This document shows, piece by piece, positions 1 to 64,000 of a DNA stretch of 64,000 nt (positions within the stretch are counted from its first letter, which is position 1; every line of letters starts with the position of its first letter). Under the pieces are notes generated by a model. That model saw only the letters and a list, made by a program, of their open reading frames with translations. It was not told the origin of the DNA and ran no database searches. A program made the position numbers and the translations under genes. Origin of the DNA: an uncultured Pseudomonadales bacterium. GTDB taxonomy: Bacteria; Patescibacteriota; Microgenomatia; UBA1400; PJMF01. The stretch covers positions 49,686 to 113,685 of the forward strand of contig CAZNOF010000005.1 in the NCBI GenBank assembly GCA_964574595.1. The letters are read 5' to 3'.

Positions 1-495
1 ACTGTTAAAGCCAAATGTATCTGAAATTTGAGAGGTAAAGTAACTAAAGTGTCCTTGGGTAATCAAGTGAACGAGGGTTTGATGCTCATAGAGGTCCCAG
101 TTTAATGAGTAGGGAGCGTGCCATGTCCAGATAAAGTAGGAGAGTGCTGATAAGCCCAGCGTAACAACTGCGACAGTGGCCGCGTTTCGATTCAGAAAAA
201 GTTTCAATTTTTTATACTGAATGGCTGAGTGAATCAGTGAAAATCCAGCCAGTGCATAAACAGTTGGGAAGAATAGCTGAGCAAAATTAAGTGTCGGAAT
301 GAGTCTTAGTACCAGATACTGAACCGCCATTGCCAGCGTAAAGATTGTCCCAGTTCCTATTAGAAAGGAGATAGGCAACATGGCTAAATGTTCCGGTTTT
401 TTGCGATGACTGGTTAACAATAAAAGACTTCGACCAATTAAAGTGGGGATCAAGTAGAACAATGCAGCTAGTAAAGTGATGAATAGAAAAGTCAT
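1..495 (-). CDS. Polytopic membrane protein, partial; the 3' end lies beyond the window start
   Basis: Hand translation of the minus strand from ATG (RC of 493-495) gives 165 codons with no stop up to position 1 (MTFLFITLLAALFYLIPTLIGRSLL...). The sequence is highly hydrophobic. The ATG overlaps the TGA stop of the upstream gene 492-1316 in an ATGA coupling. It is absent from the ORF track because it is truncated by the window edge. Confidence 0.5.
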   Translation of the reverse strand, partial: MTFLFITLLAALFYLIPTLIGRSLLLLTSHRKKPEHLAMLPISFLIGTGTIFTLAMAVQYLVLRLIPTLNFAQLFFPTVYALAGFSLIHSAIQYKKLKLFLNRNAATVAVVTLGLSALSYFIWTWHAPYSLNWDLYEHQTLVHLITQGHFSYFTSQISDTFGFNS

Positions 496-1316
496 TTTTG
501 CATTGCCTCGGCGGGCGTATCACTAATCATAAGCTTCATTGATGAAGTTACATACTGGGCTTTAGCATCAGGCACATTTTCAACCACTTCGATACTATTG
601 TTTAGTCTATTAATCCAGAGCGTCTGATGAGAAGTGGCAATCACCGAAATTAGGCCACTCAGATTTGGATTAGATAAAATAATTTTTTGAACTGGAAGAG
701 GAGAAAGGTCTGCTGTTTCGGCAGATTTTGCTAAATTCACTTGATAAAACTGGTTGTACTGATCGATATCGGCTGCAGATTTTTGGTTATAAATATGACC
801 AGCTTCATCAAAGACAAAATCTTCTTGCCCGTACTTAATTGTGAGCCCGGTTACAGACAAATTTGAAGTACTGTTCAGGAGCTGACGGGAGATAAAGACT
901 GTCCGGTTAGAAAATTGAGCTTGATAGGTGGCGGGATAAATCCCTTTGCTTTTATATTGCAACACGGGCGGATGAAAGTAGCTTTTCATGGCCAACAGGA
1001 CATCATCTTTTGAAGAAATAGTCGGCGGAGTTTTTTTCTTAATTTGCAATTGATCCAAAGTTGCTAAGGTACTTCTGCCACCATTCTTATCAACCACAAA
1101 ATCATCCAACGGCGAGATGCTGTAAAAATGACTTGGTGAAATGTTCTGGTAAAAGGCGAAGCCTGTCGGAAACGCCACGAACTGAAATGAACCAATCGTT
1201 TGATTTCCTAATGGAGTCGGCAACGGAACAGTGAAGATGGCAAACAAGAAAATAGCGGCTAAAATTGCACAAATCAAGGCATCTTTAAAGATGAGCAAAA
1301 CATTCGGCAATTTCAT
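492..1316 (-). CDS. Hypothetical membrane-anchored protein with an N-terminal TM helix and a ~240-aa extracytoplasmic domain
   Basis: The 274-aa ORF has a hydrophobic N-terminus (ALICAILAAIFLFAIF) and an AAGG RBS about 10 nt upstream. No family could be recognised. Confidence 0.45.
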   Translation of the reverse strand: MKLPNVLLIFKDALICAILAAIFLFAIFTVPLPTPLGNQTIGSFQFVAFPTGFAFYQNISPSHFYSISPLDDFVVDKNGGRSTLATLDQLQIKKKTPPTISSKDDVLLAMKSYFHPPVLQYKSKGIYPATYQAQFSNRTVFISRQLLNSTSNLSVTGLTIKYGQEDFVFDEAGHIYNQKSAADIDQYNQFYQVNLAKSAETADLSPLPVQKIILSNPNLSGLISVIATSHQTLWINRLNNSIEVVENVPDAKAQYVTSSMKLMISDTPAEAMQK

Positions 1317-1331
1317 ATATTTCAGTATACC

Positions 1332-1574
1332 TTAAAGTCCCTTTTCAGTCAGACATTTACGGTATAAGTCGTCGATTGGACGAGAAATTGTGGTGCCAGT
1401 TTTGTCGGCAAATTCTAATCGGTAACTCATTGCACAGTCTTGAGTGGCCATCAGGTTTAGGTAACGGTCTACACGTGGTAAGGACATCACTAAAACACCG
1501 GCTAACACTCCAGCCAGGGCAAAAATAGCTACTGCGATTAAAAGTTGGCCAACGCCACTTAGTACATTTTTCAT
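1332..1574 (-). CDS. Small membrane protein (80 aa)
   Basis: A single strong TM segment (LLIAVAIFALAGVLAGVLVM). It is tightly packed between flanking minus-strand genes. Confidence 0.35.
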   Translation of the reverse strand: MKNVLSGVGQLLIAVAIFALAGVLAGVLVMSLPRVDRYLNLMATQDCAMSYRLEFADKTGTTISRPIDDLYRKCLTEKGL

Positions 1575-1724
1575 AAAAACCTCAGGGGTTCAAAAACAAA
1601 TAACGAGAACCCTATCACTGCACGAAATTGCTTTCATGGAGTCATAGGGTCAGGCATACAAGACTGACCTTGTTTTAAGATATGTAGGGTGGATACTTGC
1701 GCATCCACCCATTGTTCAAACTTG

Positions 1725-3005
1725 TTACTGACCCTTAGGGTCCGATTCACCGCGCCAGACAATGAAGTTGGCGGGCAGTTTTTCCGATACGGATCCCGGC
1801 ATAACTGCGTAGAAAATGGTGACGATCGGCCCATTTTTGGGCATAGGGACGAACAGGTTCAATGCTGAGAACTTCTCACCGACCTTGGGAGTACCATGGC
1901 CGGCCCACTTGTCCAATGAAGTTCCTGTGGTGTTTCCACCGCAAGACCAGCACGGGTTCAGGATAACGAGAACTTGGTCCATAAGAACCTTGTCCCCGCT
2001 GACGATGGTGACGACTGCTATGCCACCCATAAAGAGCGCCAGTTCGGGCGAATTGCCGCGTTCTGAATCAAAAGCATCTACGACAGGTGCCACTTTGTCC
2101 TTGCGGGCGAGTGACTGGGCCTTTTGCTGATCAAAACTGAACGGGAAAAAGTCCATGTTGCCAACGAGTACTCCATTCGACGCTTTAGGTGTTACCCCAA
2201 AGAGCGATGGCCAGAGGTATTGAGCCTCGTCCAATGCGGCGTCTCGCTGGAAATTGCAGCGGTTCAGGAAAGTCCAAGGGATGTAAGCATCCGCATGAAC
2301 ATTTTTTCCGGGCTCGTTAGCCTGTAGGGCTTCCGTTGGGAGGACCTGCCCGTTTCCTACAATGTCGAACCCCTTTGCGCAGGTGTTCTGGTAGGCGAAC
2401 GGAACTTGCACGAAGTCCACCTTGTCCCATTTCTGGGTTGGGGTGTCGACGCACAGGAACCCCATAAACATCGTCTGTTTCTGGATCGTGTAGAGCACAT
2501 CGTTATTCACGACGGCGCAACCCTGACCGACGGGGATGATGATCCCTGCGGACAGATCTGCTGCCAAGGCCGAAGCCTGACTGGAGATGGTTGCGGAGCG
2601 GGGTTGTTCCGCTGTCGGTTGAACGACGAGTGTCTGCGTTGCCGCAACGATTGTCGGAATTGCAGTTGACTGAGCCACGACTGTTGAGGTCGGGTTCGGT
2701 GCCTGCAGCGTTGATGTTGGTGCCTGAACTGTCGGCGTAAGCGCCTTTTGAGTGGCGATGTACGCGTCCACCTCAGCTTGCGAAACCGTGGGAATGGCAG
2801 TTGCCGCCTGAGCGGTGGCAGCCATTTGCGTGCCGGCAATTTCCGGGACCGTCAGGCCAGCTTGCGCCGGTGCTTGGGTTGGAGACATGCCGATTTGCGA
2901 GCCGGGAGTCGCGGTGATGAAGTTAACGGGTGCTGCGCCATTCGGCGAGCATCCCACGACGGCCAGAATGGCCAAGAACAGAACGATTGCGAGTTTCTTA
3001 CTCAT
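1725..3005 (-). CDS. Lipoprotein with a ~150-aa Thr/Pro/Ala/Gln-rich linker and a C-terminal globular domain of unknown function
   Basis: The start was reassigned to the internal ATG at 3003-3005 (MSKKLAIVLFLAILAVVGCSP; lipobox LAVVGC), which has an AGGT RBS upstream. The low-complexity TP-rich region is encoded by ~2504-2948. The DNA is GC-rich (~55%) relative to its surroundings. Confidence 0.6.
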   Translation of the reverse strand: MSKKLAIVLFLAILAVVGCSPNGAAPVNFITATPGSQIGMSPTQAPAQAGLTVPEIAGTQMAATAQAATAIPTVSQAEVDAYIATQKALTPTVQAPTSTLQAPNPTSTVVAQSTAIPTIVAATQTLVVQPTAEQPRSATISSQASALAADLSAGIIIPVGQGCAVVNNDVLYTIQKQTMFMGFLCVDTPTQKWDKVDFVQVPFAYQNTCAKGFDIVGNGQVLPTEALQANEPGKNVHADAYIPWTFLNRCNFQRDAALDEAQYLWPSLFGVTPKASNGVLVGNMDFFPFSFDQQKAQSLARKDKVAPVVDAFDSERGNSPELALFMGGIAVVTIVSGDKVLMDQVLVILNPCWSCGGNTTGTSLDKWAGHGTPKVGEKFSALNLFVPMPKNGPIVTIFYAVMPGSVSEKLPANFIVWRGESDPKGQ

Positions 3006-3055
3006 TTGCTTTTTACCTCTGACTGATTTGGACGAGATGAATAAACTGGATACGA

Positions 3056-3499
3056 CTAGGGTGAAACGCGGCGACGGAGAACGAAGCGGCGGTAAAGCCA
3101 CTTCAGAATTTCCCAGACCGACAGAACAAGTGCTGCCCCAACTAATCCGTAAAGAACAATTGGGTTAGAATTGATAAATGCCGATAACCGGTTCGGTTGG
3201 CCCGGATCGACCCAGAAAATTGCGGCCAGAATGGCCAAGGTAACAATGATCGCAACAGTACCAAAGACCGCTTTACGCGGATTGCGGCGGTTGTAGAGCC
3301 AGTTCGAGGTACGGTCAGACATAATGTATGCCGACACGAACCATTGAATGACTCCCCAGACCACAATCGTGATAATGACGGTTTGGACGGTATTATTGTT
3401 CATTGCCGCCACAACATCAGCGGGCGTGCCGTAAGGCAACACCGGTTGCGGTTGCTGCAAAATCTGCGAAAGACCACCAAGCAAAGCGAGATGTAACAT
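3056..3499 (-). CDS. Small polytopic membrane protein (147 aa, ~3 TM)
   Basis: Hydrophobic segments (VIITIVVWGVIQWFVSAYIM; VAIIVTLAILAAIFWV; IVLYGLVGAALVLSVW). It is GC-rich like the upstream lipoprotein gene. Confidence 0.45.
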   Translation of the reverse strand: MLHLALLGGLSQILQQPQPVLPYGTPADVVAAMNNNTVQTVIITIVVWGVIQWFVSAYIMSDRTSNWLYNRRNPRKAVFGTVAIIVTLAILAAIFWVDPGQPNRLSAFINSNPIVLYGLVGAALVLSVWEILKWLYRRFVLRRRVSP

Positions 3500-4025
3500 G
3501 ATCGAAACTCCTTGAGTTAGACGAACTTTGAACGAATTTGAAAAATCTTAAAACGGATCAAGCACGTCAGTGGCAGGAAGCCAGCTGACAATTTGCCCAG
3601 CGTGCCAATAAGTCTGAGCTTTCAGAACTTACCTTCACGGTGGGCAAAGCCAACGGCTAGCCATTAATATGCTAATCCTGTATGCCTTGTTAATCTTATT
3701 TCAGCGTTTTTACTAAAGGAAACCTCTAGCGAAACAATGAATAAGAGCTGTCCAAGCTTGTATTACTACAAGCCAGAACGATCTACTGCAAACGAATGAG
3801 CGCTCTTTTCTGAGGTACAAACCGTAGTGGTTTGCCTTAAAAAAATATGAGCAACTGTTGTCTGCAGCGAACTCATCACAGGGGAGTGAGGAAGTCGCTG
3901 GAGAAAACTGTGTATATTGTTAATTCCTTTCTTTTAAAATACTCTTTAGTATATCAAATTGAGTCGAATTTGTCAATGTTATAGGCCTATATTGTCAAGA
4001 GAGTGCTAGATAGGCAGGCACAAAA

Positions 4026-4090
4026 AAGATGCTTCCGGTGGGTCGACTTTGCGAACAAAATCAGACTGCTCGTGAAGCATCTTTAGGTTA
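4026..4090 (-). terminator. Rho-independent terminator candidate downstream of 4096-4431 (minus strand)
   Basis: An inverted repeat aaagatgcttc / gaagcatcttt (4026-4036 and 4075-4085) on the minus strand is followed by a run of six T. The loop is unusually long (~38 nt). Confidence 0.4.
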
Positions 4091-4095
4091 TGAAA

Positions 4096-4431
4096 TTATT
4101 TTGTGTAAATGTAGGTCACTGAACTCAGCACAAAGACCATACTTAAGGCAGCGATGACCATGTTTAAATTTGGCAAAGCAGTATTGGTTTTAGTTGCGTT
4201 GTGAACTGGGATTTGAACAACAACTTCATGACAGTTTTGAACGCCATATGAAGTGGTGTCACAAACAGTTTCTGTACGAGTTGCAGTTCCGTCAGCTTTG
4301 ACAGTGGTTACAAAAAAGCCCATCAATAAAACAGTGATGAGAGCGATGAGAGGTAATTTTGTAGTCATTTTTTGCATATTCTTGTGATCACAAAAAGTGA
4401 TCGCTTTAATAATGTTTTGATATACTAACAA
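4096..4431 (-). CDS. Small secreted protein with an N-terminal signal peptide and a C-terminal TM anchor
   Basis: The signal is MTTKLPLIALITVLLMGFFVTTVKADG and the C-terminal hydrophobic segment is MVIAALSMVFVLSSVTYIY. The start may be the internal ATG at 4377 or 4368; no clear SD is visible at any of the candidates. Confidence 0.45.
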   Translation of the reverse strand: MLVYQNIIKAITFCDHKNMQKMTTKLPLIALITVLLMGFFVTTVKADGTATRTETVCDTTSYGVQNCHEVVVQIPVHNATKTNTALPNLNMVIAALSMVFVLSSVTYIYTK

Positions 4432-4514
4432 ACTTACGTCCGTTTGTCAATACTTATAAGGACGTGATTAGCCAGGCTAAGACGACCTATAGCGAGTTAT
4501 TTAGGGCAGGAAAG

Positions 4515-5747
4515 TTAGTTTTTCACCAGATATGCCATCGAGTCAACTTGGCTAAATCTATAGAAATCTGTGAACTTTTTATCATAGCCTTGGGCAGGAT
4601 CGTGCATCGTGTAATCACCGTGTTCGCCTGCCTTGATGACGATGAAGTGTCCGTCTCGGCTGTTCACTCTTAGGTGGAAGATGACTGGTCGATCTGCTTT
4701 CAGCTCGGAATCGACCTTATCTTGATTCAAACCAGATTGGACATAGCTGTACCCACCTGGGGCTGGCCAAGGTCGAACCATGTAGGCCGTATTCGAGAAA
4801 AAGTAGCTAGAATTACGAGCAATTGATAAAGGAGTAACATCCTCGCCAAACTTCTTCTTGATCATGGCTGTGCTGCTGATTAAGCAACCAACCTCGAGTA
4901 TATTTCCTTCATTCCTAGTACCGCAACTGTTGCCAATACAGGCATTTGCCCACCTCTGGTCGCGCTGGCTAAAATACCAGCCATCTGGACTGTGTTGCTC
5001 AGGCAAGATGCCAATTCCTAAACTGGTCGAGAAAGCCTTAAAAGATGAAATTTCCGCCTGGGCTTGAGTGAGCAGCTGCTGATACCTGGCTTCGTCGTTC
5101 TTGGTCTGGGAGAGCAGATTAGTTTGTTCCTTTTTCTGCTGATCAAGCTCAGATTGCTGCTGAACCAGGAGGGTTTTCTTCTTATCAAGTTCATCCTGTT
5201 TTTGCTCTTTTAAGGTCTTTTCTTGGTCAAAACTCGTCTTTTGGTTCTCGGCTTTTGCCATTAGCTCACTGGTATGTTCTTGGGCAATTTGCAGATATTT
5301 ATACTTGGTGAAAAAGGAGTCAATGGTATCAGAAACCAGGAGCAACTCGAGGGGATTTGATTGGTGACGTTTATAGTTGGTGACAACACGCTGGATCAAG
5401 ATATCGGTCATGCTATCAAGAGATGTATTTAGTCCAGATATACGCTCTGAGAGGTCTTGAATGTCCTTCTCGAGCTGATTTATCTCAGATTTGGTCTGGT
5501 TGATCTGGAGCTGCTCAACTAGGATCTTGCCATTAATGACGCTAATGGTGCTAGCTAATGTGCTGGCTTGAGCTTGCTTTTCGTTGATTTTCCCCTGGAG
5601 ACACTTAATTTTATCCGTAGTAGCCATTCCGTCACAATCTTCTGCCTGGACTCTTTGATAGAGGTTGAAAGATGGCGTGCTCAAAAAACTAACCAAAATG
5701 AGGCAGAGCGTCCCAAACTGTAGTACCAGGCGTGTGCGTTGTTTCAT
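4515..5747 (-). CDS. PcsB/EnvC-like coiled-coil peptidoglycan hydrolase with a C-terminal peptidase C39-like cysteine peptidase domain
   Basis: The protein has a signal peptide and ~200 aa of heptad-like Q/E/K/L-rich coiled coil. The C-terminal region carries a VGCLISSTAMI Cys motif and a later GHFIVIKAGEHGDYTMHDP His motif that resemble the Peptidase_C39_2 catalytic dyad. It lies immediately downstream of ftsE-ftsX on the same strand, which is the classical arrangement. Confidence 0.6.
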   Translation of the reverse strand: MKQRTRLVLQFGTLCLILVSFLSTPSFNLYQRVQAEDCDGMATTDKIKCLQGKINEKQAQASTLASTISVINGKILVEQLQINQTKSEINQLEKDIQDLSERISGLNTSLDSMTDILIQRVVTNYKRHQSNPLELLLVSDTIDSFFTKYKYLQIAQEHTSELMAKAENQKTSFDQEKTLKEQKQDELDKKKTLLVQQQSELDQQKKEQTNLLSQTKNDEARYQQLLTQAQAEISSFKAFSTSLGIGILPEQHSPDGWYFSQRDQRWANACIGNSCGTRNEGNILEVGCLISSTAMIKKKFGEDVTPLSIARNSSYFFSNTAYMVRPWPAPGGYSYVQSGLNQDKVDSELKADRPVIFHLRVNSRDGHFIVIKAGEHGDYTMHDPAQGYDKKFTDFYRFSQVDSMAYLVKN

Positions 5748-5765
5748 GTTCCTTTTTAGGCAGAA

Positions 5766-6638
5766 TTAGGCTCTTCTCATCATCCGTTGGACTGCAAATG
5801 AACTGGCCAAGGCTCCAAGCAAGATGCCTACTCCAGTGCCAACTCCAAGTTGCATCGCTAACAGTTCAGGACTGAATGGCAAAAGTGGTACTGGACCAAT
5901 AAAGTCTTTTAGCCAAGGAGTTACGTAGAGTAACCCGACGTACATCAGACCCCAGCCAATGAGTGAACCCATAATGCCATAGAGTACGCCTTCAGAGATA
6001 AAAGGGGCTTCTACATACCATTTAGTCGCTCCTAGCAACCTCATAATGTGAATAGCTCTCTTCTTGATAGCTACTTTCATCCCACTGATGATGACGATAA
6101 TTACAAACGAGGTAAATGCCAAGATACTGACACTGGCTAAACCAATATATCGGAGAGATTTGGTGCCTTTTTGGAGGCCTTCAATCACATCTTGCTGATA
6201 AACGACTTCATCTACACCTTTGGCAGCTTGTAAGTCACCCTTAATTTTAGTAAGTGCGTCGGCGTTTCTACCTTGTACTTCAATACTTGCTGGCAAGATA
6301 TCGGCAGTAACTAGCTCAAGCAGTAATGGATCTTTTTTATTGTCGTCTCGATAAATCTGTAAGGCTTTGTCCTTACTAATGACTGTCACATTGGAAACAT
6401 ATGACTTATCCTTCATTTTTAAAGCCAGCTGCTGAACTACGTCATCGGTTGTATCAAGTTTAAAGAAAGCGGTAATTTGTGGTTTCGTTTCAAAATACTG
6501 CAGAACCTGCTCACTGCTGTAGAGAAAGAGTGAGAAGGTATAACCCACGAAAAATGTGATTGAGAGAATTAAAATTGCCGCGATAGCCTGATAAGGGGAT
6601 CGACGAATAGCGGTGAAGGCACTGGCAATGTGTTTCAT
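5766..6638 (-). CDS. ftsX: Cell division permease FtsX
   Basis: A 290-aa protein with FtsX topology: TM1, a large extracytoplasmic loop, then three C-terminal TMs. Its start overlaps the ftsE stop as ATGA. Confidence 0.8.
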   Translation of the reverse strand: MKHIASAFTAIRRSPYQAIAAILILSITFFVGYTFSLFLYSSEQVLQYFETKPQITAFFKLDTTDDVVQQLALKMKDKSYVSNVTVISKDKALQIYRDDNKKDPLLLELVTADILPASIEVQGRNADALTKIKGDLQAAKGVDEVVYQQDVIEGLQKGTKSLRYIGLASVSILAFTSFVIIVIISGMKVAIKKRAIHIMRLLGATKWYVEAPFISEGVLYGIMGSLIGWGLMYVGLLYVTPWLKDFIGPVPLLPFSPELLAMQLGVGTGVGILLGALASSFAVQRMMRRA

Positions 6639-7645
6639 GACTTTTTCTCATCCTTTGTTTCTTCAAGACTCTCAATTTGGACCATCATCTCTTTTAAGTC
6701 TGGCGTGTCTTCATCTGATTTCTCATTTTCCAGAACGGTCTCAATTTCTTCTGGTTTTTTATCATCTTCACCTTTTTTGGCTTGTTTCTTTCGGAACGGG
6801 AAGGCGAAGTGAATTTTGGGCAAAGAACGTTTGGGCTTAATTGGAGCTTCTGCTTCATCAATCAGTTTTTCAGATTCAACTTGTTTAGTGAGTGCATCCT
6901 TCTCGAGCTGATTTTTCTTCGCTTCGGCTACTTCATCAACTTCTGCTTCAACTTTGGCTGGTTTGGCGGTTTTAGATTTCTTCTGTTTGGTATCTTCGTT
7001 AATTTTTCCTTTTGCCAGGTTCAAACGACGATGGTTGAGGGCATTTAGGACTGTGGGGTCATGCGTTGCAAAGATAATCGTGGTACCGAGTTCATTAATT
7101 CGATTGAACAGCTTTGCAATCAGCATGGTATTTTGTGGGTCCAAGTTGCCAGTCGGCTCATCTGCTAACAAAACTGATGGTGCTGTTGCCAACGCCCGAG
7201 CTACACCAACTCGTTGAGATTCACCGCCAGAGAGTTGGCTTGGGAAGACGTGAGCTTTATCAGTCAATTGAACAAGCTCGAGTAGATCCGTCACACGCTC
7301 TTCTATTTCTTGATTTTTCTTACCCATAATTTCCAGAGGTAAGGCAATATTTTCCCAAATGTTCAATTCTGGTAGAAGTCGATAATCTTGAAAGACCACC
7401 CCAATTTGGCGACGATGCTTGTGAACTTTACCACCTTTTATTTTACTCAAGGGAACATCATCAAAATCTACGTCTCCAGAAGTGGGTACATACTCTTTGG
7501 TAATAATTTTGAGTAATGTGGATTTTCCTGAACCAGAGTGGCCAGTCAAAAAAACAAATTCACCTGTCTCAATTTCAAAAGAAACATCATCTAAAGCTGG
7601 AGATTCACCACCGAAGTCTTTGGTGACGTTGTTGAACCGAATCAT
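6635..7645 (-). CDS. ftsE: Cell division ATP-binding protein FtsE with an unusual ~115-aa Lys/Glu-rich C-terminal extension
   Basis: Walker A GHSGSGKST, ABC signature LSGGESQRVGVARAL and Walker B LLADEPTGNLD. The true start is the ATG at 7643-7645 (MIRFNNV...); the ORF-track start at 7660 is a TTG. The C-terminal tail is encoded by ~6638-6988. Confidence 0.85.
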   Translation of the reverse strand: MIRFNNVTKDFGGESPALDDVSFEIETGEFVFLTGHSGSGKSTLLKIITKEYVPTSGDVDFDDVPLSKIKGGKVHKHRRQIGVVFQDYRLLPELNIWENIALPLEIMGKKNQEIEERVTDLLELVQLTDKAHVFPSQLSGGESQRVGVARALATAPSVLLADEPTGNLDPQNTMLIAKLFNRINELGTTIIFATHDPTVLNALNHRRLNLAKGKINEDTKQKKSKTAKPAKVEAEVDEVAEAKKNQLEKDALTKQVESEKLIDEAEAPIKPKRSLPKIHFAFPFRKKQAKKGEDDKKPEEIETVLENEKSDEDTPDLKEMMVQIESLEETKDEKKS

Positions 7646-7711
7646 AATAACAGTGTACAAGATTTTAGGTCAGAAATTCAAGGTGTAGAGTCAGCTCATC
7701 CAGAGGTAAAA

Positions 7712-8308
7712 TTACTTTTCTGTTGGAGGTTGTGCCTGTGTATCAATCACTTCTACGCGACCAACGTCCATTAACCAACCTGCTTTTTGGCCTCTAAATG
7801 TTTCGCCCCAGACTTTTACCTTCATGCCTTCAAACTTTGACAAGTCTGTTACAGAAGAAGTGAGGTACACCGTTTGAGTGGCACCACCCGGGCGAAGCAA
7901 TTTATCAGAACCTTCTCCGTCAATACCACCGGCTTCCATGTAGCCATCTGCACTATCTTTGAAGTCTGATTCCTTGGCACTGCCAAATACATCACCATTT
8001 TTAATGTTGGTACCAGCAACTGCTTGAATCGCTTTGCCTTGGTAGACATTTCCACCTGTAGTTTGGGCGGCACGAAGTTTGCCAATTCCTACACCAGTGG
8101 CAACACCTCCTAAAACGACGACGATTGATAAGACAATTAAGAGGCTACTTGGTTTCATACTTCCTTTCACAGATGTTGAGTCAGCTGCTGTTGCACTAGT
8201 TGGTCTTGAGTTTGAAAACGAATGAATTGGTACCTGGCGTGCGGCGCTATTTGGTTGAGGAGTTTGTTGATTTGCTGCGGTGGAAGATGAGAAGCCAGAA
8301 TTTTGCAT
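7712..8308 (-). CDS. Hypothetical single-pass membrane protein with an extracytoplasmic domain
   Basis: An S/T/A/Q-rich N-terminus is followed by a TM segment (LLIVLSIVVVLGGVATGVG). An alternative start at the ATG 8156-8158 (MKPSSLL...) is possible. The function is unknown. Confidence 0.4.
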   Translation of the reverse strand: MQNSGFSSSTAANQQTPQPNSAARQVPIHSFSNSRPTSATAADSTSVKGSMKPSSLLIVLSIVVVLGGVATGVGIGKLRAAQTTGGNVYQGKAIQAVAGTNIKNGDVFGSAKESDFKDSADGYMEAGGIDGEGSDKLLRPGGATQTVYLTSSVTDLSKFEGMKVKVWGETFRGQKAGWLMDVGRVEVIDTQAQPPTEK

Positions 8309-8359
8309 GAAGCTATAATACTATAACTTTCTACGTTTGGAAAATTCAGAATCAGTTTG

Positions 8360-9484
8360 TTATAAAACTTTAATCTCTTCTTGAATAAACAGATCAATAT
8401 CCCCGTCGAGAACGCTTTCAGTGTCACTTGTTTCAACTTCGGTTCGCGTATCTTTCACCAGATGATATGGGTGGAGCACATAGTTCCGAATTTGGTTGCC
8501 CCAACTGGCATTGACGTGTTTGCCTTTAACACGGGCCATTTCTGCGTCAAATCGCTCGGCTTCTCGTAGAGCGAGTTGTGCTTTTAGGAGGGAAAGCGCA
8601 CGTTCTTTATTCTGAGATTGAGATCGTTCTTCACGACACTTGACTACAATGCCAGTGGGAATATGCGTTAACTCCACGGCTGTATTTACTTTATTAACGT
8701 TTTGTCCACCTGCGCCGCCCGCTCGACTGAAATGCCAATCCAAATCATCATCTTTTACTTCAATTTCCGTGTTGTCATTTTCAATCAGGGGCATGACTTC
8801 CACTAAGGCAAAAGATGTTTGGCGCAAATTATCTGCGTTGAAAGGACTTTGACGAACCAGTCGATGCGTGCCACGTTCAAATTTAAGGTAACCGTAGGCA
8901 TATGGGGCTTTTACCTCAAAAGTTGCGGACTTAATTCCCGCGTCCTCACCGCGAGATTCTTCTACGAGTTGTTGTTTCCATTTTTTTCGTTCAAAGTAGC
9001 GTAAGTACATTCGTTGAAGCATGCTTGCCCAATCCATAGCTTCAGTGCCACCTTGGCCTGAATGAATTGCCACAATTGCGCCGTAGCTGTCGTACTTGCC
9101 ACTCAAAAATTGAGCTAATTCTAACTCCTGCAAGGCTTTTTTAAATTGTGAGGCCGTCGAGAGTAGTTCGGATTCAAGGCCGTCGACATCTTCATTTGCC
9201 TCGGTGGAAGTAGCGGCGTTTTCCTCACCAGTAATCAACTCCTGCAAGGCGAGCACATCAGCTTGAAGTGACTGAACTGACTCAATTTGGTCAATTTTAC
9301 TTTTCAGCAGTGACATTTGTTGCATTGTTTGTTGGGCGTCAGGAGAGCCCCAAAAATCAGGTGAGAGGGTTTTTTGCTCGATTTCTTGATGTTGCTGACG
9401 GAGTTCAGATAAACCCGCTGTTTCTAGAAGTCTTTTGGCTTTTTCAAGGAGGTCGTTGACTATTTCGGCAGTTTGTTGGGTCAT
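8360..9484 (-). CDS. prfB: Peptide chain release factor 2, encoded in a single uninterrupted frame
   Basis: GGQ motif ([11 protein letters not shown]) and the RF2-specific SPF tripeptide (RQSPFNADN). The ORF is full length at 374 aa with no programmed +1 frameshift site. Confidence 0.85.
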
Positions 9485-11268
9485 GGTGTGAATTGTATCA
9501 CTTCATCTTGTTCATGAACCAGATTTTTGACTTGATTTCGATACTGAATCGTAAATGGGGTGGGAGGGAGTCCTGATTGTTTTTGCAATATGAGAGTCGG
9601 ATTTAGTTGAAATGAATGCGCTAAACCAAGCTGAATTTGCAAGGTGCTTGTTTTCTCTTCTGTGACTGGAACCAGGAACCCAACCTGTTTTAGTTTCTCT
9701 CCAGCAGCGGTAGTGAGTGTTGATTCGTCCCAGCTAGAAATATTCTTGCCATCTTGAGTGATTTGAATAACGCTGGTGTCGCTGGGGATAAGCAGTCGCT
9801 GATAATTTATGTAGTCATTGTGTGGATTTTCTCGAAGGAGTCCTGCGGAAGGTGTTGCTTCAACTCCTGATAATCGAGTGTTTGGGTTTCGGTTCATAAA
9901 GAAAATTTGCAAATAGAGCTGCTTATCAATAAAGTTTAGATTTACTTGCCGCTGAACGAGCCGATTGGCTTTATTGATCCCAACATTCGACTCAACGAGT
10001 GATAGGTACATGGGAGAAGCAAGCGGGTTTTGATGGACAGTTGTTCCTGTTTGAGGAAACTGTGTAATTTGACCTGCTGCATCAACTGACTGGGTGAACT
10101 GTTGCAATGAATGTTGGTGAAAAAATAACTGGATACTTTTCTCTTCAACTTCCTTCACTACCGTTTGAGCTAACTGCAATTGTTGAGACGCACTTATCGA
10201 CTCCAAACTGAGGCGGAGTTGAGTACTTAACGAACGCAAGAAGTTTTTCTTTTGTTTTGAACCAGGAAAATATTCTGCTCGATCAGCTCGTGCCATTTGA
10301 GAAACATTTTGTGCAGTAACGGCTTGAGGATAGTCAGGCAAATTGATTGGACCAGTGATCTTAAGGAGATCTTCCACTACAGATAAGTTAATGGCAACTA
10401 ATCCATCCACATTCTGAACTTTTGCCAAGGCAAAATATTGGAGTAAGTCTTGAGCTGATGAAGGGAAATCGGGATTCCAGTTGGCATTGGGCAATCTCAA
10501 CCCATGTCCGCCGCTAAGATACTCCTTCACACCTGGGGGAGCTTCAAACTCGGTGGTGATTTGACCATCGGCATCAAAAATATCGTAAAACTGAATTGGG
10601 GCAACTGCCCCATTTGAGATATCAACTACCGCATATGAGCCAATGAAACCACCAGTGGCTCTGAGCTCTTCTGAATTTTGGAAGACCAGGATAATACGAT
10701 GATCGCCATGTAAAAACTCAGTCAGAACATTTTCAAATATCGGAATTTTTTTTGACAAAATATCTGTATGCTCAAGCTGCATTTGAACGGTGGTTGGTAG
10801 TTTTGGTTGAATCAGTTTTTGAAAGAGGAGACTTTTTTGACTTACTTTGATTGTCTTTAGAAACACCGCATCAAATTGGCGAAGATTCGTCAGAAACAAA
10901 CCGCTTTGCTGGGCAGCCTGTTCGTTATTTTGCAGAGCCAGCTTAAAGTAATCGTGAGCCGATGATTGAAGTGATGTGGCTAGCGGAATGAGCTGGAGCG
11001 AGTTTTTCCAAAGCTCTATTTCAGGTGATACGTGAAAGGTGGCCGCTGCAATTGCATTTGCCACCGGACTGACGAGCTGGGCAGTATTTGCTGCTCGGGA
11101 AAGCTGTCGATTCTGAAGTGAATGAATAACTAATGCAGTCCCACCAATAGCCCAGATAGTAACTCCCATCAAGACGAGCAAAACTGCTATGACCACCGTT
11201 TTAGGTTTGACAGAAAAATGCCGCTCTTTCGCGACTGGCGCAACTGAATGTTTAATCTGTGACTGCAT
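9481..11268 (-). CDS. Hypothetical large membrane-anchored extracytoplasmic protein (595 aa)
   Basis: An N-terminal TM ([23 protein letters not shown]) is followed by a ~550-aa domain. It overlaps prfB as ATGA. No family was recognised. Confidence 0.5.
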
Positions 11269-11285
11269 GAAATCGATCTAGCAAG

Positions 11286-12017
11286 TTAGAACGAAATGGA
11301 AACAATTTGGTCGCCAATGACTAAACTTCTGACAACATCCATTCCTTGGGTAACTTTGCCGAAAATTGCGTGTTTGCCATTCAGCCAAGTGGTGTCACCA
11401 AAGGTAATGAAGAATTGACTACCACCCGTATTTGCTTGACCGGTGTTTGCCATGGCCACGATTCCTTCGCCCTCAAACTTCAAACTAGGATCGAACTCAT
11501 CAAGAATTGTGTATCCGGGACCGCCAGTTCCCCATGCATCTTTTTGAGAATCATCTTTGGTTTTTGGATCTCCAACCTGAGCCATGAAATCGGCAATAAT
11601 GCGGTGGAATTTAATTCCGTTATAAAAGTTACTTTTGGCGAGCGTTAAGAAGTTCGTGACGGTCAGAGGTGCTTTGTCTGGATAAAGCTCAATCACAATG
11701 TCACCTTTGTTCGTTTTGATGGTTGCTTGTTTGGCACTAATTGGCTGAAAGTCTTGCAATGTTTTCACTGTATTTTCCTCCGTAGTTACTTGATCTGATT
11801 TTGGGGCTGGTGATTGAATATCTTTTTGAAGTGTATTCGATAAAGACAAATCACCTTGGTTTTGACTACTGTTGTATTGTAATGCATTGTTGGCGGATTG
11901 GCTTTGGCCATTTTGCTGAACCGGTCTCAGCGGTTCAGTCTCAACAATCTTTGGTGCACAGCCAGAGAGGAAGAGAATAGATGCGGCTAGAGTAGAGATA
12001 AGTAAAAATGATTTCAT
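11286..12017 (-). CDS. ppiB: Cyclophilin-type peptidyl-prolyl cis-trans isomerase, lipoprotein
   Basis: Lipobox LFLSGCAP. The cyclophilin core is present (GIKFHRIIADFMAQVGDP; MANTGQANTGGSQFFITF; GKHAIFGKV). Confidence 0.8.
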   Translation of the reverse strand: MKSFLLISTLAASILFLSGCAPKIVETEPLRPVQQNGQSQSANNALQYNSSQNQGDLSLSNTLQKDIQSPAPKSDQVTTEENTVKTLQDFQPISAKQATIKTNKGDIVIELYPDKAPLTVTNFLTLAKSNFYNGIKFHRIIADFMAQVGDPKTKDDSQKDAWGTGGPGYTILDEFDPSLKFEGEGIVAMANTGQANTGGSQFFITFGDTTWLNGKHAIFGKVTQGMDVVRSLVIGDQIVSISF

Positions 12018-12021
12018 AGTC

Positions 12022-13347
12022 TTAAATACCCTCTTTTTTTAACGCATTACGCTGTTTTTGCCAATACTCACTTCTTCTGCATAAGAGCTGCGTGTCTGCT
12101 GAATTTTGCAGCAGCTCTTCAACCACGATTTCTAACAAAATTGTATTTTGGGAACCCTTCACTAGAATCACATCGTTTGAAGAAAGTGCTTTTTTCAGTG
12201 GCTCTGCGACTTCCCATGCATTTGAGAACCACAAATTAACGCGCTTTGTTTTTTTATCAGCTAGGTAGCTAAAACAATATTGCTTAGTAAGTGGTCCAAC
12301 CCAAATCAAAATATCGGCAGTAGTCTCTGCTAGTTCGGCAAGTTGGTGATGAGCAGATTCCGTGGCCGCCCCAAGTTCACGCATATCACCCAACACAACG
12401 ATTTTCTTACCAGAGGTTTTAATGTTCTGCAACATATTCAAAGCAGGTAGCGTTGCTTCAGGCGAAGAGTTGTATGAAGAATCAATAATTGTGGAATTAG
12501 ATACCCCTTTTAGGAGAGACATTCTCCCTGGTGGGAGTGTGAACTGAGTGCTCAGTGTAGAAATCCCAGTTTCTAATGGCACATCGTAACGCAGACCCAC
12601 TAACAGCGCCGCGGCAAAGCCACCAAATGCCGCTCTAGTGTGGAGCTGTTTTGGAAAAGCGAGCAGGTACTCCTTTCCTTCGTAAGAGAAAGTGTATTCG
12701 GTTCCTGTTAATTTGACAGAGTATTTTTTAAGAGTAATTGTGGCAGCAGTTTCTTCGTGAATACTAAACGTTTGTTGTTCAGCACTAATAATTGGGTTAT
12801 TTCTGAGAATTTGTGGGTGGTCTGCGGAGTAAATTGCCAGTCCACTTTTAGGAGCGGCGGTAATCAGTTTTCTTTTTTCATTCGCCACCGATTGCACCAC
12901 GTCTAAGCCTGAAAAATTGGCTCCGTGGACACTGCTTACGTTGAGTAAGACCCCAACTTCTGGTTGGATCATTTCTAATTGGTAAGTCATATTTTTGGGC
13001 GGTTTATCGCTATCGATACCCATTTCTACCACGAAGTATTTATAGGTTGGCCACTTGGTAAGCAAATGCCACTTAGCGAGGAGTAGCGGCTTCAGCCAAT
13101 GAATCCCTTGATAATTCTCAACCGGAATTTCGAGCACTTCAAAAGGAATTCCCGTTTCACTGTTGCCTTTTTTGGTGTATTGAACATCATCCCCATATTT
13201 GGCACGAAGGATAAGATAAGTGGCAAGCACCGCGGACGATTTGCCAGCACTTCCAGTAATTCCAATCATGTGTGGCTGATACTTTGCCAATTGCAATTTG
13301 GTGCAAATTTTGAGAATCGATAAGAAAAAATTTTGAACGAATGTCAT
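12022..13347 (-). CDS. murF: UDP-N-acetylmuramoyl-tripeptide--D-alanyl-D-alanine ligase (Mur ligase family, MurF-like)
   Basis: Mur ligase P-loop IGITGSAGKSS and the C-terminal GDMRELG motif typical of MurF. It lies adjacent to ddl. Confidence 0.7.
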   Translation of the reverse strand: MTFVQNFFLSILKICTKLQLAKYQPHMIGITGSAGKSSAVLATYLILRAKYGDDVQYTKKGNSETGIPFEVLEIPVENYQGIHWLKPLLLAKWHLLTKWPTYKYFVVEMGIDSDKPPKNMTYQLEMIQPEVGVLLNVSSVHGANFSGLDVVQSVANEKRKLITAAPKSGLAIYSADHPQILRNNPIISAEQQTFSIHEETAATITLKKYSVKLTGTEYTFSYEGKEYLLAFPKQLHTRAAFGGFAAALLVGLRYDVPLETGISTLSTQFTLPPGRMSLLKGVSNSTIIDSSYNSSPEATLPALNMLQNIKTSGKKIVVLGDMRELGAATESAHHQLAELAETTADILIWVGPLTKQYCFSYLADKKTKRVNLWFSNAWEVAEPLKKALSSNDVILVKGSQNTILLEIVVEELLQNSADTQLLCRRSEYWQKQRNALKKEGI

Positions 13348-13350
13348 GAC

Positions 13351-14445
13351 TTAGTAAGTATACTTCAATTGCTGTTTGTCATGCCACTTTTGAATCGCTA
13401 AATCCAGTAATCGGCTCGTCAATTCTGTATAAGAAACGCCAGAGTGCTCCCAAAGCTTAGGATATTGACTAATAGAAGTGAAACCAGGCAGGGTATTGAG
13501 TTCATTTAAGAAAAATTTATTGGTGTCTTTTTGATAGAAGAAGTCAACTCGACTCAGACCTGAGCAGTTCAGGACCTGAAAAGTTTTGACAGCCAAGGCT
13601 CTGATTTGATCCGAAATATCGGCTGGAATTTGTGCTGGGATCTCCACTTCAATATCATCAGTAATGTATTTGGTTTCGTAGTCGTAAAATTCTGTATGAG
13701 GAATAATTGCTCCACAGACCGATGCAACTGGTTGCTCATTTCCGAGCACGGCCACCTCAACTTCTTTGATGCCGTTTACGCCTTCTTCAATCAAGACTTT
13801 CAAGTCGTACTGGAGGGCATCTTCAATTGCTGATTCAAGTCCGGAGTTGTCTTTTACTTTAGAAATACCCACGCTTGAACCGAGATTGGCTGGCTTCACA
13901 AAGACTGGGAAGCTGAGTTTTTCAGTGACTTTGGCTAAACATGCCGCCTTGTCTTGCAGCCAGTCGTTTTTTCTGAACCAGACAAATTTTGTTTGGGGAA
14001 TACCTTCATGGTCACAGATCATTTTTTGAACGACTTTATCCATGGCTACTGCTGAGCCCAAGACATTTGAGCCAACGTAGGGCAAGTTCGAAAGTTCTAA
14101 TAAACCTTGCAGTGTGCCGTCTTCACCATTTGTGCCATGAATGATCGGAAAGATGACATCAAAACTGAGATTCTGTAATCCAGCATTTGTTTTGAGGGAA
14201 AGAGTATTGCCTTCATTTTCATTTGGCAATAAAACCTGCACCGTTGGAGCAATCACTTTCTTCCCGTCTGTAATTTCCGCAATGGTGTCTCCATAATGCC
14301 ATCTACCGTCTTGAGTGATCCCTAAAACGTGCGTTTCATACTTATCATGATCAATGTGTTCTTCAATTGATTTCGCTGAACGAACGGAGACTTCATGCTC
14401 TCCCGATTTTCCACCAAAAATAATTAACACATGCTGTTTGCTCAT
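13351..14445 (-). CDS. ddl: D-alanine--D-alanine ligase
   Basis: Ddl N-terminus MSKQHVLIIFGGKSGEHEVSVRSAKSI, the HGTNGEDGTLQGLLEL motif and an ATP-grasp C-terminal part. Confidence 0.85.
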   Translation of the reverse strand: MSKQHVLIIFGGKSGEHEVSVRSAKSIEEHIDHDKYETHVLGITQDGRWHYGDTIAEITDGKKVIAPTVQVLLPNENEGNTLSLKTNAGLQNLSFDVIFPIIHGTNGEDGTLQGLLELSNLPYVGSNVLGSAVAMDKVVQKMICDHEGIPQTKFVWFRKNDWLQDKAACLAKVTEKLSFPVFVKPANLGSSVGISKVKDNSGLESAIEDALQYDLKVLIEEGVNGIKEVEVAVLGNEQPVASVCGAIIPHTEFYDYETKYITDDIEVEIPAQIPADISDQIRALAVKTFQVLNCSGLSRVDFFYQKDTNKFFLNELNTLPGFTSISQYPKLWEHSGVSYTELTSRLLDLAIQKWHDKQQLKYTY

Positions 14446-14457
14446 ACTTCTCCAGTC

Positions 14458-15879
14458 TTATATTTTACCTTTGCGGATAATGTCGTAACGAGTTAAATGT
14501 CTTATGAATATAACCGGAGCATCCTCAGAAAAGAACTGCTGAAACTCTTGATATGTTTCAAATCGTTTCTTTTGATCTTCATTTTGGCGTCCATCCTCTA
14601 GAAGTTTATCAATTCTGGTATTTGAGTAATTAGTAAAGTTGGTTGGCAAGTTTGAGTGCCAAAAGTTGTATTGATCAGGATCGACTGGTGATTCCTCTCC
14701 CACTAACATAGCCTGAAAGTTGTTAGTATCTGGAAAGTTAGTGATTCGAATATCAACGGACATTCGCAAATTTTGACAGTTTGATTTATCTTTTTGTGCG
14801 GTATCTTTCTGACATTGATCGGCTGCTTTATTTCCCAGATCGATCCAACTCTGTTTAATTGTGTTTGCTTCAGCTGCGAAAATTGGGGTAGTGACGAGCT
14901 CAAAATGAATTGGTTGATTAAAGTTTTTTATACCAGAGAGTAATCTTTCCGTAGCACGATCAAGATCGTAATCATATGGCTTCCCAACATTTGAAAATGC
15001 CCAAGAAGTAGGACTAATCGGCCCATACGCTCTGGTGTCATCAGTTGGTTTCCTCACAGCATAATTTAATGCCACTCGGAATTCATTGGTACTTAGAAGA
15101 GGATCGGAGGCGTTAAAAAAGACACCTAAATACGTCTGCTTATCTAGTTTTGGCGTGATTTGCACCGTATTCCAGCCTTCTAGTCCAGCTTTTGAAGACA
15201 AATTCGGCAATATATCAACTTCTCCTCGTTTAAATGCTGAGGCGGCATCATCTTCACTTAAGTAAAAACGGTACGTTTTAATTTGGGTGGGACCGCTTAA
15301 AACTAACTCAGTTAAGCGTTGGCTTTCCTCTTTGTAGTCAATAACCTGATACTTGCCCGTACCAATCAGCTTAGGACGTTTAAAGAAGAAAAGATAACTT
15401 TCAGTGGAAAAGCGAAATAAAGGTTGAGAAACGACAACTGGAAAAGGAGAGTAGTTGTCTTTTAATTTAAAAACAACGTCATTGGTGGTCGTAATGAGTT
15501 GCACATCATTGAAGTTGTAGTTTACGGCACTCGGGACTAGTTCTTTGCCATCTTGCCAGAAAATGTTCTTTTTAATCACAAAGCGGTATGTTTTGCCATC
15601 ATCCTCATTTGCCCATCGTTCGGACAAATCGGGGGTGGCGGTGCCATCCTCAGAAAGTTGAGTTAAACCTGAAGAAATCTCTTTTTGAATTTGAGGCGGC
15701 AAATTGGTGAGTGAGTACTTACCCACGATGCCGATGTAGCTCTTTTGTTTGAACTCAAACGTTCTTAAAAGAAGCGGGAAGGCAAAAGAAAAGAGCAATA
15801 CAGCCGCAATAATCGTCGTTAAGACTAAGATGCCATGTTTGCGAAAAAAAGTCGAGATGTACCAGTAGTATTTAAGCAT
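14458..15879 (-). CDS. Membrane-anchored solute-binding protein family 5-like (peptide/nickel SBP fold), orphan
   Basis: An N-terminal TM is followed by a block matching the SBP_bac_5 signature region (LTQLSEDGTATPDLSERWANEDDGKTYRFVIKKNIFWQDG). No permease or ATPase genes are adjacent. Confidence 0.45.
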   Translation of the reverse strand: MLKYYWYISTFFRKHGILVLTTIIAAVLLFSFAFPLLLRTFEFKQKSYIGIVGKYSLTNLPPQIQKEISSGLTQLSEDGTATPDLSERWANEDDGKTYRFVIKKNIFWQDGKELVPSAVNYNFNDVQLITTTNDVVFKLKDNYSPFPVVVSQPLFRFSTESYLFFFKRPKLIGTGKYQVIDYKEESQRLTELVLSGPTQIKTYRFYLSEDDAASAFKRGEVDILPNLSSKAGLEGWNTVQITPKLDKQTYLGVFFNASDPLLSTNEFRVALNYAVRKPTDDTRAYGPISPTSWAFSNVGKPYDYDLDRATERLLSGIKNFNQPIHFELVTTPIFAAEANTIKQSWIDLGNKAADQCQKDTAQKDKSNCQNLRMSVDIRITNFPDTNNFQAMLVGEESPVDPDQYNFWHSNLPTNFTNYSNTRIDKLLEDGRQNEDQKKRFETYQEFQQFFSEDAPVIFIRHLTRYDIIRKGKI

Positions 15880-15909
15880 CTGAAACCATTATAACGCGGA
15901 ATGCGCTGA

Positions 15910-16131
15910 TTATCTGATGATCAAAAGACCAATTGAGAGCAATGTAAAAATGATGATGCCAAAGATAGTGAATCCAAAGATAACTCTCTCGACTCCACGC
16001 TTGGTGTGGTAGGTTTCACCACCACCAGCCCAGGTAGAACCTAAGCCTGATCCTTGAGCTTGCAACAGAATTGCAACAGTGATCAGCACGCAAATAATAA
16101 TTTGGGCAACGCCTAAAATGGTATGTGTCAT
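15910..16131 (-). CDS. secG: Preprotein translocase subunit SecG
   Basis: A 73-aa protein with two TM segments and a SecG-like LLQAQGSGLGSTWAGGG loop. Confidence 0.7.
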   Translation of the reverse strand: MTHTILGVAQIIICVLITVAILLQAQGSGLGSTWAGGGETYHTKRGVERVIFGFTIFGIIIFTLLSIGLLIIR

Positions 16132-16141
16132 ACACTACTCC

Positions 16142-17755
16142 TTATTTTGCAACTTCAGCTGATCTGGTTTCTCTTTGGACCGTTACTGTGACAGTACCAG
16201 GATACGTCATTTCGTTCTTAATGCGGTCACGAATTTTGAGTGCTAAGACCTGAACGTCATCATCTTTTGATTTCTCAGGAACTAACATGACTCGGACTTC
16301 TCGACCGGCTTGGATAGCGTAAGCGTGATCCACTTCTGGGTAGGAAGTCGCAATTTCTTCAAGTTTCTGCAATCTTTGGACGTACTCATCGTAGTTCTCG
16401 TAACGAGCACCTGGGCGAGCACCTGAGATAGCATCAGCTGCGTAGACAATCATAGACTCTGGACTAGAGAATGGCTCGTCTTCGTGATGTTGAGCAATAC
16501 AGTCAATGACGGCTTGTGGCATGCCATATTTCTTGGCAACTTTAACACCGAGTTCAACGTGACTGCCTTCTTCATCATTACTCACTTTACCAATGTCGTG
16601 TAATAAACAACCTAACTTGACGATATTTGGATCAGCACCAAGCTCGTGAGCTAACTTAATACCAATTTTGGTTTCTTCCAAAGTGTGAGCAATTAAGTTT
16701 TGTCCGTAAGAGAAGCGATATTTGAAGCGGCCTAACATTTGAATCAACTCAGTTGGCATGTTGTAAACGCCTACTGCATGACACAACTTCTTTCCTTCTT
16801 CAAACATGACTTTGTCTAATTCACCACTGACTTTTTTGACAACTTCTTCAATGCGAGAAGGTTGGATACGGCCGTCTTTGACTAATCGCTCTAAGGAAAT
16901 GCGAGCAATCTCACGTCGCACCGCATCAAAACAGGATAAGCGAACTTCAGTTGGGGAGACGTCTAAGTCAACGTCAACACCAGTGATCTTTTCGAAAGCG
17001 TGAATGTTACGACCAGCTTTACCAATAATACGTCCTTTATCTTCTTCAGAAGCTAGTTGAACGGTTGAGACGGTGTACTCGGTGACGTAATCAGTAGCAC
17101 CATGTTTCATGGCATCAACTAAGATTTCGCGTACTTTTTCATCGGCCTGAACCTTGGCTTCTTGTTCTTTTTGACGAATTAAAGTCGCCATTTCTTTGGC
17201 TAACTTTTTCTCTAAACCTTCAAAAAGAGAAGACTTTGCTTCATCTTTGGTCATTCCAGAGATTTGCTCTAATTTTTCGAGGTTTTGTTGTTTAGCTTCT
17301 TCTAAGATTTGGCGTTGTTTCTCTAAATCTTGGCGATTTTTCTCGATTTGACGATCTCGATCATCCATTTGACCTAAGCGAGATTCAATTTTGTCTAATT
17401 TGACGTCAATTGAGCGTTGTTGATCTTCTAGAGAACGACGGACTTCACGAGCTTCTTGCTCGGCACGAGCACGAATTGCTAATGCTTCGTCTTTGGCTTC
17501 AACGATAATTTCTCGAGCACGGGCTTGAGACTCTCGTAAAATGGCTTCTTCTGTTTGAGTTTGTTGAGCCGTTTTGGCCATTGGAGCCATTGGTTTACTT
17601 GGCTTGATTGGCTGTGGCTGTCTTGGGGCAACATTCACCGGGCTGTTTGGTCGAACAGGGGAGACATTAACGTGTGGTTTAGCGGTGGCACCAGGTTTAG
17701 TGGTTCCAGCCTTCTCATTATTAAATAAGGAAGATAGATTCCCGAAAAATGACAT
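16142..17755 (-). CDS. rny: Ribonuclease Y (KH and HD domains) without the usual N-terminal TM anchor
   Basis: KH motif IIGKAGRNIHAFEKITGVDV and HD domain HTLEETKIGIKLAHELGADPNIVKLGCLLHDIGK, preceded by a coiled-coil region. The N-terminal 70 aa are Pro-rich and non-hydrophobic. Confidence 0.85.
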   Translation of the reverse strand: MSFFGNLSSLFNNEKAGTTKPGATAKPHVNVSPVRPNSPVNVAPRQPQPIKPSKPMAPMAKTAQQTQTEEAILRESQARAREIIVEAKDEALAIRARAEQEAREVRRSLEDQQRSIDVKLDKIESRLGQMDDRDRQIEKNRQDLEKQRQILEEAKQQNLEKLEQISGMTKDEAKSSLFEGLEKKLAKEMATLIRQKEQEAKVQADEKVREILVDAMKHGATDYVTEYTVSTVQLASEEDKGRIIGKAGRNIHAFEKITGVDVDLDVSPTEVRLSCFDAVRREIARISLERLVKDGRIQPSRIEEVVKKVSGELDKVMFEEGKKLCHAVGVYNMPTELIQMLGRFKYRFSYGQNLIAHTLEETKIGIKLAHELGADPNIVKLGCLLHDIGKVSNDEEGSHVELGVKVAKKYGMPQAVIDCIAQHHEDEPFSSPESMIVYAADAISGARPGARYENYDEYVQRLQKLEEIATSYPEVDHAYAIQAGREVRVMLVPEKSKDDDVQVLALKIRDRIKNEMTYPGTVTVTVQRETRSAEVAK

Positions 17756-17978
17756 AATACTCCATTCTTATCACCGTTTAAAAATTACAGTGTAATAAAT
17801 TCGAGTACGTCAAAAAAGCAACTTTATGCGGAAAAAAGCCCGGGCTGTGAAAACAAAGCTCGGTATCTTGATTTGTAGATAGTAATTGCTCGATCGTTAA
17901 GTGGATACATATTTATATTACGTACTCGAATGATATGGCCATTCTACTGTTTTTTGCCTCAAAGGTCAATTATAAAAG

Positions 17979-18011
17979 CAAAAACCAGCCGGATGATCAG
18001 ATCTGGCTGGT
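17979..18011 (-). terminator. Rho-independent terminator of recA
   Basis: On the minus strand, a ccagcc/ggctgg stem with a 14-nt loop is followed by a T-run (A-run 17980-17984 on the plus strand). It lies ~25 nt after the recA stop. Confidence 0.5.
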
Positions 18012-18036
18012 TTGCAATTTAATCGAGTAAAAATAT

Positions 18037-19107
18037 CTATTCTTCTACTTGAGCTTCTGCCTCTGCCTTTTTGGCAGTAATTGCTGGTCTCACTTTGTCC
18101 CAGATCAGCTTTTCAATCTCGGCCATAACTTTTGGATTCTCGCGGAAGTAGTCTTTGACGGCTTCACGACCTTGTCCAATTACTTCACCTTTATATTTGA
18201 AGAAACTACCGCTCTTTTCGATAATGCCTTTTTCGACACCAATCTCTACCACATCACCTTCTTTGGAGATGCCGTTTGGACCCATATCGAACTCAGCAAT
18301 CCTGAATGGAGGAGCCATCTTGTTCTTTACAACTTTGACTCGGTGACGACTGCCAACAATTTGGTCACCTTCTTGAATGTTTCCGATCTTTCTGATGTCT
18401 AAACGTTGTGAAGCGTAGAACTTCAAAGCATTTCCACCAGTGGTTGTTTCTGGGTTACCAAACATGACACCGATCTTCATACGTAATTGGTTAGTAAAGA
18501 TGACCAAAGTTTTGGTTTTACTAATTGCGGAAGTCAGCTTACGCATGGCTTGGGACATTAAACGTGCTTGGACACCCATCTGCGCATCACCCATTTCGCC
18601 TTCAATTTCAGATTTTGGTACTAAAGCGGCGACCGAGTCGACGACAATGATGTCTACACCACCAGAGCGAATTAATTTTTCAGCAATTTCTAATGCTTGC
18701 TCACCGTAGTCTGGTTGTGAGATGAACATTTCGTCAATATTGACACCAATGTTTTGAGCTCGGATTGGATCCAACGCATTTTCTACGTCAATGAAAGCGG
18801 CGATGCCACCAGCTTTTTGAACTTCAGCGATTGCGTGCAAACACATGGTTGTTTTACCGGATGCTTCAGGTCCATAAATTTCGACAATTCTGCCTTTAGG
18901 AAAACCACCGATACCCAGTGCCAAGTTGACGGCTAATGAACCGGTGGAGACGGCGGGAATAACTCCCATCATTTGAGAAGCACCCATCTTCATGATGGAG
19001 CCCTTCCCAAAGTCTTTCTCAATTTGCTGAATAGCGATACTGACAGCTTGTTGTCGTCCTGTTTCTAGTTTTGTATCAGGTGCTGGTGCGGCTGCAACTT
19101 TTGGCAT
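18037..19107 (-). CDS. recA: Recombinase RecA
   Basis: Walker [21 protein letters not shown] and RecA-wide similarity. An AGGA RBS sits upstream of the ATG at 19107. Confidence 0.9.
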
Positions 19108-19258
19108 AAGATCCTCTTGGGCAGAAATAAATTATAATAAATGATATATTAGGGTTTTGTTCTACTATACTTAAACGCCCTTCTTTCGTATAGAGTAACA
19201 ATTTTGTGTGACAAAAAGTGTAGTAAGAAAGTAAGAAAAAAGAAGTGGCAAAACATAC

Positions 19259-19332
19259 CGGGCTGTAGTTCAGATGGCTAGAATGCGCGCATGGGGTGCG
19301 CGAGGTCGTGGGTTCGAGTCCCGCCAGCCCGA
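19259..19332 (+). tRNA. tRNA-Pro (anticodon GGG)
   Basis: Hand-folded cloverleaf. Acceptor stem cgggctg/cagcccg with C1:G72 and discriminator A73, both bacterial tRNA-Pro hallmarks. D-stem gttc/gaat. Anticodon stem cgcgc/gcgcg with loop a-t-GGG-g-t (G37). T-stem gtggg/cccgc with T-loop ttcgagt. The CCA is not encoded. Confidence 0.85.
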
Positions 19333-19532
19333 CACATAATTTCTCCCCCTTGTTATAATCACCTCGTAAAACTCAAAAATGGGCTGTTATTTCAACGGTT
19401 TTATTTTTGATTTTTTTCTGCAGCACCTTAACAACGTACTTTGCTGGGAGGCATTCTGGTTTTCGTCTCATTTGAGGCGATGAGCTAATGCTTCTCAGTG
19501 TGAAAATCGATCGGAAAACCTATGTTTAAGGA

Positions 19533-20144
19533 GTGTTAATGATGGATGAGAAGATGTTTGATTCGGTAGAGTGGTATGCCCGCCATCTTGGCTTGACTCA
19601 AGCGGTGTATGAATCGCGGCCAGAATTTGAAAATCGGGTCAAGGAGGCGGTCAAAAATGATCCAACTCTCAGTGAGTTTGACCAAGAGCTGCTCGAAGTG
19701 GGTGTGATGCTGCCGGAAAACTCAGTCGGAGCGTTATGGTTGAAAGGCGACCGTAAGCCAATTGCGTTCAGTCTGGATTTGGTTGGACTGGTAAACAACG
19801 ATGTGGCGTACCGCCTAGGTAATTTCACCAGCAATAAAGGCTGGGCGCGGCTTCGCGTCTACGAACTCAAAGGCAGAGGCATGACAGGCTCGTCAATCGC
19901 GCTGCTAATGTTAAAGGAGGGCTACTCGTTCAACGAAACAAAAGAAGCACTTGAGAAATTCGGCTTCGCCTGCGAGATGCAGATAGACGAGAATGAAGAA
20001 GATGAAATGTTCAGTCTTCCAACTCTAGCAGTTAGCGACATGCCGTACCCCAGACGATATATCTGGCAACTCTTTTTCCCGCGACCCAAATTACCGCTCA
20101 AATCAATCCCTTGGGTCATCATTTCTGAGGTCGATCAATCATAG
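19533..20144 (+). CDS. Hypothetical protein (203 aa, cytoplasmic, acidic)
   Basis: A GTG start at 19533. GC content is higher than the genome background. No motif was recognised. Confidence 0.45.
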   Translation: MLMMDEKMFDSVEWYARHLGLTQAVYESRPEFENRVKEAVKNDPTLSEFDQELLEVGVMLPENSVGALWLKGDRKPIAFSLDLVGLVNNDVAYRLGNFTSNKGWARLRVYELKGRGMTGSSIALLMLKEGYSFNETKEALEKFGFACEMQIDENEEDEMFSLPTLAVSDMPYPRRYIWQLFFPRPKLPLKSIPWVIISEVDQS

Positions 20145-20167
20145 GAACAAGTACGTGTCAAAATGCT

Positions 20168-20197
20168 GAAAACCCTTCTCTTGTAGAGGGGTTTTTT
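20168..20197. terminator. Bidirectional terminator candidate between convergent genes
   Basis: An A-run (20169-20172), an imperfect G/C-rich stem (ccttctc / gagaggg) and a T-run (20192-20197). It lies between 19533-20144 (+) and 20295-21011 (-). Confidence 0.4.
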
Positions 20198-20294
20198 GTT
20201 CTCCTAAATACTTCAATTAAGTGAAGTGCTTAGGAGAACGGCCTATTCAGAGAATAAGCCGTTAACACTTCTACAAACCAGAAAAGTGATCAAC

Positions 20295-21011
20295 CTATGA
20301 AGTCGCATATCCCGGCCAGCTGAGGCAGAAGGGCACCTTTTTATGGACTGTTCCAATGACGTTCGCCGTCGGTTCAAGGGAAATGATCATCGGTTGGTGT
20401 GGTGAGTCAATAAACTGGACTGACCAATCGACTGCAGACACTTCACGCCATCTTGGCGCCGTTTCATTACCATCGAAGGCCGTAAAAATGAGACGCCTTG
20501 GACTAAATTCGTAAAGACTTGGTGCAAATCCGGTTGGATAGGTGGCGACCATTTTCCCATCAGTCAGCGAAAAGACCGCAACCTGACCTTTGCCAGTATC
20601 TAGACTTTCTGCAACTGCGGCATAGGGATTGTTTAAGGAGATCTTCACCCAAGTATTCTTAGAAGATGTCACATACAGGAGCATCGGAATCGACTGAGGA
20701 TTTGACCAATTCAACACATAGATCATCTGGCCATACTTCCAGTGCGGCTTGATCAATGCCCAATCAGCGTTTTGACCCTCTAGATAGCAAGCATCGAACT
20801 TTGTGGTCTGGCTGGCCAGCAATGAGGCTGAGAGAGTGGGCAATGGTGAAGCCTGAGTGGGAACGAGATGGCTTCCGGGAACAGAAGAGAACACAGTCGT
20901 CTGATTTGCTGGAGGGCGCGGCTCAGGAGCCAAGTAGACAAGTAATGAGACTAGGGATAATCCTAGTAACATTCCGACAATAAAATGGGGTAATGGACGA
21001 TGTCGAGTCAT
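20295..21011 (-). CDS. Hypothetical secreted or membrane-anchored protein (238 aa)
   Basis: An N-terminal TM/signal (FIVGMLLGLSLVSLLVYLA) is followed by a P/S/T-rich stretch and a probable beta-rich extracytoplasmic domain. The gene is GC-richer than the background. Confidence 0.45.
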   Translation of the reverse strand: MTRHRPLPHFIVGMLLGLSLVSLLVYLAPEPRPPANQTTVFSSVPGSHLVPTQASPLPTLSASLLASQTTKFDACYLEGQNADWALIKPHWKYGQMIYVLNWSNPQSIPMLLYVTSSKNTWVKISLNNPYAAVAESLDTGKGQVAVFSLTDGKMVATYPTGFAPSLYEFSPRRLIFTAFDGNETAPRWREVSAVDWSVQFIDSPHQPMIISLEPTANVIGTVHKKVPFCLSWPGYATS

Positions 21012-21291
21012 GGGTCACCTCATCATTTAATCTGTAGAGTGTTATTAATGTGCAGCATACCGTAGGACACTGCGATACGCACTGTCTACAGAAAGCTTCC
21101 AATAGCTGAGATTATACAAGAATACAAGACAAATAATGGTCTGGCCTATAAGATTGATAAATGCGTTATTTTTGATACAATTGCATCTCAAAATTTTGTT
21201 GAATCCTCGAGGAACTTTCGTTTCAACTTGGCTAAAACAAGATTGAGAGACCTTTAAAACTAGTCACAATATTCAATATGAGGTGAATATC

Positions 21292-22017
21292 ATGTCCGAA
21301 GTCCAAAATCGTCCGAATGGAAAACTGCTTGGAACTGCACGAATTTTCTGCGATGGCCGTCCAGTTGCCTTGGTGACCTATCGCCAAGGGGATCATTTCA
21401 CGGCGCAATATTACGACTCGAATGGTCATCTGGTAGATGAAACATATCCTTTTGGCTGGCAACTCTGGAGCAATTTTCTTCGCCGGCCCGGTTATACGTA
21501 TACGTGGAAGGTAAACTATCCGGCATGGATTGAAACCCAGACAAGACAATCAGTTGAGCTTTTCGATGTTTATGTCAGGTCAACGTACCCTGAAGGTGAT
21601 GATCACTTTGAGCAAGTTCTCACCTTTGTGCGATTGGAGGATGCAGAGCTAGCTGTAAAGCTGCTCTCCACCTATGATTTGTATAAAGAACGCTATGGTA
21701 TGACTCTCCTGCGCCTTGATTACGAGCGTGGTTACCATCCAGAAGGCAAATCGATGTATGCCGAAAACTTTGAGTTTGACGGTAAACCTCGCTCGGCAGA
21801 GCTTACTGATGCTGAATACATCTCCCTCGTGGAAACAGATTGCCTAATGCGCCGTAATCTTGCTGGCAGACTTGATCCCAAGTATCGAGTTCAATTGGCT
21901 GCTCCTTCGATTCGTAAGCCGATGATTGGCAAACGACAGTTGGCCGGTAGTCAGTTGCCTTGGCTCCTCGCAATCATTCAGAAAATGTGGCTAGAAATAA
22001 AGAAGCTTGCTCAGTAA
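21292..22017 (+). CDS. Hypothetical protein (241 aa)
   Basis: The ATG at 21292 has an AGGTGA SD 5 nt upstream; the ORF-track start at 21283 is a GTG lying inside the SD. No motif was recognised. Confidence 0.45.
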   Translation: MSEVQNRPNGKLLGTARIFCDGRPVALVTYRQGDHFTAQYYDSNGHLVDETYPFGWQLWSNFLRRPGYTYTWKVNYPAWIETQTRQSVELFDVYVRSTYPEGDDHFEQVLTFVRLEDAELAVKLLSTYDLYKERYGMTLLRLDYERGYHPEGKSMYAENFEFDGKPRSAELTDAEYISLVETDCLMRRNLAGRLDPKYRVQLAAPSIRKPMIGKRQLAGSQLPWLLAIIQKMWLEIKKLAQ

Positions 22018-22104
22018 TGAGTGAGAAACCCGTGTGGGTGCGTTCAAAAAAACGTACAGCCATTAAGTTGGCACCACCGGGTTTTCTAGCATTAGCAAGA
22101 AAAA

Positions 22105-23880
22105 TTACATTTTTTCAACAGAAGAAATACCTAACACAAACAAGCCATTATTGAGGGTAGCTTTGACAATCTGACTGACGAAGACTCCGGCAGATTCCAT
22201 GTCAGTTCCCACGATTCGGTTCTCAGAATAAAAGGAGTTGTACATTTGGGCGACTTTAATTAAGTATGTTGCCACAATACTTGGAGATTTGAGTTTGGCT
22301 GCTTGGTCAATAATAAACGGGAACATAAACAATTCTCGTAAAAGTACTTGGAGTTGTGAACTCAGTTCAGCAGAGTCGATTGTCAGGTTAGCGGGATCTA
22401 ATTTTGAGTTAGCAAGTAAGCTACATGCCCGTGCATGCGTGTACTCTAAGTAGACACCAGTTGCTCCGTGAATTGAAACGGAGTCTTTAATATCAAAGAT
22501 GACGTCCTTCCCAATACTTTGTTTCAGCAAACTAAACTTGATGGCACTGACTGTTAGACGAGCGGCTGTCTCATCTGTTTGGTCCTTACTTATTTCTAGG
22601 AGTTGTTCTTTCACAAGTTCAATCAATCCAGAACCAGTGATCACATTTCCTGTTCTAGAAGACATTTTGCCTTCTGGAAGTCGCAACATGCCATGACCAA
22701 GGTGTGTAACTTTAGCGGCAATTTCTGGTGCTAAATCTTTTAAGGCACTCAGCATGACTTTAAAGTAATCATTCACCTCATTGCCAGTAATGATAATCGA
22801 GGAATCGAAAGTAAAGTCGTTATTTTTCATGAAAGCTAGACCGAGGTCTTTTGCTTCATAGGTTGGTAATCCCTGAGAGTTAATAAATACACGGCTATGA
22901 AGTCCTTTTTTCTCTCCTGCATAGATGATAGCGCCCTGTGACTCTTCAAAAACATTGCCTACATTTTCTCTGACCAGCTTCTCACCAACTTTGGCTGTTT
23001 GGCTTTCAAAGTAGTACTTATCGAACTTGGTGCCAAGTACTTTGTAAATCTCTTCAAATGCTTCGAGGCTCCATTGTCTACCTAAGTCATAAATTTGATT
23101 CGTCTTTTCATCTTCTCGAGAGAAGACCAGTTTGTTGAAATGTTTAATCTCTTCCTTTACCTTCACATCATCGCCTTCATAGGCTTTAGAACCAATTGAG
23201 TACCACTGTCCAAGTTTCTTCACTTTCTCGGCTAGTGGCTGTTGCGAAATTGATTCTATGGTTGAGGTGCCTTTGGCAATTTCTTCTTGCCATGCCCACA
23301 ATGTTTTCGCCACGTGCATGCCAACATCACCCTGATAACAGAGGCGCTTGACGTCTGCACCTACGAAAGCATGAAGTCTTGATAAACTTTCACCAATCGT
23401 ATTGCTCATTAGGTGGCCAATGTGAAATTCTTTGAACGGGTTGGGGTCGGTAAATTCAACTAAAACTGTTGAACCATTCAAGCTCTTGGTTCTGCCCCAG
23501 TCAGCTGGCTGTTTGACTGCATCGTTAATACCGTCTAAGAAAAGCTGATTTGTTGCCTCAAAGTTAATAAATCCTGGACCGGCCACACTGATGTTTTTGA
23601 TATACGAATGAAGAGCAGGGTGTTTCTTTAGTGAGTCTGAAAGCTGTACCACAATTTTTTCTGCATGAGCTCTTGGATTGAGCTGTGAATCCTTTTTTTG
23701 TACCGCCTGGAGTTTTAATGCTACGTTCGTGCTTAAAAAACCGTGGTCAGGATTTTCTGGAATGAAAAATAACTCATCAATCGTGAGTGGCTTCAGTAAT
23801 TCTGGCTGGTAGTGATCGGATGAATTTATAAGTTCGGTGAGGAGCTCAAATAAATCGCTTTTGATCTGAAAAAAATTCAT
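22105..23880 (-). CDS. argS: Arginine--tRNA ligase
   Basis: Class I HIGH motif (HIGHLMSNTIGESL). The 591-aa length and overall organisation, including the Arg_tRNA_synt_N region and the DALK anticodon-binding domain, are consistent with ArgS. Confidence 0.8.
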   Translation of the reverse strand: MNFFQIKSDLFELLTELINSSDHYQPELLKPLTIDELFFIPENPDHGFLSTNVALKLQAVQKKDSQLNPRAHAEKIVVQLSDSLKKHPALHSYIKNISVAGPGFINFEATNQLFLDGINDAVKQPADWGRTKSLNGSTVLVEFTDPNPFKEFHIGHLMSNTIGESLSRLHAFVGADVKRLCYQGDVGMHVAKTLWAWQEEIAKGTSTIESISQQPLAEKVKKLGQWYSIGSKAYEGDDVKVKEEIKHFNKLVFSREDEKTNQIYDLGRQWSLEAFEEIYKVLGTKFDKYYFESQTAKVGEKLVRENVGNVFEESQGAIIYAGEKKGLHSRVFINSQGLPTYEAKDLGLAFMKNNDFTFDSSIIITGNEVNDYFKVMLSALKDLAPEIAAKVTHLGHGMLRLPEGKMSSRTGNVITGSGLIELVKEQLLEISKDQTDETAARLTVSAIKFSLLKQSIGKDVIFDIKDSVSIHGATGVYLEYTHARACSLLANSKLDPANLTIDSAELSSQLQVLLRELFMFPFIIDQAAKLKSPSIVATYLIKVAQMYNSFYSENRIVGTDMESAGVFVSQIVKATLNNGLFVLGISSVEKM

Positions 23881-23917
23881 AGACGTAGCTAGGGATTATA
23901 GTCTATAATCTTCCCCT

Positions 23918-25630
23918 ATGACAAGACATGAAGAATTAGGGATTGATGTAGTCTTAACTGAACCAGAATTGGTTGAACTAGCTAAACTGCTTTATCCTGA
24001 AGTAACCGAATTACCAAGCCATTTTGAAGAGGTGTATCCTCCAAGAAAGCTTCCTCAAGGAGCGGCTGTGACGCGCTTTGCGCCAAGTCCTACGGGTTTT
24101 GTCCACATTGGTGGGATCTATGCCTCCTTAATTTCTAAGTTGTTAGCTGAACAATCGGGTGGCGTTTTCTTTCTCAGAATTGAAGATACAGACCAACGCC
24201 GAGAAGTAGCTGGTGGCACCGAAGAAATTATTACGGCGTTGAAAAACTTTCAAGTTGAACCAACAGAAGGATATGTAGATGTGGATACTCAAAAAGGCGA
24301 GTACAAACCATATGTGCAGAGTCAACGTACCGATATTTATGCCGTTTACGGAAAATGGTTAGTAGAAAATGGTTTAGCATATCCATGTTTTTGCTCCGAA
24401 GAAGAATTAGCAGAAATTGCCAAACAGCAAGAGGCTGAAGGCTTAATGAAAAAAGGCTACTATGGCAAATGGGCAAAACATCGGAATTTATCTCTTTCAG
24501 AAATAAAAGCAGAACTCTTGGCTGGCAAGAAATTTGTCTTGCGTGTCAGAGCTCCTCAAACGAGTCATCCAATTCACTACACCGATCTGGTTCGGGGTGA
24601 AGGGGGTATGGAAAGCAACACTTTTGACATGGTACTGATTAAATCAAATGGCGTGCCAACCTATCACTTCGCACATGTTGTTGATGATCATTTGATGAGA
24701 ACCACTCATGTAACTCGTGGTCAAGAATGGATGCCTTCATTACCATTACATATTCAGCTCTTTGAGATGTTTGGAATGGAAGTACCAATTTATATTCACT
24801 TCTCACATATTGGCAAAAAAGAAGGTGGATCCGTCCGTAAGTTAAGTAAACGCAAAGATCCGGAAGCCGCTGTCAGCTTGTACACCAAATTAGGCTATCA
24901 CCCGGTGGCAGTGCTTGAATACCTACTCAATTTGGCGAACTCAGGATTTAGCGATTGGCGAAAGAGTAATCCAACCAAATCGTATAAAGATTTTCCATTT
25001 GACGCCAAGAAAATTGGTAAAAATATTGCCTTGTTTGATCAAAAGAAATTAGACGATATCAGCCGAGACATCATTGCCAAAATGCCGGCGGAAGATGTCT
25101 ATGCGGCAGTGGAAAAGTGGGCGAAACAGTTTCAACCTGATTTTGCAGATCGAATGGAAAAGACCTCTGACTATACTTTGCAGGTGATCGGAATCGAACG
25201 CAATCAAGAACGACCGCGCAAAGATATTGTGATGTGGTCCGAAGTGCCAAACCTCATTAAGTATTTTTATGACGACCAGTTTGCGGCCGATGGCATCACG
25301 GAAATTATTATTCCAGCCGAAGTCTCAAAAGACGATGCGGTCAAATTGTTACAGTCTTTCATAAACGAAGATTCAACTCTTCTAGACAAAGAGTCATGGG
25401 TAGAAAACTCAAGAACTGTCTCTGAGAAATTGGGGTTTGCTCGTGAGCTGAAAGCATTCAAAGAGTCGCCAACTTCTTATAAAGGACATGTTGGTCACTT
25501 AATGGCAGTACTGCGTTTTTCTTTGACTCATCAATTAAATGCACCAGACTTATATCAAGTAATGAAAGTAATGGGACACCAGCGGGTGAAAGCTCGGCTG
25601 GAACAGGCAATTAAACAGATAGCTGGATAA
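23918..25630 (+). CDS. gltX: Glutamate--tRNA ligase (long form)
   Basis: GluRS N-terminal signature RFAPSPTGFVHIGGIYASL...LRIEDTDQRR and the KMSKS-type motif KLSKRK. Confidence 0.8.
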   Translation: MTRHEELGIDVVLTEPELVELAKLLYPEVTELPSHFEEVYPPRKLPQGAAVTRFAPSPTGFVHIGGIYASLISKLLAEQSGGVFFLRIEDTDQRREVAGGTEEIITALKNFQVEPTEGYVDVDTQKGEYKPYVQSQRTDIYAVYGKWLVENGLAYPCFCSEEELAEIAKQQEAEGLMKKGYYGKWAKHRNLSLSEIKAELLAGKKFVLRVRAPQTSHPIHYTDLVRGEGGMESNTFDMVLIKSNGVPTYHFAHVVDDHLMRTTHVTRGQEWMPSLPLHIQLFEMFGMEVPIYIHFSHIGKKEGGSVRKLSKRKDPEAAVSLYTKLGYHPVAVLEYLLNLANSGFSDWRKSNPTKSYKDFPFDAKKIGKNIALFDQKKLDDISRDIIAKMPAEDVYAAVEKWAKQFQPDFADRMEKTSDYTLQVIGIERNQERPRKDIVMWSEVPNLIKYFYDDQFAADGITEIIIPAEVSKDDAVKLLQSFINEDSTLLDKESWVENSRTVSEKLGFARELKAFKESPTSYKGHVGHLMAVLRFSLTHQLNAPDLYQVMKVMGHQRVKARLEQAIKQIAG

Positions 25631-25700
25631 AAAAGGAATATTTCTTAAGGTTTAGTCGAGGTGTATAATCGCTTGTCTAATCAATGAGGAATGAAACTAC

Positions 25701-25919
25701 ATGATAGAAAACAGAACAACTTCACCAGAAGCAAGCTTTTTTAAACAGATGTTGGAAGAAGCTGGTGTCACTCAACTTGGAGAAAACCAATTTGCAGTGA
25801 TGGTTGGGGAGTTACAACATGTCGGTCCGCTTGCTACAATTATGGAGCTGGCACATGGCCGTTTAACTTGGCCTGCTGAACCGGCGGGAAATTGGCCTGA
25901 CGAGATAGCACATCACTGA
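25701..25919 (+). CDS. Hypothetical small protein (72 aa)
   Basis: First gene of a co-directional, tightly spaced five-gene string that ends with the helicase-nuclease and a membrane protein. Confidence 0.3.
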   Translation: MIENRTTSPEASFFKQMLEEAGVTQLGENQFAVMVGELQHVGPLATIMELAHGRLTWPAEPAGNWPDEIAHH

Positions 25920-25933
25920 AATGCATTGCGGTT

Positions 25934-26614
25934 ATGAAAAACATCGAATTTGCCTACCCACTAGATTCACAAGCCACAGTCGACTCTGATTTGCGAGACC
26001 TCAAGAAGTTGAACGGTGAAATGGGATCTGAAATCCGCTTCGAGCGCCAAATTGCCTTACTTCAAAAAGAAGTTGATGAATTAAGTCCAAGTCTGATTGC
26101 CGAGAACATTCCTCATTTTGAGCAAATCGTTGAAAAAATTGCCAGATTAGAAGATCAGATACCTGGTAATAACTCCGTGCTGAGAAAAGAGTTGTTTGGC
26201 TGTAAAGTAAAGCTGAAAAACATAGCTCAAACGGGAATTATGTCCAAAGTGACGAGTTTAATTGAGACTTCCAACGAATATCATTCGCAACAAACTCCGA
26301 TACATCTTTCTTCAACACTTGAAAAATGGCGAGCAGCAAGAGCTCTCAAATCTGCAGCCGAAAAGTCATCTCTCATTTCAGATCTACGAAATAAACACGC
26401 GACTGACATTTTAACGGTTCAGTGGCTGATTCAGTTATGCAAGCATGCTATCAAGCATAATATGATCAATGTGAAGCTAGACGAGCTGATGAGCTACTTT
26501 ACTCCAGAAGAAATTGAAGAGAGTAAAGACCAAACATGGCAAGTTAAAACAAGACCAGTTGCTAACCCAATGCAGATTTATGCTGGATTTTCCAACTCTT
26601 CTTCTCGGAACTAA
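25934..26614 (+). CDS. Hypothetical protein (226 aa), partly coiled-coil
   Basis: A 14-nt gap separates it from the previous ORF. No motif was recognised. Confidence 0.45.
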   Translation: MKNIEFAYPLDSQATVDSDLRDLKKLNGEMGSEIRFERQIALLQKEVDELSPSLIAENIPHFEQIVEKIARLEDQIPGNNSVLRKELFGCKVKLKNIAQTGIMSKVTSLIETSNEYHSQQTPIHLSSTLEKWRAARALKSAAEKSSLISDLRNKHATDILTVQWLIQLCKHAIKHNMINVKLDELMSYFTPEEIEESKDQTWQVKTRPVANPMQIYAGFSNSSSRN

Positions 26615-26685
26615 TTCGTCCTCTTACAAATCCCTTACTAGATCGGTTCAGGTTAATCGCTATAATAGAAACATATTGATTTTAC

Positions 26686-27015
26686 TTGATTAATTGGAGG
26701 AATATGATTGAGATACTTTTGATTTTACTCGTGGTCTTTTGGGCTCTCGGTTACATCCACATTGGCAACATTACTGTGCCAAATGCATTACTTTTTAGTT
26801 TGAATGGTCGACCTATTACCTTATGGGACCTTCTTATTTTTATCATTGTTCTCTGGGCAATTGGTATCTTACCAACACCATTCCGTGAAATTGCTGGCGT
26901 GTTACTTGTTCTTTGGGTGCTCGCCCTACTTGGTTTAATTGCAATTGCTGGTCTATCCAACTTAATTGTGATTGCGATCATTGTAGGTATTGTGGCTTCA
27001 TTTATTAAGCGTTAA
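26686..27015 (+). CDS. Small polytopic membrane protein (109 aa, 3-4 TM)
   Basis: Almost entirely hydrophobic (ILLILLVVFWALGYI...; LLIFIIVLWAIGIL; LLVLWVLALLGLIAIAG). It ends 9 nt upstream of the helicase gene. Confidence 0.45.
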   Translation: MINWRNMIEILLILLVVFWALGYIHIGNITVPNALLFSLNGRPITLWDLLIFIIVLWAIGILPTPFREIAGVLLVLWVLALLGLIAIAGLSNLIVIAIIVGIVASFIKR

Positions 27016-27024
27016 GCTTGGGGA

Positions 27025-30000
27025 ATGACTTTCCAACAAGCCTATTCCAGGTTAAATCCAGATCAAAAACGAGCTGTGGATACGATCGATGGCCCAGTCA
27101 TGGTGGTAGCTGGTCCTGGAACTGGGAAAACTCAAATTTTAGCGAGTCGCATTGCTAATATTTTGCAAAAAACGGATACAAACCCGTCTTCTATTTTGGC
27201 ACTGACGTTCACTGAGTCTGCGGCAAAGAACATGCAGCAACGCTTAATAGATTTAATTGGTCCCACGGCCTACTCAGTTCACATCCAAACATTTCATTCT
27301 TTTTGTGACAGTGTCCTGAGAGAAGCTCCAGAGTATTTTCAAATTGAACGAGAAAGCCAAGTATTAACAGACTTAGAGCGGTTTGAGTTGATGGAGGAAA
27401 TCCTGCGACAGCCAAGATGGGAAGTGTTACGCACTATTAATTCACCTTTCCATTACCTGAAACCGATTTTGCGAACAATTTCAGATCTCAAAAAAGAAGG
27501 AATTTCTCCGCAGAAACTTACCGAGCTGGTGACTGCTGAACGAGACGCGTTTGAAGAAATCAAGTCAGGACTGAAAAAGGGCGCTTTAGTCAAACAAACC
27601 AAACAGGTTGCTAAGATGTTAGAGTTGGCCGAGATTTATTCCCTTTACCAGCAATCATTAAAAGATCGAGCAAGATACGACTATGATGACATGATTGCTT
27701 TTGTAGCAGATGCATTTGAGCGCGAAGAGGAGCTGCTCATGTCATATCAGGAAAAGTTGCTTTACTTTTTGATTGATGAGTACCAGGATACAAATGCTTC
27801 TCAGAATAAAGTCGTCGACTTGCTTGCTTCTTTTTGGGGAGATGAAGCGAATATCTTTGTGGTGGGCGACCCGAATCAATCAATTTATCGATTTCAAGGT
27901 GCTTCACTGGAAAATACTTTGAACTTTCTTGACAGATACCCAACAGCCGAAGTTATTCAGTTAAAAACCGGCTATCGCTGTCCGCCTACAATTTACCAAG
28001 CTGCGGCACAGATTATTCAAACATCGGATGCTGATCAGGTTGCAGCGGAGAGTTCTTCCAGTAAACTGCAGTATGTCTTAGAACAACTTCAAGAGCCATT
28101 GGATAGTCTACAAAAGACTGGTGAATTGATCCATATCGCACCAGTCCCTAACGCCCAGTTGGAGACTGTTTTCGTGGCTGAGTCAATTCAAAAGTTGATC
28201 AAAGAGGGTGTATCAGCTAAAGAAATTGCCGTGTTGTATCGGAATAACGCTGAGGCAGTAGATCTAGAACTGGCCCTGCAAAAATGGCAAATTCCATATG
28301 TGACTGATAGCGGCCATGATGCCTTAAAAAACCCAACCGTTTTACAACTATTTCACCTCTTTGATGTTATTCAAAAAATCCGTTCTGCCGATGAAGGGCA
28401 CGAGTTATTTGAAGTCTTGAACTATTCCTGGACGAAAATGGATCCCCTGGCGGTAATGATGGTGACGAGAGCAGCCGGCAAAACCAAGATGTCGATTTAT
28501 GAGCGGATCAAATTAGGTTTTCCAGAAATAGTGAAGTTGCAGTTTAGTGAAGACATGACGGCCATGGATTTTGCGGTGCTAGAAGATTTCATCTCTCAAC
28601 TAGAACTCTGGGGAAAACTCGATGCGGACATGACGTTCCCCGCCTGGTTTGAGATGGTGATGAATGAATCAGGATTCTTAGACTGGGTGCTGGCTCAGCC
28701 AGACGCTGTCGGTACCGTGCAACATTTGAACGCTATTTTCCGGGAGGCAAACTCCTTAGCGCTTCAACATCCTAGGTTACATCTGGCGGACTTCATGAAG
28801 GCGATCCAAGTTATGCAGACGCACGGTATTCAGTTGGCGGTTGAAGAGTATATTCCTAATGCTGATGCCGTTACTTTAAGTACCACCCACAAGGCCAAGG
28901 GACAAGAGTGGTCATATGTGTTTGTGGTGCAGTGTATCGATGGAAAGTGGGGAAACTCTCGGTCACCAAATGAACTACCACTGCCGGAAGGCATTTTGCA
29001 GCATCAGAAGATTACTGATCAAGATCGTAATCAGGATGATGAACGACTTTTCTATGTAGCTATTACCAGAGCGAAGACACGCGTCACCATTAGTTATCCT
29101 GAGTCTATCGTCTCAGGAAATAAATCCAAAATGACATTGCCTACTTTGTTTATTGAAAAAATTGAGAAGAGCTTAAAGGAATATCAGACACCACCAGAGG
29201 ATTCAAAATCACAAGAAGCTGCTTTGGCCAAACTCTTACAACAAGTTCCTCCCAGACCACATAGTGAAGTTGAGCGAGAGTGGTTGCAAAAAATCACCTC
29301 TGACTTTCATATGTCGGCGACTGCCTTGAATACATATCTCAGATCATCCGCCGAATTTTTAGAAGATGTGTTGTTAAAAGTGCCACGAGCACGAGAGGGC
29401 TATCAGGCATTTGGAACGGCTGTTCACTTTTCTTTAGAGCAGCTTTATAAGACTGTCCAGTCAACGCAAAAACTCCCTGAAGTAGAGTTTGTGTTGGCCC
29501 AGTTTGAAAAAGCGATGAAGAAAGAAATTCTGTCAGAAGAAGAGCTGCAGCTAAGATTGACGTATGGAAAAAAAGTCTTGAAAGAATACTATCAGCACGC
29601 AGCCGATGGAGAGTGTAAACCGCTCTTCTTAGAGAAGATGTTTGGATATGGTTGGAGTACGACTATGTTAGGTGACATTCCTCTCAACGGTCGAATTGAT
29701 CGGATCGACTGGCTAGACGAGTCACTTAAAACAGTAAAAGTGATCGATTACAAAACTGGTCGAGCTCGAACCCTCAACGATATCGAGGGTAAGGTGGGGA
29801 CTGACGAGTATTCAGAACGTGAACTCGCTTTGCCGGAGAATATCCGAGGTCGTTTAAAGCGTCAGCTGCTGTTCTATAAATTGTTAACAACTCTGGACCA
29901 AAGCTTCCCGGCCACAGTCACGGAGGGCATGTTCGACTTTGTAGAGCCAGACAGGGATGGCAAGTTCACTCAACGGCAAGTACCTCTTTTAGAAGCTGAT

Positions 30001-30075
30001 GTGCAGGCTTTGAAAGAATTGATTGTGGAAGTGATGCAAGAAATTCGTTCACTTCAATTCCTCGATCAGGTATAG
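27025..30075 (+). CDS. ATP-dependent UvrD/PcrA-type helicase fused to a C-terminal RecB-family PD-(D/E)xK nuclease (AddA-like helicase-nuclease)
   Basis: Helicase motifs I (AGPGTGKTQ), II (DEYQDTN), III (VGDPNQSIYRFQGA), V (TTHKAKGQEW) and VI (VAITRAK). The C-terminal nuclease motifs are GTAVHFSLE and GRIDRIDWLD...VIDYKTG. No AddB/RecC-like partner is adjacent. Confidence 0.8.
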   Translation: MTFQQAYSRLNPDQKRAVDTIDGPVMVVAGPGTGKTQILASRIANILQKTDTNPSSILALTFTESAAKNMQQRLIDLIGPTAYSVHIQTFHSFCDSVLREAPEYFQIERESQVLTDLERFELMEEILRQPRWEVLRTINSPFHYLKPILRTISDLKKEGISPQKLTELVTAERDAFEEIKSGLKKGALVKQTKQVAKMLELAEIYSLYQQSLKDRARYDYDDMIAFVADAFEREEELLMSYQEKLLYFLIDEYQDTNASQNKVVDLLASFWGDEANIFVVGDPNQSIYRFQGASLENTLNFLDRYPTAEVIQLKTGYRCPPTIYQAAAQIIQTSDADQVAAESSSSKLQYVLEQLQEPLDSLQKTGELIHIAPVPNAQLETVFVAESIQKLIKEGVSAKEIAVLYRNNAEAVDLELALQKWQIPYVTDSGHDALKNPTVLQLFHLFDVIQKIRSADEGHELFEVLNYSWTKMDPLAVMMVTRAAGKTKMSIYERIKLGFPEIVKLQFSEDMTAMDFAVLEDFISQLELWGKLDADMTFPAWFEMVMNESGFLDWVLAQPDAVGTVQHLNAIFREANSLALQHPRLHLADFMKAIQVMQTHGIQLAVEEYIPNADAVTLSTTHKAKGQEWSYVFVVQCIDGKWGNSRSPNELPLPEGILQHQKITDQDRNQDDERLFYVAITRAKTRVTISYPESIVSGNKSKMTLPTLFIEKIEKSLKEYQTPPEDSKSQEAALAKLLQQVPPRPHSEVEREWLQKITSDFHMSATALNTYLRSSAEFLEDVLLKVPRAREGYQAFGTAVHFSLEQLYKTVQSTQKLPEVEFVLAQFEKAMKKEILSEEELQLRLTYGKKVLKEYYQHAADGECKPLFLEKMFGYGWSTTMLGDIPLNGRIDRIDWLDESLKTVKVIDYKTGRARTLNDIEGKVGTDEYSERELALPENIRGRLKRQLLFYKLLTTLDQSFPATVTEGMFDFVEPDRDGKFTQRQVPLLEADVQALKELIVEVMQEIRSLQFLDQV

Positions 30076-30085
30076 AATAACTTTT

Positions 30086-30946
30086 ATGCCTCTTCCAGAA
30101 ATTTCCTCCGAACCAGTCTTCCCAAATCAAGCCGTTCCGCTAGGTTTAACTTCAGTCGTGTTTGCATCTGGGGTAGGACTTTTGCTCATGGAGATTTTGA
30201 TCCTGAATAAGTTCGTCGTGGCAAGGCAACCGATTATCCCGGTTTTACGAATTCCAGATCTTCTTATCGGTGTGACTATCTACTTAAAGACATCAATTGA
30301 TTTTGCAATTTTCATTGGTAGGTTGATGAGCAAGTACCCAGGTTGGAAAAATCGAATAATGATCGAAATTGGAACGGCTCTAGGCAACATTGTTGGTACT
30401 TTAGCAATTCTGCTATTGTGGGATTTCTTTCGAGAAATTCGTTTTCTGATGGCGCTTATGATTTTAGTGGCTTCGTTAGTTCTGTTGCGAATGGCGGAAG
30501 AAGGCTTAGAGCATGTCAAAGATGAAGCGGGCTACTACAAAATTAAATTTGCCAAACTCGCGTACCAAATTGAAAAGACTCTTCATACAGTAAATACCTT
30601 CTTAGCTCCAGTTTTAAATAAAATTATCCCTCGAACAGACATGAAAGAAGATGGAAAAAAGAGTATGTGGGGATTGTTTGTGGTGGCATTTACGATTCCT
30701 TTTGTGCTGGGATTAGATGATTTTGCCGGATATATTCCACTTTTTAATGTAGTAAATGTCTTTGGATTTGGCTCAGGTGTTTTCTTAGGGCACATGTTCT
30801 TAAACATTGCATTGTTTTTATCGCCAAAAGTGACAATTAAAGTGGTGAAACATCCATATATCTCATTCGCGGGAAGTATTGCCTTCGTTGGTCTGGCAGT
30901 TTGGGGACTAATTGAAGCAGCAAAGTTAATCGGTTTAGGGGTCTAA
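30086..30946 (+). CDS. Polytopic membrane protein (286 aa)
   Basis: At least seven hydrophobic segments. It lies 10 nt after the helicase-nuclease gene. Confidence 0.5.
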   Translation: MPLPEISSEPVFPNQAVPLGLTSVVFASGVGLLLMEILILNKFVVARQPIIPVLRIPDLLIGVTIYLKTSIDFAIFIGRLMSKYPGWKNRIMIEIGTALGNIVGTLAILLLWDFFREIRFLMALMILVASLVLLRMAEEGLEHVKDEAGYYKIKFAKLAYQIEKTLHTVNTFLAPVLNKIIPRTDMKEDGKKSMWGLFVVAFTIPFVLGLDDFAGYIPLFNVVNVFGFGSGVFLGHMFLNIALFLSPKVTIKVVKHPYISFAGSIAFVGLAVWGLIEAAKLIGLGV

Positions 30947-32674
30947 TTATTTCCAACCGGGAAGAGCGAAAAAGAATGTATTTGCATACCAGTTCGGTAC
31001 GAATATTCCAATCCAGTTAGGGTAGAAAATAAAGAATGTGGCTCCCACAGCTAGAACTGATAACCACAAAATGAGCCGTCGCACAGCCAATGTTTTTCCA
31101 GCAAAGTGTACTTCAGTAGAAATATTTTGCGATTTGACCAGCCAGTAACTCAGAATAATTGCCAAGGTGGGAACAGCTGGAGTGTAGTGATAGAAGAACA
31201 TAATTCGAGGTGACAGTTGCCAAGGGAGCCAGACAATAAAGTAGGCGAACGTAATGAAACGCAGCGGTGAGAGAGCCGGGACGTAGTTGAGGTGAGTGAG
31301 AACCTCATTCTGTTTAATGACCGGCTCAGCGGTCATCACATCTTTTACCCCTTTGGTCAGGATGGTCACCACGGTAAGCAAAATAGCGATATCTCCCAGC
31401 CAGAATAGAATTGGATTTCCTTGTGTGTAAATGTTCGCGATCTGATCTTGACCATACGCAACAAACATCCAGACTGGCCGAATGTCTAGGAACCACTGAA
31501 TTGGTCGAGACTGATAAGGATGAGTGGCTTTCAAATTTGTTTGATACCACCAGATCTGAGTGTGCAACTCGGAAAAGTGAGAAATCAGCCGCTTGCAACC
31601 ACCTCTCGCTTCCAAACTTTCCCATTTTGCTGAATTTTGAGGCATGATTATTTTCAATCCTTCTACCCACCAAGAATTCGTTTGTTCGCAATAACATGAG
31701 CCTTGCTGCACGAAGTCTTGTTCGCAGACAAGTGTTTTTCCCTGAGCAAACATTTGCCAGTAGCTAGACACGTAAATAATGCCTGGAATGAGAATAACGT
31801 AGATAAGAACTTTACTGGCTTGAAAGAATATAGTTTTGAAAATCGTCAAGAAAACAGATGGTGTCCTTGCTGATTGAAAGACGCCACTAATGTAGGACAT
31901 TCTGGAAATTTCAGGAAGTCGTGTAGACAAAAACTTCTGATCTTCGTAATAGCTGACATACGCTTTCAATTGCTGCACCAAACTAATAAACTCGAAAAAG
32001 AGAATCGTCATAATTGCAAAAAAACCAGACCACTTACTTGCGGCAGCCAGTCCAAGACAAACGCTTGTTAAGAAGAGAAGAAACAAGTGTCGTTTATTTT
32101 GTGATCGATGGAAGAGCGTAAACTCAGGAATTTGCTCTTTCTCTGCCTTGGTTTCAGGAGCCTTTTGGAGAAGTGCCGCGCGATATTTTAAGTAGAAGAC
32201 GAATGACAGTAAAATAAAGAAAGTCACATGGATATCGTTCATTGCGATTCGCGACTGCACCAGCAACAAGCCATCAAAACTTGCGAGTGCTCCGGCTAAA
32301 ATGCTTATCCGTTTATCATGAAAAAGCTCCTCAGCTAGAAGTACAGTCGCCGCAATCACTAGGGTTCCAAAAATTACCGAGCTAATTCTCCAACCAAAAG
32401 GCGTTTCACCAAATACAGTCATTCCAAGAGCTTGAGTATATTTAGCAAATGGTGGGTGCAGCCAATCTACAGCAGTGCTTGGTTCTGGAGGTTCATTCCA
32501 CCATTCAAAAGCTCTGGGATCACCCCGGTGAATTAACTTAGCAGTGACAGCGTGGTATACCTCATCAAAAATGTAGGTTTTGATTTGACCCACCTGATAA
32601 ATGCGAGTCAGAAAAGCAAAGGACAAAATAAGCCCAAGCCAGAGCCAAAAGTATTTTTCGACTAAAAATTTCAT
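30947..32674 (-). CDS. GT-C fold glycosyltransferase, GT39/PMT-like (protein O-mannosyltransferase family; lipid-carrier dependent)
   Basis: A 575-aa polytopic protein with the family-typical loop-1 acidic motif FDEVYHA shortly after TM1. Confidence 0.55.
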   Translation of the reverse strand: MKFLVEKYFWLWLGLILSFAFLTRIYQVGQIKTYIFDEVYHAVTAKLIHRGDPRAFEWWNEPPEPSTAVDWLHPPFAKYTQALGMTVFGETPFGWRISSVIFGTLVIAATVLLAEELFHDKRISILAGALASFDGLLLVQSRIAMNDIHVTFFILLSFVFYLKYRAALLQKAPETKAEKEQIPEFTLFHRSQNKRHLFLLFLTSVCLGLAAASKWSGFFAIMTILFFEFISLVQQLKAYVSYYEDQKFLSTRLPEISRMSYISGVFQSARTPSVFLTIFKTIFFQASKVLIYVILIPGIIYVSSYWQMFAQGKTLVCEQDFVQQGSCYCEQTNSWWVEGLKIIMPQNSAKWESLEARGGCKRLISHFSELHTQIWWYQTNLKATHPYQSRPIQWFLDIRPVWMFVAYGQDQIANIYTQGNPILFWLGDIAILLTVVTILTKGVKDVMTAEPVIKQNEVLTHLNYVPALSPLRFITFAYFIVWLPWQLSPRIMFFYHYTPAVPTLAIILSYWLVKSQNISTEVHFAGKTLAVRRLILWLSVLAVGATFFIFYPNWIGIFVPNWYANTFFFALPGWK

Positions 32675-32681
32675 ATAGTAA

Positions 32682-33635
32682 TTAGAACAAGTATAAGATG
32701 GTCATGGTCAACAGGCCAAACAAAAATATAGTGCTGAGTAACGGCTTATCTCGCAAGACTACTTTTTCTGGAGATTCACCTTCATTATCCTCATAGACTA
32801 ATTGAAGATATCTCATCACTCCAAAAATGACCAGTGGAACCGTAGCCATCAAGAGTTTTTGTGATTGCAGAGTTTTTGGCAATATTGTGTAGACACTTAA
32901 CAACCTACCGGCTGGAGAGACACTTTCAGTTTGGAAAGCAAATAGCGCGTAGGTTAACCAGGTCGCATTGGCAAACATGCCGGTGTATTGATCGAGCAGA
33001 CGTTCACTGTATCGTTTCAGCGTTTTTCGAGTTTCTCCCATCTCTTTCCCTTTCAGGAGAGTTCGTTCACTTTGTCGTTTCCCCACAGCTAAGAAGAGTG
33101 AGGCTGAGAGGACTGTCAATAAAAACCAAACGCTGGTGTGAAGATTCACAACCACAGCTCCGGCATAGATTCTCAGTAAAAAGCCGGCTGCAATTGATAA
33201 AACGTCAATAATGGCGATGTGCTTTAGTTTTTTGGCATAAAGGATTTGCAACACAAAATATGCTGCCACTGTCAGTCTGAAGAATGGTGAAAAAGAGAAA
33301 CTGGCTAAGAAGACAATCGCTAGACCAGCCGCGGCCACACAGGCAGCTACCGGAATTGGTAATGCTCCAGAAGCAATTGGACGCTTCTTTTTAAAGGGAT
33401 GCATCCGATCCGCTTCAACGTCCACAATGTCATTAATGATGTAAATCGAAGAAGTCAAAAAACAGAAAACAATCACCGCGAACGTAACGGTTAAGAAGTA
33501 AGGCAGTTCGTTGGCAGGCTGATAGAAAAAGAACCCAGAAAATGTAAGAGCTGCGTAGAGAGCTAAGTTCTTTATCCATTGCCGTGGTCGGGCGGATTTA
33601 GCAATGAGGTAAATGAGACTGTTTTCCATAATCAA
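32682..33635 (-). CDS. UbiA-family polyprenyl-phosphate phosphoribosyltransferase (decaprenyl-phosphate 5-phosphoribosyltransferase/DPPR synthase-like)
   Basis: PRQWIKN near the N-terminus and NDIVDVEADRMHPFKKKRPIASG, which matches the DPPR-synthase version of the UbiA Asp-rich motif. The protein has about 8 TM segments. Confidence 0.6.
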   Translation of the reverse strand: MIMENSLIYLIAKSARPRQWIKNLALYAALTFSGFFFYQPANELPYFLTVTFAVIVFCFLTSSIYIINDIVDVEADRMHPFKKKRPIASGALPIPVAACVAAAGLAIVFLASFSFSPFFRLTVAAYFVLQILYAKKLKHIAIIDVLSIAAGFLLRIYAGAVVVNLHTSVWFLLTVLSASLFLAVGKRQSERTLLKGKEMGETRKTLKRYSERLLDQYTGMFANATWLTYALFAFQTESVSPAGRLLSVYTILPKTLQSQKLLMATVPLVIFGVMRYLQLVYEDNEGESPEKVVLRDKPLLSTIFLFGLLTMTILYLF

Positions 33636-34711
33636 ATTCTTGTTTTGTTTGTTTGAATCTTCGCCCAGATCAGGAATCCAAAGACAGAACAGGTGACAAT
33701 TCCGAAGGTGATTACCTTACCTAAACTGCTCAAGTATAATGATAACACACCCAAAATAAGAGTCGTTAGCCAGTAAAAAATTGCGATCCTTCTGCGCCCC
33801 CAACCCAAGACATCCATCAGTTTATGATGTAAATGACCGCGATCACCCCAGAAAGGCGACTTACCAGCTGCCAATCTTCTCGCAATAGTAAAAATCGCAT
33901 CTGCTGTGGGAATGGCCAAGACCATGATTGTGGTAGCAATTTTGGCTCCAGAAAGAATTGACAAAACAGCTAGCAAAAAGCCAGCCAAGGAGCCAGCACC
34001 ATAACCAGGCATGATTTTTTGAGGATAGACGTTCCAGACTAAGAGTCCAGCAAATGAGCCTGCTGCTATTAATGCTAGCGCTTGCGTATTGAATTGACTT
34101 GGATCGTCGGCAAACCGGCCAGCCAGGAAGCTAATAAAGACTAATGCTATTGCCACAAAACCGGGCATCTGACCATCTACACCTTTGGACCAGTTCACGA
34201 TATTCATATTCCAAACTATGAAAAAAAGCGCTAAAAGATCAGATAAAATCCAAACTGAATGTTGCGTGCCGAAAAGTTGGAACGAGTAAATCAAGGTATC
34301 AAGATGAATGACACCCTGACCAAAAGGATTGGTGACATAGGCAATACCAATTCCAGATCCCACAACAATCAGAGCGGCAATCAACCCAACTCCAAGCCTA
34401 TAGAGTGGATGAATGTCTTTTACGTCATCAATGAAGCCAGTGATTGCCAGGAGAAGTGAGGCAAAAAGAATTGCTAAAAGATACTTATCAACGTGCAGAA
34501 AGAGGAATGAGCAGATCAGCAAACTACTAAAAATGACAATCCCGCCACCTCTTGGAACTGGCTGCTTATGTGTCGTTTTGACGTGAGTAGCAAGCTGTGG
34601 ATCTTCTACCCAACCGTGTTTTTTATACCAATAGATAATTGCTGGGGTAATCAAGAGGGCGAGTAAAAAACTGCAGCCAAAGAAAATCATATTAAGAGAT
34701 GATATAGACAA
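33632..34711 (-). CDS. Polyprenyl-phosphate N-acetylhexosamine-1-phosphate transferase (GT4 MraY/WecA family)
   Basis: A 359-aa polytopic protein with the GFIDDVKD motif and the cytoplasmic-loop organisation of MraY/WecA. It overlaps the downstream UbiA gene by 4 nt. Confidence 0.6.
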   Translation of the reverse strand: MSISSLNMIFFGCSFLLALLITPAIIYWYKKHGWVEDPQLATHVKTTHKQPVPRGGGIVIFSSLLICSFLFLHVDKYLLAILFASLLLAITGFIDDVKDIHPLYRLGVGLIAALIVVGSGIGIAYVTNPFGQGVIHLDTLIYSFQLFGTQHSVWILSDLLALFFIVWNMNIVNWSKGVDGQMPGFVAIALVFISFLAGRFADDPSQFNTQALALIAAGSFAGLLVWNVYPQKIMPGYGAGSLAGFLLAVLSILSGAKIATTIMVLAIPTADAIFTIARRLAAGKSPFWGDRGHLHHKLMDVLGWGRRRIAIFYWLTTLILGVLSLYLSSLGKVITFGIVTCSVFGFLIWAKIQTNKTRI

Positions 34712-35045
34712 TCCTTACTAGTTCCAAAGTTAGTAAAATTTGAATTGCTAAGGTACACCAAGCAAAGAGCATGGGAATAATCTTCTCATGGTGAAAAAGG
34801 ATCTTAATTAAAAAGGCGTGCCCAATTGTAATCGCAAATGATATTACCGGAAAAAGAATCAGCCATTGCTTATCAACTAGATAGTCGGTTGGTTCGGCCA
34901 ACGAATAATACATGGGAACAGTTGGTTGGAGTCTGAAATAGGCAATCAGGAGAAAGAGCGCAATTCCCGAGCTAAATAAGAACGAAAGCTGAAAGGGTGC
35001 TTTCAAGTACCGGGGAACTTGGAGTGAAAATGTTTTAGGAGTCAT
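34692..35045 (-). CDS. Small membrane protein (117 aa)
   Basis: Three to four TM segments. It overlaps the GT4 gene by 20 nt inside the glycosylation operon. Confidence 0.4.
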   Translation of the reverse strand: MTPKTFSLQVPRYLKAPFQLSFLFSSGIALFLLIAYFRLQPTVPMYYSLAEPTDYLVDKQWLILFPVISFAITIGHAFLIKILFHHEKIIPMLFAWCTLAIQILLTLELVRIVYIIS

Positions 35046-35078
35046 AAATGGATCTTGAGTACTTCACCATCCATTATA

Positions 35079-36707
35079 TCAGGTGGGAATCTTTTTCCAG
35101 AGAATGAAGTGCTCAAAGTTCAGGTTGGGAATGTAGTTCTGTTCAAGGTACATTTTAATTTCATCTGGAACTGTTTCCCCCTTAATTACTACAGCATAAA
35201 TTGGACGCACTTTCACTAAATCAAGGTATGTCTCGTGTTCTGCTTGGAAGTCTCTAATATGAAACAGAACGGTAAATCTGCCGACAGGAGATTTTCTGGA
35301 TAGGGCATACAGGCCTGGATCTGTTCCCCAGATGAAAAGGTGATTGCCAGGTGAGGCAGAGATGATTTTGGCGGCCGCATAATTATCCGGCATCAGCACT
35401 TCAAAGCTATCCCGGTACTCTTTGCCGGTCATTTGACCCGTTAGAAAGCGATAAAAACGTTGGTAATAACTCAGCGTGGCATATGGCCGTACGTTAAGTA
35501 GAACCAGGGCACTTACAAAAACAAAAATGAGTGCAGCTGAGGTTACTATTTCCAGACTTCTGCCGATTTGTTCACCGGCACTTTGTTTCACTTTTCTAGT
35601 GATAGTCAACGTTTTGACAATGCCCAGGAGTTCACCAATTAGCAGCGCAAAAGGTGGTACGAGCTGCAAAAAGTAGTGCGGATAAGGTCGATTCGACAGG
35701 AGTGTTGCAAAAAAGGCGAGGGCAAACCAAGTGGCAACAAATTGAAACTTATGTCGCATATATCGAGATGAAAGAGATACGAGGCCGATGATTGCGGCAG
35801 CAATCAAAGCTTTTCCACCTAGAGTGAAAGCAAAACTAATAAGTGGATTGGCAAACTCAAGCTTCCATGAACCGGCATACCTGAAGTTATAGAGTAAGCC
35901 ATAATCGAGATATGCTTTGCCTGAACCGCGGACGACAAAATAAATGATTGAAGCGATAATTGGAGTGATAACGCCAGCAGACACAACAAGTGTTGAGACA
36001 ATTGTTTCTTTCGCTTTGACCATCCAAGTTCGGTTTTGGCGATATCGATCAAAGATCGGCAATGCTCTAAGCAGACTAAACCAACCAACACTCAAGAATG
36101 CTAGGACATCAAATAAGCCAGGAACTTTCGTTAAAATACCCAAGCCAAAGAAACAACCCGCAACGAACAGCCACAGATTTTCTGTCTTATGAGTGGCCAG
36201 TTCAGGGCCAGGAATCGATTTTTCTGACGCGAGAAATTGGTTTAAAGACTGCGTTTTCATTAAACTGGCAGCTCCCAACAGTACGAACGTAATCACAAAT
36301 AACTCGCCGTTTGGAATATTTCCTTCCAGTGCGGGAAGCGTTGTTAAGACAACGAATACAAGAGTTGAAAAATAAGTAATCCAGTTGCGGGAGAAGAGTT
36401 TTTTACAAAGGGTATAAAAAATAATTGTGCTGATCGTCATGGCACCAATATTCAGCACGCGGAACCAGAATTGATTGGGCACCATGGCTAAGTAATAAAT
36501 GATTGGTGTCTTGTGGTCAATGATTTGGCTATAGAGCTTCTCTCCTTGAACCATTGCCCGACCAATCGTTAAGTAAATTGCTTCGTCTCCATACCAATAT
36601 GGTTCCACCAAGTTGGGGATTCGCAGCATCAGCATGAGAGCTAACAAAATTAAAATTGGAATGTGTTGATCAAGGAAGTAATCGACTTTTTTGAACCATT
36701 TAAACAT
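35079..36707 (-). CDS. GT-C fold glycosyltransferase, ArnT/PMT-like (GT83/GT39 family)
   Basis: A 542-aa polytopic protein with an N-terminal YWYGDEAIY acidic motif typical of lipid-carrier-dependent GT-C enzymes. Confidence 0.5.
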   Translation of the reverse strand: MFKWFKKVDYFLDQHIPILILLALMLMLRIPNLVEPYWYGDEAIYLTIGRAMVQGEKLYSQIIDHKTPIIYYLAMVPNQFWFRVLNIGAMTISTIIFYTLCKKLFSRNWITYFSTLVFVVLTTLPALEGNIPNGELFVITFVLLGAASLMKTQSLNQFLASEKSIPGPELATHKTENLWLFVAGCFFGLGILTKVPGLFDVLAFLSVGWFSLLRALPIFDRYRQNRTWMVKAKETIVSTLVVSAGVITPIIASIIYFVVRGSGKAYLDYGLLYNFRYAGSWKLEFANPLISFAFTLGGKALIAAAIIGLVSLSSRYMRHKFQFVATWFALAFFATLLSNRPYPHYFLQLVPPFALLIGELLGIVKTLTITRKVKQSAGEQIGRSLEIVTSAALIFVFVSALVLLNVRPYATLSYYQRFYRFLTGQMTGKEYRDSFEVLMPDNYAAAKIISASPGNHLFIWGTDPGLYALSRKSPVGRFTVLFHIRDFQAEHETYLDLVKVRPIYAVVIKGETVPDEIKMYLEQNYIPNLNFEHFILWKKIPT

Positions 36708-36751
36708 TCGTTCATTATGAACAACATTTTGAAAAACCGCAAATCGAAAAG

Positions 36752-38248
36752 TTAGACTTTTTCTGTGACGCGGTACTCGATATATTTCCCTAACATTAAT
36801 CTAGTATGAGCATCTAGACCAGGCAGGGCTGAGAAGAAGAATCCGATAATGGGTAAAAGTAAGAACTCAACAGGTTGCAAAATATACGAGAAAACGTTTC
36901 GCTTGTTTGGTCGAGGGGGTCTGTTCATTGCGTCAATCACAAAAATAACCAACATACTGATCAGTGACATGGTCAATAATCCAGAAGTTACTTGAGGCAA
37001 TCGAGTACCTAATGCTGTTCTAGCAAAAACAGGATTAAGAAGTGGCGGCAAAATTGCAGAGGTGGTAATTGCGAACCAGTTGACTGGCCACAAGAAATGG
37101 TCCTCAACAATTTTAAAGACGCGGATTGTTTTATCCCAAAATGGGACACCTTCAGACAGCACATACTGGCGAACAATGTAGGCGTCGTCACTAACACCCC
37201 ATGCCCAACGCACCAACTGTTGATACTGATTTGTCATAGCTGAGACGAAGCCCTTGGCTTCGGCAGCATCCGCATAGATTGGTAAGAAGATTGGTTGAAC
37301 CTCAAAATCGCCTTTTTTGGCAAAGTACGATTTAAAGAATAACCGATAATCTTCTGGAATAACGTCAGTATCCCAATAGCCAATGTCATCGACATGCTTC
37401 AAGGAAGTTGAGTAGGTAGAAAAGTTCACTAATCGATCTTTTCTCATTAAAATATAAAGTTGGGAAACAGAAAAAACTGATGCTAAAACGCGAATGGGAG
37501 GGTAGACCTTCCAAATATTATTATAAAAAACAATGCCGCCCTGCCAAATTTTATTGAATGGCTTGTCGGTTGTTAGGAAGTCGTGAGTGAGACTAGCAAA
37601 GTAGCTTTTGTGAAATAGTGCGTCAGCATCTTCACTCGTAATGGTAACTTTTTTGATATCTAAACCTTCTTGATCAATGAGCAATTTTTTAGCAGCCTTA
37701 GCACCCCAGCTTGTATTAGATGATTTACCTTTTACTTCACCCTGAATATCAGGATGTTCCGTTGTCCAGAGATCTCCAAACAAATGTCCAAACTCCTTTT
37801 TGAGTAAAATAGCTTTTTCTCGTGCGACTTCACCTTCTCGTTCTTCAAAAGAGAGCATAATGTGGAGACGTTTAATTGGGTATGTTTGTTCCGAGAGAGC
37901 CGCTAAGGTTCTTTGAAGCGTGGTCAACGGTTCTTGATAGGTTGGAATGACGATAATGTGATGAATACTGTCCCAAGTTTGAGGGTACTCTTCTTGCAAG
38001 TAGCCAATCCAGTTAAACTTCATGGAGGCTCTCATTTTAAAGTTAGCTACGATGGAAAGAATGGCGATCGAGACAGATCTGTAGAGCCAGTACACTGCAA
38101 AAGTGATCACGTAGTAAGCCACAATGGAAGGAAAGACAAACGAACCCCAGATTGGAAAGAGAATTAGTGACCAAGAAACAAATCCAGGCAAAATTTCTAA
38201 AAAGCGTTGGGTTCTGATTGGGTGACGACGAAAGTACGTTTTGATCAT
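36752..38248 (-). CDS. Membrane-embedded family 2 glycosyltransferase (GT-A fold with N- and C-terminal TM bundles)
   Basis: IVIPTYQEP and a SEDAD (DXD-like) motif in a central cytoplasmic domain, flanked by TM segments. Confidence 0.5.
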   Translation of the reverse strand: MIKTYFRRHPIRTQRFLEILPGFVSWSLILFPIWGSFVFPSIVAYYVITFAVYWLYRSVSIAILSIVANFKMRASMKFNWIGYLQEEYPQTWDSIHHIIVIPTYQEPLTTLQRTLAALSEQTYPIKRLHIMLSFEEREGEVAREKAILLKKEFGHLFGDLWTTEHPDIQGEVKGKSSNTSWGAKAAKKLLIDQEGLDIKKVTITSEDADALFHKSYFASLTHDFLTTDKPFNKIWQGGIVFYNNIWKVYPPIRVLASVFSVSQLYILMRKDRLVNFSTYSTSLKHVDDIGYWDTDVIPEDYRLFFKSYFAKKGDFEVQPIFLPIYADAAEAKGFVSAMTNQYQQLVRWAWGVSDDAYIVRQYVLSEGVPFWDKTIRVFKIVEDHFLWPVNWFAITTSAILPPLLNPVFARTALGTRLPQVTSGLLTMSLISMLVIFVIDAMNRPPRPNKRNVFSYILQPVEFLLLPIIGFFFSALPGLDAHTRLMLGKYIEYRVTEKV

Positions 38249-38299
38249 AAGCGGCAGAATTCTATTTTACCTGATTAGGCCTTGAATATATATCCTGTA

Positions 38300-39118
38300 T
38301 TACTGAACACTGAACAATCGTAAACTATTTTCGTAGATTTGGCTAAGGTCTAGTTGAAGTTCATCGGCAACATATTCTGCAGTCAGGGAAATCATCCAGG
38401 GCTCACATGGTTTCCCTCGATGTGGAACTGGTGGCAAAAATGGCGCGTCAGTTTCTAGCAGAACTCGATCTTTCGGCGCAAACGCGGCAATCTCTCGAAT
38501 CCGTTGAGAATTTTTATATGTTACATTGCCTGCCAGGCCAATGTAGGCACCTAGTTGTATGGCTTCTTGAATGTAACTTAAAGGACCGGAGACACAGTGA
38601 AGAACAAACGGTTGAGAAAAAGCATGTTTTTGCAAGATCGCTAATACATCGCCGTAGGCATCCTCTTTGGTGTCCCGTACGTGGATTATTAACGGCACTT
38701 TTAATTCCTGCGCAAGTTGTATGTGCATTGAAAAACCAGCTTTTTGCGCACTTTTTATCGATTCACGTAACTCGGCATCATCAGGGAGTCGAAAGTAGTC
38801 TAGACCGGTTTCGCCAATTCCAGCCACATGGGATAAATCTAATGACCGTAGACCTTTCTCATCCACTTCAATTGACTGAAGTACTGACTGGTTACTTGAC
38901 TCAACTCTTTCTTGATACTCTCCCGGATGAATTCCAACGACCGCATGAAAGGCTGGATTTTCTTTTGCCAAATTTATCGCTCTCAGGTTTGTCTCTTGGT
39001 TGACGCCAATAATCGTTGAGTGGGTTACACCAGACTCTTGAGCCTTGGTCCAATACGTTTTCCACTCGTTGAAGAATGGATCTAAATTATAGTGACAGTG
39101 AGTGTCGAAAATTGTCAT
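38300..39118 (-). CDS. tatD: TatD-family metal-dependent DNase/hydrolase
   Basis: N-terminal FDTHCH and TIM-barrel metal-binding His/Glu/Asp positions, consistent with a 272-aa TatD. Confidence 0.75.
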   Translation of the reverse strand: MTIFDTHCHYNLDPFFNEWKTYWTKAQESGVTHSTIIGVNQETNLRAINLAKENPAFHAVVGIHPGEYQERVESSNQSVLQSIEVDEKGLRSLDLSHVAGIGETGLDYFRLPDDAELRESIKSAQKAGFSMHIQLAQELKVPLIIHVRDTKEDAYGDVLAILQKHAFSQPFVLHCVSGPLSYIQEAIQLGAYIGLAGNVTYKNSQRIREIAAFAPKDRVLLETDAPFLPPVPHRGKPCEPWMISLTAEYVADELQLDLSQIYENSLRLFSVQ

Positions 39119-39122
39119 GTAG

Positions 39123-40556
39123 TTACTCAGCTAAGCGAGGAAAAAGCGGTTTCAGAGCAGTAATTTTAGGGGCGGTGAAGTGATTCAAGATGGTTTGACT
39201 GGTTTCGGGCATGAAGGGTTGCAAATGGTAAGCGATATCGACAATGCGCTCAACTGCAGCATTCAAGGTTTTCACTTGTTCTTCTCCAGTTTGTTTCCAG
39301 GGTTGTTGCTCACTTAAAAATTGATCGGCTAAAATGGTCTGTTGTTTCAACCAAAGAAGCGCTCGATCTTCCTCAAATGATGCCATAAATGAACTATAGT
39401 CAGCATTACATGTGGTTGGAACTTTAGCACCTGCTATGCCTGCTTTTTCGGAAAGTTTAGCTACACGTGAGCACAAGTTGCCAATCCCATTGGCTAAATC
39501 TGATTCATAGACTTCTTTAAATCGATCGTAACTAAAGTCGCCATCACTATGTGAGGGTATTTCCTTCAGCAAAAAGTAACGAACTGGTTCTAGACCAAAT
39601 TGTTTGACGACTTCAAAAGGATCAATGACGTTTCCTAAACTTTTACTCATTTTTTGACCATTGGCCGTAATATACCCATGAATACTTATTGATTTAGGGA
39701 CAGCGAGCCCCGCAGAGAGCAGCATCCCGATCCAGTAGATTGAGTGGAATCGATTAATCCCTTTTCCGATGACGTGTACATCAGCTGGCCAATACTTCTC
39801 AAATTCTTTTTGATCAAATCCCCAGCCAATACCTGTTAGGTAGATTGAGAGGGCGTCGAACCAAACGTACATTATATGATCATCATCATTTGGAACCGGC
39901 ACTCCAAAACCTCTAGCGCGACTTTTCGATCGAGAGACACTGAAGTCTTGTAATCCCTTGTTAATGAAACCGAGCATTTCATTTTTGTATTGAGTAGAAA
40001 CAAGTCTGAGTTCATCGCTTTCAATTAATTGTTTGATCTGTGATTCATATTTGGACAGTTTGAAAAAATAGTTTTCTTCTTCAATTTGTTCGGGAACAGT
40101 TAAATGCTCTGGGCATTTACCATCAACTAATTCGTCAGGTGTATAGAATGATTCACAGCCTACACAATAGAGACCGGTGTACGTTTTTTTATAGATGTCG
40201 CCACTTTTGTCACATAGTTCCCAGAGTTTTTGTACTCCTGGCCAGTGTTTCTCTTGATCACTGCCCCGTCTAAAGCCAGTGAGACTAATACCAAAGAATT
40301 TAAACGCTTCTTTAAATATCTCGGAGTATTCATCAAGCCATTCTTGAGTGGATTTGCCGGCTTTTTCTGCAGCCTGAACATTCTTTAAACTATTTTCGTC
40401 TGCGCCTGAAATGAAGGCTACGTCTTTGCCTAACAATTTTTGATATCTGACGATCGCATCAGCCTGTAACCACTCAAAAACGTGTCCTAAGTGTGGTTTA
40501 GCATTTACGTAGGGAATAGCAGTAGTGAGATAGAAAGTATTAGCGGTTTTTGGCAC
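39123..40556 (-). CDS. metG: Methionine--tRNA ligase (short form)
   Basis: HLGH (HIGH-class) motif and KMSKS (GQKMSKSLGNV). The likely start is a GTG at 40554-40556. Confidence 0.85.
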   Translation of the reverse strand: MPKTANTFYLTTAIPYVNAKPHLGHVFEWLQADAIVRYQKLLGKDVAFISGADENSLKNVQAAEKAGKSTQEWLDEYSEIFKEAFKFFGISLTGFRRGSDQEKHWPGVQKLWELCDKSGDIYKKTYTGLYCVGCESFYTPDELVDGKCPEHLTVPEQIEEENYFFKLSKYESQIKQLIESDELRLVSTQYKNEMLGFINKGLQDFSVSRSKSRARGFGVPVPNDDDHIMYVWFDALSIYLTGIGWGFDQKEFEKYWPADVHVIGKGINRFHSIYWIGMLLSAGLAVPKSISIHGYITANGQKMSKSLGNVIDPFEVVKQFGLEPVRYFLLKEIPSHSDGDFSYDRFKEVYESDLANGIGNLCSRVAKLSEKAGIAGAKVPTTCNADYSSFMASFEEDRALLWLKQQTILADQFLSEQQPWKQTGEEQVKTLNAAVERIVDIAYHLQPFMPETSQTILNHFTAPKITALKPLFPRLAE

Positions 40557-40571
40557 AGAGCTTATTATAGC

Positions 40572-40925
40572 CTATTTTCTGAAGAATTTGGTCAACTTCT
40601 GGAGCTGAGCTTCTGCCCATTGTTCTTGATTTATTTTTTCAATCGCCATTCTAAAACCTGGTTCTTTCATCATTGCAGATACTCCAGAGATGGTTGCACT
40701 TGAAACATTGAGTATTTTCTTAATTTCTTCGTAAGCTACTTTTTTATGTAACAACAGCCCAATCGCCAATCGCTTGGAGAGCACAACTCGTTCAGTTGAG
40801 GTCAGAAAATCGTTGAGGAATTGCTTTGCATCACTCATTTTATTGAGTTCGCACAGCGCTAATGCCAGATGACCGTTAACTTCATTGGTAATTTCTTTTG
40901 AGAGATTCTTGGAGGAAACTTGCAC
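40572..40925 (-). CDS. TrpR-like DNA-binding protein, YerC/YecD family
   Basis: A 117-aa protein with the HTH LTSTERVVLSKRLAIGLLLHKKVAYEEIKKILNVSSATISGV, matching the TrpR_YerC pattern. Confidence 0.55.
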   Translation of the reverse strand: MQVSSKNLSKEITNEVNGHLALALCELNKMSDAKQFLNDFLTSTERVVLSKRLAIGLLLHKKVAYEEIKKILNVSSATISGVSAMMKEPGFRMAIEKINQEQWAEAQLQKLTKFFRK

Positions 40926-40932
40926 AGCTGCA

Positions 40933-41508
40933 TTATCTTCGGTGAGTTCGATACGTCAAGAGGAACTCTGAGCCTACAAAGAGCAAAATGGTAACTACGA
41001 CCAATGGGGTATTCCAAAAGTGATGAATTCTCAAAGAGAATAGAACACTCAGGAGAATGGCAAGTAAGAAACTTCTACGAAGATTTTGTAAGAGATACCA
41101 AGCAGTAAAGAAATGCCCAAAACCAAAAGCCAACAGGATCGGAAGATACGAATTAGGCAGAATCAGGTCTTTGATTGCGGCAGGTTGAATTTTTTGCAGG
41201 ATGATCACTGCGATGAAGTAAGAGAGTATTCCTAAGAATAAGGTGGGCAACTGCAAGATGTACTTTTTGGGAGAGAAATTCTCTGACAGAAGTAAACGAA
41301 TGAGCTGTGGTTGACTATTATGGCCGGAATTCGAAGTTTGACGATGTATGACTTTTCGTTTTTCTAGTTTTAGTGGTTTCGCTGCAGGTGGCTCCGATGT
41401 TGCTACTCCTGAAATATATTTTCCCTTCAAGTAGTCGGGCTTTTCTTTTTTATGAGTTGGCTCTGCCGGCGAGTCATCCAAAGAGAATTGCTTGAGAAGT
41501 GTTGGCAT
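40933..41508 (-). CDS. Hypothetical membrane protein (191 aa)
   Basis: A charged N-terminus is followed by 3-4 TM segments. Confidence 0.4.
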   Translation of the reverse strand: MPTLLKQFSLDDSPAEPTHKKEKPDYLKGKYISGVATSEPPAAKPLKLEKRKVIHRQTSNSGHNSQPQLIRLLLSENFSPKKYILQLPTLFLGILSYFIAVIILQKIQPAAIKDLILPNSYLPILLAFGFGHFFTAWYLLQNLRRSFLLAILLSVLFSLRIHHFWNTPLVVVTILLFVGSEFLLTYRTHRR

Positions 41509-41582
41509 AAGAAATTGATGTGTGTCTAGAGTATGAGTCTACTTTTCAGTATACTGATCATGATACTTGAAAAAGGGACCGT

Positions 41583-42698
41583 ATGGATTTGCAAATTATC
41601 ATCATTCTTCTTTTAGTAGCTGGTTTTGCTGTACTCTTTTGGCTGCTCAAACAAGCACAAAATAAAAATAGTGATTCTGAAAAGTTGGAGTCACTTGTGA
41701 ATCAAGCTTTTGGGTTATCTGCTCAAAAAATAGCGGAGCAGAGCCGTCAGATACTGATGGGAGAAAAAGAAACGATTCGCGTCGATCTAGAAAATAAACA
41801 GCGAACCATTGAAAACCTGGTTAAGACAATTCAAACAGAGCTGGCTGACCATCACACTGAACTGAGAAGTTTAGAAAAAGACAGAACGAGCAAATTTGCG
41901 GAGCTTTCAACTTCTCTCGAAAGCCACCGAAAGTTGGCTGATGATTTACGAGTCAGTACTCAACAGTTAGCATCTGTGTTGTCAAATAATCAAATGCGCG
42001 GAGCTTGGGGAGAGCGGATCATCCTCGATTTAATGAAATCGAATGGCTTAATTGAAGGCACTCACTATTCAAAGCAGACGAAGCTCACCACAACTGAGCT
42101 GCGTCCGGATATTATTCTCCTTTTACCTGATAAGCGAGTTGTGCCAGTAGATGTTAAGTTTCCTTATTCAGAAATTCAAAAGATGGCACTAACGAACGTC
42201 AAATCAGAAAAAGATGCTCATGAGAAGCAGTTTGCTGCGGATCTTAAAGTGAAGATTAACAAAGTTGCAGATTACATCAACCCAGCCTACAAAACATTAG
42301 ACTATGCGATTTTGTTCGTGCCAAATGAGATGGTTTTTTCATATATAAATCAACGCTTTCCTGATTTAGTCGATGAAGCGATGAGTAAGAAAGTGATTAT
42401 CGTTTCTCCATTTACATTTCTCATTGTGGCCAGAACCATTCTTGAGAGTTATCGAAACTTTGAGATTGAAGATAAGCTGAGAGACATTATTCAGTATGTA
42501 GGTGAGTTTGTGACGGAGTGGGGAACTTTTAAAGAAGAATTTAATAAGATGGGTCGTGCTTTGGACACCGTAAATACATCCTACGAGAAAATTCAGACCA
42601 CGCGAGCAAAAGTAATGGACAAAAAGATTCACAAGATTCAAGGGCATCAGACGCTTGGACTACCGGCATCAGATGAACCACTTGAAATTGAAGGCTAG
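41583..42698 (+). CDS. rmuC: DNA recombination protein RmuC
   Basis: An N-terminal TM, a long coiled coil and a C-terminal RmuC nuclease-like domain (ILFVPNEMVFSY...VIIVSPFTFL). Confidence 0.7.
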   Translation: MDLQIIIILLLVAGFAVLFWLLKQAQNKNSDSEKLESLVNQAFGLSAQKIAEQSRQILMGEKETIRVDLENKQRTIENLVKTIQTELADHHTELRSLEKDRTSKFAELSTSLESHRKLADDLRVSTQQLASVLSNNQMRGAWGERIILDLMKSNGLIEGTHYSKQTKLTTTELRPDIILLLPDKRVVPVDVKFPYSEIQKMALTNVKSEKDAHEKQFAADLKVKINKVADYINPAYKTLDYAILFVPNEMVFSYINQRFPDLVDEAMSKKVIIVSPFTFLIVARTILESYRNFEIEDKLRDIIQYVGEFVTEWGTFKEEFNKMGRALDTVNTSYEKIQTTRAKVMDKKIHKIQGHQTLGLPASDEPLEIEG

Positions 42699-43829
42699 TT
42701 ACAGACCTCGTACGTTCTTATCAAAAAATTCTAAATCACGTTGGATAACTGTCGACCAATCAGGTTGCATATTATGATTGGAGCCGGGATACCTATAATA
42801 GGTGACTTCAATTGGCTGAAGTGGCAAAGTTGATTGAAGTTCTGCACTCACTGTCGCTTCTGCTGTAGCCTGCTTCTTTCTACGTGTATTCTCAGTCCGG
42901 AGTTTATCTACAAACTCATCTGACCAAATGTAGTGAATTGCCTCATCGGCAACTCCCTGATGAATCTGGATAGGTCCTTTCAAGAGGTTAATGTGCTGTG
43001 GCATAGAAAATGCTAGAGCATCGTATTTCGCATCAAACTGAGAAATCCACTTTCTTGAAGCCTTTCCTTCGTCGGCCTCTTCATCACTAAAGTAGAGAAC
43101 TGAATAAGGGAATGGGGCAGTGACAGGTGCCCAAAATGTACTAGGAAATGGGAAGCTGCCTATTTCCAAGGCAGTTAAAGTGATTTGCCCTCCATTACTA
43201 TGCGCCCAAAGACCAATTTGATTTCTGTTTACCTGAATGTGGGTGGGCAGTTGCGGCTTAGACGAAAGAATATCATCAGGCACAGTAATACTTTCAGAAA
43301 AGGTAACTGTTTTGAGGAGTTCAACTACATTGATTGGTTTTTGGAAGCGAGCTTCCCACTCATCCGAGCTTTCTTTGTCACTACCACCAAAACCAAAAAA
43401 ATCTGGTGCCAAAGTGATATACCCGTGTTGGGCAAAGTACTCACCAGCATTCTTTGTTCCTGCACCTGGTGCGTAGTTGGCTGGAGGAATATAGCCTCTG
43501 ACTAGTACCAGAACAGGCAAAGAATCTGCCGTCTGAGAGTTCAATGGGACATTCATTAAGCCGGTCATTTTTTTATGCAGCGTTTCATACGAAAAAGTGA
43601 ATGAGGCAAAAGAGGGTTCGATTTTAACTAGTTTCTCAATAGTAATTTGGCTCGTTTGATACTCTCTTCCTCTCAAGTTTTCAATTGAGTATTGAAGGAG
43701 CGGCAATTGTTCTGGTTCCGGTTTGGTGACGAGAGGGATTGTGATCTTTTTTTGACCAAAAACGAAGTAACTGACAACTACAGAGGTAGACAGCACAATC
43801 AGAATCAGGAAGACTAAAAACTTTTTCAT
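42699..43829 (-). CDS. Secreted alpha/beta-hydrolase (esterase/peptidase-like)
   Basis: A signal/TM peptide and a nucleophile-elbow variant GLWAHSNGG, with Asp/His candidates downstream. Confidence 0.45.
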   Translation of the reverse strand: MKKFLVFLILIVLSTSVVVSYFVFGQKKITIPLVTKPEPEQLPLLQYSIENLRGREYQTSQITIEKLVKIEPSFASFTFSYETLHKKMTGLMNVPLNSQTADSLPVLVLVRGYIPPANYAPGAGTKNAGEYFAQHGYITLAPDFFGFGGSDKESSDEWEARFQKPINVVELLKTVTFSESITVPDDILSSKPQLPTHIQVNRNQIGLWAHSNGGQITLTALEIGSFPFPSTFWAPVTAPFPYSVLYFSDEEADEGKASRKWISQFDAKYDALAFSMPQHINLLKGPIQIHQGVADEAIHYIWSDEFVDKLRTENTRRKKQATAEATVSAELQSTLPLQPIEVTYYRYPGSNHNMQPDWSTVIQRDLEFFDKNVRGL

Positions 43830-43854
43830 GACTCCATTGAGTATATCACCGTCA

Positions 43855-43885
43855 ACAAAAAACCCTCCTGTTTGTCAGGAGGGTT
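43855..43885 (-). terminator. Rho-independent terminator after 43907-44395
   Basis: A perfect 8-bp stem ccctcctg/caggaggg (43863-43883) is followed on the minus strand by a T-run of at least six (A-run 43857-43862 on the plus strand). Confidence 0.55.
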
Positions 43886-43906
43886 AGCTTCAATAATAAA
43901 AAGAAA

Positions 43907-44395
43907 TTATTTAGTAACTTCTTCAATTTTCTTGGCAGTTGCTTGAACTGGGCCATAGAATGATCTCATCTCAAATAAGACATAAAGACCGATCAAAATA
44001 CCAACCACGCCTCCAACGATTGATGAGAAGTTTCCACCAATTGCACTCACTACTGAACCGGCCGCACTTAATAGGTTAATCCAGAAAAGTAAGATCCAGC
44101 CCTTCATTTCGCGGTTTTTTAAAGGGGTAAAAGCAGAGTACATTAAGAAGGCTGAGACAGCACTTATGACTAATGCAATTAAACTGAATACTGGATTAGC
44201 TGCCATCCACGATAACGCGTTTACAACACCGAGGACTTCGGCAATGAGGCCGAGGAGCACCAACCATGGGGAAATTTGCACTAAAATTTCAGTGATATTT
44301 TTCGGTAAATGTGGAAGTGTCTTAAAAGGATCTGCCACTTGATCGATAAATTTCATTGATTCTGCATCCGTCAATTTGTCTAAAATACTTGCCAT
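43907..44395 (-). CDS. Hypothetical membrane protein (162 aa, ~4 TM)
   Basis: Hydrophobic segments and no recognisable motif. Confidence 0.45.
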   Translation of the reverse strand: MASILDKLTDAESMKFIDQVADPFKTLPHLPKNITEILVQISPWLVLLGLIAEVLGVVNALSWMAANPVFSLIALVISAVSAFLMYSAFTPLKNREMKGWILLFWINLLSAAGSVVSAIGGNFSSIVGGVVGILIGLYVLFEMRSFYGPVQATAKKIEEVTK

Positions 44396-44482
44396 ACGCC
44401 TCCTAAATTACTGTTGTAATGAGTATAACATGAAAAATTATGCGTCAAGAAGCTTGTTTCAATAAACTGTTACAATAACGAA

Positions 44483-45457
44483 ATGCACGCGAAAAAAGAA
44501 GAAAATGAAATCTATTTCTTAACAGGAGCTGCCGGTTTTATTGGTGCCAATTTATTGCGTAGATTACTAGATGAATCTTGTGCAGTGCATATTCTCTTAA
44601 AAGAGTCATCAAATTGTTGGAGAATTGCTGAAGTCTTAAAACATCCAAAACTAACTGTTCACTACGGTGATCTCGCTGATCAGGAAGCACTCTCAGAGCT
44701 ACTGAGAAATGTGCAACCAACTGTCGTTTATCATCTAGCCACAAGAGGCGCTTACTCTTCTCAAAATGATCCCAAAGATATTTTTGAGACAAACCTTTTG
44801 GGGACTCTTCATCTGCTTGAAGTTGCCAGAGGCATGCCTCTCAAGCTATTTGTGAATACGAGCTCCACCTCAGAATATGGCAGCAAAAACCAGCCAATGA
44901 AAGAAGATGATGTGCTTGAGCCAGATAGTTTTTATGCAATTAGTAAAGTAGCTGCCACGCATGCTTGCCATCAGTACTATGTACAGTACTCAGTTCCGGT
45001 GGTGACTCTTCGCCTCTTCTCAGTCTTTGGACCATGGGAATCGCCAACCAGATTATTTCCCACATTGCTTGAATCACTTCGTTTGGGAAACATGATGAAC
45101 ATGGTGAAGCCAGAAACTGCCCGGGACTTTATTTTTATTTCTGATGTTATTGATCTTTATCGCAAGATTGAACTTCTGAGTAAGTTCCCAGGAGAAGTTT
45201 TCAACGTGGGATCCGGTAAACAAACGAGTCTCAAGCAACTGTCCGAAGTTGCCGTTCAAGTCACAAAGAAGAAAAGTCAGTTTGCCTGGAAAGCGGTACC
45301 TTCAAAAAGTTGGGACAAAGACATTTGGGTAGCTGATATGCATAAAACCTACAAGACATTGAACTGGTCAGCCAAAGTTTCAGTAGAAGAAGGTTTAAGA
45401 GAGTATTGGTCATGGTATTTGCATCATCATCAAATCTATCACTCTATGCTACACTAA
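44483..45457 (+). CDS. NAD-dependent sugar epimerase/dehydratase (extended SDR)
   Basis: GAAGFIGANL Rossmann motif and the YAISK (YxxxK) catalytic motif, in a 324-aa protein. Confidence 0.8.
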   Translation: MHAKKEENEIYFLTGAAGFIGANLLRRLLDESCAVHILLKESSNCWRIAEVLKHPKLTVHYGDLADQEALSELLRNVQPTVVYHLATRGAYSSQNDPKDIFETNLLGTLHLLEVARGMPLKLFVNTSSTSEYGSKNQPMKEDDVLEPDSFYAISKVAATHACHQYYVQYSVPVVTLRLFSVFGPWESPTRLFPTLLESLRLGNMMNMVKPETARDFIFISDVIDLYRKIELLSKFPGEVFNVGSGKQTSLKQLSEVAVQVTKKKSQFAWKAVPSKSWDKDIWVADMHKTYKTLNWSAKVSVEEGLREYWSWYLHHHQIYHSMLH

Positions 45458-45463
45458 TCGCCA

Positions 45464-46189
45464 ATGTCGTTCCGTCTCTCTTCTCTCAGTCGCACCCAGT
45501 TACGGCTTCGTCAGGAAATACTTGAGATAAGTCATCGGCATCATTTTCCACATTTGGGTTCTTGCTTAAGTATGGTCGACATACTTGATTCCATATATAA
45601 AGTGAAAAGACCGAACGACGTATTTATTCTTTCCAATGGTCATGCCGCAATCGCTTACTACGTGATTCTTAGAAAGAATGGACTATTAACAGAAAAAGAG
45701 GTTGATGAACTGATGGTTCATCCCGATGCTGCTCCTGAGCGGGGAATTTCGGTTTCTTCTGGGAGTTTAGGACAAGGCTTACCCATTTCAATTGGTTGGG
45801 CACTGGCTAATCGAAAGAGAAAGATTTTTTGCACCATTTCTGACGGCGAGTGTATGGAAGGGAGTATTTGGGAAAGTTTGAGAATAATTCAGGAACTGAA
45901 GTTAGACAATCTTTGCATAACCATTAATGCCAACGGTTGGGGAGCGTATCGACCTATTGATCTGTCATTATTGAAAAGGCAACTAAAGGCCTTACGATTT
46001 CTAGTAAAAGAAGTGAATGGGCATGACCTTCCCGAACTGCTTGCAGCTTTGAAAAGTCAAAAGAAACAAGGCTCAGAAGCCATGGAAATAATTTTTGCTA
46101 AAACGAATGTTGAACAGTATCCTTTTTTGAAGGGGCAGGCAGCGCATTATCATGTGATGACTCAAGAGAACTATGATTCAACTCGTTAA
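45464..46189 (+). CDS. Transketolase-like protein, N-terminal (TPP-binding) subunit
   Basis: HLGSCLSMVDIL...SNGHAAIAYYVIL matches the split-transketolase N-terminal half. Confidence 0.65.
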   Translation: MSFRLSSLSRTQLRLRQEILEISHRHHFPHLGSCLSMVDILDSIYKVKRPNDVFILSNGHAAIAYYVILRKNGLLTEKEVDELMVHPDAAPERGISVSSGSLGQGLPISIGWALANRKRKIFCTISDGECMEGSIWESLRIIQELKLDNLCITINANGWGAYRPIDLSLLKRQLKALRFLVKEVNGHDLPELLAALKSQKKQGSEAMEIIFAKTNVEQYPFLKGQAAHYHVMTQENYDSTR

Positions 46190-46676
46190 CCTACGCCACG
46201 AATTCGCAGAGTTAGTTCACGCTGAAATGCGTAATAATCCAGATGTCTGGGTGATAACTGGAGATCTGGGATATGGAATGTGGGACAAAATTATGTCAGA
46301 TTTTCCCGACAGATTTATAAATACAGGAGCTGCTGAACAAGCCATGATGGGACTGGCAGTAGGATTGGCACAGTCTGGCAAGATCCCGTTAGTTTACTCA
46401 ATTACTCCTTTTCTGTTGTATCGCCCATTTGAGACGATCCGGAACTACATTCATCAGGAGAAAATTCCAGTCAAGCTAGTTGGGTCGGGCCGGAATCGAG
46501 ACTACGAAAATGAAGGGTTTTCTCATTGGGCCGAAGAAGATACGGCAGTTATGAAGATCCTCTCAAATATTCACTCCTACTGGCCATCAGATTTAGCGGA
46601 ACTAAAAAAAGTTACGAAAAAAATGTTTCAGACAAATCAGCCCTTTTACATCAACTTAACGAAAGTAACAAAATGA
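46173..46676 (+). CDS. Transketolase-like protein, C-terminal (pyrimidine-binding) subunit, short
   Basis: ITGDLGYGMWD...NTGAAEQAMMGLAVGLAQSGKIPLVY matches the Transket_pyr domain. It overlaps the upstream gene by 17 nt, and its TGA stop overlaps the ATG of the next gene. Confidence 0.6.
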   Translation: MIQLVNLRHEFAELVHAEMRNNPDVWVITGDLGYGMWDKIMSDFPDRFINTGAAEQAMMGLAVGLAQSGKIPLVYSITPFLLYRPFETIRNYIHQEKIPVKLVGSGRNRDYENEGFSHWAEEDTAVMKILSNIHSYWPSDLAELKKVTKKMFQTNQPFYINLTKVTK

Positions 46677-47605
46677 AAAAGAAAAAACTAAGCGCTGTGA
46701 TTGCTTGCTACAGAGATGCTCAAGCTATTCCAGTCATGTATCAGCGCTTAACTCAGATGTTTAAAAAGTTAGCAATCGATTACGAGATTATCTTTGTCAA
46801 TGATGGTAGCCCTGATAATACGGAGGAAGTGCTTCAAAAGTTGGTAAAAAAAGATGCGCACGTGATTGGCATAAACCATTCCCGAAACTTTAGTTCGCAG
46901 ATGGCGTTTACGAGTGGGATGAATATTGCATCGGGAGATGCCTTAGTTTTCATGGATGGGGATTTACAGGATCCTCCTGAGCTAATTCCTGACTTTTTTA
47001 AAAAATATCAAGAAGGTTATGATGTCGTTTATGGTATCAGAGTGAAACGTGATGAAGTCTGGTATATGCAGCTCCTCTACAAGCTCTTTTACCGGTTTTT
47101 TTCAAGACTTTCCTATCTGCACATGCCGGTAGATGCGGGTGATTTTTCGCTGATTGATCGAAAAGTTATTAATGCCCTGAAACAGTTCCCAGAGCGGGAC
47201 CGATTTATTCGAGGCCTCAGAGCATGGGTTGGTTTTAAGCAAATTGGCGTGCCATATGTTCGACCAAAGAGAATGTTTGGTGTGAGTACCAATAATTTTT
47301 TCAAGAATTTCCGATGGGCAATTAAAGGTATTTTTTCATTCTCGTACGTACCATTGGAGATGATCACGAATTTGTCACTCATTGTTTGTATCGCCTCATT
47401 TCTCGGAATTATTTGGCAAATTATCGATCGCATCGTGGATCCGGGTACACCAAGAGGTATTACTACTATCTTGGTGGTAGTACTTTTTATTGGAGCAATC
47501 CAGCTTTTAGCTTTGAGTATCTTGGGTGAATATTTGATGAAGATTTTTGAGGAAGTGAAACAAAGACCTCCATATATTGTAAAAAGTATTTTTAAGAAGA
47601 TATGA
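46673..47605 (+). CDS. Polyprenyl-phosphate glycosyltransferase, GT2 Dpm1/GtrB/ArnC-like
   Basis: The start was reassigned to the ATG at 46673 (MKKKKLSAVIACYRD...). GT-A signature with FVNDGSPD and two C-terminal TM helices, as in GtrB/ArnC. Confidence 0.7.
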   Translation: MKKKKLSAVIACYRDAQAIPVMYQRLTQMFKKLAIDYEIIFVNDGSPDNTEEVLQKLVKKDAHVIGINHSRNFSSQMAFTSGMNIASGDALVFMDGDLQDPPELIPDFFKKYQEGYDVVYGIRVKRDEVWYMQLLYKLFYRFFSRLSYLHMPVDAGDFSLIDRKVINALKQFPERDRFIRGLRAWVGFKQIGVPYVRPKRMFGVSTNNFFKNFRWAIKGIFSFSYVPLEMITNLSLIVCIASFLGIIWQIIDRIVDPGTPRGITTILVVVLFIGAIQLLALSILGEYLMKIFEEVKQRPPYIVKSIFKKI

Positions 47606-49407
47606 TCTCTGTCACAGCTCTCAATGTGTTATTGCTACTAGCGGGCGCCGCTGGCATATTTATTTACCGACGCTTACACCCAACAAAAGAATTGAACCTC
47701 TTTTTGATACTCATGCTGTTTTCAATTGTTCCCTTAGTTAGTGTTTGGCGTAAGGGGAGTTACCAAAGTGGTGATTTCAATGATCACGTCTATTTCTTCA
47801 TGTCGTTTTACAATTCATTGCAGGATGGGATCTGGTTTCCTCGTTGGAGCGGCGGATTTTGTGGCGGATATGGATATCCACATATCCAATTTTTTTATCA
47901 TCTACCATATTATCTTGGATCCTTCTTTCACTACTTCTTAGGAACAAGTTTTGTTGATAGTCAAAAACTAGAAATATGTGTGTCTTTCTTTGGTGCAGCT
48001 GCAGCCATGTTTCTCTGGCTACGGACTGAGTTTGATCAGAAAGCAGCCTTTCTGGGGAGTGTGCTTTATATTTTGTCTCCTTATCTTTTAGCTGGAGCAC
48101 ATTTTCGAATTACACTTGGTGAAGGCTTAGGCTCTTTTTTGGTTCCTCTTATTTTGTGGTGTATAAACAAATCGTTTCAGTCAGTCAAACATAAATGGCC
48201 TTACTGGTGGGGGATAACTTTTTTTTACACCCTACTGATACTGGCGCACCACGTGGTTCCGCTACTGAGCTTGCCGTTTGTTGTGAGCTACTTTTTATTT
48301 AAATATTGGCAGTCTGAACGTAGAGATCGAAAACAATTTATTTATTTTGGCATCGCGCTTGCTACGTCTTTTCTCGTAACAAGTTACCATTGGGCGCCAA
48401 TTTTGCTTGAAACAAAGTGGATTCTCCAAAATCAGTTGCGGGTGATTGTTTTCCCTCCTATTTCATCCTATTTTTATTCTCCGTGGCGATACGGATTGCT
48501 AAATCAAGGTCATTATGGAGAACTGACTTGGACGGTGGGATATATGCACTGGCTAGTTATTCTGTTATCTACGGTAATACTCTTTGTTAAAAAAGTGACT
48601 AGGCGAGTAAAAGCGCGATTGTTATTTTTGCTGGGTTGGTTCCTGTTGCTTTTCATTATGATGCTGCCATTTACCGAGCCATTGTGGCTGGTAACACCAC
48701 TCCTGAATAATTTTCAGTTTGCATTCAGAATGCTTTTTTTAATTAATCTCGTTGTTGCTGCCTTGACTGCGGTACTGGTGTCTCAAGCTGAGGTTTTGTA
48801 TTTAACTTTTTACAGAAGCCTAAAGGGAAAACTTCCTTCAGAATTTCCAAGGAGACTATCAGATACTCACATCGGCTGGATAATTACATTATGTGTTTTT
48901 TCGACAAGTGCGTTTACCGTCCTGAATTGGGGACAGCGGACAGTGATTCCAGACTTAGATGACACCAAGTTGGAGTTGATGTTACCAAGTTGGTGTGACC
49001 AAGTGGCAATTCCGAATTGGCTCGATCAAAAAACATTTAAAAGCCTGCCGCCAAAGTCTGAGAATCTAGTAGTTGTAGATGGAACTGCCTTGATACAGCA
49101 AAAACAGTATGGAATGGAGGAACATGCCTATTCCGTCATTGCCACAGATTCGGCTACTCTTCGTGAAAACACTACCTATTTTCCTGGTTGGACGGCGTAC
49201 CTCGATGGGAAGATAATTCCAATCTCTATTTCTGATCGACAGTACTTTGGAATTATGCAAGTTGAAGTTCCGGCTGGCATGCATGATTTGCGTTTTGCAT
49301 ACGAACATACCGCTGTCCAAGTGCTCTTCGAAAAAATTAGTCTCGCTACGTTAGCAATCTGGAGTATAGTTACCGTTATCTGCCTCTATGAAAGCAAATA
49401 TGACTAA
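47602..49407 (+). CDS. Large polytopic membrane protein, probable GT-C-type glycosyltransferase (the Gtr-specific/YfhO-like partner of the GT2)
   Basis: A 601-aa protein with at least 12 TM segments and a large C-terminal extracytoplasmic domain. It overlaps the GT2 gene by 4 nt. Its position mirrors three-component Gtr-type glycosylation systems. Confidence 0.4.
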   Translation: MISVTALNVLLLLAGAAGIFIYRRLHPTKELNLFLILMLFSIVPLVSVWRKGSYQSGDFNDHVYFFMSFYNSLQDGIWFPRWSGGFCGGYGYPHIQFFYHLPYYLGSFFHYFLGTSFVDSQKLEICVSFFGAAAAMFLWLRTEFDQKAAFLGSVLYILSPYLLAGAHFRITLGEGLGSFLVPLILWCINKSFQSVKHKWPYWWGITFFYTLLILAHHVVPLLSLPFVVSYFLFKYWQSERRDRKQFIYFGIALATSFLVTSYHWAPILLETKWILQNQLRVIVFPPISSYFYSPWRYGLLNQGHYGELTWTVGYMHWLVILLSTVILFVKKVTRRVKARLLFLLGWFLLLFIMMLPFTEPLWLVTPLLNNFQFAFRMLFLINLVVAALTAVLVSQAEVLYLTFYRSLKGKLPSEFPRRLSDTHIGWIITLCVFSTSAFTVLNWGQRTVIPDLDDTKLELMLPSWCDQVAIPNWLDQKTFKSLPPKSENLVVVDGTALIQQKQYGMEEHAYSVIATDSATLRENTTYFPGWTAYLDGKIIPISISDRQYFGIMQVEVPAGMHDLRFAYEHTAVQVLFEKISLATLAIWSIVTVICLYESKYD

Positions 49408-50350
49408 ACCGCACTTTCATCAAACAGAGTGTGCCCTGTGTGGCTCAACAGATCGACATGATTATGAAATTGTCTATCCAGCCACCTACCTTCAGACTGA
49501 AGTTGAGAGTCTGTTTTCTGCCAGAAGACTTCCTGACGGAATTCACTCGCAAATTGTCAGATGTCTGAGAGACGGGCAAGTTCGCTCGACTCCTGTGCTC
49601 GAAAATTCAGTTCTTTCCAAGTTGTATCGCGAGAGCGAATTTACCTATCAAGAGGAAGTCACAAATTTGACTCAGACGTATATGAATGCTCTTGAAGATG
49701 TCTTGCCGTATCTGAAAGCGTCGGATAAGGTTCTGGAAATTGGCTGTGGATCGGGCTTCATGTTGTCGGCACTCAAAGCAAGAGGGTTTAAAAATGTTTA
49801 CGGAGTTGAGCCAAGTCAGAAAGCTATAGACAAAGCAGACAAATTTATTCAATCACGAATTACTCAAAAGCTGTTTTCAAGAAAACTTTACAAAGAAGAA
49901 ACATTTTCATTCATTTTCATTTTGCAAACCCTTGACCATATTCCTAACCCGAAAGAGTTCCTCGCAGACTGCCTAGCAGTTTTAAAACCTGGTGGGTTTA
50001 TTTTGTCCTATCATCATGATGTTTCTAGTTTGTCAGCGACTCTCCTAGGGGAAAAAAGCCCAATTTTCGATATTGAACATACCTATCTCTACGACCACCG
50101 CACCAGTTGTTTGCTTCTTGAAAAGAACGGTTTCATTGTGCGCAAAGCCTACTCACCCTTGAACGTACTGTCCTTGTATCACCTGGCTTGGTTAAGCCCT
50201 TTACCTACGTTAATGAAAAACTTTCTGCTGAAGGAAAATGCATTTTCAAAGCAAATGCTTCATTCAATTAAAGTGGAGATTCCCCTAGGTAATACCTGTA
50301 TTATTGGCCAAAAACCGAGAAGCGTCCCACGATCAGATAAAATAGTTTAA
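49388..50350 (+). CDS. Class I SAM-dependent methyltransferase with an N-terminal Cys-rich (zinc-ribbon-like) segment
   Basis: Motif I VLEIGCGSGFM and the post-I acidic residue. It overlaps the upstream gene by 20 nt. Confidence 0.65.
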   Translation: MKANMTKPHFHQTECALCGSTDRHDYEIVYPATYLQTEVESLFSARRLPDGIHSQIVRCLRDGQVRSTPVLENSVLSKLYRESEFTYQEEVTNLTQTYMNALEDVLPYLKASDKVLEIGCGSGFMLSALKARGFKNVYGVEPSQKAIDKADKFIQSRITQKLFSRKLYKEETFSFIFILQTLDHIPNPKEFLADCLAVLKPGGFILSYHHDVSSLSATLLGEKSPIFDIEHTYLYDHRTSCLLLEKNGFIVRKAYSPLNVLSLYHLAWLSPLPTLMKNFLLKENAFSKQMLHSIKVEIPLGNTCIIGQKPRSVPRSDKIV

Positions 50351-50359
50351 AATGAAAGC

Positions 50360-51244
50360 ATGTGGAAGCGCCTTCTCATTTTTGCCGTAGCTTTGGTGGT
50401 TGATGTCGCGTTGCTTCGCTGGGGGTGGCAAACCCAACAGTTCAATTATCTGACCGACATTGGTAAGCGGCTTTTTGAAGAGCCAATATTGCCTTGTACT
50501 ATTCCAATTAGATATCGGATTGATCAGATAGATCCGGAATTCAAACTTTCATCTGAGGACTTTATAAAGGATGCCTCAGCAGCTGCTCAAATTTGGAACA
50601 CAGCCAAGGGTAACCCAGTTTTTATCTACGATCCTCAAGGTGAGTTAAGCGTGAACTTAGTTTATGACGGTCGCCAAAAGCTGAGTGCCCAGATTAATCA
50701 AATGCAGAGTAGCTTACAAACAGCAGCAAAATCGTTAACTCCCCAAGAACAACAATTCAGAAAAGAAGTAGCCGCTTATGAACAAAAAGCGAGCGCCTTG
50801 AATGCAGAAATTGTCTCCTGGAATGAAAAGGGCGGTGCCCCGCAAGAAACTGCGGACCAACTGAATAATCGGGTGACCGAACTCAAGGCTGAAGCAGACA
50901 GACTCAATACTGAATCTGAACGATTAAACAAAATAAGTAGTAACTACAATGCTCAAGTTGGCACGCTTAATAAAACAGTAGACACATTTAACTCTCAACT
51001 GAATGAAAAGCCAGAGGAAGGTATTTTCATCGGTGACGAGAACAAAATTGAGATCTACTTCAATAATGGCAAGCAAGAACTGGTTCACACCTTGGCTCAT
51101 GAAATGGGTCATGCTTTAGGAATGAATCACGTTGATGACAAAAAAGCTATTTTATACGAATCGACAAATTTATCTGTTAAACCCTCGGAAAAAGACCTAC
51201 TCGAGCTAGAGAAAGCTTGTGCACCTCCAGCTCAAAAGAACTAA
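50360..51244 (+). CDS. Membrane-anchored zinc metalloprotease of the metzincin type with a coiled-coil stalk
   Basis: An N-terminal TM, a Q/E/N-rich coiled region and a C-terminal HTLAHEMGHALGMNHVDD (HExxHxxGxxH) motif. Confidence 0.55.
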   Translation: MWKRLLIFAVALVVDVALLRWGWQTQQFNYLTDIGKRLFEEPILPCTIPIRYRIDQIDPEFKLSSEDFIKDASAAAQIWNTAKGNPVFIYDPQGELSVNLVYDGRQKLSAQINQMQSSLQTAAKSLTPQEQQFRKEVAAYEQKASALNAEIVSWNEKGGAPQETADQLNNRVTELKAEADRLNTESERLNKISSNYNAQVGTLNKTVDTFNSQLNEKPEEGIFIGDENKIEIYFNNGKQELVHTLAHEMGHALGMNHVDDKKAILYESTNLSVKPSEKDLLELEKACAPPAQKN

Positions 51245-51269
51245 ACGAGCTGAAATTCTCGAGACAGTA

Positions 51270-51277
51270 CTGTATAA
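51270..51277 (+). promoter_or_regulatory. Extended -10 promoter element (TGTATAAT) giving a very short leader for the GH16 gene
   Basis: TGnTATAAT lies 11 nt upstream of the ATG at 51289, and no SD is present. Confidence 0.35.
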
Positions 51278-51288
51278 TCCCACTTCCT

Positions 51289-52317
51289 ATGAAAGAAAAT
51301 GAACAAAGACGAAAGTTACTAACTAGAAGAGAGTTTGGACAAATGCTTTGGCGTGCGGGTCAGGTTGGCCTGGCTTTAGAGTTAGGTAAACTCCCGTTTG
51401 TTAATGCACAAGATTCAGTTACTCCAACTCCAACTTCTGCAGAAGTAAAAGTCACCCCAGATATTGAAGAACTTTTCAACAAAGATCCTGACCTTTTGAT
51501 TGATTTCACTGCTATGGCTGAAGGTCCATTTGTTTCTGAAAACTTTAACGTTGATGAAGGTTCGATTATTAAAACTGAAGCACAGAATTACACGAAGGAC
51601 GCTAAAAACCTTAGAATTGAAAAATATACCGATCCTGCAACGGGTGAAACGTTTAACGTACTTGTTCTCCAAGCCGTCAAAGAAAAGAATGGTGATAAGG
51701 AATACACTTCCGCTCGCATTAACATGAAAGGTCTTCTCGACTTTACCTATGGCAAGATTGAAGTGACTGCTAAATTTCCAAAAGGCGCGGGGGTCTTCCC
51801 GGCTATTTGGCTCCGTTCAACTGACCAGACAAATAGTCAAAACCCAACTCCAGAGCAAGCAACCAATAAATTCAAGTGGGCACTTAACGGCGAGATCGAT
51901 ATCGCTGAGGAACAAGGTGCAGATCCAGGAATCATTAACTCAACAGCTCATTCATACGAGACTCTGAATGCTGGTGGAAATCCAAATGGTATGAAAACGG
52001 AAGTTGCTGACTCAGAAGATGCTTTCCATACCTATGGAGCTGAATGGAACGAAGATAAGATTGTCTTTACCGTCGATGGAGAGGTAACCAATGAAGTCAT
52101 CATTCAAAGAGAGGCTGATGGCTCGTTTGATCCTGCTAAAGCTCCATGGGCCCACGACTTCCACTTAGTCATTAACCTGGCAATGGGTGGAAACTGGGCA
52201 CAAGACGTCGCAAAACGTAAAGGACTTGACCTGCCAAATGGTATTGACGATTCGCAAGAGGCGAATTGGAAATTCCTCATTAAAGACGTCAAGTACTTCA
52301 AGCTGGCTGCAGCCTAG
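51289..52317 (+). CDS. Glycoside hydrolase family 16 (beta-glucanase/laminarinase-like) with a twin-arginine-like signal
   Basis: The start was reassigned to the ATG at 51289 (MKENEQRRKLLTRREFGQ..., an RR motif followed by a hydrophobic segment). GH16 catalytic motif GEIDIAEE. Confidence 0.6.
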   Translation: MKENEQRRKLLTRREFGQMLWRAGQVGLALELGKLPFVNAQDSVTPTPTSAEVKVTPDIEELFNKDPDLLIDFTAMAEGPFVSENFNVDEGSIIKTEAQNYTKDAKNLRIEKYTDPATGETFNVLVLQAVKEKNGDKEYTSARINMKGLLDFTYGKIEVTAKFPKGAGVFPAIWLRSTDQTNSQNPTPEQATNKFKWALNGEIDIAEEQGADPGIINSTAHSYETLNAGGNPNGMKTEVADSEDAFHTYGAEWNEDKIVFTVDGEVTNEVIIQREADGSFDPAKAPWAHDFHLVINLAMGGNWAQDVAKRKGLDLPNGIDDSQEANWKFLIKDVKYFKLAAA

Positions 52318-52332
52318 TAAATTCCTAAAAAT

Positions 52333-52710
52333 CTATTGTTTCAAAGTTCCAATTTTCAAACTGGTTAATGCCGCTTGAGCATCTGGTCCTTCGTGTTGTG
52401 GCTGTCTACTGAAGAGAGACGTCGCGTCACGGCCGCAGCCCTTGAGAATTTCTTCCCCTCCTGGGTGGTTTGGAATGAAGCTCGTCACGTTGTATACCGA
52501 GCCGCTGACAACTAACCAACAATCTGAGGCCGAGCCGTGCTGTTGCACATCAGACATGCTGTACTCAGCATTTGCTGCAGGAGACGTTTGCGTTGTCGAT
52601 GAATCCGTAGGAGAAGGAGAAGCTTCGATTGTTCCTGAATTGACAGTGGGCTGAGCGGAACAAGCAGTAAACAGTACTAAGGCTGGGAGAAACAGAAGCA
52701 GTTTTTTCAT
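52333..52710 (-). CDS. Lipoprotein with a cytochrome b5-like heme-binding domain
   Basis: Lipobox LFTAC. The b5 signature is WLVVSGSVYNVTSFIPNHPGGEEILKGCGRDATSLF, with a second His downstream. Confidence 0.6.
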   Translation of the reverse strand: MKKLLLFLPALVLFTACSAQPTVNSGTIEASPSPTDSSTTQTSPAANAEYSMSDVQQHGSASDCWLVVSGSVYNVTSFIPNHPGGEEILKGCGRDATSLFSRQPQHEGPDAQAALTSLKIGTLKQ

Positions 52711-52842
52711 AAGGTTATTAATATATGATATTGAGCTGAAAGTAAACTGAATGATTAAGAATTTATTGTCTAATCAATGCAACCTTGAACGAGATGACTC
52801 TCTTTACGATGACAATGACAACTTCAACTCTAATGAATAATG

Positions 52843-52866
52843 TAAATTAGTGCTATAATTAGCACT
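52843..52866. promoter_or_regulatory. Perfect 9-bp inverted repeat (attagtgct-ataatt-agcactaat) overlapping a -10-like TATAAT, directly abutting the start codon of 52870-53937
   Basis: Read directly from the sequence. It is a probable operator for a dimeric repressor, and the transcript would be leaderless or near-leaderless. Confidence 0.4.
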
Positions 52867-52869
52867 AAT

Positions 52870-53937
52870 ATGACACATTCTGAGCAATCTACATTACATA
52901 AAATTAAACTTTTCCTCCTGACTGGATTTTTCTTCATCGTTTCCTCTCAGCAAGTGTTTGCTGGGGGAGGTTCAATCACCCCTATTAACTTTGCAGATAG
53001 TCAACAAGTTACCGGCAAATCATTTAGCCCTGTAGTCGCAGTTAAAGATCCAGCTTCTAACTACTCCTCTCCATGGGTGGGCAAAGAGTTTTCTATTCAG
53101 GCACATGGTGACTTAGCAGGAGCTTCCTGCAGCACAACCCAACGTGTCTCCGACAGCCAAGGTCAGATCAAGGCTGACTGTCACGCTGATGCTTATGGGA
53201 ACTTTGCTTTTGACATAGTCGACTCCTCCGGCGGCAATAATGGTACTTTTAGAGTTATTTTCGTAGAACCTGGACAGGGCAGTGGCTCAGGATTTAATGA
53301 GCAAAGTCCTTCTGGTGAGTACGTGGTGACGATAATCTCTGGTAATAAGACGGTCATGCCAAACCAGGTTTTTTATGTGGAGTCTCAACTAAAAAAAGAT
53401 GGTCAACCTGTAAGTAATTACGATGATGTTGACTACTTCCGCTGGGAAGTCCTTCAAGGCAGTATGGTCATCGTTACTTCTAATCATCTGAACCAAAATC
53501 CCGGAATTAAAGTACCTGATTTAGGAAAAACGGTCATTCGCTGTACAGCTATTATGAAAAATGGGAAAACATACGAATCTGGAGCAGTCACCATTACCGT
53601 GGCCTGGCCAACTCCATCCCCGGTTCCAACCCCAGCAGCAACCTCCCAAACAACGCCAGCTCCTGAGAAGGCATCGCCAAAATCGGCACAGAACTCACCA
53701 TCAACGCCAACACCAGCAACATCACCTGTTGCTACACCAAAAGCGTCAACTCGCCCATCAGCCAGCTCCACTCCTGTGGCTTCTGATAGTGCTTCAGCTA
53801 CTCCGTCTGCTGTGCAGGCTCCAGCACCTGAAGTTGTATACGCATCCCATCTAGCTTCAAGATTTAGCATTGTGGCTCGAGCCCAGAACTTGGCAAAAAT
53901 CATTAGTAACTTTTTTACTCATATTTGGAAACGGTAA
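52870..53937 (+). CDS. Secreted protein with a Pro/Thr/Ser/Ala-rich C-terminal linker and a short C-terminal amphipathic tail
   Basis: Signal peptide (LFLLTGFFFIVSSQQVFAGG), a ~240-aa globular part and a PT-rich region encoded by ~53600-53835. Confidence 0.5.
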   Translation: MTHSEQSTLHKIKLFLLTGFFFIVSSQQVFAGGGSITPINFADSQQVTGKSFSPVVAVKDPASNYSSPWVGKEFSIQAHGDLAGASCSTTQRVSDSQGQIKADCHADAYGNFAFDIVDSSGGNNGTFRVIFVEPGQGSGSGFNEQSPSGEYVVTIISGNKTVMPNQVFYVESQLKKDGQPVSNYDDVDYFRWEVLQGSMVIVTSNHLNQNPGIKVPDLGKTVIRCTAIMKNGKTYESGAVTITVAWPTPSPVPTPAATSQTTPAPEKASPKSAQNSPSTPTPATSPVATPKASTRPSASSTPVASDSASATPSAVQAPAPEVVYASHLASRFSIVARAQNLAKIISNFFTHIWKR

Positions 53938-53954
53938 GCTTGGAAAATTGCCAT

Positions 53955-53995
53955 AAAAAAGCAGGCGATTTCTCACCTGCTTCTTTTCTGTTTTA
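53955..53995. terminator. Bidirectional rho-independent terminator between convergent genes
   Basis: An A-run, the stem agcagg/cctgct (53960-53981) with a 10-nt loop, then a T-rich run (tcttttctgtttt). Confidence 0.5.
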
Positions 53996-54007
53996 GTTTC
54001 CTTTCAA

Positions 54008-55030
54008 CTAAATGTTAAACACTTGATGAGCGTTATTGAAAAAGATACTTTCAATGGCTCGTCGTTGCGTTTTGATTGGCAGTTCTTGAACTGCTGATTG
54101 AATTGCAAGCAATACTTGCCAGTGCGTGTGCACAGCACCTTGGGCTAAGTGGGCATATTGCAGATGTTCTTCAGGATCCACCCAGTGATATGGGTACTCG
54201 GTAATCAGGCGCTGTCCCTTTATCGGATGTTCATATACCGTTGACCGAATCAAGTTTAGTGTTTGATCTGAACCGAATAAGATGCGGTCCGGCCCGAAAG
54301 TTCTGAGCGCCATAAACATGACTTCTGCTGATGGGATCATTGACGTGTCCATGTAGATGCCACTGTATTCGCTGATTCTGGTATACGTAGACATCAAGCG
54401 AGGCACCGGCATGTGCGGCAGTCCCAAATGTGCCAATACAACCGACAATTTGGGAAATTTCGTCAATAGCAGTTCCAAATCTGGGGAACACTCGGTGATC
54501 ATTTTGGGTAAGTGCAGGATGATTGGAATTCGAGCGCTTTGTGCAGCATCGAGGATCGCGGGCGGGAAAACTTCAAAAATTGTTTGGGCCGGTGGATTGA
54601 AGTACTGGTAGTACATCTTCAGGGCTTTCACTCGCGGATCAGCCAGTTTTCCGATGGTGTATTCAATATCGTTGGGAATACCGTAAAGGGCGACTGGGTT
54701 GTATTCAGATGAGTTGCCCAAAAGGTACTCATTTGCCGCTCGGTGATCAATTCCACGGTAGGCATTTGCAAAGCGAAGCGTGCGAACACGTTTTTTTGGG
54801 TAAAAGATCGCTTGCATCAGATACGATTCATCAAGTGTGAACGATGGGAAGGTTGACATCATGTGATGCATGACCTGATCATCCAGTTCACCAACGTGTT
54901 CCGGTAGATTACAGTGAGCATGGCAATCGATGATTTCGTCAGGAAGAATGTCCATCATGACGCGCTGGAGTCTGCGTTCTTCAAGACTCAGAGCTAGTGC
55001 TTTCTTCAAATATGCACTTGTGTCGATCAT
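54008..55030 (-). CDS. Amidohydrolase-family metal-dependent hydrolase (TIM barrel)
   Basis: An N-terminal IIDCHAHCNLPEH metal-binding His pair, in a 340-aa protein. The specific substrate is unknown. Confidence 0.45.
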   Translation of the reverse strand: MIDTSAYLKKALALSLEERRLQRVMMDILPDEIIDCHAHCNLPEHVGELDDQVMHHMMSTFPSFTLDESYLMQAIFYPKKRVRTLRFANAYRGIDHRAANEYLLGNSSEYNPVALYGIPNDIEYTIGKLADPRVKALKMYYQYFNPPAQTIFEVFPPAILDAAQSARIPIILHLPKMITECSPDLELLLTKFPKLSVVLAHLGLPHMPVPRLMSTYTRISEYSGIYMDTSMIPSAEVMFMALRTFGPDRILFGSDQTLNLIRSTVYEHPIKGQRLITEYPYHWVDPEEHLQYAHLAQGAVHTHWQVLLAIQSAVQELPIKTQRRAIESIFFNNAHQVFNI

Positions 55031-55104
55031 TTTTTCTATCCTTAAATGACTAAGGGTGGGGTTTTAAGGCCCCACCCATTTCCTATTGAATTGAACTGAG
55101 ACAG

Positions 55105-56427
55105 TTACGGAGTTAGGCGGTTAATACCACGGTAGAGGTACGTCACTTGGCGGACATTATCCAAACCAAGCAGTTTCATCAAGAACCGGGTTAAGCCAAA
55201 TCCGAAGCCACCATGTGGAGGCACGCCGTATTTGAAGAACTCGAAGTACCCATTCAGGTCAGTCAGGTTCAGACGCTTGTCAGTAGCTTGAGCAAGAAGC
55301 ATATCGTAGCGATGTTCCCGCTGTGCGCCAGTTGTCACTTCAAGACCGCGATACAACAGGTCATAGCTTTTCGTCAAGTGGTTCCGCAACGGGAAACGCA
55401 TGTGATAGAAAGGCCGGACTGAGGTGGGGTATTCAGTAATGAAGACGAAGTCATGTCCGGTATTTCGTTTTACATAGTCTGCCACGATCCGTTCAGCTTG
55501 CGGATCCAAATCGCCTTTTGTTTCGGGCGGCACCTTGTACCCACTGGCGGCCACAATTTCAGCGGCTTGGGCAAGTGTCAGTGTGGGGAATCCTTCACTC
55601 GGGACAGTGACCGTTTGGCCGAACAGTTCATAAATTTCGTCGCCGAGCTCTTGCTTGACAACACTCATGATGTGAATCAGCCACTGTTCTTCAAACAGCA
55701 TCAAGTCAGTGTGCGACTGAATCCACGACATTTCCACGTCTACACCAGTAAATTCGGTGTCGTGACGCGAAGTCATGGATGGGTTAGCCCGGAAGACTGG
55801 ACCAATTTCGAAGACACGCTCGAAGCCAGCTGCCATCGCCATCTGCTTGTACCACTGCGGGGATTGAGCCAAGGTGGCCGTTCGTCCAAAGTAGTCAAGT
55901 TTAAATAGTTCTGAGCCGCTGTTTTCCGAAGCCTTTGCCATCAATTTGGGACTGTGGATTTCGATAAACCCATATCCAGCCCAAACTTCACGCATCGCGC
56001 GTTCGACAACAGTTTGCAATTCAAAAATGAGACGGTTCTGTTCAGTGCGCAAGTCAATCCACCGATAGTCCGCTTTCACATCAAGGGACGTTTTTTCGTC
56101 AATAGGTAGCGGCGCTGCAATACAGTGGACGACGACGCCAGTGACCTTTATTTCAATGCCACCCAGCTTCACGCCGGAATTTTCGACAACCAAGCCAAAA
56201 ACTGTCACAGTAGAATCCTTTGTCAGGCTGTCTAGGGCAGCTTCAACCTCAGGATTCTGGCCGCGTTCGTTAACAATCTGGACGCGTCCAGTGAAGTCAC
56301 GAATGACTTCAAACTGCATTTTGCGCTGATTGCGGACAACATCAACCCACCCTTGGATCTTAATTTCAGACCCAATGTGGTGGCTCACGAAACGAATCAA
56401 GGTACGTTCACGTTCTGTGTTCATCAT
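55105..56427 (-). CDS. aspS: Aspartate--tRNA ligase, class IIb, archaeal/eukaryotic-type short form (specificity Asp versus Asn tentative)
   Basis: Motif 2 FRANPSMTSRHDTEFTGVDVEM and motif 3 GGFGFGLTRFLM, with a C-terminal ...RLTP. An AGGAGA RBS is present. Its 440-aa size fits archaeal-type AspRS. Confidence 0.65.
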   Translation of the reverse strand: MMNTERERTLIRFVSHHIGSEIKIQGWVDVVRNQRKMQFEVIRDFTGRVQIVNERGQNPEVEAALDSLTKDSTVTVFGLVVENSGVKLGGIEIKVTGVVVHCIAAPLPIDEKTSLDVKADYRWIDLRTEQNRLIFELQTVVERAMREVWAGYGFIEIHSPKLMAKASENSGSELFKLDYFGRTATLAQSPQWYKQMAMAAGFERVFEIGPVFRANPSMTSRHDTEFTGVDVEMSWIQSHTDLMLFEEQWLIHIMSVVKQELGDEIYELFGQTVTVPSEGFPTLTLAQAAEIVAASGYKVPPETKGDLDPQAERIVADYVKRNTGHDFVFITEYPTSVRPFYHMRFPLRNHLTKSYDLLYRGLEVTTGAQREHRYDMLLAQATDKRLNLTDLNGYFEFFKYGVPPHGGFGFGLTRFLMKLLGLDNVRQVTYLYRGINRLTP

Positions 56428-56461
56428 TTTCTCCTAAAAGTATGCGAAATGTGGTTTCAAA

Positions 56462-57775
56462 CTACGGGTAAACACGACGGCCAAACGTTCGAGGGAACGC
56501 GATACCGTCGCGGACGTGATCAAACTGGAGAACATAGCGGAGGAATCTTTCGACACCAATGCCATATCCCATATGAGGGACGCAACCGAAGTTGCGCATG
56601 TCACGCACCCACTGGTATTCTGGTCGATTCAGTTTGCCTTTTTCAGACATTCTTTCTTCCAGCTCAGGTAGGCTTGTGATCTTCTCAGCTACGCCAAGGA
56701 GTTCGCCGTACCCACGACTGGCGATTAAATCAGCCGTCATGGTCAGACGATTGTCGTTTTGATCAATTACGTAAGGAAATGGCTCTACAGCTCGTGGGAC
56801 ACCAACCACCCAAAGAGGGGAGTTGAAGTACTTGGAGAGAAATGCCTCATCTTCATGGCCAAGGCTCTTGCCAAACGGGAAATCGTCACCTTTAGAATTG
56901 AGAATTCGAACTACCTCAGGGTAGGTTACCCGGGGGAATGGTCCGTTCATACCATCGGTGTTGATATCACGCTCTAGCCATTTGGTGACGGGATCGGTGG
57001 CATTCGCCAAAGTCGCAGTCAGGTAATGAATCAGTGACTCAACTTGGCTAATACCATCTTCCAGATTAGCATTGGTCACCTCAGCTTTAATATGCCAATA
57101 TTCCATCAAGTGCCGCTTCGAGCGACTTTCTTCTCGACGGAAACTTGGCCCCATGTTATAGACCCGCTCAAAGGCATGCGCCGCGGCTGTCATGTAAAAG
57201 CCGACGCACTGAGTCAGAAAGAGTTCTTCATCATGCAGGGTCAATGGAACAGCGGTACCATCGTCGTAGAGCGGAAGCTCTGTCAGAATAGGCGCGTCAA
57301 GTTCTGTATAGCCCTGTGATCCGAACCAAGTATGAACCGCTTGCTTCAGGATGTGGCGGTATTTCATAATCGCCATAATTTCGGGATTGCGGATCATAAA
57401 GTGTCGGTTAGACAGCAAGTAATCAACGCGTTCACTGTCAAACGGCTCCCGGTCGCTCCGGGGAGTAATCGAGAATCCGTCAACTGCGCCGACGAGTTGA
57501 ATTGATGAGATATGTATTTCTACATTTTCTCCCTTCCGAGAAATCTGACCGTTGGCTAAGATGGCTTCTTCCTTTTTCAAGGCAGTAATCACATCCCATG
57601 CTTCAGGGGAAACTCGTTTTTGGTCCACAACTAACTGAATTATTCCGGTAGAGTCCATCAGGTCAATGAAGACCAGATTGGAATGCTTGCGGATTGCTTT
57701 GATCCAGCCACTCATTGAGGTGAGTTGGCCGTCCCGGTAATTGAACAAATCGTTGATGTAGATTGTTTTCACCAT
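56462..57775 (-). CDS. asnS: Asparagine--tRNA ligase, class IIb (specificity tentative)
   Basis: Motif 2 FRREESRSKRHLMEYWHIKAE (the aromatic EYW resembles the AsnRS EFWM) and motif 3 GYGIGVERFLRY, with a C-terminal ...RRVYP. Confidence 0.65.
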   Translation of the reverse strand: MVKTIYINDLFNYRDGQLTSMSGWIKAIRKHSNLVFIDLMDSTGIIQLVVDQKRVSPEAWDVITALKKEEAILANGQISRKGENVEIHISSIQLVGAVDGFSITPRSDREPFDSERVDYLLSNRHFMIRNPEIMAIMKYRHILKQAVHTWFGSQGYTELDAPILTELPLYDDGTAVPLTLHDEELFLTQCVGFYMTAAAHAFERVYNMGPSFRREESRSKRHLMEYWHIKAEVTNANLEDGISQVESLIHYLTATLANATDPVTKWLERDINTDGMNGPFPRVTYPEVVRILNSKGDDFPFGKSLGHEDEAFLSKYFNSPLWVVGVPRAVEPFPYVIDQNDNRLTMTADLIASRGYGELLGVAEKITSLPELEERMSEKGKLNRPEYQWVRDMRNFGCVPHMGYGIGVERFLRYVLQFDHVRDGIAFPRTFGRRVYP

Positions 57776-57962
57776 GACCTCCTAGGTGAATATGTGTTTG
57801 TTGCAATTCAATTTTTAAGGATCTAATTCTTCGCCTCAATCAGTTCAAACAGTCCAGCTAGCCACCTTTGGGGAGACCATGTAAAGCTGAGCTAATCAAG
57901 AACGAAAATTAGCCTGGATTTTATCACAAATTCAGGGTGAAAACAATTATAGGTCTACGCTA

Positions 57963-58952
57963 TTAGTGTGTAATGATCTGAATGGCAACTTGGTTGCCAG
58001 TTACCTGGAGTGAAACGGTGCCGCCAATTGGAAGTGTGACTTTGGGATCTGTATGACCAAAATCAACATTTCCAACAACTGGAATATCTTTGAGTGCTTT
58101 TTTACCGGCAAGAATTTTCTGTAACAAGTCTTGTGTCAGGTTGCTTTTTTTCTGGAATCTGCCGATAACGATCCCTTTGACTTCAGCAAAATCTGCTAGA
58201 TGGATAAGTGACTGTAAATCACGATCTAAATGGTGAGGTAAGGTTTCCAAGTCGTCTTCCAAAAAGAGAATTGAACCTTTCAAACTTGGCATGTACGGAG
58301 TGCCTTGGAGCAGGTTGAGTGTACCTAAATTTCCGCCTAGTAAGACACCTTCTGCCTTTCCCTCGTTGAATATCCAATACCCGGGATTCGGTACTAAGGT
58401 TCTAGCTTGCTGATTGATGAACCACTCATCGTCAGACCAATTTTCGGCTGGCTTAAGATCATAAGGAGCATCTGCCATCAGACATTTCTGAAAATATTCT
58501 AGGGTATAGTCAAAATAGAGATCTTGGCCAAAAGTAGAGTAGTGAGGTCCGTAATAGGTCACTAGGCCAGTCTTCGCATAAATCGAATCAAGCAGAATAG
58601 TCACGTCAGAGTAGCCGCAGACAATTTTAGGATTTTGCTTGATCAGCTCCCAGTCAATTTCATCAATCAGCTGGTTACTGTTGAAGCCACCAATCATCGT
58701 CAAAATAGCCTTTACTCCTGGATCTGCAAAAGCTGCGTGGAGGTCGGCTAACCGTGATTCTTTTGAAGATGATCTGAATTCATTTTTTTCTTCTAGATGG
58801 TCAGAAAAACTGACGGTTAAACCTAATTCTTGAAAGCGTCTGGCAGCAATAGCTCTCGTTTCAGGGCTAATGATCGAGCCAGTTTGTGAAGGGGCGATGA
58901 CTCGGACGTGGTCACCTTTTTGTAATTTGGGAGGAAAAATTGCTGTCATCAA
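57963..58952 (-). CDS. ldcA: LD-carboxypeptidase (peptidase S66, muramoyl-tetrapeptide carboxypeptidase-like)
   Basis: N-terminal GDHVRVIAPS and the Ser-nucleophile motif CGYSDVTILL, with a C-terminal His/Glu region. Confidence 0.7.
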   Translation of the reverse strand: MMTAIFPPKLQKGDHVRVIAPSQTGSIISPETRAIAARRFQELGLTVSFSDHLEEKNEFRSSSKESRLADLHAAFADPGVKAILTMIGGFNSNQLIDEIDWELIKQNPKIVCGYSDVTILLDSIYAKTGLVTYYGPHYSTFGQDLYFDYTLEYFQKCLMADAPYDLKPAENWSDDEWFINQQARTLVPNPGYWIFNEGKAEGVLLGGNLGTLNLLQGTPYMPSLKGSILFLEDDLETLPHHLDRDLQSLIHLADFAEVKGIVIGRFQKKSNLTQDLLQKILAGKKALKDIPVVGNVDFGHTDPKVTLPIGGTVSLQVTGNQVAIQIITH

Positions 58953-59143
58953 GCCTCGAGATATCTAGAGAAATATAGAAAAAGTATAGCATATCAAGTC
59001 TTTGCTCAAGAAAGTGATATAATATCCGCTTGCTGTGAAGAGCAAAAGTGGCGATGTAGGAAGACAAAAGCATCTTCCGCATTTTAAATGAACGCTCTTT
59101 CCATGGTGAATAACGTCAAAGTCCGATAGATTGAGGTGATCAA

Positions 59144-59401
59144 ATGTCCACGAATAGTGTTCCGTTAGATCAGGTTCAGTTGTCAGATGAAGATCGGGAT
59201 CGACTCGATCAGTTGCTCCAGATGGTGCAGCAGGCAATTACCCCGCCAGAAAAACTGACTGAGCGTGGGCCAATGTCCGTTGCAATTTTGGCCAATTCAT
59301 TGTGGGGGATCGCTATGATGGCGAGCGCGGTGGCGGCGAAGTATGGCGTACCATCGCTGGTCGTGAACCAGTACCCCACGCCTTTGGAAGTACGCGGGTA
59401 A
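59144..59401 (+). CDS. Hypothetical small protein (85 aa)
   Basis: The ORF is followed by a strong terminator. No motif was recognised. Confidence 0.35.
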   Translation: MSTNSVPLDQVQLSDEDRDRLDQLLQMVQQAITPPEKLTERGPMSVAILANSLWGIAMMASAVAAKYGVPSLVVNQYPTPLEVRG

Positions 59402-59443
59402 CTCCGTCAGGTCCATAGGTCCATCCATATCCATTGCAGCAAG

Positions 59444-59474
59444 GCGACATTCTTTTGAGTGTCGCTTTTTTTTG
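59444..59474 (+). terminator. Rho-independent terminator
   Basis: The gcgaca...tgtcgc stem is followed by eight T. Confidence 0.55.
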
Positions 59475-59501
59475 CCTATTTAGGATCTTTGCTCTGGAAA
59501 T

Positions 59502-59536
59502 AAAAAGCCCTGTCCACGGATGAACAGGGTTTTTAG
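59502..59536. terminator. Bidirectional terminator
   Basis: aaaaa-gccctgt-ccacggatga-acagggt-tttt. The A-run and T-run flank a 6-7-bp stem. Confidence 0.5.
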
Positions 59537-59553
59537 AATTGGGTCAGCAGTAG

Positions 59554-59865
59554 CTAGTCAGTTGTATCGTCCAGCGGGTTTACCCGCGAGAATATGGTTC
59601 TCACATCAAGATCCACCAACTGATTTGCGTCTAACCCGTACTTGCTACACAGCTCAGCGAGCCGTGGGCTGGTGTGGTCTGTTTTGACAAGGTTGACCGC
59701 CTCAATCAACTCGGACATGCCGGTGAAGAAGCTCTCTGTATCTTGTTCAAAAACAGCTTGGAGCTTGCCCCAGCCATGAGCTCCAAAGTCTGAAACAACC
59801 ATCACGGTTATCCCAGGACTCAAATGGACGCCGTGCAGTAACATGGTAATTACCTCTTTCACCAT
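59554..59865 (-). CDS. Hypothetical protein (103 aa)
   Basis: ORF only, with a terminator downstream. Confidence 0.35.
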   Translation of the reverse strand: MVKEVITMLLHGVHLSPGITVMVVSDFGAHGWGKLQAVFEQDTESFFTGMSELIEAVNLVKTDHTSPRLAELCSKYGLDANQLVDLDVRTIFSRVNPLDDTTD

Positions 59866-59868
59866 TTT

Positions 59869-61305
59869 GTGCGGACGGTAAGCGCTATTGTAGCACTAGA
59901 GAGATATATTACGTGTCACAAGTCATCGCGGGTGTATGATGACTCAATGAGTCGTCAATTAGAAGGCTACTCCACCGTTATTGGAGCACATTTATACAAC
60001 CCACGCCGTGATGCTGCTCACCAGCGATTAGCGCAAATCTCGACTGATCCAATGGGAGTTAAGTGGAATGAAGTCATTGCCCGAGAGTGTTACACCAAGT
60101 TGTTGGCGGCTAGGACGATTGATGCGGCTTCCTTTGATTGTTATGCCACACTCAGAACTGAGTTAGGGATTATTGCCCCAGAGCACGCTGGCTATCTTAA
60201 AGAGGCCATGAGAGCTAGAGGTGTAGGTGATCCGTATTTGCATGTTTTGCTTCCGGATCTTTCTGAGCAAGACCAAGTCATTTTACTGAATGCTGGTAAA
60301 GTGCAGTTTGAGCAAGAAGCTGGTGCTGCTCCGCAATTTTTGTGGGTAGCCGAAACAGCTTTGAGTACCTCTGTCCTAAAGTCGGCACTGAAGGTAGGGT
60401 ATAAGGGAATCTTGTGTGCCCCTGAACAAATCATTGCTAATCAGTTTCCCGATAATCACCCCGTTAGAGTGGATATTCCTGATATGGGTCAAATTTTACT
60501 GCTGCCTTTTGATCGACCTGCTTCATCGCGAATTGCTTTTGATCCCAAAGTTGATGCCGATGCATATGCTAGGGAAGCCTTGTCTGGCTCGATTTTAAAT
60601 CTGACTAAGTCATTACCAGCAATTGTCTGGACAGATGGAGAAACATTTGGCCACCATTTTCATGACGCAGATCAGTTTCTAGATTATCTGGTCAAATCTG
60701 CTTTACCTAACCTGGGTGCCAGTGTGCTCGGTATCAATCAATTGCCTGAAGTTTGGGAAGAGCAGGACTATTTACACGGGACACTTCGAGAGCGCACTGC
60801 TTGGAGCTGTCCTCATGGTGAGCTAGCTAGGTGGCATGGGGTATGTGGATGCCAGGATGGATATAACGGAGCCTGGAAGGAGCCATTTTATGGTGCTTTG
60901 CTGAGTTTGAATAACGCAGTCACCGAACTGTTAAATCAACATCTGCCTCCAGGTTGGGATAAGAAGTTAAGTGACAATTTTGACGAATGCTTTAACTATC
61001 CTGGCTCTGAAAATAATCTGAGTTCACTCTATGCTGCCAAGGCATCTTCCCTTGGAGCGATGATTAGTTGTGGGACTTTCTTTGGTAGCCCTCTGACATC
61101 TGGGAAAATTAATGTGCTTTTTGTTCGGCAAACACTCGAACATATCAAGGATGCGCAGTTCAAAAATGAAGCAGATCAACTGTTACGCGGTTTCATTCAG
61201 CAGATTGCTCACGGATACGACCAATTTTCAGGTCAGACGTTAGATCAAGTTTTTGCCGATCTCTTAGCCGAAGATTTGCCTGCTGGACAGCAACTGCCTG
61301 CGTAG
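59869..61305 (+). CDS. Glycoside hydrolase family 57-like / DUF3536-like protein (low confidence)
   Basis: The N-terminal VIGAHLYNPRRD resembles the GH57 hxGxHhYQPPRE signature. An internal ATG at 59947 may be the true start. Confidence 0.35.
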   Translation: MRTVSAIVALERYITCHKSSRVYDDSMSRQLEGYSTVIGAHLYNPRRDAAHQRLAQISTDPMGVKWNEVIARECYTKLLAARTIDAASFDCYATLRTELGIIAPEHAGYLKEAMRARGVGDPYLHVLLPDLSEQDQVILLNAGKVQFEQEAGAAPQFLWVAETALSTSVLKSALKVGYKGILCAPEQIIANQFPDNHPVRVDIPDMGQILLLPFDRPASSRIAFDPKVDADAYAREALSGSILNLTKSLPAIVWTDGETFGHHFHDADQFLDYLVKSALPNLGASVLGINQLPEVWEEQDYLHGTLRERTAWSCPHGELARWHGVCGCQDGYNGAWKEPFYGALLSLNNAVTELLNQHLPPGWDKKLSDNFDECFNYPGSENNLSSLYAAKASSLGAMISCGTFFGSPLTSGKINVLFVRQTLEHIKDAQFKNEADQLLRGFIQQIAHGYDQFSGQTLDQVFADLLAEDLPAGQQLPA

Positions 61306-61311
61306 AGGAGA

Positions 61312-61668
61312 ATGAGTCATATGAAAAAAGCCGTTCTTGTACAAGTTTTATTAATTGTGGGCATTGTTACTCTTGGCTTGTTTCTGAAGATCAACCCAAT
61401 TAACGGCCCCCGCATGCTCCATAAGCTCTTTGGATTTATTGCTGGCTTGGTGGGTATTTATACTTCATTCCTCGCCTACAAAGAAAAACATCCTAAAAAT
61501 GTCCAAATCTTCGCGTATGCCACTGTTTTATTGACGTTGAGTGCTGGAATTGGCGGAAGCTTACTCTACCGGATTCCAAATTATACGTTGGCTTACGGGT
61601 TAATGGTTGGTTCTGCCACCCTCGCGTTGATTACGGGTTTTACTTTGCTTCTGAAGGTGAAGAAGTAG
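61312..61668 (+). CDS. Small membrane protein (118 aa, 4 TM)
   Basis: Four hydrophobic segments. Confidence 0.45.
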   Translation: MSHMKKAVLVQVLLIVGIVTLGLFLKINPINGPRMLHKLFGFIAGLVGIYTSFLAYKEKHPKNVQIFAYATVLLTLSAGIGGSLLYRIPNYTLAYGLMVGSATLALITGFTLLLKVKK

Positions 61669-61978
61669 TTGCTACTTTTTTTACGCTTACCTCTTTATTG
61701 ATACATGCCATTTTATAAACGAATACCATAAAAGATAAGTTTAGTACACAAATCCCTATTATAGATGTAAGAAAGAAGCTGTATTCTTTTGTTGTTTCAG
61801 ATGATTCGAACCTCTTGATGAGATTCGTAAATGAAAAGTTCACAAGCAAAAAGAGAAATACCCATCTAAAAAAACTGTTAGTAATAACGTTCTTGCACAA
61901 AATGTAAATTCCGCCAAAGATCGATTCACACCACTTTATTAGATCATTATTTTTTTGGTTTTCCATTTTTTCCTCCAC
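61640..61978 (-). CDS. Small membrane protein (112 aa) encoded in AT-rich DNA; its start lies inside the 3' end of the KAP NTPase gene
   Basis: Two TM segments (WVFLFLLVNFSF; IIGICVLNLSFMVFVY). It overlaps the upstream same-strand gene by 32 nt. Confidence 0.35.
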   Translation of the reverse strand: MEEKMENQKNNDLIKWCESIFGGIYILCKNVITNSFFRWVFLFLLVNFSFTNLIKRFESSETTKEYSFFLTSIIGICVLNLSFMVFVYKMACINKEVSVKKVATTSSPSEAK

Positions 61979-64000
61979 TATTTAGTAGCGTTATGTAGTT
62001 TGTTAACGGTGATCGTTCAGTACCTGTAAAGAAATTTCTTGCTATCGAGATTTTGGACGTAATATATGACCTTCTTAGCGAGTATATTGAAACAAGATCA
62101 GGACTCCGATTTAGTAAGACTGACTTATACTTTTTAGAGAAGACGGACGACTCTGAAAAAAGCAAAAATACTTTCTCTAATAGAAAAATAGTTAAGTTAT
62201 TATCTTTAGACAGAAATGATGTTTTCCAGCATTTATTAAAGAACAAGTAAAATTCATCATTACTGGAATATAGATCATCCTTTTCAAACATCTTTTTGAG
62301 GTCATCACTACTTATGGAAATTTCATCACTTAAATATTGCTCTACTAATACTTCAAGGTTTTCAAAATCTTGTTTGTCGAAGAGTACTAGAATCAGGTCA
62401 GAAACTAGTGATTCGTAATTTTTTACGACGCTTAATAGTAAGTCTGCGGTAAACTTATAGTCTTCAACGTTTTCCTGTTTATTAATTCCCTGGAGGAATA
62501 GTAGCGCTCGATTGAAAACTGTGATCGTAATAGGGTTGATGCTCTCAGCCTGCAGAAGAGAAAGACTGCCAATCAGTTTCAGTGCTCGATAATTGGTTTG
62601 GTATTCACTTCCATTTTTGCCGCTAGGAAGGCTTTCAGATAGGAATCCAATAAGAGTATTTTTTGATTTAAGCTGATAAAACTCCTCCTTTTTAAATAGA
62701 GAAAATAGCCATTCAGCTTTATCAAAGTTGTGCGGTAGTGAAACGTCGCCTGTTAGGAAATTTTTCCAGAAATTAGGGTTGTCAGCTTTAATTGCCTTTT
62801 TATAGAACTTTTCTTTAAACCCATTTTCATCTGTCCAAGTTATCAATGTGGTAGTCGCGGTTTCAACACTCTCAAAAAGAGCAATAAGGGATTCACATAA
62901 AGTCAATTTTGAAGTGAGGCTGTTGTATTCTTTTTTATCCTGTATTTCAATGCAGAACCTAATTCTATTCCTAAGTTTATAAATGTCCTCAACTGCACCA
63001 GTCTTTTCGTTACTATTTTTTACCGCCAGTCTAATAAAACCTAATAGTTCCTGAATCATTAATTCCGAATGTTCAATGTCAGCTTGAAGATCACCATATG
63101 CTAAATCATAATTTACCCCGGCATGCTCAATAAAAGCCTCAGTATTTACCTCTTTCCCTTCTACTATAGAAACTTGCTGCAAGTACCACATCAAGCCTCC
63201 CTGTATCTGTGTAGTATCATGGGATTTAACTGGTGATGTAAGGACTGACCAGCATTGACGGCATTTTTCTTCAATTTGAGCCTTCTTCTTAACTAATGAA
63301 TGTTTATCTTCATCATTTTCTGTCACAGGGAGTTCACTTACGGATTGATTTTTTGTGTTGCTAACGACCCCTAATTGCGTCTCTATAATTTTATCAACGA
63401 TAGATCTAAATTCGCCATAATTCGCATGTTCAAGAGACTTGAAATGGGTCATGTCTCCTGTGAGTAGGTTTCTTAGTTCGTCGAAAAAAGGTAAGTAGAT
63501 CTCAGCAATCATGATAAATTTTAGGAGAAATATTTTGTTTTCAAATTTTGAAATTAACAATGAGTATTCTGATTTTGTTTGTTCATTTTCGTAAAGTAAA
63601 TTTAGCAAAAATAGGAGCCTTCTAAAGTAGTATTTAATTTTTCTAGGGTTAGGCTTAATTCTACAAATTGCTGCGAAATTCTCCCTTTCTTTTTCCTCCA
63701 TTAAGTAGTTTGATGAAATACTTAGATTTGTCAAAAGAGTTTTAATCTCAGAGTCAGTGATGTAAGGAACGTTCCAATCAAGCTGAATAATCTTTCTCAA
63801 GAAGTCAGGTTCATCTTGATTTGCTAATTTTCTAAGTTGTGTCATATCGGCAGCAATTACAAAATAGACCTTTTCATGTTCGAGAAAAGTCTTCATTGAT
63901 GTTAAAAACTCTTTCACCTCACTTGGGTCGCAGCGGTCAATATCATCAATAAACACAACAAGCTTATTTAGTTTAATGTTTCTTAAAAGAAAGCCGTAAA
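61947..64000 (-). CDS. KAP-family P-loop NTPase, partial; the N-terminus with the Walker A lies beyond the window end
   Basis: The FIDDIDRC (hhhhDDLDRC) Walker-B-region motif characteristic of KAP NTPases. Hand translation shows the frame stays open upstream of the listed Met all the way to position 64000 (...YGFLLRNIKLNKLVVMFIDDIDRC). The DNA is AT-rich (~30% GC) versus ~42% background. Confidence 0.55.
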   Translation of the reverse strand, partial: YGFLLRNIKLNKLVVFIDDIDRCDPSEVKEFLTSMKTFLEHEKVYFVIAADMTQLRKLANQDEPDFLRKIIQLDWNVPYITDSEIKTLLTNLSISSNYLMEEKERENFAAICRIKPNPRKIKYYFRRLLFLLNLLYENEQTKSEYSLLISKFENKIFLLKFIMIAEIYLPFFDELRNLLTGDMTHFKSLEHANYGEFRSIVDKIIETQLGVVSNTKNQSVSELPVTENDEDKHSLVKKKAQIEEKCRQCWSVLTSPVKSHDTTQIQGGLMWYLQQVSIVEGKEVNTEAFIEHAGVNYDLAYGDLQADIEHSELMIQELLGFIRLAVKNSNEKTGAVEDIYKLRNRIRFCIEIQDKKEYNSLTSKLTLCESLIALFESVETATTTLITWTDENGFKEKFYKKAIKADNPNFWKNFLTGDVSLPHNFDKAEWLFSLFKKEEFYQLKSKNTLIGFLSESLPSGKNGSEYQTNYRALKLIGSLSLLQAESINPITITVFNRALLFLQGINKQENVEDYKFTADLLLSVVKNYESLVSDLILVLFDKQDFENLEVLVEQYLSDEISISSDDLKKMFEKDDLYSSNDEFYLFFNKCWKTSFLSKDNNLTIFLLEKVFLLFSESSVFSKKYKSVLLNRSPDLVSIYSLRRSYITSKISIARNFFTGTERSPLTNYITLLNSGGKNGKPKK

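Follow-up and report, generated by a model that had tools for sequence, protein, structure and literature searches.

Introduction

Protein O-mannosylation in Actinobacteria is carried out by a GT39-family enzyme, Pmt (Rv1002c in Mycobacterium tuberculosis and SCO3154 in Streptomyces coelicolor), which is fed by Ppm1. To my knowledge, mannose transfer is the sole chemistry known in the GT39 family. The characterised GT39 enzymes are protein O-mannosyltransferases acting on Ser and Thr residues in Pro/Ala-rich disordered regions, including linkers and the N-termini of lipoproteins (PMC11727336, PMC12757957, PMC12331936). Their essential residues have been defined (PMC12331936, PMC12757957), and the DE motif in the first external loop, D74/E75 of MtPMT, is one of these essential elements (PMC12331936). 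In streptococci, the GtrB/PgtC2 pair O-glucosylates extracytoplasmic Ser/Thr-rich disordered regions beside folded domains and protects these regions from proteolysis (PMC12041528). YfhO homologs glycosylate teichoic acids (as cited in PMC12041528). Pentofuranose glycosylation is a three-component process of a polyprenyl-phosphate phosphoribosyl synthase, a flippase, and a GT-C enzyme, as in the mycobacterial DPA pathway and in Pseudomonas aeruginosa TfpW, whose arabinosylation of pilin shows that protein O-glycosylation can draw on donors of this kind (PMC11194591; bioRxiv 10.1101/2020.04.19.049825).

Patescibacteria (CPR) live attached to other microbes, and surface proteins are therefore central to them. 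A literature search found nothing relevant on GT39/PMT, DPPR synthase, or protein O-glycosylation in Patescibacteria/CPR. I analysed a 64-kb stretch of DNA (hereafter the window), whose source genome belongs to Patescibacteria and not to Actinobacteria. A preliminary description had noted in it two exported proteins with Thr/Pro-rich linkers together with GT39 and Ppm1 homologs, and had suggested a protein O-glycosylation system from this co-occurrence. That suggestion is partly supported. The two segments are best read as long low-complexity tethers or stalks, probably disordered, on CPR cell-surface proteins (probability about 0.6). The features discussed are collected in Table 1.

Table 1. 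Features of the window, with strand and basis of assignment.
Feature	Position	Strand	Basis or remark
Lipoprotein gene, 426 aa	1725..3005	-	sequence-level ORFan, GC-rich outlier
Signal peptide and lipobox VVGC (Cys19)	2949..3005	-	pattern match by inspection
Ala/Thr/Pro/Gln/Ser-rich low-complexity tether, ~145 aa, from lipid anchor to folded domain	2504..2948	-	composition statistics
C-terminal ~260-aa Cys-containing domain	1725..2503	-	no Pfam or NCBIfam match
147-aa membrane protein directly upstream of the lipoprotein, same GC-rich two-gene cassette	3056..3499	-	GC ~0.50
GT39-family (PMT-like) GT-C glycosyltransferase, 575 aa	30947..32674	-	Pfam, motifs, profile
UbiA-family decaprenyl-phosphate phosphoribosyltransferase (DPPR synthase)-like enzyme, 7 bp upstream of the GT39 gene	32682..33635	-	NCBIfam, PDB
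Glycos_transf_4 (WecA/MraY-like) polyprenyl-phosphate sugar-1-phosphate transferase, 4-bp overlap with the UbiA gene	33632..34711	-	profiles, synteny
117-aa membrane protein inside the GT39 operon	34692..35045	-	
Second GT-C-like membrane glycosyltransferase, 542 aa	35079..36707	-	Pfam PMT 27.8 bits, just above cut-off
Membrane GT2-like protein, 498 aa, conserved GT39-operon member	36752..38248	-	Glyco_trans_2_3 weak, below cut-off; synteny
Sugar-modification genes upstream of the GtrB-type gene: extended SDR epimerase/dehydratase and split transketolase-like enzyme	44483..46676	+	
GtrB-type polyprenyl-phosphate glycosyltransferase (formerly "Ppm1 homolog")	about 46526/46670..47605	+	Pfam GT2, NCBIfam, PDB
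YfhO/PTPS-related GT-C membrane protein, 601 aa, start overlapping the GtrB-type gene by 4 bp	47602..49407	+	hhalign
Methyltransferase downstream of the GT-C gene	49388..50350	+	Pfam
Surface protein of 355 aa, secreted, with a signal peptide, a pair of Ig-like beta-sandwich domains, the P/A/S/T stalk, and an amphipathic helix at the C-terminus	52870..53937	+	
P/A/S/T-rich stalk, ~85 aa, residues ~245-330	53602..53859	+	composition, pLDDT
Conserved C-terminal helix (...FFxHxWKR)	53860..53937	+	alignment and AlphaFold2 model

Two exported proteins with long low-complexity segments

The ORF of the lipoprotein spans 1725..3101 on the minus strand; its likely start is the ATG at 3005, with AGAGG about 10 nt upstream. 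The N-terminus, MSKKLAIVLFLAILAVVGC, has two Lys residues and a hydrophobic core; Cys19 belongs to the lipobox VVGC. By inspection, the signal peptide and a lipobox of the PROSITE-type pattern [LVI][ASTVI][GAS]C lie within the first ~35 residues. The preliminary description had placed a segment of ~150 residues directly after the lipobox, and 145 Ala/Thr/Pro/Gln/Ser-rich residues indeed follow the Cys. The stretch 2504-2948 encodes residues 20-167; in residues 20-164, T+P+S+A make up 54%, the figure for the proteins of the window being 24.6% (p = 1.5e-14 by a binomial test, and 3e-10 when multiplied by all positions). With a value of 3.49, the Shannon entropy of the tether falls under the 1st percentile for stretches of the same length (3.69), and only 4.8% of its residues are charged. 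The label Thr/Pro-rich was apt as to low complexity, but by composition (Ala 21, Thr 14, Pro 10, Gln 10, Val 9, and Ser 8%) the segment is better called Ala/Thr/Gln/Pro-rich. The tether may be disordered; a single-sequence AlphaFold2 model of the lipoprotein had a pLDDT of 32, too low for use. Its high content of Ala, Val, and Ile counts against the preferred reading.

In the secreted protein, the signal peptide ends in ...QQVFA and is followed by GGG. This A-x-A site before GGG is kept in the six full-length sequences of a seven-sequence alignment, the remaining one (P0128) being N-terminally truncated. Residues 244-322 are 77% P/A/S/T (p = 1.4e-22; entropy 2.92). AlphaFold2 with the seven-sequence alignment gave a pLDDT of ~40 at residues 245-330 as against ~85 in the two flanking beta-sandwich domains, and the modelled stalk is probably disordered. 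In Foldseek, the model ranked highest with S-layer proteins (EA1, SbsB), intimin, and SraP adhesins. Neither an LPXTG sortase motif nor a type IV pilin motif was found in a scan of the window, so that these other anchors or glycosylation targets are locally absent; the conserved C-terminal helix is possibly the anchor. As for the two exported proteins with long low-complexity S/T/P/A-rich segments, the earlier observation thus holds, and the composition of both segments is far beyond chance. Tandem Repeats Finder detected no DNA tandem repeats in the two linkers of the window.

The ~145-residue tether joins the lipid-anchored Cys19 to the variable ~260-residue domain, and the ~85-residue stalk joins the two Ig-like domains to the C-terminal helix. 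The primary role of both may be that of flexible spacers with little structure, which would hold the folded domains off the membrane and through the wall. The wall-spanning Pro/Thr-rich regions and lipoprotein tethers of Gram-positive bacteria are likewise low-complexity, low-charge segments between a membrane anchor and a folded domain, and, as in Gram-positive surface proteins, a relative (locus L084, described below) shows variation in length through expansion of repeats. The lipoprotein tether is unusually long compared with the usual ones, and the secreted protein, unlike LPXTG-anchored Gram-positive proteins, has a putative anchor helix at its C-terminus.

Are the stalks also acceptors for sugars? 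S/T/P-rich linkers are common in exported proteins across bacteria, whether or not such enzymes are present. Co-occurrence of linkers and glycosyltransferases therefore carries little weight, and as a pointer to a glycosylation system it is non-specific. The preliminary description had proposed looking for linker enrichment in genomes that encode the GT39-like gene. In the comparison made here, which covers the window and 80 related loci, every one of them GT39-positive, S/T/P-rich 30-residue windows (at least 60%) occur in 8.9% of exported-type ORFs versus 0.5% of cytoplasmic ORFs (odds ratio 18, p = 2e-6). Enrichment was thus found with export, and S/T/P-rich segments are general in exported proteins of this group. 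By themselves, the linkers are ordinary features of exported proteins.

Nevertheless, the stalks would be plausible acceptors for extracytoplasmic O-glycosylation, and the genome encodes three or more GT-C enzymes and two or more synthases of lipid-linked sugar donors. Two candidate modules may be considered, (a) the GT39 enzyme, with the DPPR-synthase-like UbiA rather than Ppm1 as its operon partner, and (b) the translationally coupled GtrB-type GT2 and YfhO-type GT-C, which have the architecture of streptococcal GtrB/PgtC2; as the responsible enzyme, the two are roughly equally likely. Either stalk may be glycosylated, and it is plausible, at slightly better than even odds, that stalks of this kind bear some sugar in the organism. 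If so, GT-C-based O-glycosylation of disordered regions, described in Actinobacteria and streptococci, would reach a third, very large and deep-branching group, and the search settings for metaproteomic data of CPR would be affected.

The linkers may instead be unmodified spacers, with the GT-C systems serving cell-wall glycopolymers or lipids only. Several properties of the stalks agree with this. In four homologs of the secreted protein, the composition of the stalk is kept but its sequence is not, and in two others (P0127 and P0128) it is replaced by an Asn/Tyr/His/Gly repeat without Ser or Thr; thus, the stalk can do without Ser/Thr. In the closest relative, L084, the linker of the lipoprotein's positional counterpart consists of 2.9 copies of a 123-bp tandem repeat with 95% identity; it grew by recent tandem duplication, which is typical of spacers selected for length. 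Against unmodified spacers, every characterised GT39 enzyme that I know of acts on proteins. Moreover, the experimentally examined monoderm lineages with GT39 or GtrB/YfhO-type systems all had glycosylated extracytoplasmic S/T-rich disordered regions (PMC12041528, PMC11727336). An unmodified state of the linkers is a serious possibility, at somewhat less than even odds, and wall polymers or lipids, rather than proteins, could be the acceptors of both GT-C modules.

The lipoprotein gene itself is GC-rich and hypervariable. Its GC content is 0.555 and its GC3 0.617 (z = 3.5-3.7 versus the window's genes). A search for full-length homologs among the best 8000 proteins by shared words, a list that low-complexity words of the linker probably dominated, returned the query alone. 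When the C-terminal domain was compared by HMMER with all 1.84 billion representatives, no usable homolog emerged; the two matches, to RCC1-repeat and Big_2 proteins, were rejected at E~1e-4 as too weak. It was considered whether the Ala/Pro/Thr-rich linker comes mainly from a foreign high-GC donor and is unrelated to the glycosylation enzymes of the host. This would fit the scarcity of homologs and the GC content of the two-gene cassette (1650-3500; 0.50-0.60 versus 0.42), which is high also outside the linker (GC3 of the C-terminal domain, 0.63). However, L084 has in the same slot a counterpart with a lipobox, a P/T/A/S linker, and a variable domain; this cassette is also GC-rich (GC3 0.58), and its 123-residue protein is homologous to the 147-residue membrane protein (E = 3e-8). 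In addition, the stalk of the secreted protein, similar in composition, has native codon usage (GC3 0.32). A foreign origin is thus quite unlikely as the main explanation, and a recent one-off horizontal insertion of the gene is less likely given the counterpart cassette. The linkers of the lipoprotein and of its L084 counterpart align weakly (E = 0.003), and their C-terminal domains have only colinear motifs in common (PWTFL, CxxCxxNTG.S, and W.G..D.P; global alignment z = 2.3-2.7). A diversity-generating retroelement was considered as the source of this divergence and set aside: the whole domain has diverged, and no large ORF of the window was annotated as a reverse transcriptase, a part of the ORFs having been scanned with Pfam.

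The GtrB-type glycosyltransferase and its overlapping GT-C neighbour

The preliminary description held that homologs of both GT39 and Ppm1 are encoded in the window. The GT39 assignment stands on Pfam and motifs (see below), whereas the supposed Ppm1 is of the GtrB type. It matches Synechocystis GtrB (5EKP) over its full length, including the C-terminal membrane part (253 bits, E = 5e-74), and ArnC structures at 131-148 bits, while the match to Pyrococcus furiosus Dol-P-Man synthase (DPMS; 59 bits) covers residues 5-130 alone. Among NCBIfam models, PgfS, from the protein-glycosylation operon of S. mutans, scores highest (250 bits, short of its cut-off), followed by ArnC (156 bits). Since GtrB is closest, the DPMS match is N-terminal, and coupling to GT39 is lacking, the assignment as a Ppm1/DPM1 mannose synthase was rejected.

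The downstream protein has no direct Pfam match. By hhalign, it is related with 100% probability (E = 8e-40) to a family in which PF10131 (PTPS_related) is found in 8/10 members and PF09586 (YfhO) in 3/10. The relatives bearing these Pfam signatures are only ~20% identical to it, and the sequence relationship places it in the YfhO/PTPS superfamily, though not necessarily as a PgtC2 ortholog. Because its gene overlaps the GtrB-type gene by 4 bp, this GT-C is more likely than GT39 to be the partner of the GtrB-type enzyme. The claim that GT39 is fed by the GT2 of the window is accordingly not supported: the GT2 gene lies 15 kb from the GT39 gene on the opposite strand, overlaps a different GT-C gene, and the neighbour of GT39 is the DPPR-synthase-like UbiA.

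The pair resembles the streptococcal GtrB/PgtC2 and Pgf systems in that a putative GtrB-type Und-P-sugar synthase adjoins a YfhO-superfamily GT-C in an organism with a monoderm-like envelope (PMC12041528). Also as in the GtrB/PgtC2 system, S/T-rich disordered regions beside folded domains of lipoproteins and membrane-associated proteins would be the putative acceptors. There are differences as well. The genes overlap here and are flanked by the epimerase/dehydratase, the split transketolase-like enzyme, and the methyltransferase, and an unusual sugar is therefore suggested; the GT-C has diverged strongly; and compared with the streptococcal poly-Ser/Thr tracts, the stalks contain more Pro/Ala.

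Could this pair O-glycosylate the linkers, perhaps with a modified sugar supplied by the flanking gene products? The full-length GtrB similarity, the PgfS match, and the 4-bp overlap agree with such a role. The streptococcal pair glucosylates Ser/Thr-rich disordered regions including that of the PPIase lipoprotein PrsA (PMC12041528), and among the proteins of the window, too, there is a PPIase lipoprotein (11286..12017), whose tether is long and polar. However, YfhO-family enzymes glycosylate teichoic acids too, so that the class of acceptor cannot be read from the sequence; the low identity of the GT-C to its relatives also weighs against this role, and the pair lies near GT39 in few related loci. 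Glycosylation of the linkers by this pair in particular is unlikely.

The GT39 enzyme and its operon

The GT39 protein matches Pfam PMT (PF02366; 64.8 bits, cut-off 22.7) and PMT_4TMC (PF16192; 77.4 bits, cut-off 32.4), and a profile of 24 homologs matched PMTs alone in the PDB (Pmt1, Pmt2, Pmt4, and 9I5K). The motif IFDEVYH (D37 and E38) aligns with VFDEVHF of the solved PMT 9I5K. D134 and D147, either of which would correspond to the loop-2 Asp (D176 of MtPMT), lie opposite Asp residues in 9I5K, and SPRIMFFYHY (R490 and F493) aligns with GRQLFLHHY, giving the R-x-x-Y/F of loop 5 (R441/Y444 of MtPMT and R649/F652 of ScPmt1). LHPPFAKY (H73, P74, P75, and K78) is invariant and resembles the HPP(L/F)xK motif (H159 of ScoPMT); in the alignment made by HMMER with 9I5K, the fungal HPPLGK falls opposite NEPPEPS, probably owing to an insertion. 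D37, E38, H73, D134, D147, R490, and F493 are all invariant in the 24 homologs. Judged by sequence, membership in the GT39 family is genuine and the catalytic motifs are intact.

Like actinobacterial Pmt, the enzyme is bacterial-sized (~500-575 aa, no MIR domain) and has the DE motif, Asp residues in the region of the second loop, and the R-x-x-aromatic motif. The candidate acceptors are also similar, namely Ser/Thr in Pro/Ala-rich disordered regions that belong to Sec-exported proteins or directly follow the lipobox of lipoproteins; that such linkers are GT39 substrates in Actinobacteria had been stated correctly (PMC11727336, PMC12757957). Unlike actinobacterial Pmt, the patescibacterial enzyme, whose activity is putative, is distant (97.4 bits to the Pmt equivalog NF058602 of NCBIfam, cut-off 800) and carries an insertion rich in Cys within its large external loop. 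Its operon partners are the DPPR-synthase-like UbiA and the WecA/MraY-like enzyme, and there is neither a Ppm1/DPM1-type GT2 gene nor a GDP-mannose gene in the window.

It was assessed whether the linkers are O-mannosylated by GT39 as in Actinobacteria, with polyprenyl-phosphate-mannose made by the GT2 of the window. The conserved catalytic residues and the substrates of the characterised GT39 enzymes (PMC11727336, PMC12757957, PMC12331936) argue for it. In a basal patescibacterial clade, the gene adjoining that for GT39 encodes a GT2 that is short and soluble and belongs to the class of polyprenyl-P-sugar synthases, and thus the logic of a PMT with its donor synthase is present in the phylum. 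In two cases, a homolog of the secreted protein and a GT39 homolog probably come from one assembly, as their longest contigs are equal in length (P0126/P0020, 1.28 Mb; P0130/P0089, 1.12 Mb). On the other hand, the GT2 is of the wrong type, remote, and coupled to a different GT-C, the genes for mannose donors mentioned above are absent from the window, this GT39 clade has a DPPR synthase as its conserved partner in the operon, and the Pmt equivalog cut-off is not reached. O-mannosylation of this kind is unlikely.

The gene next to that for GT39 does not encode a mannose-donor synthase. The UbiA-like protein exceeds the cut-off of NCBIfam NF008978 (226 versus 207 bits) and matches the mycobacterial enzyme 8J8J at 131 bits versus 25 for other UbiA enzymes; the UbiA component of a three-component pentofuranose system is thus present. 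Its gene lies directly upstream of the GT39 gene in 50/75 testable species-level genomes, and in nearly all of these 50 it is itself immediately preceded by the gene for the WecA/MraY-like enzyme. In the synteny comparison, the GT39 operon of the window's clade is without a GtrB/Ppm1-type GT2. As in the pentofuranose systems, a UbiA-type DPPR-synthase-like gene directly upstream of a co-oriented GT-C gene is conserved across many genomes. In contrast to those systems, the GT-C is a GT39 enzyme; Pfam and NCBIfam searches of the operon proteins between TatD and GT39 detected neither a phosphoribose phosphatase nor a MATE flippase, and a DprE1/DprE2-like epimerase was not found in the operon.

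The WecA/MraY-like and UbiA neighbours therefore hint at a pentose donor or at a non-protein acceptor. As to the former, the GT39 enzymes of the large patescibacterial clade that includes this genome might have switched their donor to a UbiA-made polyprenyl-phospho-pentofuranose, and would then place a pentose (ribo- or arabinofuranose) on Ser/Thr of the stalks. I regard this as improbable; if true, GT39 would include an enzyme other than a mannosyltransferase, and this would be the first protein glycosylation system described in CPR. As to the latter, the initiating WecA/MraY-like enzyme suggests a glycopolymer pathway. Together with the membrane GT2 and another GT-C, it gives the operon the look of a polymer pathway, and this adds to the case for unmodified spacers.

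Among the present results, the WecA-like/DPPR-synthase/GT39 operon seems the most useful lead; it yields a prediction on donor chemistry, a pentose (+132) as against a hexose (+162) ladder. The second GT-C-like protein of the operon, for which no sequence match was found in the PDB, is conserved in 45 loci.

Probable surface tethers and stalks

The low-complexity segments of the two exported proteins are best explained as disordered tethers or stalks on surface proteins. By analogy with known systems, O-glycosylation of such segments is a reasonable expectation, and the probability that some sugar is attached to them may be put at about 0.55. The coordinates of the genes are listed in the table.

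Coordinates of the features discussed (window positions unless a locus is named)
Feature	Position	Strand	Remark
Lipoprotein ORF	1725..3101	-	likely start ATG at 3005, AGAGG upstream of it; 426 aa
147-aa membrane-protein gene	3056..3499	-	upstream of lipoprotein gene
Cyclophilin-type PPIase lipoprotein	11286..12017	-	~75-aa Gln/Ser/Asn/Thr-rich tether after lipobox
Membrane-anchored protein	20295..21011		similar tether
GT39 enzyme	30947..32674	-	Pfam PMT and PMT_4TMC, both above curated cut-offs
UbiA gene	32682..33635	-	DPPR-synthase-like
GtrB-type GT2	46670..47605		
601-aa membrane protein	47602..49407	+	YfhO/PTPS-related GT-C
GH16 protein	51217..52317		similar tether; twin-arginine motif in signal peptide, read by eye
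Cytochrome-b5-like lipoprotein	52333..52710		similar tether
Second (Ig-like surface) protein	52870..53937	+	stalk near C-terminus
Basal-clade loci	L047 2420-4609; L053 9075-11293; L065 7458-11215; L067 6332-11293; L072 6379-11290		GT39 and short GT2

The lipoprotein begins with a signal peptide and a lipobox (MSKKLAIVLFLAILAVVGC, Cys19), and window positions 2504-2948 encode its residues 20-167. Residues 20-164 are composed of Ala (21%), Thr (14%), Pro (10%), Gln (10%), Val (9%) and Ser (8%), among others; Thr, Pro, Ser and Ala together make up 54% (24.6% across the window's proteins; p 1.5e-14). The segment is lower in entropy than the 1st percentile of windows of its length, and charged residues account for just 4.8%. 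Composition, entropy and export signal thus bear out the preliminary description of a long low-complexity segment directly after the lipobox. Its label "Thr/Pro-rich" holds as far as T/P/S/A enrichment goes, but Ala/Thr/Gln/Pro-rich is the better name. No tandem repeats were found in the linker DNA. The C-terminal ~260 aa match nothing in Pfam or NCBIfam, and 1.84 billion representative proteins, scanned exhaustively with HMMER, contain no relative of them better than E~1e-4; the single-sequence AlphaFold2 model of the lipoprotein (pLDDT 32) is unusable.

Together with the gene for the 147-aa membrane protein, the lipoprotein gene makes up a two-gene cassette (window 1650-3500) that is GC-rich (GC 0.50-0.60) in a window of ~42% G+C. 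The lipoprotein gene has a GC3 of 0.62 (z=3.5 vs the window's genes), and its non-linker domain by itself 0.63. In the closest relative found, JGI contig Ga0105047_10000140 (L084), whose neighbouring genes are 51-86% identical to the window's at the protein level, the identical slot (10087-11717) holds genes for a small membrane protein homologous to the window's (E 3e-8) and, after it, a lipoprotein of 400 aa. The latter has the lipobox LTSC, a P/T/A/S linker encoded by a 123-bp repeat in 2.9 copies (95% identity), and a GC3 that is also high (0.58). Between the two lipoproteins, signal peptide and linker give a weak alignment (E 0.003), and the C-terminal domains have only colinear short motifs in common (global-alignment z 2.3-2.7 vs shuffles). 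In relatives more distant than L084, no lipobox protein was found within 6 kb downstream of the adjoining conserved gene. From these comparisons, the lipoprotein may be read as a surface lipoprotein that keeps its place in the genome but evolves fast. The C-domains have diverged almost unrecognisably between the window and L084, and the cassette GC3 is ~0.58-0.63 in both, the gene average in these genomes being ~0.41.

The second protein has six homologs. In an alignment of seven sequences, the signal-peptide cleavage site A-x-A|GGG is kept in all six full-length ones, the seventh (P0128) being without its N-terminus. Pro, Ala, Ser and Thr make up 77% of residues 244-322 (p 1.4e-22), so that export and a long P/A/S/T segment, both proposed earlier, are confirmed for this protein. 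AlphaFold2 with the homolog alignment predicted beta-sandwich domains at residues 35-132 and 150-244 (pLDDT ~85), a disordered stalk at 245-330 (pLDDT ~40) and then a C-terminal helix; by structure, the model is closest to S-layer proteins and Ig-like adhesins. The stalks of four homologs are likewise P/T/S/A-rich but unrelated in sequence, while P0127 and P0128 (L081 5679-6566) carry an Asn/Tyr/His/Gly repeat (NNHYNNGYN...) without Ser/Thr in place of the stalk and C-terminal helix. Thus, what the homologs conserve is the character of the stalk rather than its sequence, and some relatives can dispense with Ser/Thr. That the linkers carry no modification at all is a serious contender, somewhat short of an even chance.

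How general are such segments? Among 1,196 ORFs from the window and 80 related loci, a 30-aa window that is at least 60% Ser+Thr+Pro is present in 8.9% of ORFs whose only hydrophobic segment is N-terminal, vs 0.5% of those that have no hydrophobic segment (odds ratio 18, p 2e-6), by a crude ORF classifier that misfiled both focal proteins. All comparison loci are GT39-positive, and the enrichment therefore tests no association with the GT39 enzyme. In the window, four further proteins bear tethers (table). PPIase lipoproteins are known as glycoproteins elsewhere, namely PrsA in streptococci (PMC12041528) and a PPIase in Cellulomonas/Corynebacterium.

The GT39 enzyme and its operon

A GT39 homolog is indeed encoded in the window, as its Pfam matches, invariant residues and PDB profile matches indicate. 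IFDEVYH aligns with VFDEVHF, and SPRIMFFYHY with GRQLFLHHY, of a solved fungal PMT. All 24 homologs compared keep D37, E38, H73, D134, D147, R490 and F493, which, by alignment, appear to correspond to residues shown to be essential in the PMTs of M. tuberculosis (D74, D176, R441, Y444) and S. coelicolor (D113, H159, D233, R510) (PMC12331936, PMC12757957). Run against all PDB sequences, the family profile matches PMTs only: Pmt1, Pmt2, Pmt4 and one other. The score against the equivalog of characterised bacterial Pmt is 97 bits (cut-off 800). These matches make membership of the family secure, but not orthology to the characterised bacterial Pmt. The actinobacterial setting of the preliminary description does not apply to this genome: all 80 loci retrieved with the family are Patescibacteria/CPR assemblies (titled Paceibacterota, Woesebacteria, Dojkabacteria and Microgenomates, with several evidently mislabelled MAG titles). 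In the large external loop (residues ~310-365), a Cys-rich insertion (...QGxCYCxQ...GGCKRL...) occupies the site of the MIR domain of eukaryotic PMTs; two of its cysteines, C317 and C327, are kept by every one of the 24 homologs.

The GT39 gene closes a run of closely spaced genes, all in one orientation (window 30947-40556), which reads MetRS, TatD, a GT2-like membrane protein (498 aa), a GT-C-like protein (542 aa), a 117-aa membrane protein, Glycos_transf_4 (WecA/MraY-like), UbiA and GT39. In M. tuberculosis too, pmt (Rv1002c) presumably sits within a few genes of metS (Rv1007c) and tatD (Rv1008). The UbiA protein passes the NCBI cut-off for decaprenyl-phosphate phosphoribosyltransferase (226 > 207 bits), and its best solved relative is mycobacterial 8J8J (131 bits; other UbiA enzymes, 25 bits). 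In 50 of the 75 species-level genomes whose upstream sequence is long enough, the gene immediately before GT39, and on its strand, is UbiA; about 40 of the 50 keep the whole MetRS-to-GT39 order. In a neighbour-joining tree, the UbiA-linked GT39 genes, including the window's, form one large clade. In a basal clade, GT39 adjoins a short (~240 aa) soluble GT2 of the polyprenyl-phosphate-sugar synthase class. Thus, the GT-C has a lipid-sugar donor synthase beside it throughout, and the synthase in the window's clade is, by its sequence matches, of the phosphoribosyl type. The basal-clade loci often have other GT-C-like membrane proteins and no adjacent UbiA.

Three-component pentofuranose systems and TfpW pilin arabinosylation follow the same logic as UbiA next to GT-C here (PMC11194591; bioRxiv 10.1101/2020.04.19.049825). 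The gene order is what suggests that GT39 uses a pentose donor, an improbable reading at present; the second GT-C of the operon could equally consume the UbiA product, and no phosphatase, MATE flippase or DprE-like gene was found among the operon's genes.

The GtrB-type GT2 and its GT-C neighbour

The supposed Ppm1 homolog turned out to be nearer to GtrB. It matches Synechocystis GtrB along its full length (253 bits) and ArnC at 131-148 bits, vs 59 bits for Dol-P-mannose synthase over the N-terminal 125 residues only; its best NCBIfam match is PgfS (250 bits, below cut-off). That this GT2 feeds GT39 for linker modification, as first proposed, is unlikely, and the gene organisation does not suggest it. 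Instead, the GT2 stop overlaps the start of the 601-aa membrane protein by 4 bp. The latter has no direct Pfam match; hhalign aligns it over 505 columns (probability 100%, E 8e-40) with a family in which 8/10 members match PTPS_related and 3/10 YfhO. Such a pairing is known from S. pyogenes and S. pneumoniae, where GtrB and a YfhO-family GT-C glucosylate extracytoplasmic Ser/Thr-rich disordered regions and protect them from proteolysis; YfhO homologs also glycosylate teichoic acids (PMC12041528). A GtrB/YfhO-type route to the linkers is possible, if rather doubtful.

The pair lies in a possible unusual-sugar module (window 44483-50350, all +) with an extended-SDR epimerase/dehydratase, a transketolase-like enzyme whose N and pyrimidine-binding halves are separate overlapping ORFs, and a methyltransferase.

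In the literature searched, none of protein glycosylation, GT39 and DPPR synthase was the subject of a paper on Patescibacteria. If real, the linker modification would be O-glycosylation of an already known kind, new in Patescibacteria; a pentose-donor GT39 would be the more novel possibility.

Other features of the window

GC and GC3 are elevated at 19259-22017, where three unannotated ORFs lie beside tRNA-Pro(GGG) (19259-19333), and at 54008-57775, where an amidohydrolase-like gene is followed by two adjacent AspRS/AsnRS-like genes (GC3 0.50-0.54). An AT-rich gene (61947-63956(-); GC 0.34), differing in composition from its neighbours, encodes a KAP-family P-loop NTPase fragment and a long unannotated C-terminal region, and runs off the ORF start. 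Directly downstream of ftsE/ftsX lies a gene for a coiled-coil protein with a C-terminal Peptidase_C39-like domain (4515-5747(-)). This arrangement is kept in all retrieved relatives, and two of the loci (L089 and L090) have a second partial copy after it.

Follow-up and report, generated by a model that had tools for sequence, protein, structure and literature searches.

The window analysed here, a 64-kb stretch from a bacterium placed in the CPR/Patescibacteria, carries on its minus strand (30947-38248) a string of six tightly packed ORFs (Table 1). The ORF listing confirms the six genes, order and coordinates given in an earlier, sequence-only reading of this DNA, which had likewise pictured a small-genome, CPR-like host; its six family calls are borne out by Pfam and NCBIfam searches or, for the GT2, by fold and motifs. 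Of the junctions it described, the tight packing stands, with remaining intergenic gaps of 7, 33 and 44 nt, but the supposed ATGA at the GT4/UbiA junction is a TTGA, and the 20-nt overlap between the small transmembrane (TM) protein gene and GT4 needs an upstream TTG start of GT4. An in-frame ATG at 34690, the probable start, leaves a 1-nt gap and gives a 352-aa protein that fits orthologue lengths of 348–365 aa. Similarly, UbiA probably starts at the ATG at 33629, which sits 2 nt past the GT4 stop and is used by the NCBI gene model (315 aa). Promoter and terminator scans of the locus returned nothing exceeding shuffles.

Table 1. ORFs of the six-gene cluster
Product	Coordinates	Strand	Length
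GT2, membrane-embedded processive-synthase type	36752..38248	-	498 aa
GT-C (ArnT/PIG-M/PMT-like)	35079..36707	-	542 aa
Small TM protein, ~3 TM helices	34692..35045	-	117 aa
GT4, WecA-like, Pfam Glycos_transf_4	33632..34711	-	359 aa as called
UbiA-superfamily, predicted PPPRS (DPPR synthase type)	32682..33635	-	317 aa as called
PMT-like GT-C (GT39), no MIR domain	30947..32674	-	575 aa

What does the UbiA ORF encode? Its prediction as a DPPR-synthase-type polyprenyl-phosphate 5-phosphoribosyltransferase (PPPRS), the subfamily to which it had originally been assigned, is strongly supported. Against the NCBIfam PPPRS models the ORF reaches 226, 212 and 160 bits, the first for the equivalog NF008978 (cutoff 207), and the structure of Rv3806c (PDB 8j8j) is matched at E 6.7e-37, as compared to 1.6e-4 for a true UbiA structure. 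In BLASTP, the ORF is 34–36% identical to PPPRS of five phyla (E 1e-46 to 1e-53). Twelve of 13 substrate-binding residues of Rv3806c are identical (R22, K28, Y70, N73, D77, K87, R90, Q135, Y138, K143, K191 and K208), the sole change being Y157 to Phe; the Rv3806c-specific residues that bind phosphoribose and pyrophosphate are kept. The Asp-rich motif, NDIVDVEADRMHPFKKKRPIASG, spans residues 68–90.

Both large membrane proteins match PMT models or the GT-C fold, as the sequence-only reading had it, ruling out unrelated transporters. The 542-aa protein (Pfam PMT, 27.8 bits; cutoff 22.7) combines a GT-C fold with a C-terminal extracytoplasmic alpha/beta domain and is a candidate user of a polyprenyl-P-pentofuranose donor. 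The 575-aa PMT-like protein scores above cutoff for Pfam PMT_4TMC (77 bits), PMT (65 bits) and PMT_2 (38 bits) and matches Pmt4 in the PDB at E 6e-10; the NCBIfam Pmt equivalog gives 97 bits (cutoff 800). The GT-C folds carry invariant DE motifs, Asp37-Glu38 of the PMT-like protein being invariant in 25 orthologues. Structurally, the GT-Cs are nearer to hexose/Ara4N transferases than to mycobacterial arabinofuranosyltransferases, with AftA, AftB, AftD and EmbA among the weaker matches.

Judged by sequence, the GT4 protein (Pfam Glycos_transf_4, 74.4 bits) belongs to the polyprenyl-phosphate N-acetylhexosamine-1-phosphate transferase (PNPT) family and is WecA-like, not MraY; the NCBIfam WecA and MraY models give 63 and 61 bits, with far higher cutoffs (326 and 192), and the best PDB match is MraY (5jnq, E 2e-13). 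When aligned with WecA and MraY of E. coli, the protein keeps DD95-96, D179 and a WecA-like loop (SPFWGDRGHLHH). Two canonical Asp residues are replaced, however: 'NxxDGxDG' reads NWSKGVDG (Lys176) and 'VFMGDxGS' reads IMPGYGAGS (Tyr237), the latter substitution being family-wide. With this non-canonical active site the predicted activity is uncertain, so that of the initiating hexosamine-1-P transferase proposed earlier the WecA-like nature holds, whereas the initiating role is presumptive. In genome and metagenome loci alike, the GT4 gene always adjoins UbiA. The small TM protein had no match in Pfam and NCBIfam searches and no similarity to a GtrA protein by hhalign; weak DUF1648 matches occurred in 4 of 42 members (best E 0.012). 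Its family is kept in 56 of 80 genome loci (tblastn), and in all 42 metagenome loci GT4 is immediately preceded by an ORF of 106–141 aa. The loop after TM1 carries the motif QPxIPLFYSLA in the window and LPPxIPLFYSxPWGxxQL in distant lineages. This protein may be a flippase, a scaffold or a partner of GT4/UbiA.

The GT2 is a processive-synthase-type membrane enzyme of the cellulose/hyaluronan/chitin-synthase kind. Its Pfam Glyco_trans_2_3 score (21 bits) falls under the cutoff of 27, and a sequence-level PDB search gave no match, similarity to solved synthases being insignificant, yet the family call holds because fold and motifs confirm it. For the AF2 model (pLDDT 82), the top Foldseek PDB matches are hyaluronan synthases (E 1e-8), BcsA and chitin synthase. 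The motifs PTYQE(102), DAD(207), PED(298), QQLVRW(344) and YRVTEK(492) follow the order of E. coli BcsA and correspond to the PTYxE, DxD, (T/P)ED, QxxRW and (F/Y)xVTxK series of BcsA, class I hyaluronan synthase and chitin synthase/NodC; D207, D209, D300, Q344, R347 and K497 are invariant in 52 relatives (27–45% identity). Unlike in known synthases, the (F/Y)xVTxK motif sits at the extreme C-terminus, and compared with synthase-dependent beta-glycan secretion the locus has neither a PilZ domain nor a BcsB-like partner. The family is small: a set of 1.84 billion proteins contains 354 representatives at E<=1e-30.

The cluster is the local copy of a set conserved across a large CPR/Patescibacteria group of Pacebacteria and Microgenomates type. 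Far beyond chance, the order GT2–GT-C–smallTM–GT4–UbiA recurs in ~160 CPR loci (~80 species-level genomes and 80 metagenome contigs, spanning 2.25 Mb of surrounding CPR sequence), so the neighbourhood first described from the window is a conserved one. Nearly all 80 genome loci read MetRS-TatD-GT2-GTC_A-smallTM-GT4-UbiA-(PMT), and among the 34 divergent metagenome loci whose sequence extends far enough downstream UbiA is present in 27, GT4 in 29 and GTC_A in 25. Median orthologue identity is 71.7% for GT2 (the highest in the cluster), 66.1% for UbiA (a figure inflated by picking the 80 genome loci on UbiA similarity) and 62.7% for GT4, versus 43.5% for MetRS, which argues for a core rather than an accessory function. 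However, the linkage of GT2 with MetRS/TatD is no looser than with the other cluster genes, and in 5/34 metagenome loci GT2 stands without GT4 or UbiA within reach, so that some of the conserved order may be frozen synteny. The PMT-like gene is a variable terminal member: elsewhere its position is mostly taken by a PMT-like gene, otherwise by DUF2298 plus PMT or by a sugar nucleotidyltransferase, or is empty. Divergent lineages have extra GT-C paralogues (DUF2079, PMT_2) inserted at the cluster site.

What might such a cluster make? On balance, the gene content tips us towards a core cell-surface glycan, built from a PRPP-derived, lipid-linked pentofuranose donor. At the cytoplasmic face, the UbiA-type enzyme would convert PRPP and polyprenyl phosphate to polyprenyl-P-ribofuranose-5-P, a step for which homology and the conserved active site are strong support; the 5-phosphate would be retained, or removed by an enzyme encoded outside the cluster. 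With no DprE1/E2-type epimerase associated, the donor would most likely stay ribo-configured. The lipid-linked sugar would then be flipped, for which the 3-TM protein, as the sole unassigned membrane component, is a speculative candidate. Outside the membrane, the GT-Cs (the 542-aa protein and lineage-variable PMT_2, DUF2079 and DUF2298 paralogues) would move the pentofuranose to an acceptor, as suggested by GT-C biology and co-localisation in CPR and other phyla. Synteny points to the WecA-like GT4 (polyprenyl-PP-sugar primer) and the BcsA/HAS-like GT2 (beta-glycan via its own channel) as possible acceptor sources.

Alternatively, and rather less probably, the conserved order may exist without a single pathway, with two or three independent envelope modules lying adjacent in streamlined CPR genomes. 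GT2 would then make and export its own beta-glycan, the PMT-like protein and/or the 542-aa GT-C would use polyprenyl-P-hexose, and the functional unit would be smallTM-GT4-UbiA only. A second polyprenyl-P-sugar synthase, a PgfS/ArnC-like GT2 at 46526-47605 of the window, could supply the GT-Cs. In line with separate modules are also the constant placement of GT2 beside MetRS/TatD, its occurrence with no GT4 or UbiA nearby in 5/34 loci, the variable or absent PMT-like gene, loci in which GT2-smallTM-GT4-UbiA occur without the 542-aa GT-C (L105-L108, L149), and the promoter and terminator scans. Against them speak the accumulation of GT-C paralogues specifically at the cluster site across lineages, the recurrent pairing of PPPRS with PMT-like GT-Cs in Bacteroidota and haloarchaea, and the only known use of the PPPRS product, as donor for GT-C enzymes (PMC11127046). 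Thus, the conserved neighbourhood stands, but given the variable PMT-like gene and the second synthase the original claim of one six-gene pathway was too firm.

Within the favoured glycan pathway, ribofuranose is the most likely donor sugar in preference to arabinofuranose, as suggested by what is absent around the cluster: the 64-kb window and 160 related loci (2.25 Mb) contained no DprE1-like, DprE2-like, PAP2, HAD or PHP phosphatase gene and no recognised flippase homologue. With the Chondrinema query pair, this sequence yielded no DprE1-like FAD-oxidase and only one weak generic SDR match; Pfam FAD_binding_4 and adh_short had none among the ~56 window ORFs scanned. The arabinofuranose reading put forward earlier fares poorly here. 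It would require a mycobacterial-type pathway in which DprE1/E2-like enzymes encoded elsewhere epimerise polyprenyl-P-ribose and the GT-Cs act as arabinofuranosyltransferases, which we regard as improbable. The PPPRS, which keeps the active site and shares ~35% identity with Rv3806c and with Tsukamurella DPPRS, and the several GT-Cs per PPPRS, resembling the Emb/Aft arrangement, would suit it, as would a genome coverage of 64 kb; yet other phyla owning the epimerase pair keep it beside PPPRS, AftB and GlfT2 homologues were, like PAP2, not found, and AftA, AftB, AftD and EmbA are among the weaker structural matches of the GT-Cs.

That the UbiA ORF is an ordinary aromatic/haem (MenA, UbiA, CyoE type) or archaeal-lipid-type prenyltransferase with coincidental GT neighbours is barely credible: the generic Pfam UbiA model does match (60 bits) and JGI annotation pipelines name many orthologues '4-hydroxybenzoate polyprenyltransferase', but the best non-PPPRS prenyltransferase model in NCBIfam reaches 54 bits, BLASTP against E. 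coli proteins yields E ~0.1 for UbiA and MenA and no match for CyoE, Rv3806c-specific binding residues are kept, and a NJ tree places the ORF inside the PPPRS clade, apart from E. coli UbiA, MenA and CyoE.

PPPRS-based pentofuranose systems outside Actinobacteria are already known, and the CPR cluster is a variant of them, contrary to the novelty that the sequence-only reading had implied. Systems of polyprenyl-phosphoribose synthase, flippase and GT-C occur in Citrobacter, Pseudomonas, other Gram-negatives, Gram-positives and a phage (Kelly 2024, PMC11127046), the general mechanism has been shown by experiment in Citrobacter and mycobacteria (PMC11127046, PMC10994848), and tblastn finds annotated PPPRS homologues on replicons of Lactococcus (Firmicutes), Bacteroidota, cyanobacteria, Alphaproteobacteria and haloarchaea; CPR orthologues, too, are already labelled 'decaprenyl-phosphate phosphoribosyltransferase' at NCBI. 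As in ORF15-ORF14-ORF12 of Citrobacter youngae O1/O2 (Kelly et al. 2024, PMC11127046), a PRPP-using UbiA-fold PPPRS lies beside GT-C(s); the logic of a donor made in the cytoplasm and used outside would be the same, and without an epimerase ribofuranose is expected in both. In contrast to such three-component systems, the CPR cluster has no fused or separate HAD phosphatase and no MATE, GtrA or EamA flippase homologue; its GT-Cs are PMT/ArnT-like, without tblastn similarity to PPPRS-adjacent uncharacterised membrane proteins of Lactococcus and Vibrio; firmly attached to the module are a PNPT resembling WecA, a 3-TM protein of a novel kind and a GT2 of the synthase type; and the locus is a highly conserved core, whereas the Citrobacter kind is variable and serotype-modifying.

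With the mycobacterial/corynebacterial decaprenyl-phosphoarabinose pathway (Rv3806c, Rv3807c, DprE1/E2, Emb/Aft; PMC10994848), the cluster shares the PPPRS (~35% identity, 12/13 substrate-binding residues), several GT-Cs per PPPRS, genes like the WecA-type initiator and GT2 that build the acceptor polymer there, and the appearance of an essential core cell-envelope locus. It differs in having no DprE1/E2, PAP2 or GtrA-like Rv3789 homologue, in GT-Cs that are not Emb/Aft-like and a GT2 that is a membrane synthase, not GlfT2-like, and in a host with a Gram-positive-like wall and a sugar that is probably ribofuranose.

On the Chondrinema litorale plasmid (beside two GT39 genes) and the Halostagnicola larsenii megaplasmid, a PPPRS of 34–36% identity adjoins PMT-like GT-C genes, as in CPR; in the Lactococcus cremoris pF27D EPS module, one of 34–36% identity adjoins a hypothetical membrane protein. 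These loci, known from sequence alone, have auxiliary genes that the CPR cluster does not (DprE1/E2-like in Chondrinema, PHP and NAD oxidoreductase in Halostagnicola, HAD-IB and GtrA in Lactococcus) and are without the smallTM-PNPT pair and the synthase GT2. Pilin D-arabinofuranosylation in Pseudomonas aeruginosa Pa5196 (TfpW) involves, unlike the CPR cluster, DprE1/E2 homologues and is directed at type IV pilin. As proposed for CPR, a PPPRS-derived polyprenyl-P-pentofuranose is used there by a GT-C outside the cytoplasm, and the acceptor may be a protein, a point that bears on the PMT-like gene of the CPR cluster.

What reaction does the UbiA-family protein of this glycan cluster catalyze? 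By homology, it is very likely a PRPP:polyprenyl-phosphate 5-phosphoribosyltransferase (PPPRS, the DPPR synthase type). The protein scores 226 bits against the NCBIfam equivalog NF008978, "decaprenyl-phosphate phosphoribosyltransferase" (cutoff 207), 212 bits against NF008977 and 160 bits against NF008976; its three next-best NCBIfam models are likewise of the PPPRS type, a HAD-UbiA fusion model among them, and the best prenyltransferase model outside this type reaches 54 bits. Its nearest solved relative is Mycobacterium tuberculosis Rv3806c (E 6.7e-37, as compared to 1.6e-4 for a true UbiA), for which the residues binding PRPP and decaprenyl phosphate have been named in the structure paper (PMC10994848). 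In a HMMER alignment, 12 of these 13 residues are identical: R22, K28, Y70, N73, D77, K87, R90, Q135, Y138, K143, K191, and K208 of Rv3806c correspond to R16, K22, Y65, N68, D72, K82, R85, Q130, Y133, K138, K186, and K204 in the window protein. The thirteenth, Tyr157, is replaced by F152, an exchange known from some mycobacteria (PMC10994848), and the majority of the positions are invariant among 20 orthologues. In a neighbor-joining distance tree (computed without bootstrap), the protein and 13 orthologues from Candidate Phyla Radiation (CPR) genomes form a single clade within the PPPRS family, here represented by M. tuberculosis, Tsukamurella, Chondrinema, Lactococcus, Marivivens, and Halostagnicola, with the outgroups (Escherichia coli UbiA, MenA, and CyoE) falling outside. 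BLASTP identity to these PPPRS is 34–36% (E 1e-46 to 1e-53), as opposed to E values of about 0.1 for E. coli UbiA and MenA. The sequence-only reading had assigned the enzyme to the DPPR-synthase subfamily; the tree, BLASTP, and HMM scores, probed for a grouping with MenA, UbiA, or CyoE instead, revealed none, and the assignment holds.

The enzyme is encoded in a cluster of six genes, whose presence, order, and extent are as first described and whose families are confirmed by Pfam and NCBIfam (see table). The cluster forms part of a run of ten consecutive genes on the same strand, with TatD, MetRS, a TrpR-like protein, and a 191-aa membrane protein as upstream neighbors; downstream, on the opposite strand, follow a 286-aa membrane protein and a UvrD/PD-(D/E)XK helicase. 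The ATGA and 20-nt overlaps reported initially exist under certain start codons and vanish under alternative ones: the GT4/UbiA junction reads TTGA, with an ATG 2 nt past the GT4 stop, and starting GT4 at an in-frame ATG yields a protein of 352 aa, which fits the lengths of its orthologues and abolishes the 20-nt overlap. Spacers between the remaining cluster genes measure 44, 33, and 7 nt. Promoter and terminator scans returned counts at or near shuffled expectation and hence no evidence for an operon, and Rfam and tRNA scans of the cluster region found nothing. As to the flanking genes, MetRS is immediately preceded by that of the TrpR-family repressor-like protein (49 bits), which lies within the strand run of the glycan genes. 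The polytopic 286-aa protein, whose gene begins right where the PMT-like gene ends, has neither a Pfam nor an NCBIfam match and no tblastn match in 80 related genome loci, and is apparently genome-specific or very fast-evolving.

Positions of the glycan cluster, its surroundings, and further features of the window
Feature	Positions	Strand	Length (aa)
Run of ten consecutive genes	41508-30947	minus	
TrpR-family repressor-like protein	40572-40925	minus	
Six-gene glycan cluster	38248-30947	minus	
GT2 (cluster)		minus	498
GT-C (cluster)		minus	542
Small membrane protein (cluster)		minus	117
GT4 (cluster)		minus	359
UbiA (cluster)		minus	317
PMT-like GT-C (cluster)		minus	575
Polytopic membrane protein	30086-30946	plus	286
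Second glycan-related run	44483-50350	plus	
ORF without Pfam match	1725-3101	minus	458
Highest-GC segment (GC 0.51)	2001-4000		
Cytochrome b5-like protein	52333-52710	minus	125
Paired class II aminoacyl-tRNA synthetases	55105-57775	minus	440 and 437
KAP family P-loop NTPase match	61947-63956	minus	669
Low-GC segment (GC 0.34)	62001-64000		

The names attached to close homologues are Patescibacteria group bacterium, Candidatus Pacebacteria/Paceibacterota, Woesebacteria, and Microgenomates. Dozens of metagenome-assembled genomes filed as "uncultured Pseudomonadales bacterium" are clearly Patescibacteria, sharing the same synteny and proteins of 60–75% identity, and thus taxonomic mislabels; one "Vitreimonas sp." and one "Limisphaerales" record among the 80 related genome loci are further cases. 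Since the window encodes Ddl and a Mur ligase, the organism makes peptidoglycan.

How widespread is this gene arrangement? Scanning species-representative genomes uncovered 347 with a close relative of the UbiA protein, and in the 80 loci retrieved from them the order MetRS-TatD-GT2-GTC-smallTM-GT4-UbiA-(PMT)-UvrD (smallTM denoting the 117-aa protein) is nearly universal. Median identity to the window protein amounts to 71.7% for GT2, 66.1% for UbiA (a value inflated because the loci were picked by UbiA similarity), 62.7% for GT4, and 44.8% for the 542-aa GT-C, compared with 43.8% for UvrD, 43.5% for MetRS, 42.9% for TatD, and 39.8% for PMT. A second scan, seeded with a 12-sequence GT2 alignment, retrieved 80 metagenome contigs with GT2 identities of 44–77%. 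Among the 34 contigs extending at least 6.5 kb downstream, UbiA is present in 27, GT4 in 29, and the counterpart of the 542-aa GT-C in 25, and five lack all of these. The position after UbiA varies, being mostly occupied by a PMT-like gene, else by DUF2298 plus PMT, by a sugar nucleotidyltransferase, or by nothing, and divergent lineages have added GT-C paralogues (DUF2079, PMT_2) between GT2 and this GT-C. Together, these comparisons delineate an invariant core of smallTM, GT4, and UbiA, usually accompanied by at least one GT-C and usually located downstream of the synthase GT2. In CPR genomes, gene order is conserved over long distances, and the ties of GT2 to MetRS and TatD are as tight as those to the glycan genes, so synteny alone is no proof of a single pathway. 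That GT2, UbiA, and GT4 are conserved above the adjacent MetRS in many lineages makes the cluster a good candidate pathway for a major envelope glycan, and such very high conservation speaks for a core role in the envelope and against serotype diversification.

All assignments of function made here rest on homology, predicted structures, and synteny. Neither GT2 nor the 542-aa GT-C has a significant sequence match in the PDB (neither as a single sequence nor as a clade profile, a GT2 profile reaching BcsA only at E 0.03–0.2), and structure prediction was therefore needed. The best matches of the GT2 AlphaFold model (pLDDT 82) are hyaluronan synthases, BcsA, and chitin synthase. By fold and motif comparison, GT2 displays the hallmarks of a processive synthase, namely a GT-A domain fused to a transmembrane channel and the succession of motifs D, DxD, (T)ED, and QxxRW: PTYQE, DAD, PED, QQLVRW, and the C-terminal YRVTEK follow one another in the order and with a spacing similar to that of PTYNE, DCD, TED, QRIRW, and FNVTAK in E. 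coli BcsA, and the key motif residues are invariant in relatives of 27–45% identity. The protein itself scores 21.2 bits against PF13632 (below the cutoff of 27); among 52 relatives, 41 match this family at E<0.01 and three match Chitin_synth_2. An exhaustive search of 1.84 billion proteins yielded only 354 GT2 representatives at E<=1e-30.

The GT4 protein, encoded at 33632-34711 on the minus strand, belongs to the MraY/WecA-type family (PNPT; 74.4 bits against PF00953, cutoff 27) and is an orthologue of neither eponym, scoring 63 bits against TIGR02380 (WecA, cutoff 326) and 61 bits against TIGR00445 (MraY, cutoff 192). It retains the DD motif (D95-D96), and its His-rich cytoplasmic loop GDRGHLHH aligns with PDRQHIHH of WecA (WecA-type SPFxxDRxHLHH). 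Alignment with E. coli WecA and MraY shows that NxxDGxDG has become NWSKGVDG, the first Asp being exchanged for Lys176, that VFMGDxGS has become IMPGYGAGS, with Tyr237 in place of Asp, and that positions 230–245 contain no acidic residue. Tyr237 recurs in every CPR orthologue examined. As judged from sequence, these substitutions may mark out a subclass of PNPTs that bind metal differently or use another donor. A role as the cell's MraY was rejected in view of the score far below the MraY cutoff, the WecA-type C-terminal loop, and the altered motifs.

Directly upstream of GT4, 42 of 42 metagenome loci encode a small protein of 106–141 aa with the motif LPPxIPLFYSxPWGxxQL, an adjacency that also holds at loci devoid of the 542-aa GT-C's counterpart. 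The window representative, encoded at 34692-35045 on the minus strand, has about three transmembrane helices and a conserved loop motif, and no curated family is matched beyond weak hits to DUF1648. This conserved 3-TM protein is a speculative flippase candidate; kinship to GtrA was considered and rejected (hhalign probability 0.1%).

Both GT-C proteins match Pfam models of the PMT type (PMT, PMT_2, PMT_4TMC) and structurally resemble ArnT and PIG-M. The 575-aa protein scores 77 bits against PMT_4TMC, 65 against PMT, and 38 against PMT_2, finds Pmt4 in the PDB (E 6e-10), and carries an invariant D37-E38 in loop 1; at 97 bits against the bacterial Pmt equivalog NF058602 (cutoff 800), it failed the orthology test. 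The PMT models and the invariant Asp37-Glu38 bear out the initial view of these proteins as glycosyltransferases, and a resolution into transporter families was tested for and not seen. The two GT-C genes flank UbiA in the window, and an association of PPPRS with GT-C recurs in the majority of related loci. A PgfS/ArnC-like polyprenyl-phosphate glycosyltransferase encoded elsewhere in the window offers an alternative donor source for the GT-Cs. The 542-aa protein bears no similarity to the 462-aa protein encoded next to a Lactococcus PPPRS.

Which sugar would such a pathway transfer? Known PPPRS pathways comprise a 5′-phosphatase, usually a flippase, and an epimerase where the sugar is not ribose (PMC11127046). 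As queries we used the corresponding proteins of Lactococcus pF27D (HAD-IB, GtrA), Tsukamurella (PAP2, AftB, GlfT2), Marivivens (PAP2, EamA), Chondrinema (DprE1-like, DprE2-like, GT39), Halostagnicola (PHP, NAD oxidoreductase, PMT-like), and Vibrio (HAD-UbiA, EamA). In the window and 160 related CPR loci (161 sequences, 2.25 Mb), PPPRS alone found homologues, bar one weak, generic match of the DprE2-like query; the Chondrinema DprE1-like query had none. Among the ~56 window ORFs scanned with Pfam, none matched FAD_binding_4, adh_short, PAP2, or a HAD family. Likewise, no flippase of the MATE or GtrA/SMR/EamA type matched in the window by Pfam, and tblastn with GtrA and EamA was negative across the 161 sequences. 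No PAP2, HAD, or PHP homologue that might act as 5′-phosphatase turned up in the window or the related loci, and UbiA itself, at 317 aa, is without a HAD fusion; its match to the HAD-UbiA model NF006088 is confined to the C-terminal half. We considered TatD, given its conserved upstream synteny, as the missing 5′-phosphatase and found no supporting evidence. In other bacteria, too, MetRS and TatD commonly lie side by side, and the presence of TatD thus needs no link to the glycan genes. The proposal that the cluster makes an arabinofuranose precursor is unsupported: neither the epimerase pair DprE1/DprE2 nor PAP2 was found by Pfam in the ~56 window ORFs or by tblastn in the 2.25 Mb of the window and the 160 loci. 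Within the window and related loci, the more economical prediction is a donor carrying ribofuranose or, conceivably, ribose-5-phosphate.

How does the cluster relate to known pentofuranose systems? In the three-component system of Kelly et al. 2024, PPPRS and a GT-C are encoded together, as they are here, but its dedicated flippase and 5′-phosphatase were both not found at the CPR loci. Older examples are the pilin system of Pseudomonas aeruginosa and the mycobacterial DPA pathway, the latter relying on DprE1 (an FAD oxidase) and DprE2 (an SDR reductase) together with Emb/Aft enzymes. The CPR cluster, by contrast, contains neither the oxidoreductase pair nor, when searched for it, an Emb/Aft-type arabinofuranosyltransferase. 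With the window UbiA as query, tblastn hit PPPRS genes, annotated as such, on one phage contig and on 90 records of plasmids or chromids, the latter from Actinomycetota, Bacillota, Bacteroidota, Cyanobacteriota, Pseudomonadota, and Halobacteria. The occurrence of such a system outside Actinobacteria, to which the sequence-only reading had drawn attention, is therefore already known, and the CPR enzyme already bears its name in public annotation. The CPR cluster stands apart in its partners (PMT/ArnT-like GT-Cs, a BcsA/HAS-like GT2, a new 3-TM protein, and a WecA-like PNPT whose active site is altered), in lacking auxiliary enzymes, in being very highly conserved, and in its taxon. Full-text literature searches returned no paper tying the PPPRS pathway to CPR/Patescibacteria.

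In both Chondrinema and Halostagnicola, PMT/GT39-like GT-Cs adjoin PPPRS, which supports PMT-like enzymes as possible consumers of its product and suggests that, through PMT-like GT-Cs, pentofuranosylation extends beyond the GT136 systems described so far. Besides PPPRS, the cluster on the Chondrinema litorale plasmid includes two GT39 genes, DUF2723, DprE1/E2-like genes, and acyltransferases, and that on the Halostagnicola megaplasmid a PMT-like GT-C, a PHP phosphoesterase, and an NAD oxidoreductase. The "glycosyltransferase family 4" protein beside the Marivivens PPPRS is not homologous to the window GT4.

It is conceivable, albeit rather unlikely in our estimate, that the cluster constitutes an independently evolved, lineage-wide pathway for a secondary cell-wall polymer of Microgenomates-type CPR, that is, a functional analogue of arabinogalactan with ribofuranose as its building block or, should the phosphate stay in place, ribose-5-phosphate. 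Several GT-Cs would then polymerize the PRPP-derived pentofuranose or attach it onto a glycan provided by the BcsA/HAS-like synthase and/or a WecA-like primer. New in this scenario would be a PNPT subclass with Lys and Tyr at the positions of two canonical Asp residues, as well as a 3-TM family that either replaces the absent flippase or organizes a GT4-UbiA complex.

Existing concepts are not overturned; the family of the central enzyme already has a wide distribution, and automatic annotation already names it in these genomes. A large part of bacterial diversity belongs to the CPR/Patescibacteria, which live in attachment to hosts and whose surface chemistry is almost unexplored. The locus would extend the recently defined polyprenyl-phosphoribose glycosylation strategy to a new superphylum and to other partner proteins, and it provides testable handles: PRPP-dependent synthesis of lipid-linked ribose, pentofuranose in the wall, metabolic labeling, and lectin or antibody probes. 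In addition, two uncharacterized families, the PNPT with altered active site and the small 3-TM protein, appear worthy of biochemistry.

Several further features of the window deserve mention. The second glycan-related run encodes an NAD-dependent sugar epimerase/dehydratase, a split transketolase whose N- and C-terminal halves are separate ORFs, and the PgfS/ArnC-like glycosyltransferase (250 bits to PgfS), the latter followed by a 601-aa protein without family match, possibly its membrane partner, plus a SAM methyltransferase; next come an M10-like peptidase and a GH16 protein. The window's highest GC content falls on the 458-aa ORF. For a CPR bacterium with a small genome and a fermentative metabolism, one would not have expected the small protein bearing a cytochrome b5-like haem/steroid-binding domain (70 bits). 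Two adjoining class II (D/K/N-type) aminoacyl-tRNA synthetase paralogues are probably AspRS and AsnRS. Finally, the stretch harboring the KAP family NTPase, with its low GC content as compared to ~0.42 elsewhere, may represent acquired DNA.

Follow-up and report, generated by a model that had tools for sequence, protein, structure and literature searches.

A miniature split transketolase in a probable lipid-linked glycosylation operon of a Patescibacteria-like bacterium

The window analysed here, a 64-kb stretch of DNA, carries a block of six genes at 44483-50350 that encode an SDR, the two subunits of a small transketolase (TK), a GT2 glycosyltransferase, a polytopic membrane protein of 601 aa and a SAM-dependent methyltransferase (Table 1). 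The block is a genuine operon. Three related assemblies have the whole block in synteny, with amino-acid identities of 51-89%, and its GC content of 0.41 matches the 0.43 of the whole window, so these are genuine genes and not chance ORFs. All six ORFs had been called in an earlier note on this DNA and were found on the + strand at the coordinates it gave. The GT2 gene was also said to be translationally coupled to the gene for the 601-aa protein, and their start and stop codons do overlap, as ATGA, at 47602; the same overlap joins the gene for the Pyr-domain subunit of the transketolase (TKP) to the GT2 gene at 46673. The two transketolase ORFs, described as joined by ATGA too, in fact overlap by 17 nt (46173-46189).

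Table 1. Features of the operon and its surroundings, with positions in the 64-kb window
Feature	Position	Strand	Properties
PMT-like gene	30947-32674	opposite to operon	PF02366 1e-17, PF16192 1e-21; 14 kb upstream of GT2
Decaprenyl-phosphate phosphoribosyltransferase-type UbiA	32682-33635	opposite to operon	separate operon; adjoins PMT-like GT-C
Second PMT-like protein	35079-36707		
162-aa protein	43907-44395	-	about 4 TM helices by hydropathy; divergently transcribed
SDR	44483-45457	+	324 aa; PF01370 6e-49, PF16363 1e-50; first gene of operon
TK PP-domain subunit A	45464-46189	+	241 aa; PF00456 1e-11; NCBIfam transketolase NF004559 7e-33
TK Pyr-domain subunit B	46173-46676	+	167 aa; PF02779 1e-20
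GT2	46673-47605	+	310 aa; PF00535 4e-27; two C-terminal TM helices
GT-C-fold polytopic protein	47602-49407	+	601 aa; about 11 hydrophobic segments
SAM methyltransferase	49388-50350	+	320 aa; PF13489 3e-22
Coiled-coil zinc metalloprotease, membrane-anchored	50360-51244	+	PF00413 2.5e-6
Promoter-like site	51250-51278		upstream of GH16 ATG
Secreted GH16 glycoside hydrolase	likely ATG 51289, ends by 52317	+	PF00722 3.6e-17

Sequence comparison supports a polyprenyl-phosphate glycosyltransferase of the GtrB/ArnC/PgfS type as the identity of the GT2. Residues 5-306 align with GtrB sll0501 (PDB 5EKP; E 4.8e-74), and ArnC is the second-best match (5.6e-42). The alignments run end to end; they cover the DxDLQDPPE motif as well as the two TM helices near the C-terminus, which lie at about 230-248 and 266-284. 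The best NCBIfam models were PgfS (1.6e-74) and ArnC (1.1e-45), each below its equivalog cutoff (251 against 500 bits and 156 against 529 bits). The Dpm1/GtrB-type architecture proposed earlier for this protein is borne out by its grouping with lipid-phosphate GT2s.

The SDR is, judged by its motifs and matches, an NAD-dependent sugar epimerase/oxidoreductase of the extended-SDR type. Its best PDB match is the UDP-GlcA 4-epimerase of B. cereus (6ZL6, 4e-31), it reaches no NCBIfam equivalog cutoff, and the motifs GxxGxxG, NTGSSSEYG (STSEYG in the window) and YxxxK are kept in 20 orthologues from the cassettes described below. The methyltransferase belongs to a class I SAM fold family with an N-terminal Cys zinc-ribbon, in which CxxC...C, FSARRxPDxxH and H231 are conserved; a second CxxC pair has lost one Cys in the window's lineage. 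Aligned by hhalign with PF08421/PF13489/PF08484-type proteins, it gave a probability of 96% (E 3e-9) over 248 columns from the zinc ribbon, and a profile search found the KijD1-type sugar 3-C-methyltransferase 5T64 (7.8e-9). Against Pfam, both PF08421 and PF08484 fell below significance, and the C-terminal PF08484 domain is absent. The enzyme appears to be remote kin of the NDP-ketosugar C-methyltransferases, and could methylate either carbon or oxygen.

The transketolase is undersized. Subunit A matches the N chain of a split transketolase (PDB 6YAK, 3.6e-19) and subunit B the C chain (6YAJ, 1.5e-23), the latter only over residues 48-192 of 341. As subunit B ends after the Pyr domain, at 167 instead of 341 aa, the entire C-terminal domain is absent; the 241 and 167 aa of the two subunits are all that is encoded. 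The earlier note had correctly recognised a split transketolase in the two ORFs, but missed this truncation. Across the family subunit B is 150-185 aa long, and it grades continuously into the ordinary split-TK C subunits of about 300 aa, to which it is about 40% (37-44%) identical. The active site is near-canonical. In subunit A, 22 family members agree fully or almost fully at the equivalents of His26, His66, His100, Asp155, Asn185 and His261 (one has Gln for His66); in subunit B the equivalents of Arg358, Glu411 and His473 never vary, that of Arg520 is R/K and that of Asp469 is D/E. The ThDP, Mg and catalytic His residues are thus kept, together with the phosphate binders Arg358 and Arg520. 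Two positions have changed. All members have Gly in place of His461, a universally conserved phosphate binder, and an aromatic residue stands for Ile187, Trp in 18 of the 22 members.

What is kept across lineages is a cassette of SDR, zinc-ribbon methyltransferase, mini split transketolase and GtrB-like GT2. About 20 Patescibacteria-type lineages and one Verrucomicrobiota MAG carry it (loci L006-L024, L028 and L090-L092). The cassette was complete or nearly so at all loci with a TK_N at least 43% identical, and also at the Verrucomicrobiota locus L028, despite a TK_N identity of 37%. The genes are not always in the same order, and the window's GT2 shares 50-71% identity with its cassette counterparts in other lineages. 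The suggestion that the SDR, transketolase and methyltransferase tailor the sugar, made from the window's DNA, fits this strict co-localisation with the GT2. Phosphatase genes are inserted within the cassette at L006 and L011, and at L026 the mini-TK lies alongside a PfkB kinase and an NTP-transferase; both arrangements hint at sugar phosphates. We found nothing on the cassette itself in the searchable literature.

The 601-aa protein has no direct Pfam match of its own; among 40 homologues, PF10131 was found in 36, YfhO in 10 and PMT_2 in nine. The 27 best Foldseek matches of its AF2 model (pLDDT 91.9, pTM 0.91) in the PDB are all GT-C proteins (E 1.4e-5 to 2.5e-2). They include AglB, STT3, ArnT, ALG12, PglB and EmbB, with AftA and AftD among the best, although TM-scores against solved GT-Cs are only 0.30-0.46. 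D58, E174, H216 and R376 are invariant in the family. Asp58 lies in the first external loop, following a KKK/RR cytoplasmic loop, and an external beta-sandwich domain at about 489-567 is followed by the terminal TM helix. The model and these residues support a membrane GT-C glycosyltransferase of the PTPS_related/YfhO-like family; as the earlier note had predicted, the fold resembles that of GT-Cs and not that of a transporter. The grouping of the GT2 and the fold of the 601-aa protein, the two points which that note had singled out as decisive, both came out in favour of its reading.

The GT-C is an exchangeable partner outside the conserved core. Most other lineages have a cassette without it. 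Large polytopic proteins are found at 20 of the 23 cassette loci, often directly beside the cassette genes; these are of diverse families by BLAST, some with PMT_2 and lectin domains. It could be argued that the 601-aa protein is a polymerase/ligase-like or other membrane protein inserted by chance, and that another GT-C uses the GT2 product. Besides its absence elsewhere, this would fit with the presence of its distant homologues in polysaccharide clusters without transketolase or cassette GT2, and of at least two further GT-C-like proteins in the window. The alternative users put forward are the two PMT-like proteins (Table 1). We nevertheless consider chance insertion improbable: the gene overlaps the GT2 stop codon, members of its family adjoin the cassette independently at L009, L010, L090 and L092, both its fold and its invariant residues mark it as a GT-C glycosyltransferase, and the PMT-like gene has a donor synthase of its own alongside.

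This last point bears on a Ppm1 and PMT partnership suggested earlier for the GT2. The PMT-like gene exists, with clear domain matches, but it adjoins its own UbiA-type donor enzyme, so nothing ties it to the operon's GT2. The three-component Gtr logic invoked for the operon holds for the GT2 and the GT-C. No flippase was found, whether as a GtrA match or as a conserved small multi-TM ORF in other cassette loci, so that two of the three components can be recognised and the third cannot. Of the products of nearby genes, only the 162-aa protein might act as a flippase or in an accessory role, and it is an unproven candidate; it matches no Pfam family at E<0.01, has no GtrA match and is kept only in three closely related, fully syntenic loci. 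Downstream, the metalloprotease and GH16 genes are found only in L001-L003 and are lineage-specific neighbours outside the conserved module. The only two Ser/Thr-rich ORFs of the window also lie just downstream of the operon.

Neither the operon nor the rest of the window encodes a nucleotidyltransferase or kinase, so the path from the transketolase product to a nucleotide sugar is missing. [quoted passage not shown] The near-canonical active site suits plain pentose-phosphate metabolism just as well as a dedicated role. The continuity of the Pyr subunit with normal C subunits, the IMPase/FBPase-like and phosphoglycerate-mutase-like phosphatases of central-metabolism type near the cassette in some lineages, and the 4-epimerases as nearest solved relatives of the SDR are all in keeping with this account. 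A housekeeping enzyme would not, however, be expected to keep SDR, methyltransferase and GT2 neighbours through about 20 divergent lineages and a Verrucomicrobiota MAG while their order is shuffled, nor to be coupled to a GT2 by start and stop codons. The family-wide changes at His461 and Ile187 also speak against it, as does the location of other mini-TKs inside nucleotide-sugar clusters (L026, L029). We regard it as a possible but doubtful account.

An account that needs no kinase or nucleotidyltransferase is that the mini-TK acts directly on an NDP-ketosugar, made by the SDR through oxidation of an NDP-hexose, and adds a two-carbon ketol, with C-methylation beside the keto group following and a branched or chain-extended sugar passing to the GT2. 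YerE or E1-like enzymes, which take part in making branched-chain sugars, offer the model for such a step. The tight TKP-GT2 coupling, the strict co-occurrence with SDR and methyltransferase, the likeness of the latter to NDP-4-ketosugar C-methyltransferases from the zinc ribbon onwards, the family-wide Gly in place of His461 and the equally general lack of a C-terminal domain can all be read in its favour. We reason, too, that the distance in atoms from C4 to C1-O-P in an NDP-4-ketohexose equals that from C1 to C4-O-P in erythrose-4-phosphate, which could allow the retained arginines to bind the alpha-phosphate of the former. Transketolases, however, use aldehydes as acceptors, and none is known with a ketone or a nucleotide sugar as substrate. 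The phosphatases at L006 and L011 and the kinase and NTP-transferase at L026 indicate free sugar phosphates, and the SSSEYG of the SDR differs from the TDE/TSE signatures of dehydratases and decarboxylases. Ketol addition seems unlikely to us.

It is probable that the operon serves extracytoplasmic glycosylation of the Gtr/Pgf/Arn type in an uncultivated Patescibacteria-like bacterium, with a mini-TK dedicated to it. The overall scheme is of a familiar type: most likely, a modified sugar is placed on a membrane lipid carrier and then transferred to an extracellular target. In the cytoplasm, the SDR, mini-TK and methyltransferase would produce or tailor a non-standard sugar. As a dedicated pathway enzyme, the mini-TK may still work on sugar phosphates, the reading that we prefer, and yield a special ketose-phosphate precursor, to be activated by the product of a gene outside the operon. 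The SDR could form a keto-sugar intermediate, which the methyltransferase would then methylate beside the keto group. The GT2 would load the sugar from its nucleotide donor onto polyprenyl phosphate and, once the lipid-linked sugar had been flipped to the outside, the GT-C would pass it to an extracytoplasmic acceptor, perhaps a cell-wall glycan or the Ser/Thr-rich proteins encoded directly downstream. An undersized transketolase module is thus kept across many tiny uncultivated bacteria, with no described role in such glycosylation pathways.

Two precedents count for this scheme, the Pgf system (PMC12041528) and the SDR systems of undecaprenyl-P pentofuranoses (PMC11127046). In Pgf of Streptococcus mutans (PgfS, PgfE, PgfM1, PgfM2), a GtrB-type GT2 works with an epimerase and with YfhO-type GT-Cs, and the sugar goes to disordered, Ser/Thr-rich protein regions on the outer side of the membrane (PMC12041528). 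As in our operon, a GtrB-type GT-A protein, SDR epimerase and GT-C are encoded together, and the Ser/Thr-rich ORFs lie just 3' of ours; Pgf lacks a transketolase and methyltransferase, and our GT-C is of a PF10131-like family and not YfhO proper. In the pentofuranose systems (mycobacterial DPPRS/DprE1-E2/Aft; PPPRS, SDR epimerase and GT-C of the Citrobacter O-antigen), also of three components, an SDR acts in the cytoplasm on the undecaprenyl-P-linked sugar before a GT-C uses it outside (PMC11127046). These systems load ribose from PRPP through a UbiA-type enzyme, whereas the operon uses a GT2; the window's UbiA-type enzyme sits in its separate operon.

O-antigen glucosylation by the Gtr systems of Shigella and Salmonella phages (GtrA flippase, GtrB, type-specific Gtr GT-C), whose structural prototype is Synechocystis GtrB (5EKP), provides a parallel to a conserved donor module with a variable GT-C, gtrAB being likewise combined with a type-specific gtr gene. 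No GtrA-like protein was found for the operon, and its donor module has three extra enzymes (SDR, mini-TK and methyltransferase), so plain glucose is unlikely to be the sugar. In the Arn pathway of lipid A (ArnA, B, C, D, E/F, T), an SDR-type enzyme modifies the UDP-sugar, an ArnC-type GT2 loads undecaprenyl phosphate and the GT-C ArnT transfers the sugar outside. The operon shares these three steps in outline, but has no aminotransferase, formyltransferase, deformylase or ArnE/F, and its host probably makes no lipid A.

Among single enzymes, C-methyltransferases of the TcaB9/KijD1/TylCIII type (PF08421, PF13489 and PF08484) share the Cys zinc-ribbon, SAM core and conserved His region with the operon's enzyme, which differs in lacking their C-terminal domain. 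The closest solved relatives of the mini-TK are the split-gene transketolase of Carboxydothermus hydrogenoformans (6YAK/6YAJ) and E. coli TktA, with which it shares the ThDP, Mg and catalytic His residues. It differs from split and canonical transketolases in its missing C-terminal domain, its Gly for His461 and its aromatic residue for Ile187, and while they are found among pentose-phosphate genes, its own context is a lipid-linked glycosylation cassette.

All six plus-strand genes of the operon lie where the earlier note had placed them. ATGA start/stop overlaps are found at the junction of the second transketolase subunit gene with the GT2 gene and at that of the GT2 gene with the gene for the 601-aa polytopic protein, while the two transketolase subunit genes (TKN, with the PP domain, and TKP, with the Pyr domain) overlap by 17 nt and the 601-aa protein and methyltransferase genes by 20 nt. 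The tight coupling that the note had described thus holds for the whole block, but its ATGA overlap between the two transketolase genes is instead the 17-nt overlap. As the GC content of the operon is the same as that of the rest of the window, we rejected the possibility of a recently transferred island. Synteny, from the gene for a 162-aa divergent membrane protein through those for a metalloprotease and a GH16 protein, is shared with three related assemblies at 51-89% protein identity. Scans for promoters and terminators gave nothing better than chance level. At the far end of the window (62001-64000) GC falls to 0.34 over a gene for a KAP-family P-loop NTPase (669 aa, 61947-63956), and this end may be foreign DNA.

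Positions of the operon genes, of two downstream genes for Ser/Thr-rich proteins, and of polytopic proteins that abut the conserved cassette at related loci from other assemblies (L numbers)
Feature	Sequence	Position	Strand	Pfam/NCBIfam match
SDR	window	44483-45457	+	Epimerase/GDP_Man_Dehyd
TKN, ThDP-enzyme subunit, 241 aa	window	45464-46189	+	Transketolase_N
TKP, ThDP-enzyme subunit, 167 aa	window	46173-46676	+	Transket_pyr
GT2, 310 aa	window	46673-47605	+	Glycos_transf_2
Polytopic 601-aa protein (GT-C)	window	47602-49407	+	no direct match
SAM methyltransferase	window	49388-50350	+	Methyltransf_23
Cyt-b5-like lipoprotein with S/T-rich linker	window	52333-52710	-	
355-aa secreted protein, S/T/P-rich tail of ~90 aa	window	52870-53937	+	
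Large polytopic protein abutting cassette	L019	12111-14762		
Large polytopic protein abutting cassette	L017	12305-14977		
Large polytopic protein abutting cassette	L016	11208-13943		
Large polytopic protein abutting cassette	L024	12175-14052		
Large polytopic protein abutting cassette	L023	7192-9084		
Large polytopic protein abutting cassette	L091	5369-7060		
Large polytopic protein abutting cassette	L092	10195-12213		

The GT2 has the Dpm1/GtrB architecture that the earlier note had assigned to it. Its GT-A domain (PF00535, 4.3e-27) carries the DxD metal/nucleotide motif, with MDGDLQDPPEL aligned to DADLQDPPEL of GtrB and D95, D97 and Q99-P102 at least 90% conserved among 24 orthologues, and is followed by two C-terminal membrane helices (hydrophobic segments 230-248 and 266-284). 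Residues 5-306 align with 27-329 of GtrB, the Synechocystis polyprenyl-phosphate glucosyltransferase (5EKP; E 4.8e-74), and the alignment takes in both the DxDLQDPPE motif and the two helices. ArnC structures also match (E 5.6e-42), and this alignment with GtrB and ArnC argues against a GT2 of the cytoplasmic type. The best NCBIfam models were PgfS (250.9 bits, cutoff 500) and ArnC (156.1 bits, cutoff 529), both under their equivalog cutoffs. Judged by sequence, the GT2 belongs to the lipid-phosphate GT2 family and has no orthologue among enzymes whose sugar is known; as it is an orthologue of neither PgfS nor ArnC, their sugar specificities cannot be transferred to it.

The 601-aa protein itself has no Pfam match, even at E<1, to the GT-C clan families PF10131, PF09586 and PF13231. 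A search of a 5.8-billion-protein collection found 44 homologues of about 570-600 aa, and among the 40 that were aligned PF10131 (PTPS_related) was matched by 36, YfhO by 10 and PMT_2 by nine. The AlphaFold2 model built from the homologue alignment (pLDDT 91.9, pTM 0.91) shows some 13 membrane helices, with a beta-sandwich outside the membrane (489-567) and a membrane helix at the end. When the model was compared with the PDB by Foldseek, the first 27 matches were exclusively GT-C glycosyltransferases, including AglB, STT3, ArnT, AftA, AftD, ALG12, PglB and EmbB (probability 0.96-1.00, E 1.4e-5 to 2.5e-2, with modest TM-scores of 0.30-0.46), and no transporter scored above E 0.1. The alternative of a transporter fold, raised in the earlier note, is thus not borne out. 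Asp58 is invariant in the 40 homologues and H62 nearly so. Asp58 follows TM2, and the preceding TM1-TM2 loop is positively charged (RRLHPTK; consensus KKK), which by the positive-inside rule places Asp58 on the outer face. The catalytic acid of GT-C enzymes lies on the outer face of the membrane. The modelled protein therefore has a predicted GT-C fold, with Asp58 the conserved acid of the first extracytoplasmic loop and a candidate equivalent of the catalytic Asp of ArnT or PglB. From its coupling to the GT2 we infer that it would use a polyprenyl-phosphate-linked sugar at the outer face of its membrane.

The two ThDP-enzyme subunits were closest in PDB searches to the split transketolase of C. 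hydrogenoformans, with the PP domain (PF00456) on one and the Pyr domain (PF02779) on the other. The last residue of TKP, 167, pairs with position 192 in the alignment with 6YAJ, a chain of 341 aa: the second subunit stops after the Pyr domain, and the transketolase C-terminal (TKC) domain is absent from the operon. This mini-transketolase is not peculiar to the window. Pyr-only subunits of 150-185 aa are found family-wide (about 36 clusters at 50% identity) and pass gradually, at about 40% identity, into subunits of the normal length of 300 aa, and the sole fused TKN-TKP protein found (P0404, 427 aa, Pyr part 268-422) also has no C-terminal domain. A DXP synthase or a phosphonopyruvate/sulfopyruvate decarboxylase was rejected, as transketolase models score far higher: NCBIfam gave 114 and 73 bits for transketolase against 29 and 35 for dxs, and the PDB gave E-values of 1e-19 to 1e-23 for split transketolases against 1e-6 for DXS.

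We compared the active sites of 22 members of the family with E. coli TktA, by a numbering in which every key position gave the expected residue. The equivalents of His26, His100, Asp155, Asn185, His261, Glu411 and His473 were invariant, so that the catalytic Glu, the Mg-binding GDG...N motif and the catalytic His set are all represented; His66 was found in 21 of the 22, and Asp469 was Asp or Glu. Among the phosphate ligands, Arg358 was invariant and Arg520 was Arg or Lys, while His461 was Gly in 22/22. Ile187 was aromatic throughout the family (Trp in 18/22), and the Ser385 column was gapped. With the catalytic residues retained and His461 and Ile187 changed, the mini-transketolase looks like a catalytically competent enzyme close to true transketolase, with an altered substrate-phosphate pocket. 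In a separate, Burkholderiales-type clade of normal-length split transketolase-like pairs (L033, L034, L037, L048, L049, L054, L066, L069) the residues at His26, His100, Arg358 and His461 are Tyr, Ser, Ala and Leu, respectively; this is a divergent family that probably lacks the canonical reaction.

We searched for related loci with the 241-aa TKN and then scanned an alignment of its relatives over one genome per species; neighbours were detected by tblastn of all window proteins against the fetched loci, which span 10 kb on each side. Wherever TKN identity was at least 43% the same neighbours were present, forming a cassette of variable gene order: an SDR (29-46% identical to that of the window), a zinc-ribbon methyltransferase (34-49%), the Pyr subunit (55-64%) and the GT2 (50-71%). 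The loci are labelled Woesebacteria, Levybacteria, Woykebacteria, Shapirobacteria, Daviesbacteria and unclassified Patescibacteria, and several MAGs of 28-32% GC bear implausible proteobacterial labels. L015, L016, L017, L020 and other 'MAG TPA_asm' records are titled uncultured Gammaproteobacteria or Pseudomonadales; their GC is 28-32% (40% in L016), their gene content is Patescibacteria-like, and their labels look unreliable. The genomes of Patescibacteria are very small, and their envelopes are for the most part uncharacterised. Retention of the five-gene donor module in many of these lineages, with a GT2 so well conserved across classes, suggests an important surface sugar.

The same cassette of transketolase, GT2 (60% identity), methyltransferase and SDR is found in a Verrucomicrobiota MAG (L028, 8739-17124, 56% GC), followed by a 958-aa protein with PMT_2 and TPR domains. 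Its split transketolase is full-size (264 + 309 aa), yet His461 is already replaced by Gly. This change is therefore independent of the loss of the C-terminal domain, and may be older.

The GT-C partner is outside the conserved core. The family seen in the window adjoins the cassette in L001, L003, L009, L010, L090 and L092; elsewhere the cassette is abutted by other large polytopic proteins, some with PMT_2 and lectin-like domains and most with no Pfam family, and distant homologues of the window's GT-C lie in ordinary polysaccharide clusters without a transketolase. The pattern is one of a conserved donor module with interchangeable transferases. The seven abutting proteins listed in the table measure 563-911 aa and contain 10-19 hydrophobic segments. 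They match no Pfam family, resemble each other little by BLAST, and are candidates for unclassified GT-C-like transferases.

The cassette SDRs share the motifs GxxGxxG, NTGSSSEYG and YxxxK, and among solved structures they come closest to UDP-GlcA 4-epimerase, Pal and dTDP-glucose dehydratases. A 4,6-dehydratase or UDP-GlcA decarboxylase is disfavoured, though no more than that, as the conserved motif is SSSEYG and not TDE/TSE. Members of the methyltransferase family carry an N-terminal CxxC...CxxC ribbon, a conserved FSARRxPDxxH motif and His231; in the lineage of the window the second pair of Cys residues in the ribbon is degenerate. In profile-profile comparison it matched two PF08421/PF13489/PF08484 proteins over 248 columns (96% probability, E 3e-9), beginning at the zinc ribbon; both of these proteins are built like NDP-ketosugar C-methyltransferases. 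Against the PDB the profile matched a KijD1-type sugar 3-C-methyltransferase (7.8e-9) and TcaB9 (3.8e-8), amid many generic methyltransferases. These matches are no more than suggestive; they hint at C-methylation of a keto-sugar intermediate.

The role of the mini-transketolase can be read in several ways. Its genomic contexts give mixed hints about the substrate. The cassette takes in a phosphatase gene at L006 (His_Phos_1) and another at L011 (IMPase family). A Planctomycetaceae TMED10 contig (L026, 2285-9286; duplicate L027) has an even smaller pair (213 + 156 aa) in a run with an FkbM methyltransferase, an SDR, a PfkB kinase, an IspD-like nucleotidyltransferase (524 aa) and a GT61, which looks like a nucleotide-sugar or alditol pathway, and in a Woesearchaeota contig (L029) the pair lies among GMD, DegT, UGDH and fucosyltransferase genes. 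These contexts tie mini-transketolases to specialised sugar synthesis, probably via sugar phosphates. No kinase or nucleotidyltransferase was found, however, in the operon or the 64-kb window. For the window's enzyme a dedicated supplier of sugar phosphates is tentatively the leading possibility, a housekeeping enzyme comes close behind, and direct tailoring of a keto-sugar, which would sit well with the putative C-methyltransferase, is slightly less likely again; none of the three is more likely than not. No Rosetta-stone fusion of the mini-transketolase to the GT2, SDR or methyltransferase was found in a representative search. It is doubtful, as a combined proposal, that the domain-truncated mini-transketolase is a new sugar-tailoring enzyme, a ThDP-dependent ketol transferase building a branched or chain-extended methylated sugar for a polyprenyl-phosphate carrier, and that the cassette is a widespread, unrecognised pathway by which Patescibacteria make a signature sugar of their envelope.

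For the operon as a whole, two-stage glycosylation of the Gtr/Pgf/Arn type is the best-supported reading, and agrees with the overall interpretation of the earlier note once its details are corrected. In this scheme a sugar that is non-standard and probably methylated would be made ready by cytoplasmic enzymes and loaded by the GT2 onto polyprenyl phosphate, and the GT-C would then transfer it outside the cell.

The earlier note had also hinted at a pairing of the GT2 with a PMT-like gene 14 kb away, as in Ppm1 + PMT systems. The gene is real (30947-32674, minus strand, opposite to the operon) and encodes a 575-aa GT-C, but the pairing is disfavoured: the gene adjoins its own phosphoribosyltransferase-type UbiA, and no link with the GT2 was found. 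This UbiA (32682-33635) scores above the NCBIfam cutoff for decaprenyl-phosphate phosphoribosyltransferase (226 against 207 bits) and is followed by a WecA/MraY-like GT4. With its own adjacent donor enzyme, the row (30947-34711, minus strand) looks like a separate PRPP-based lipid-linked pentofuranose system, resembling those of mycobacteria or Citrobacter, in a Patescibacteria-like genome. A precedent for an SDR working directly on a lipid-linked sugar comes from the pentofuranose systems (PMC11127046). The stretch 35079-38248 (minus strand) encodes another PMT-like polytopic protein, of 542 aa (PF02366 2.4e-6), and next to it a protein of 498 aa that matches Glyco_trans_2_3 weakly and no other family; neither has an NCBIfam match.

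The overall logic of the operon is well known. The SDR-methyltransferase-mini-transketolase-GtrB cassette and the domain-truncated transketolase were not found in the literature we searched, itself incomplete. It gave no transketolase in a GtrB/GT-C cassette, and no counterpart to a transketolase without its third domain and one universal phosphate ligand that is fixed in a lipid-linked cassette. If the mini-transketolase acts on the transferred sugar, ThDP ketol transfer would join lipid-linked donor chemistry and a so far unknown sugar would be indicated; if its part is only to provide precursors, the operon as a whole is a common Gtr/Pgf-like system. Either way, the cassette flags candidate GT-C transferases, many of them Pfam-less, in uncultivated bacteria.

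The constant donor module with swappable transferases can be likened to gtrAB with its type-specific gtr gene. Of the three-component Gtr system proposed in the earlier note, the GT2 and GT-C are present but no dedicated small flippase (GtrA/GtcA, SMR, MATE) was found: the adjacent 162-aa membrane protein matched neither PF04138 (GtrA) nor any other transporter family, and a comparison of 20 other cassette loci showed no small multi-TM ORF that is conserved. Ser/Thr-rich low-complexity stretches occur in only two ORFs of the 64-kb window, both a short way downstream from the operon, a weak hint that their products are acceptors for O-glycosylation. The closest described analogue is the Pgf operon of S. 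mutans, with the GtrB-type PgfS, the epimerase PgfE, and PgfM1 and PgfM2, both of YfhO type, which glycosylate Ser/Thr-rich disordered regions (PMC12041528).
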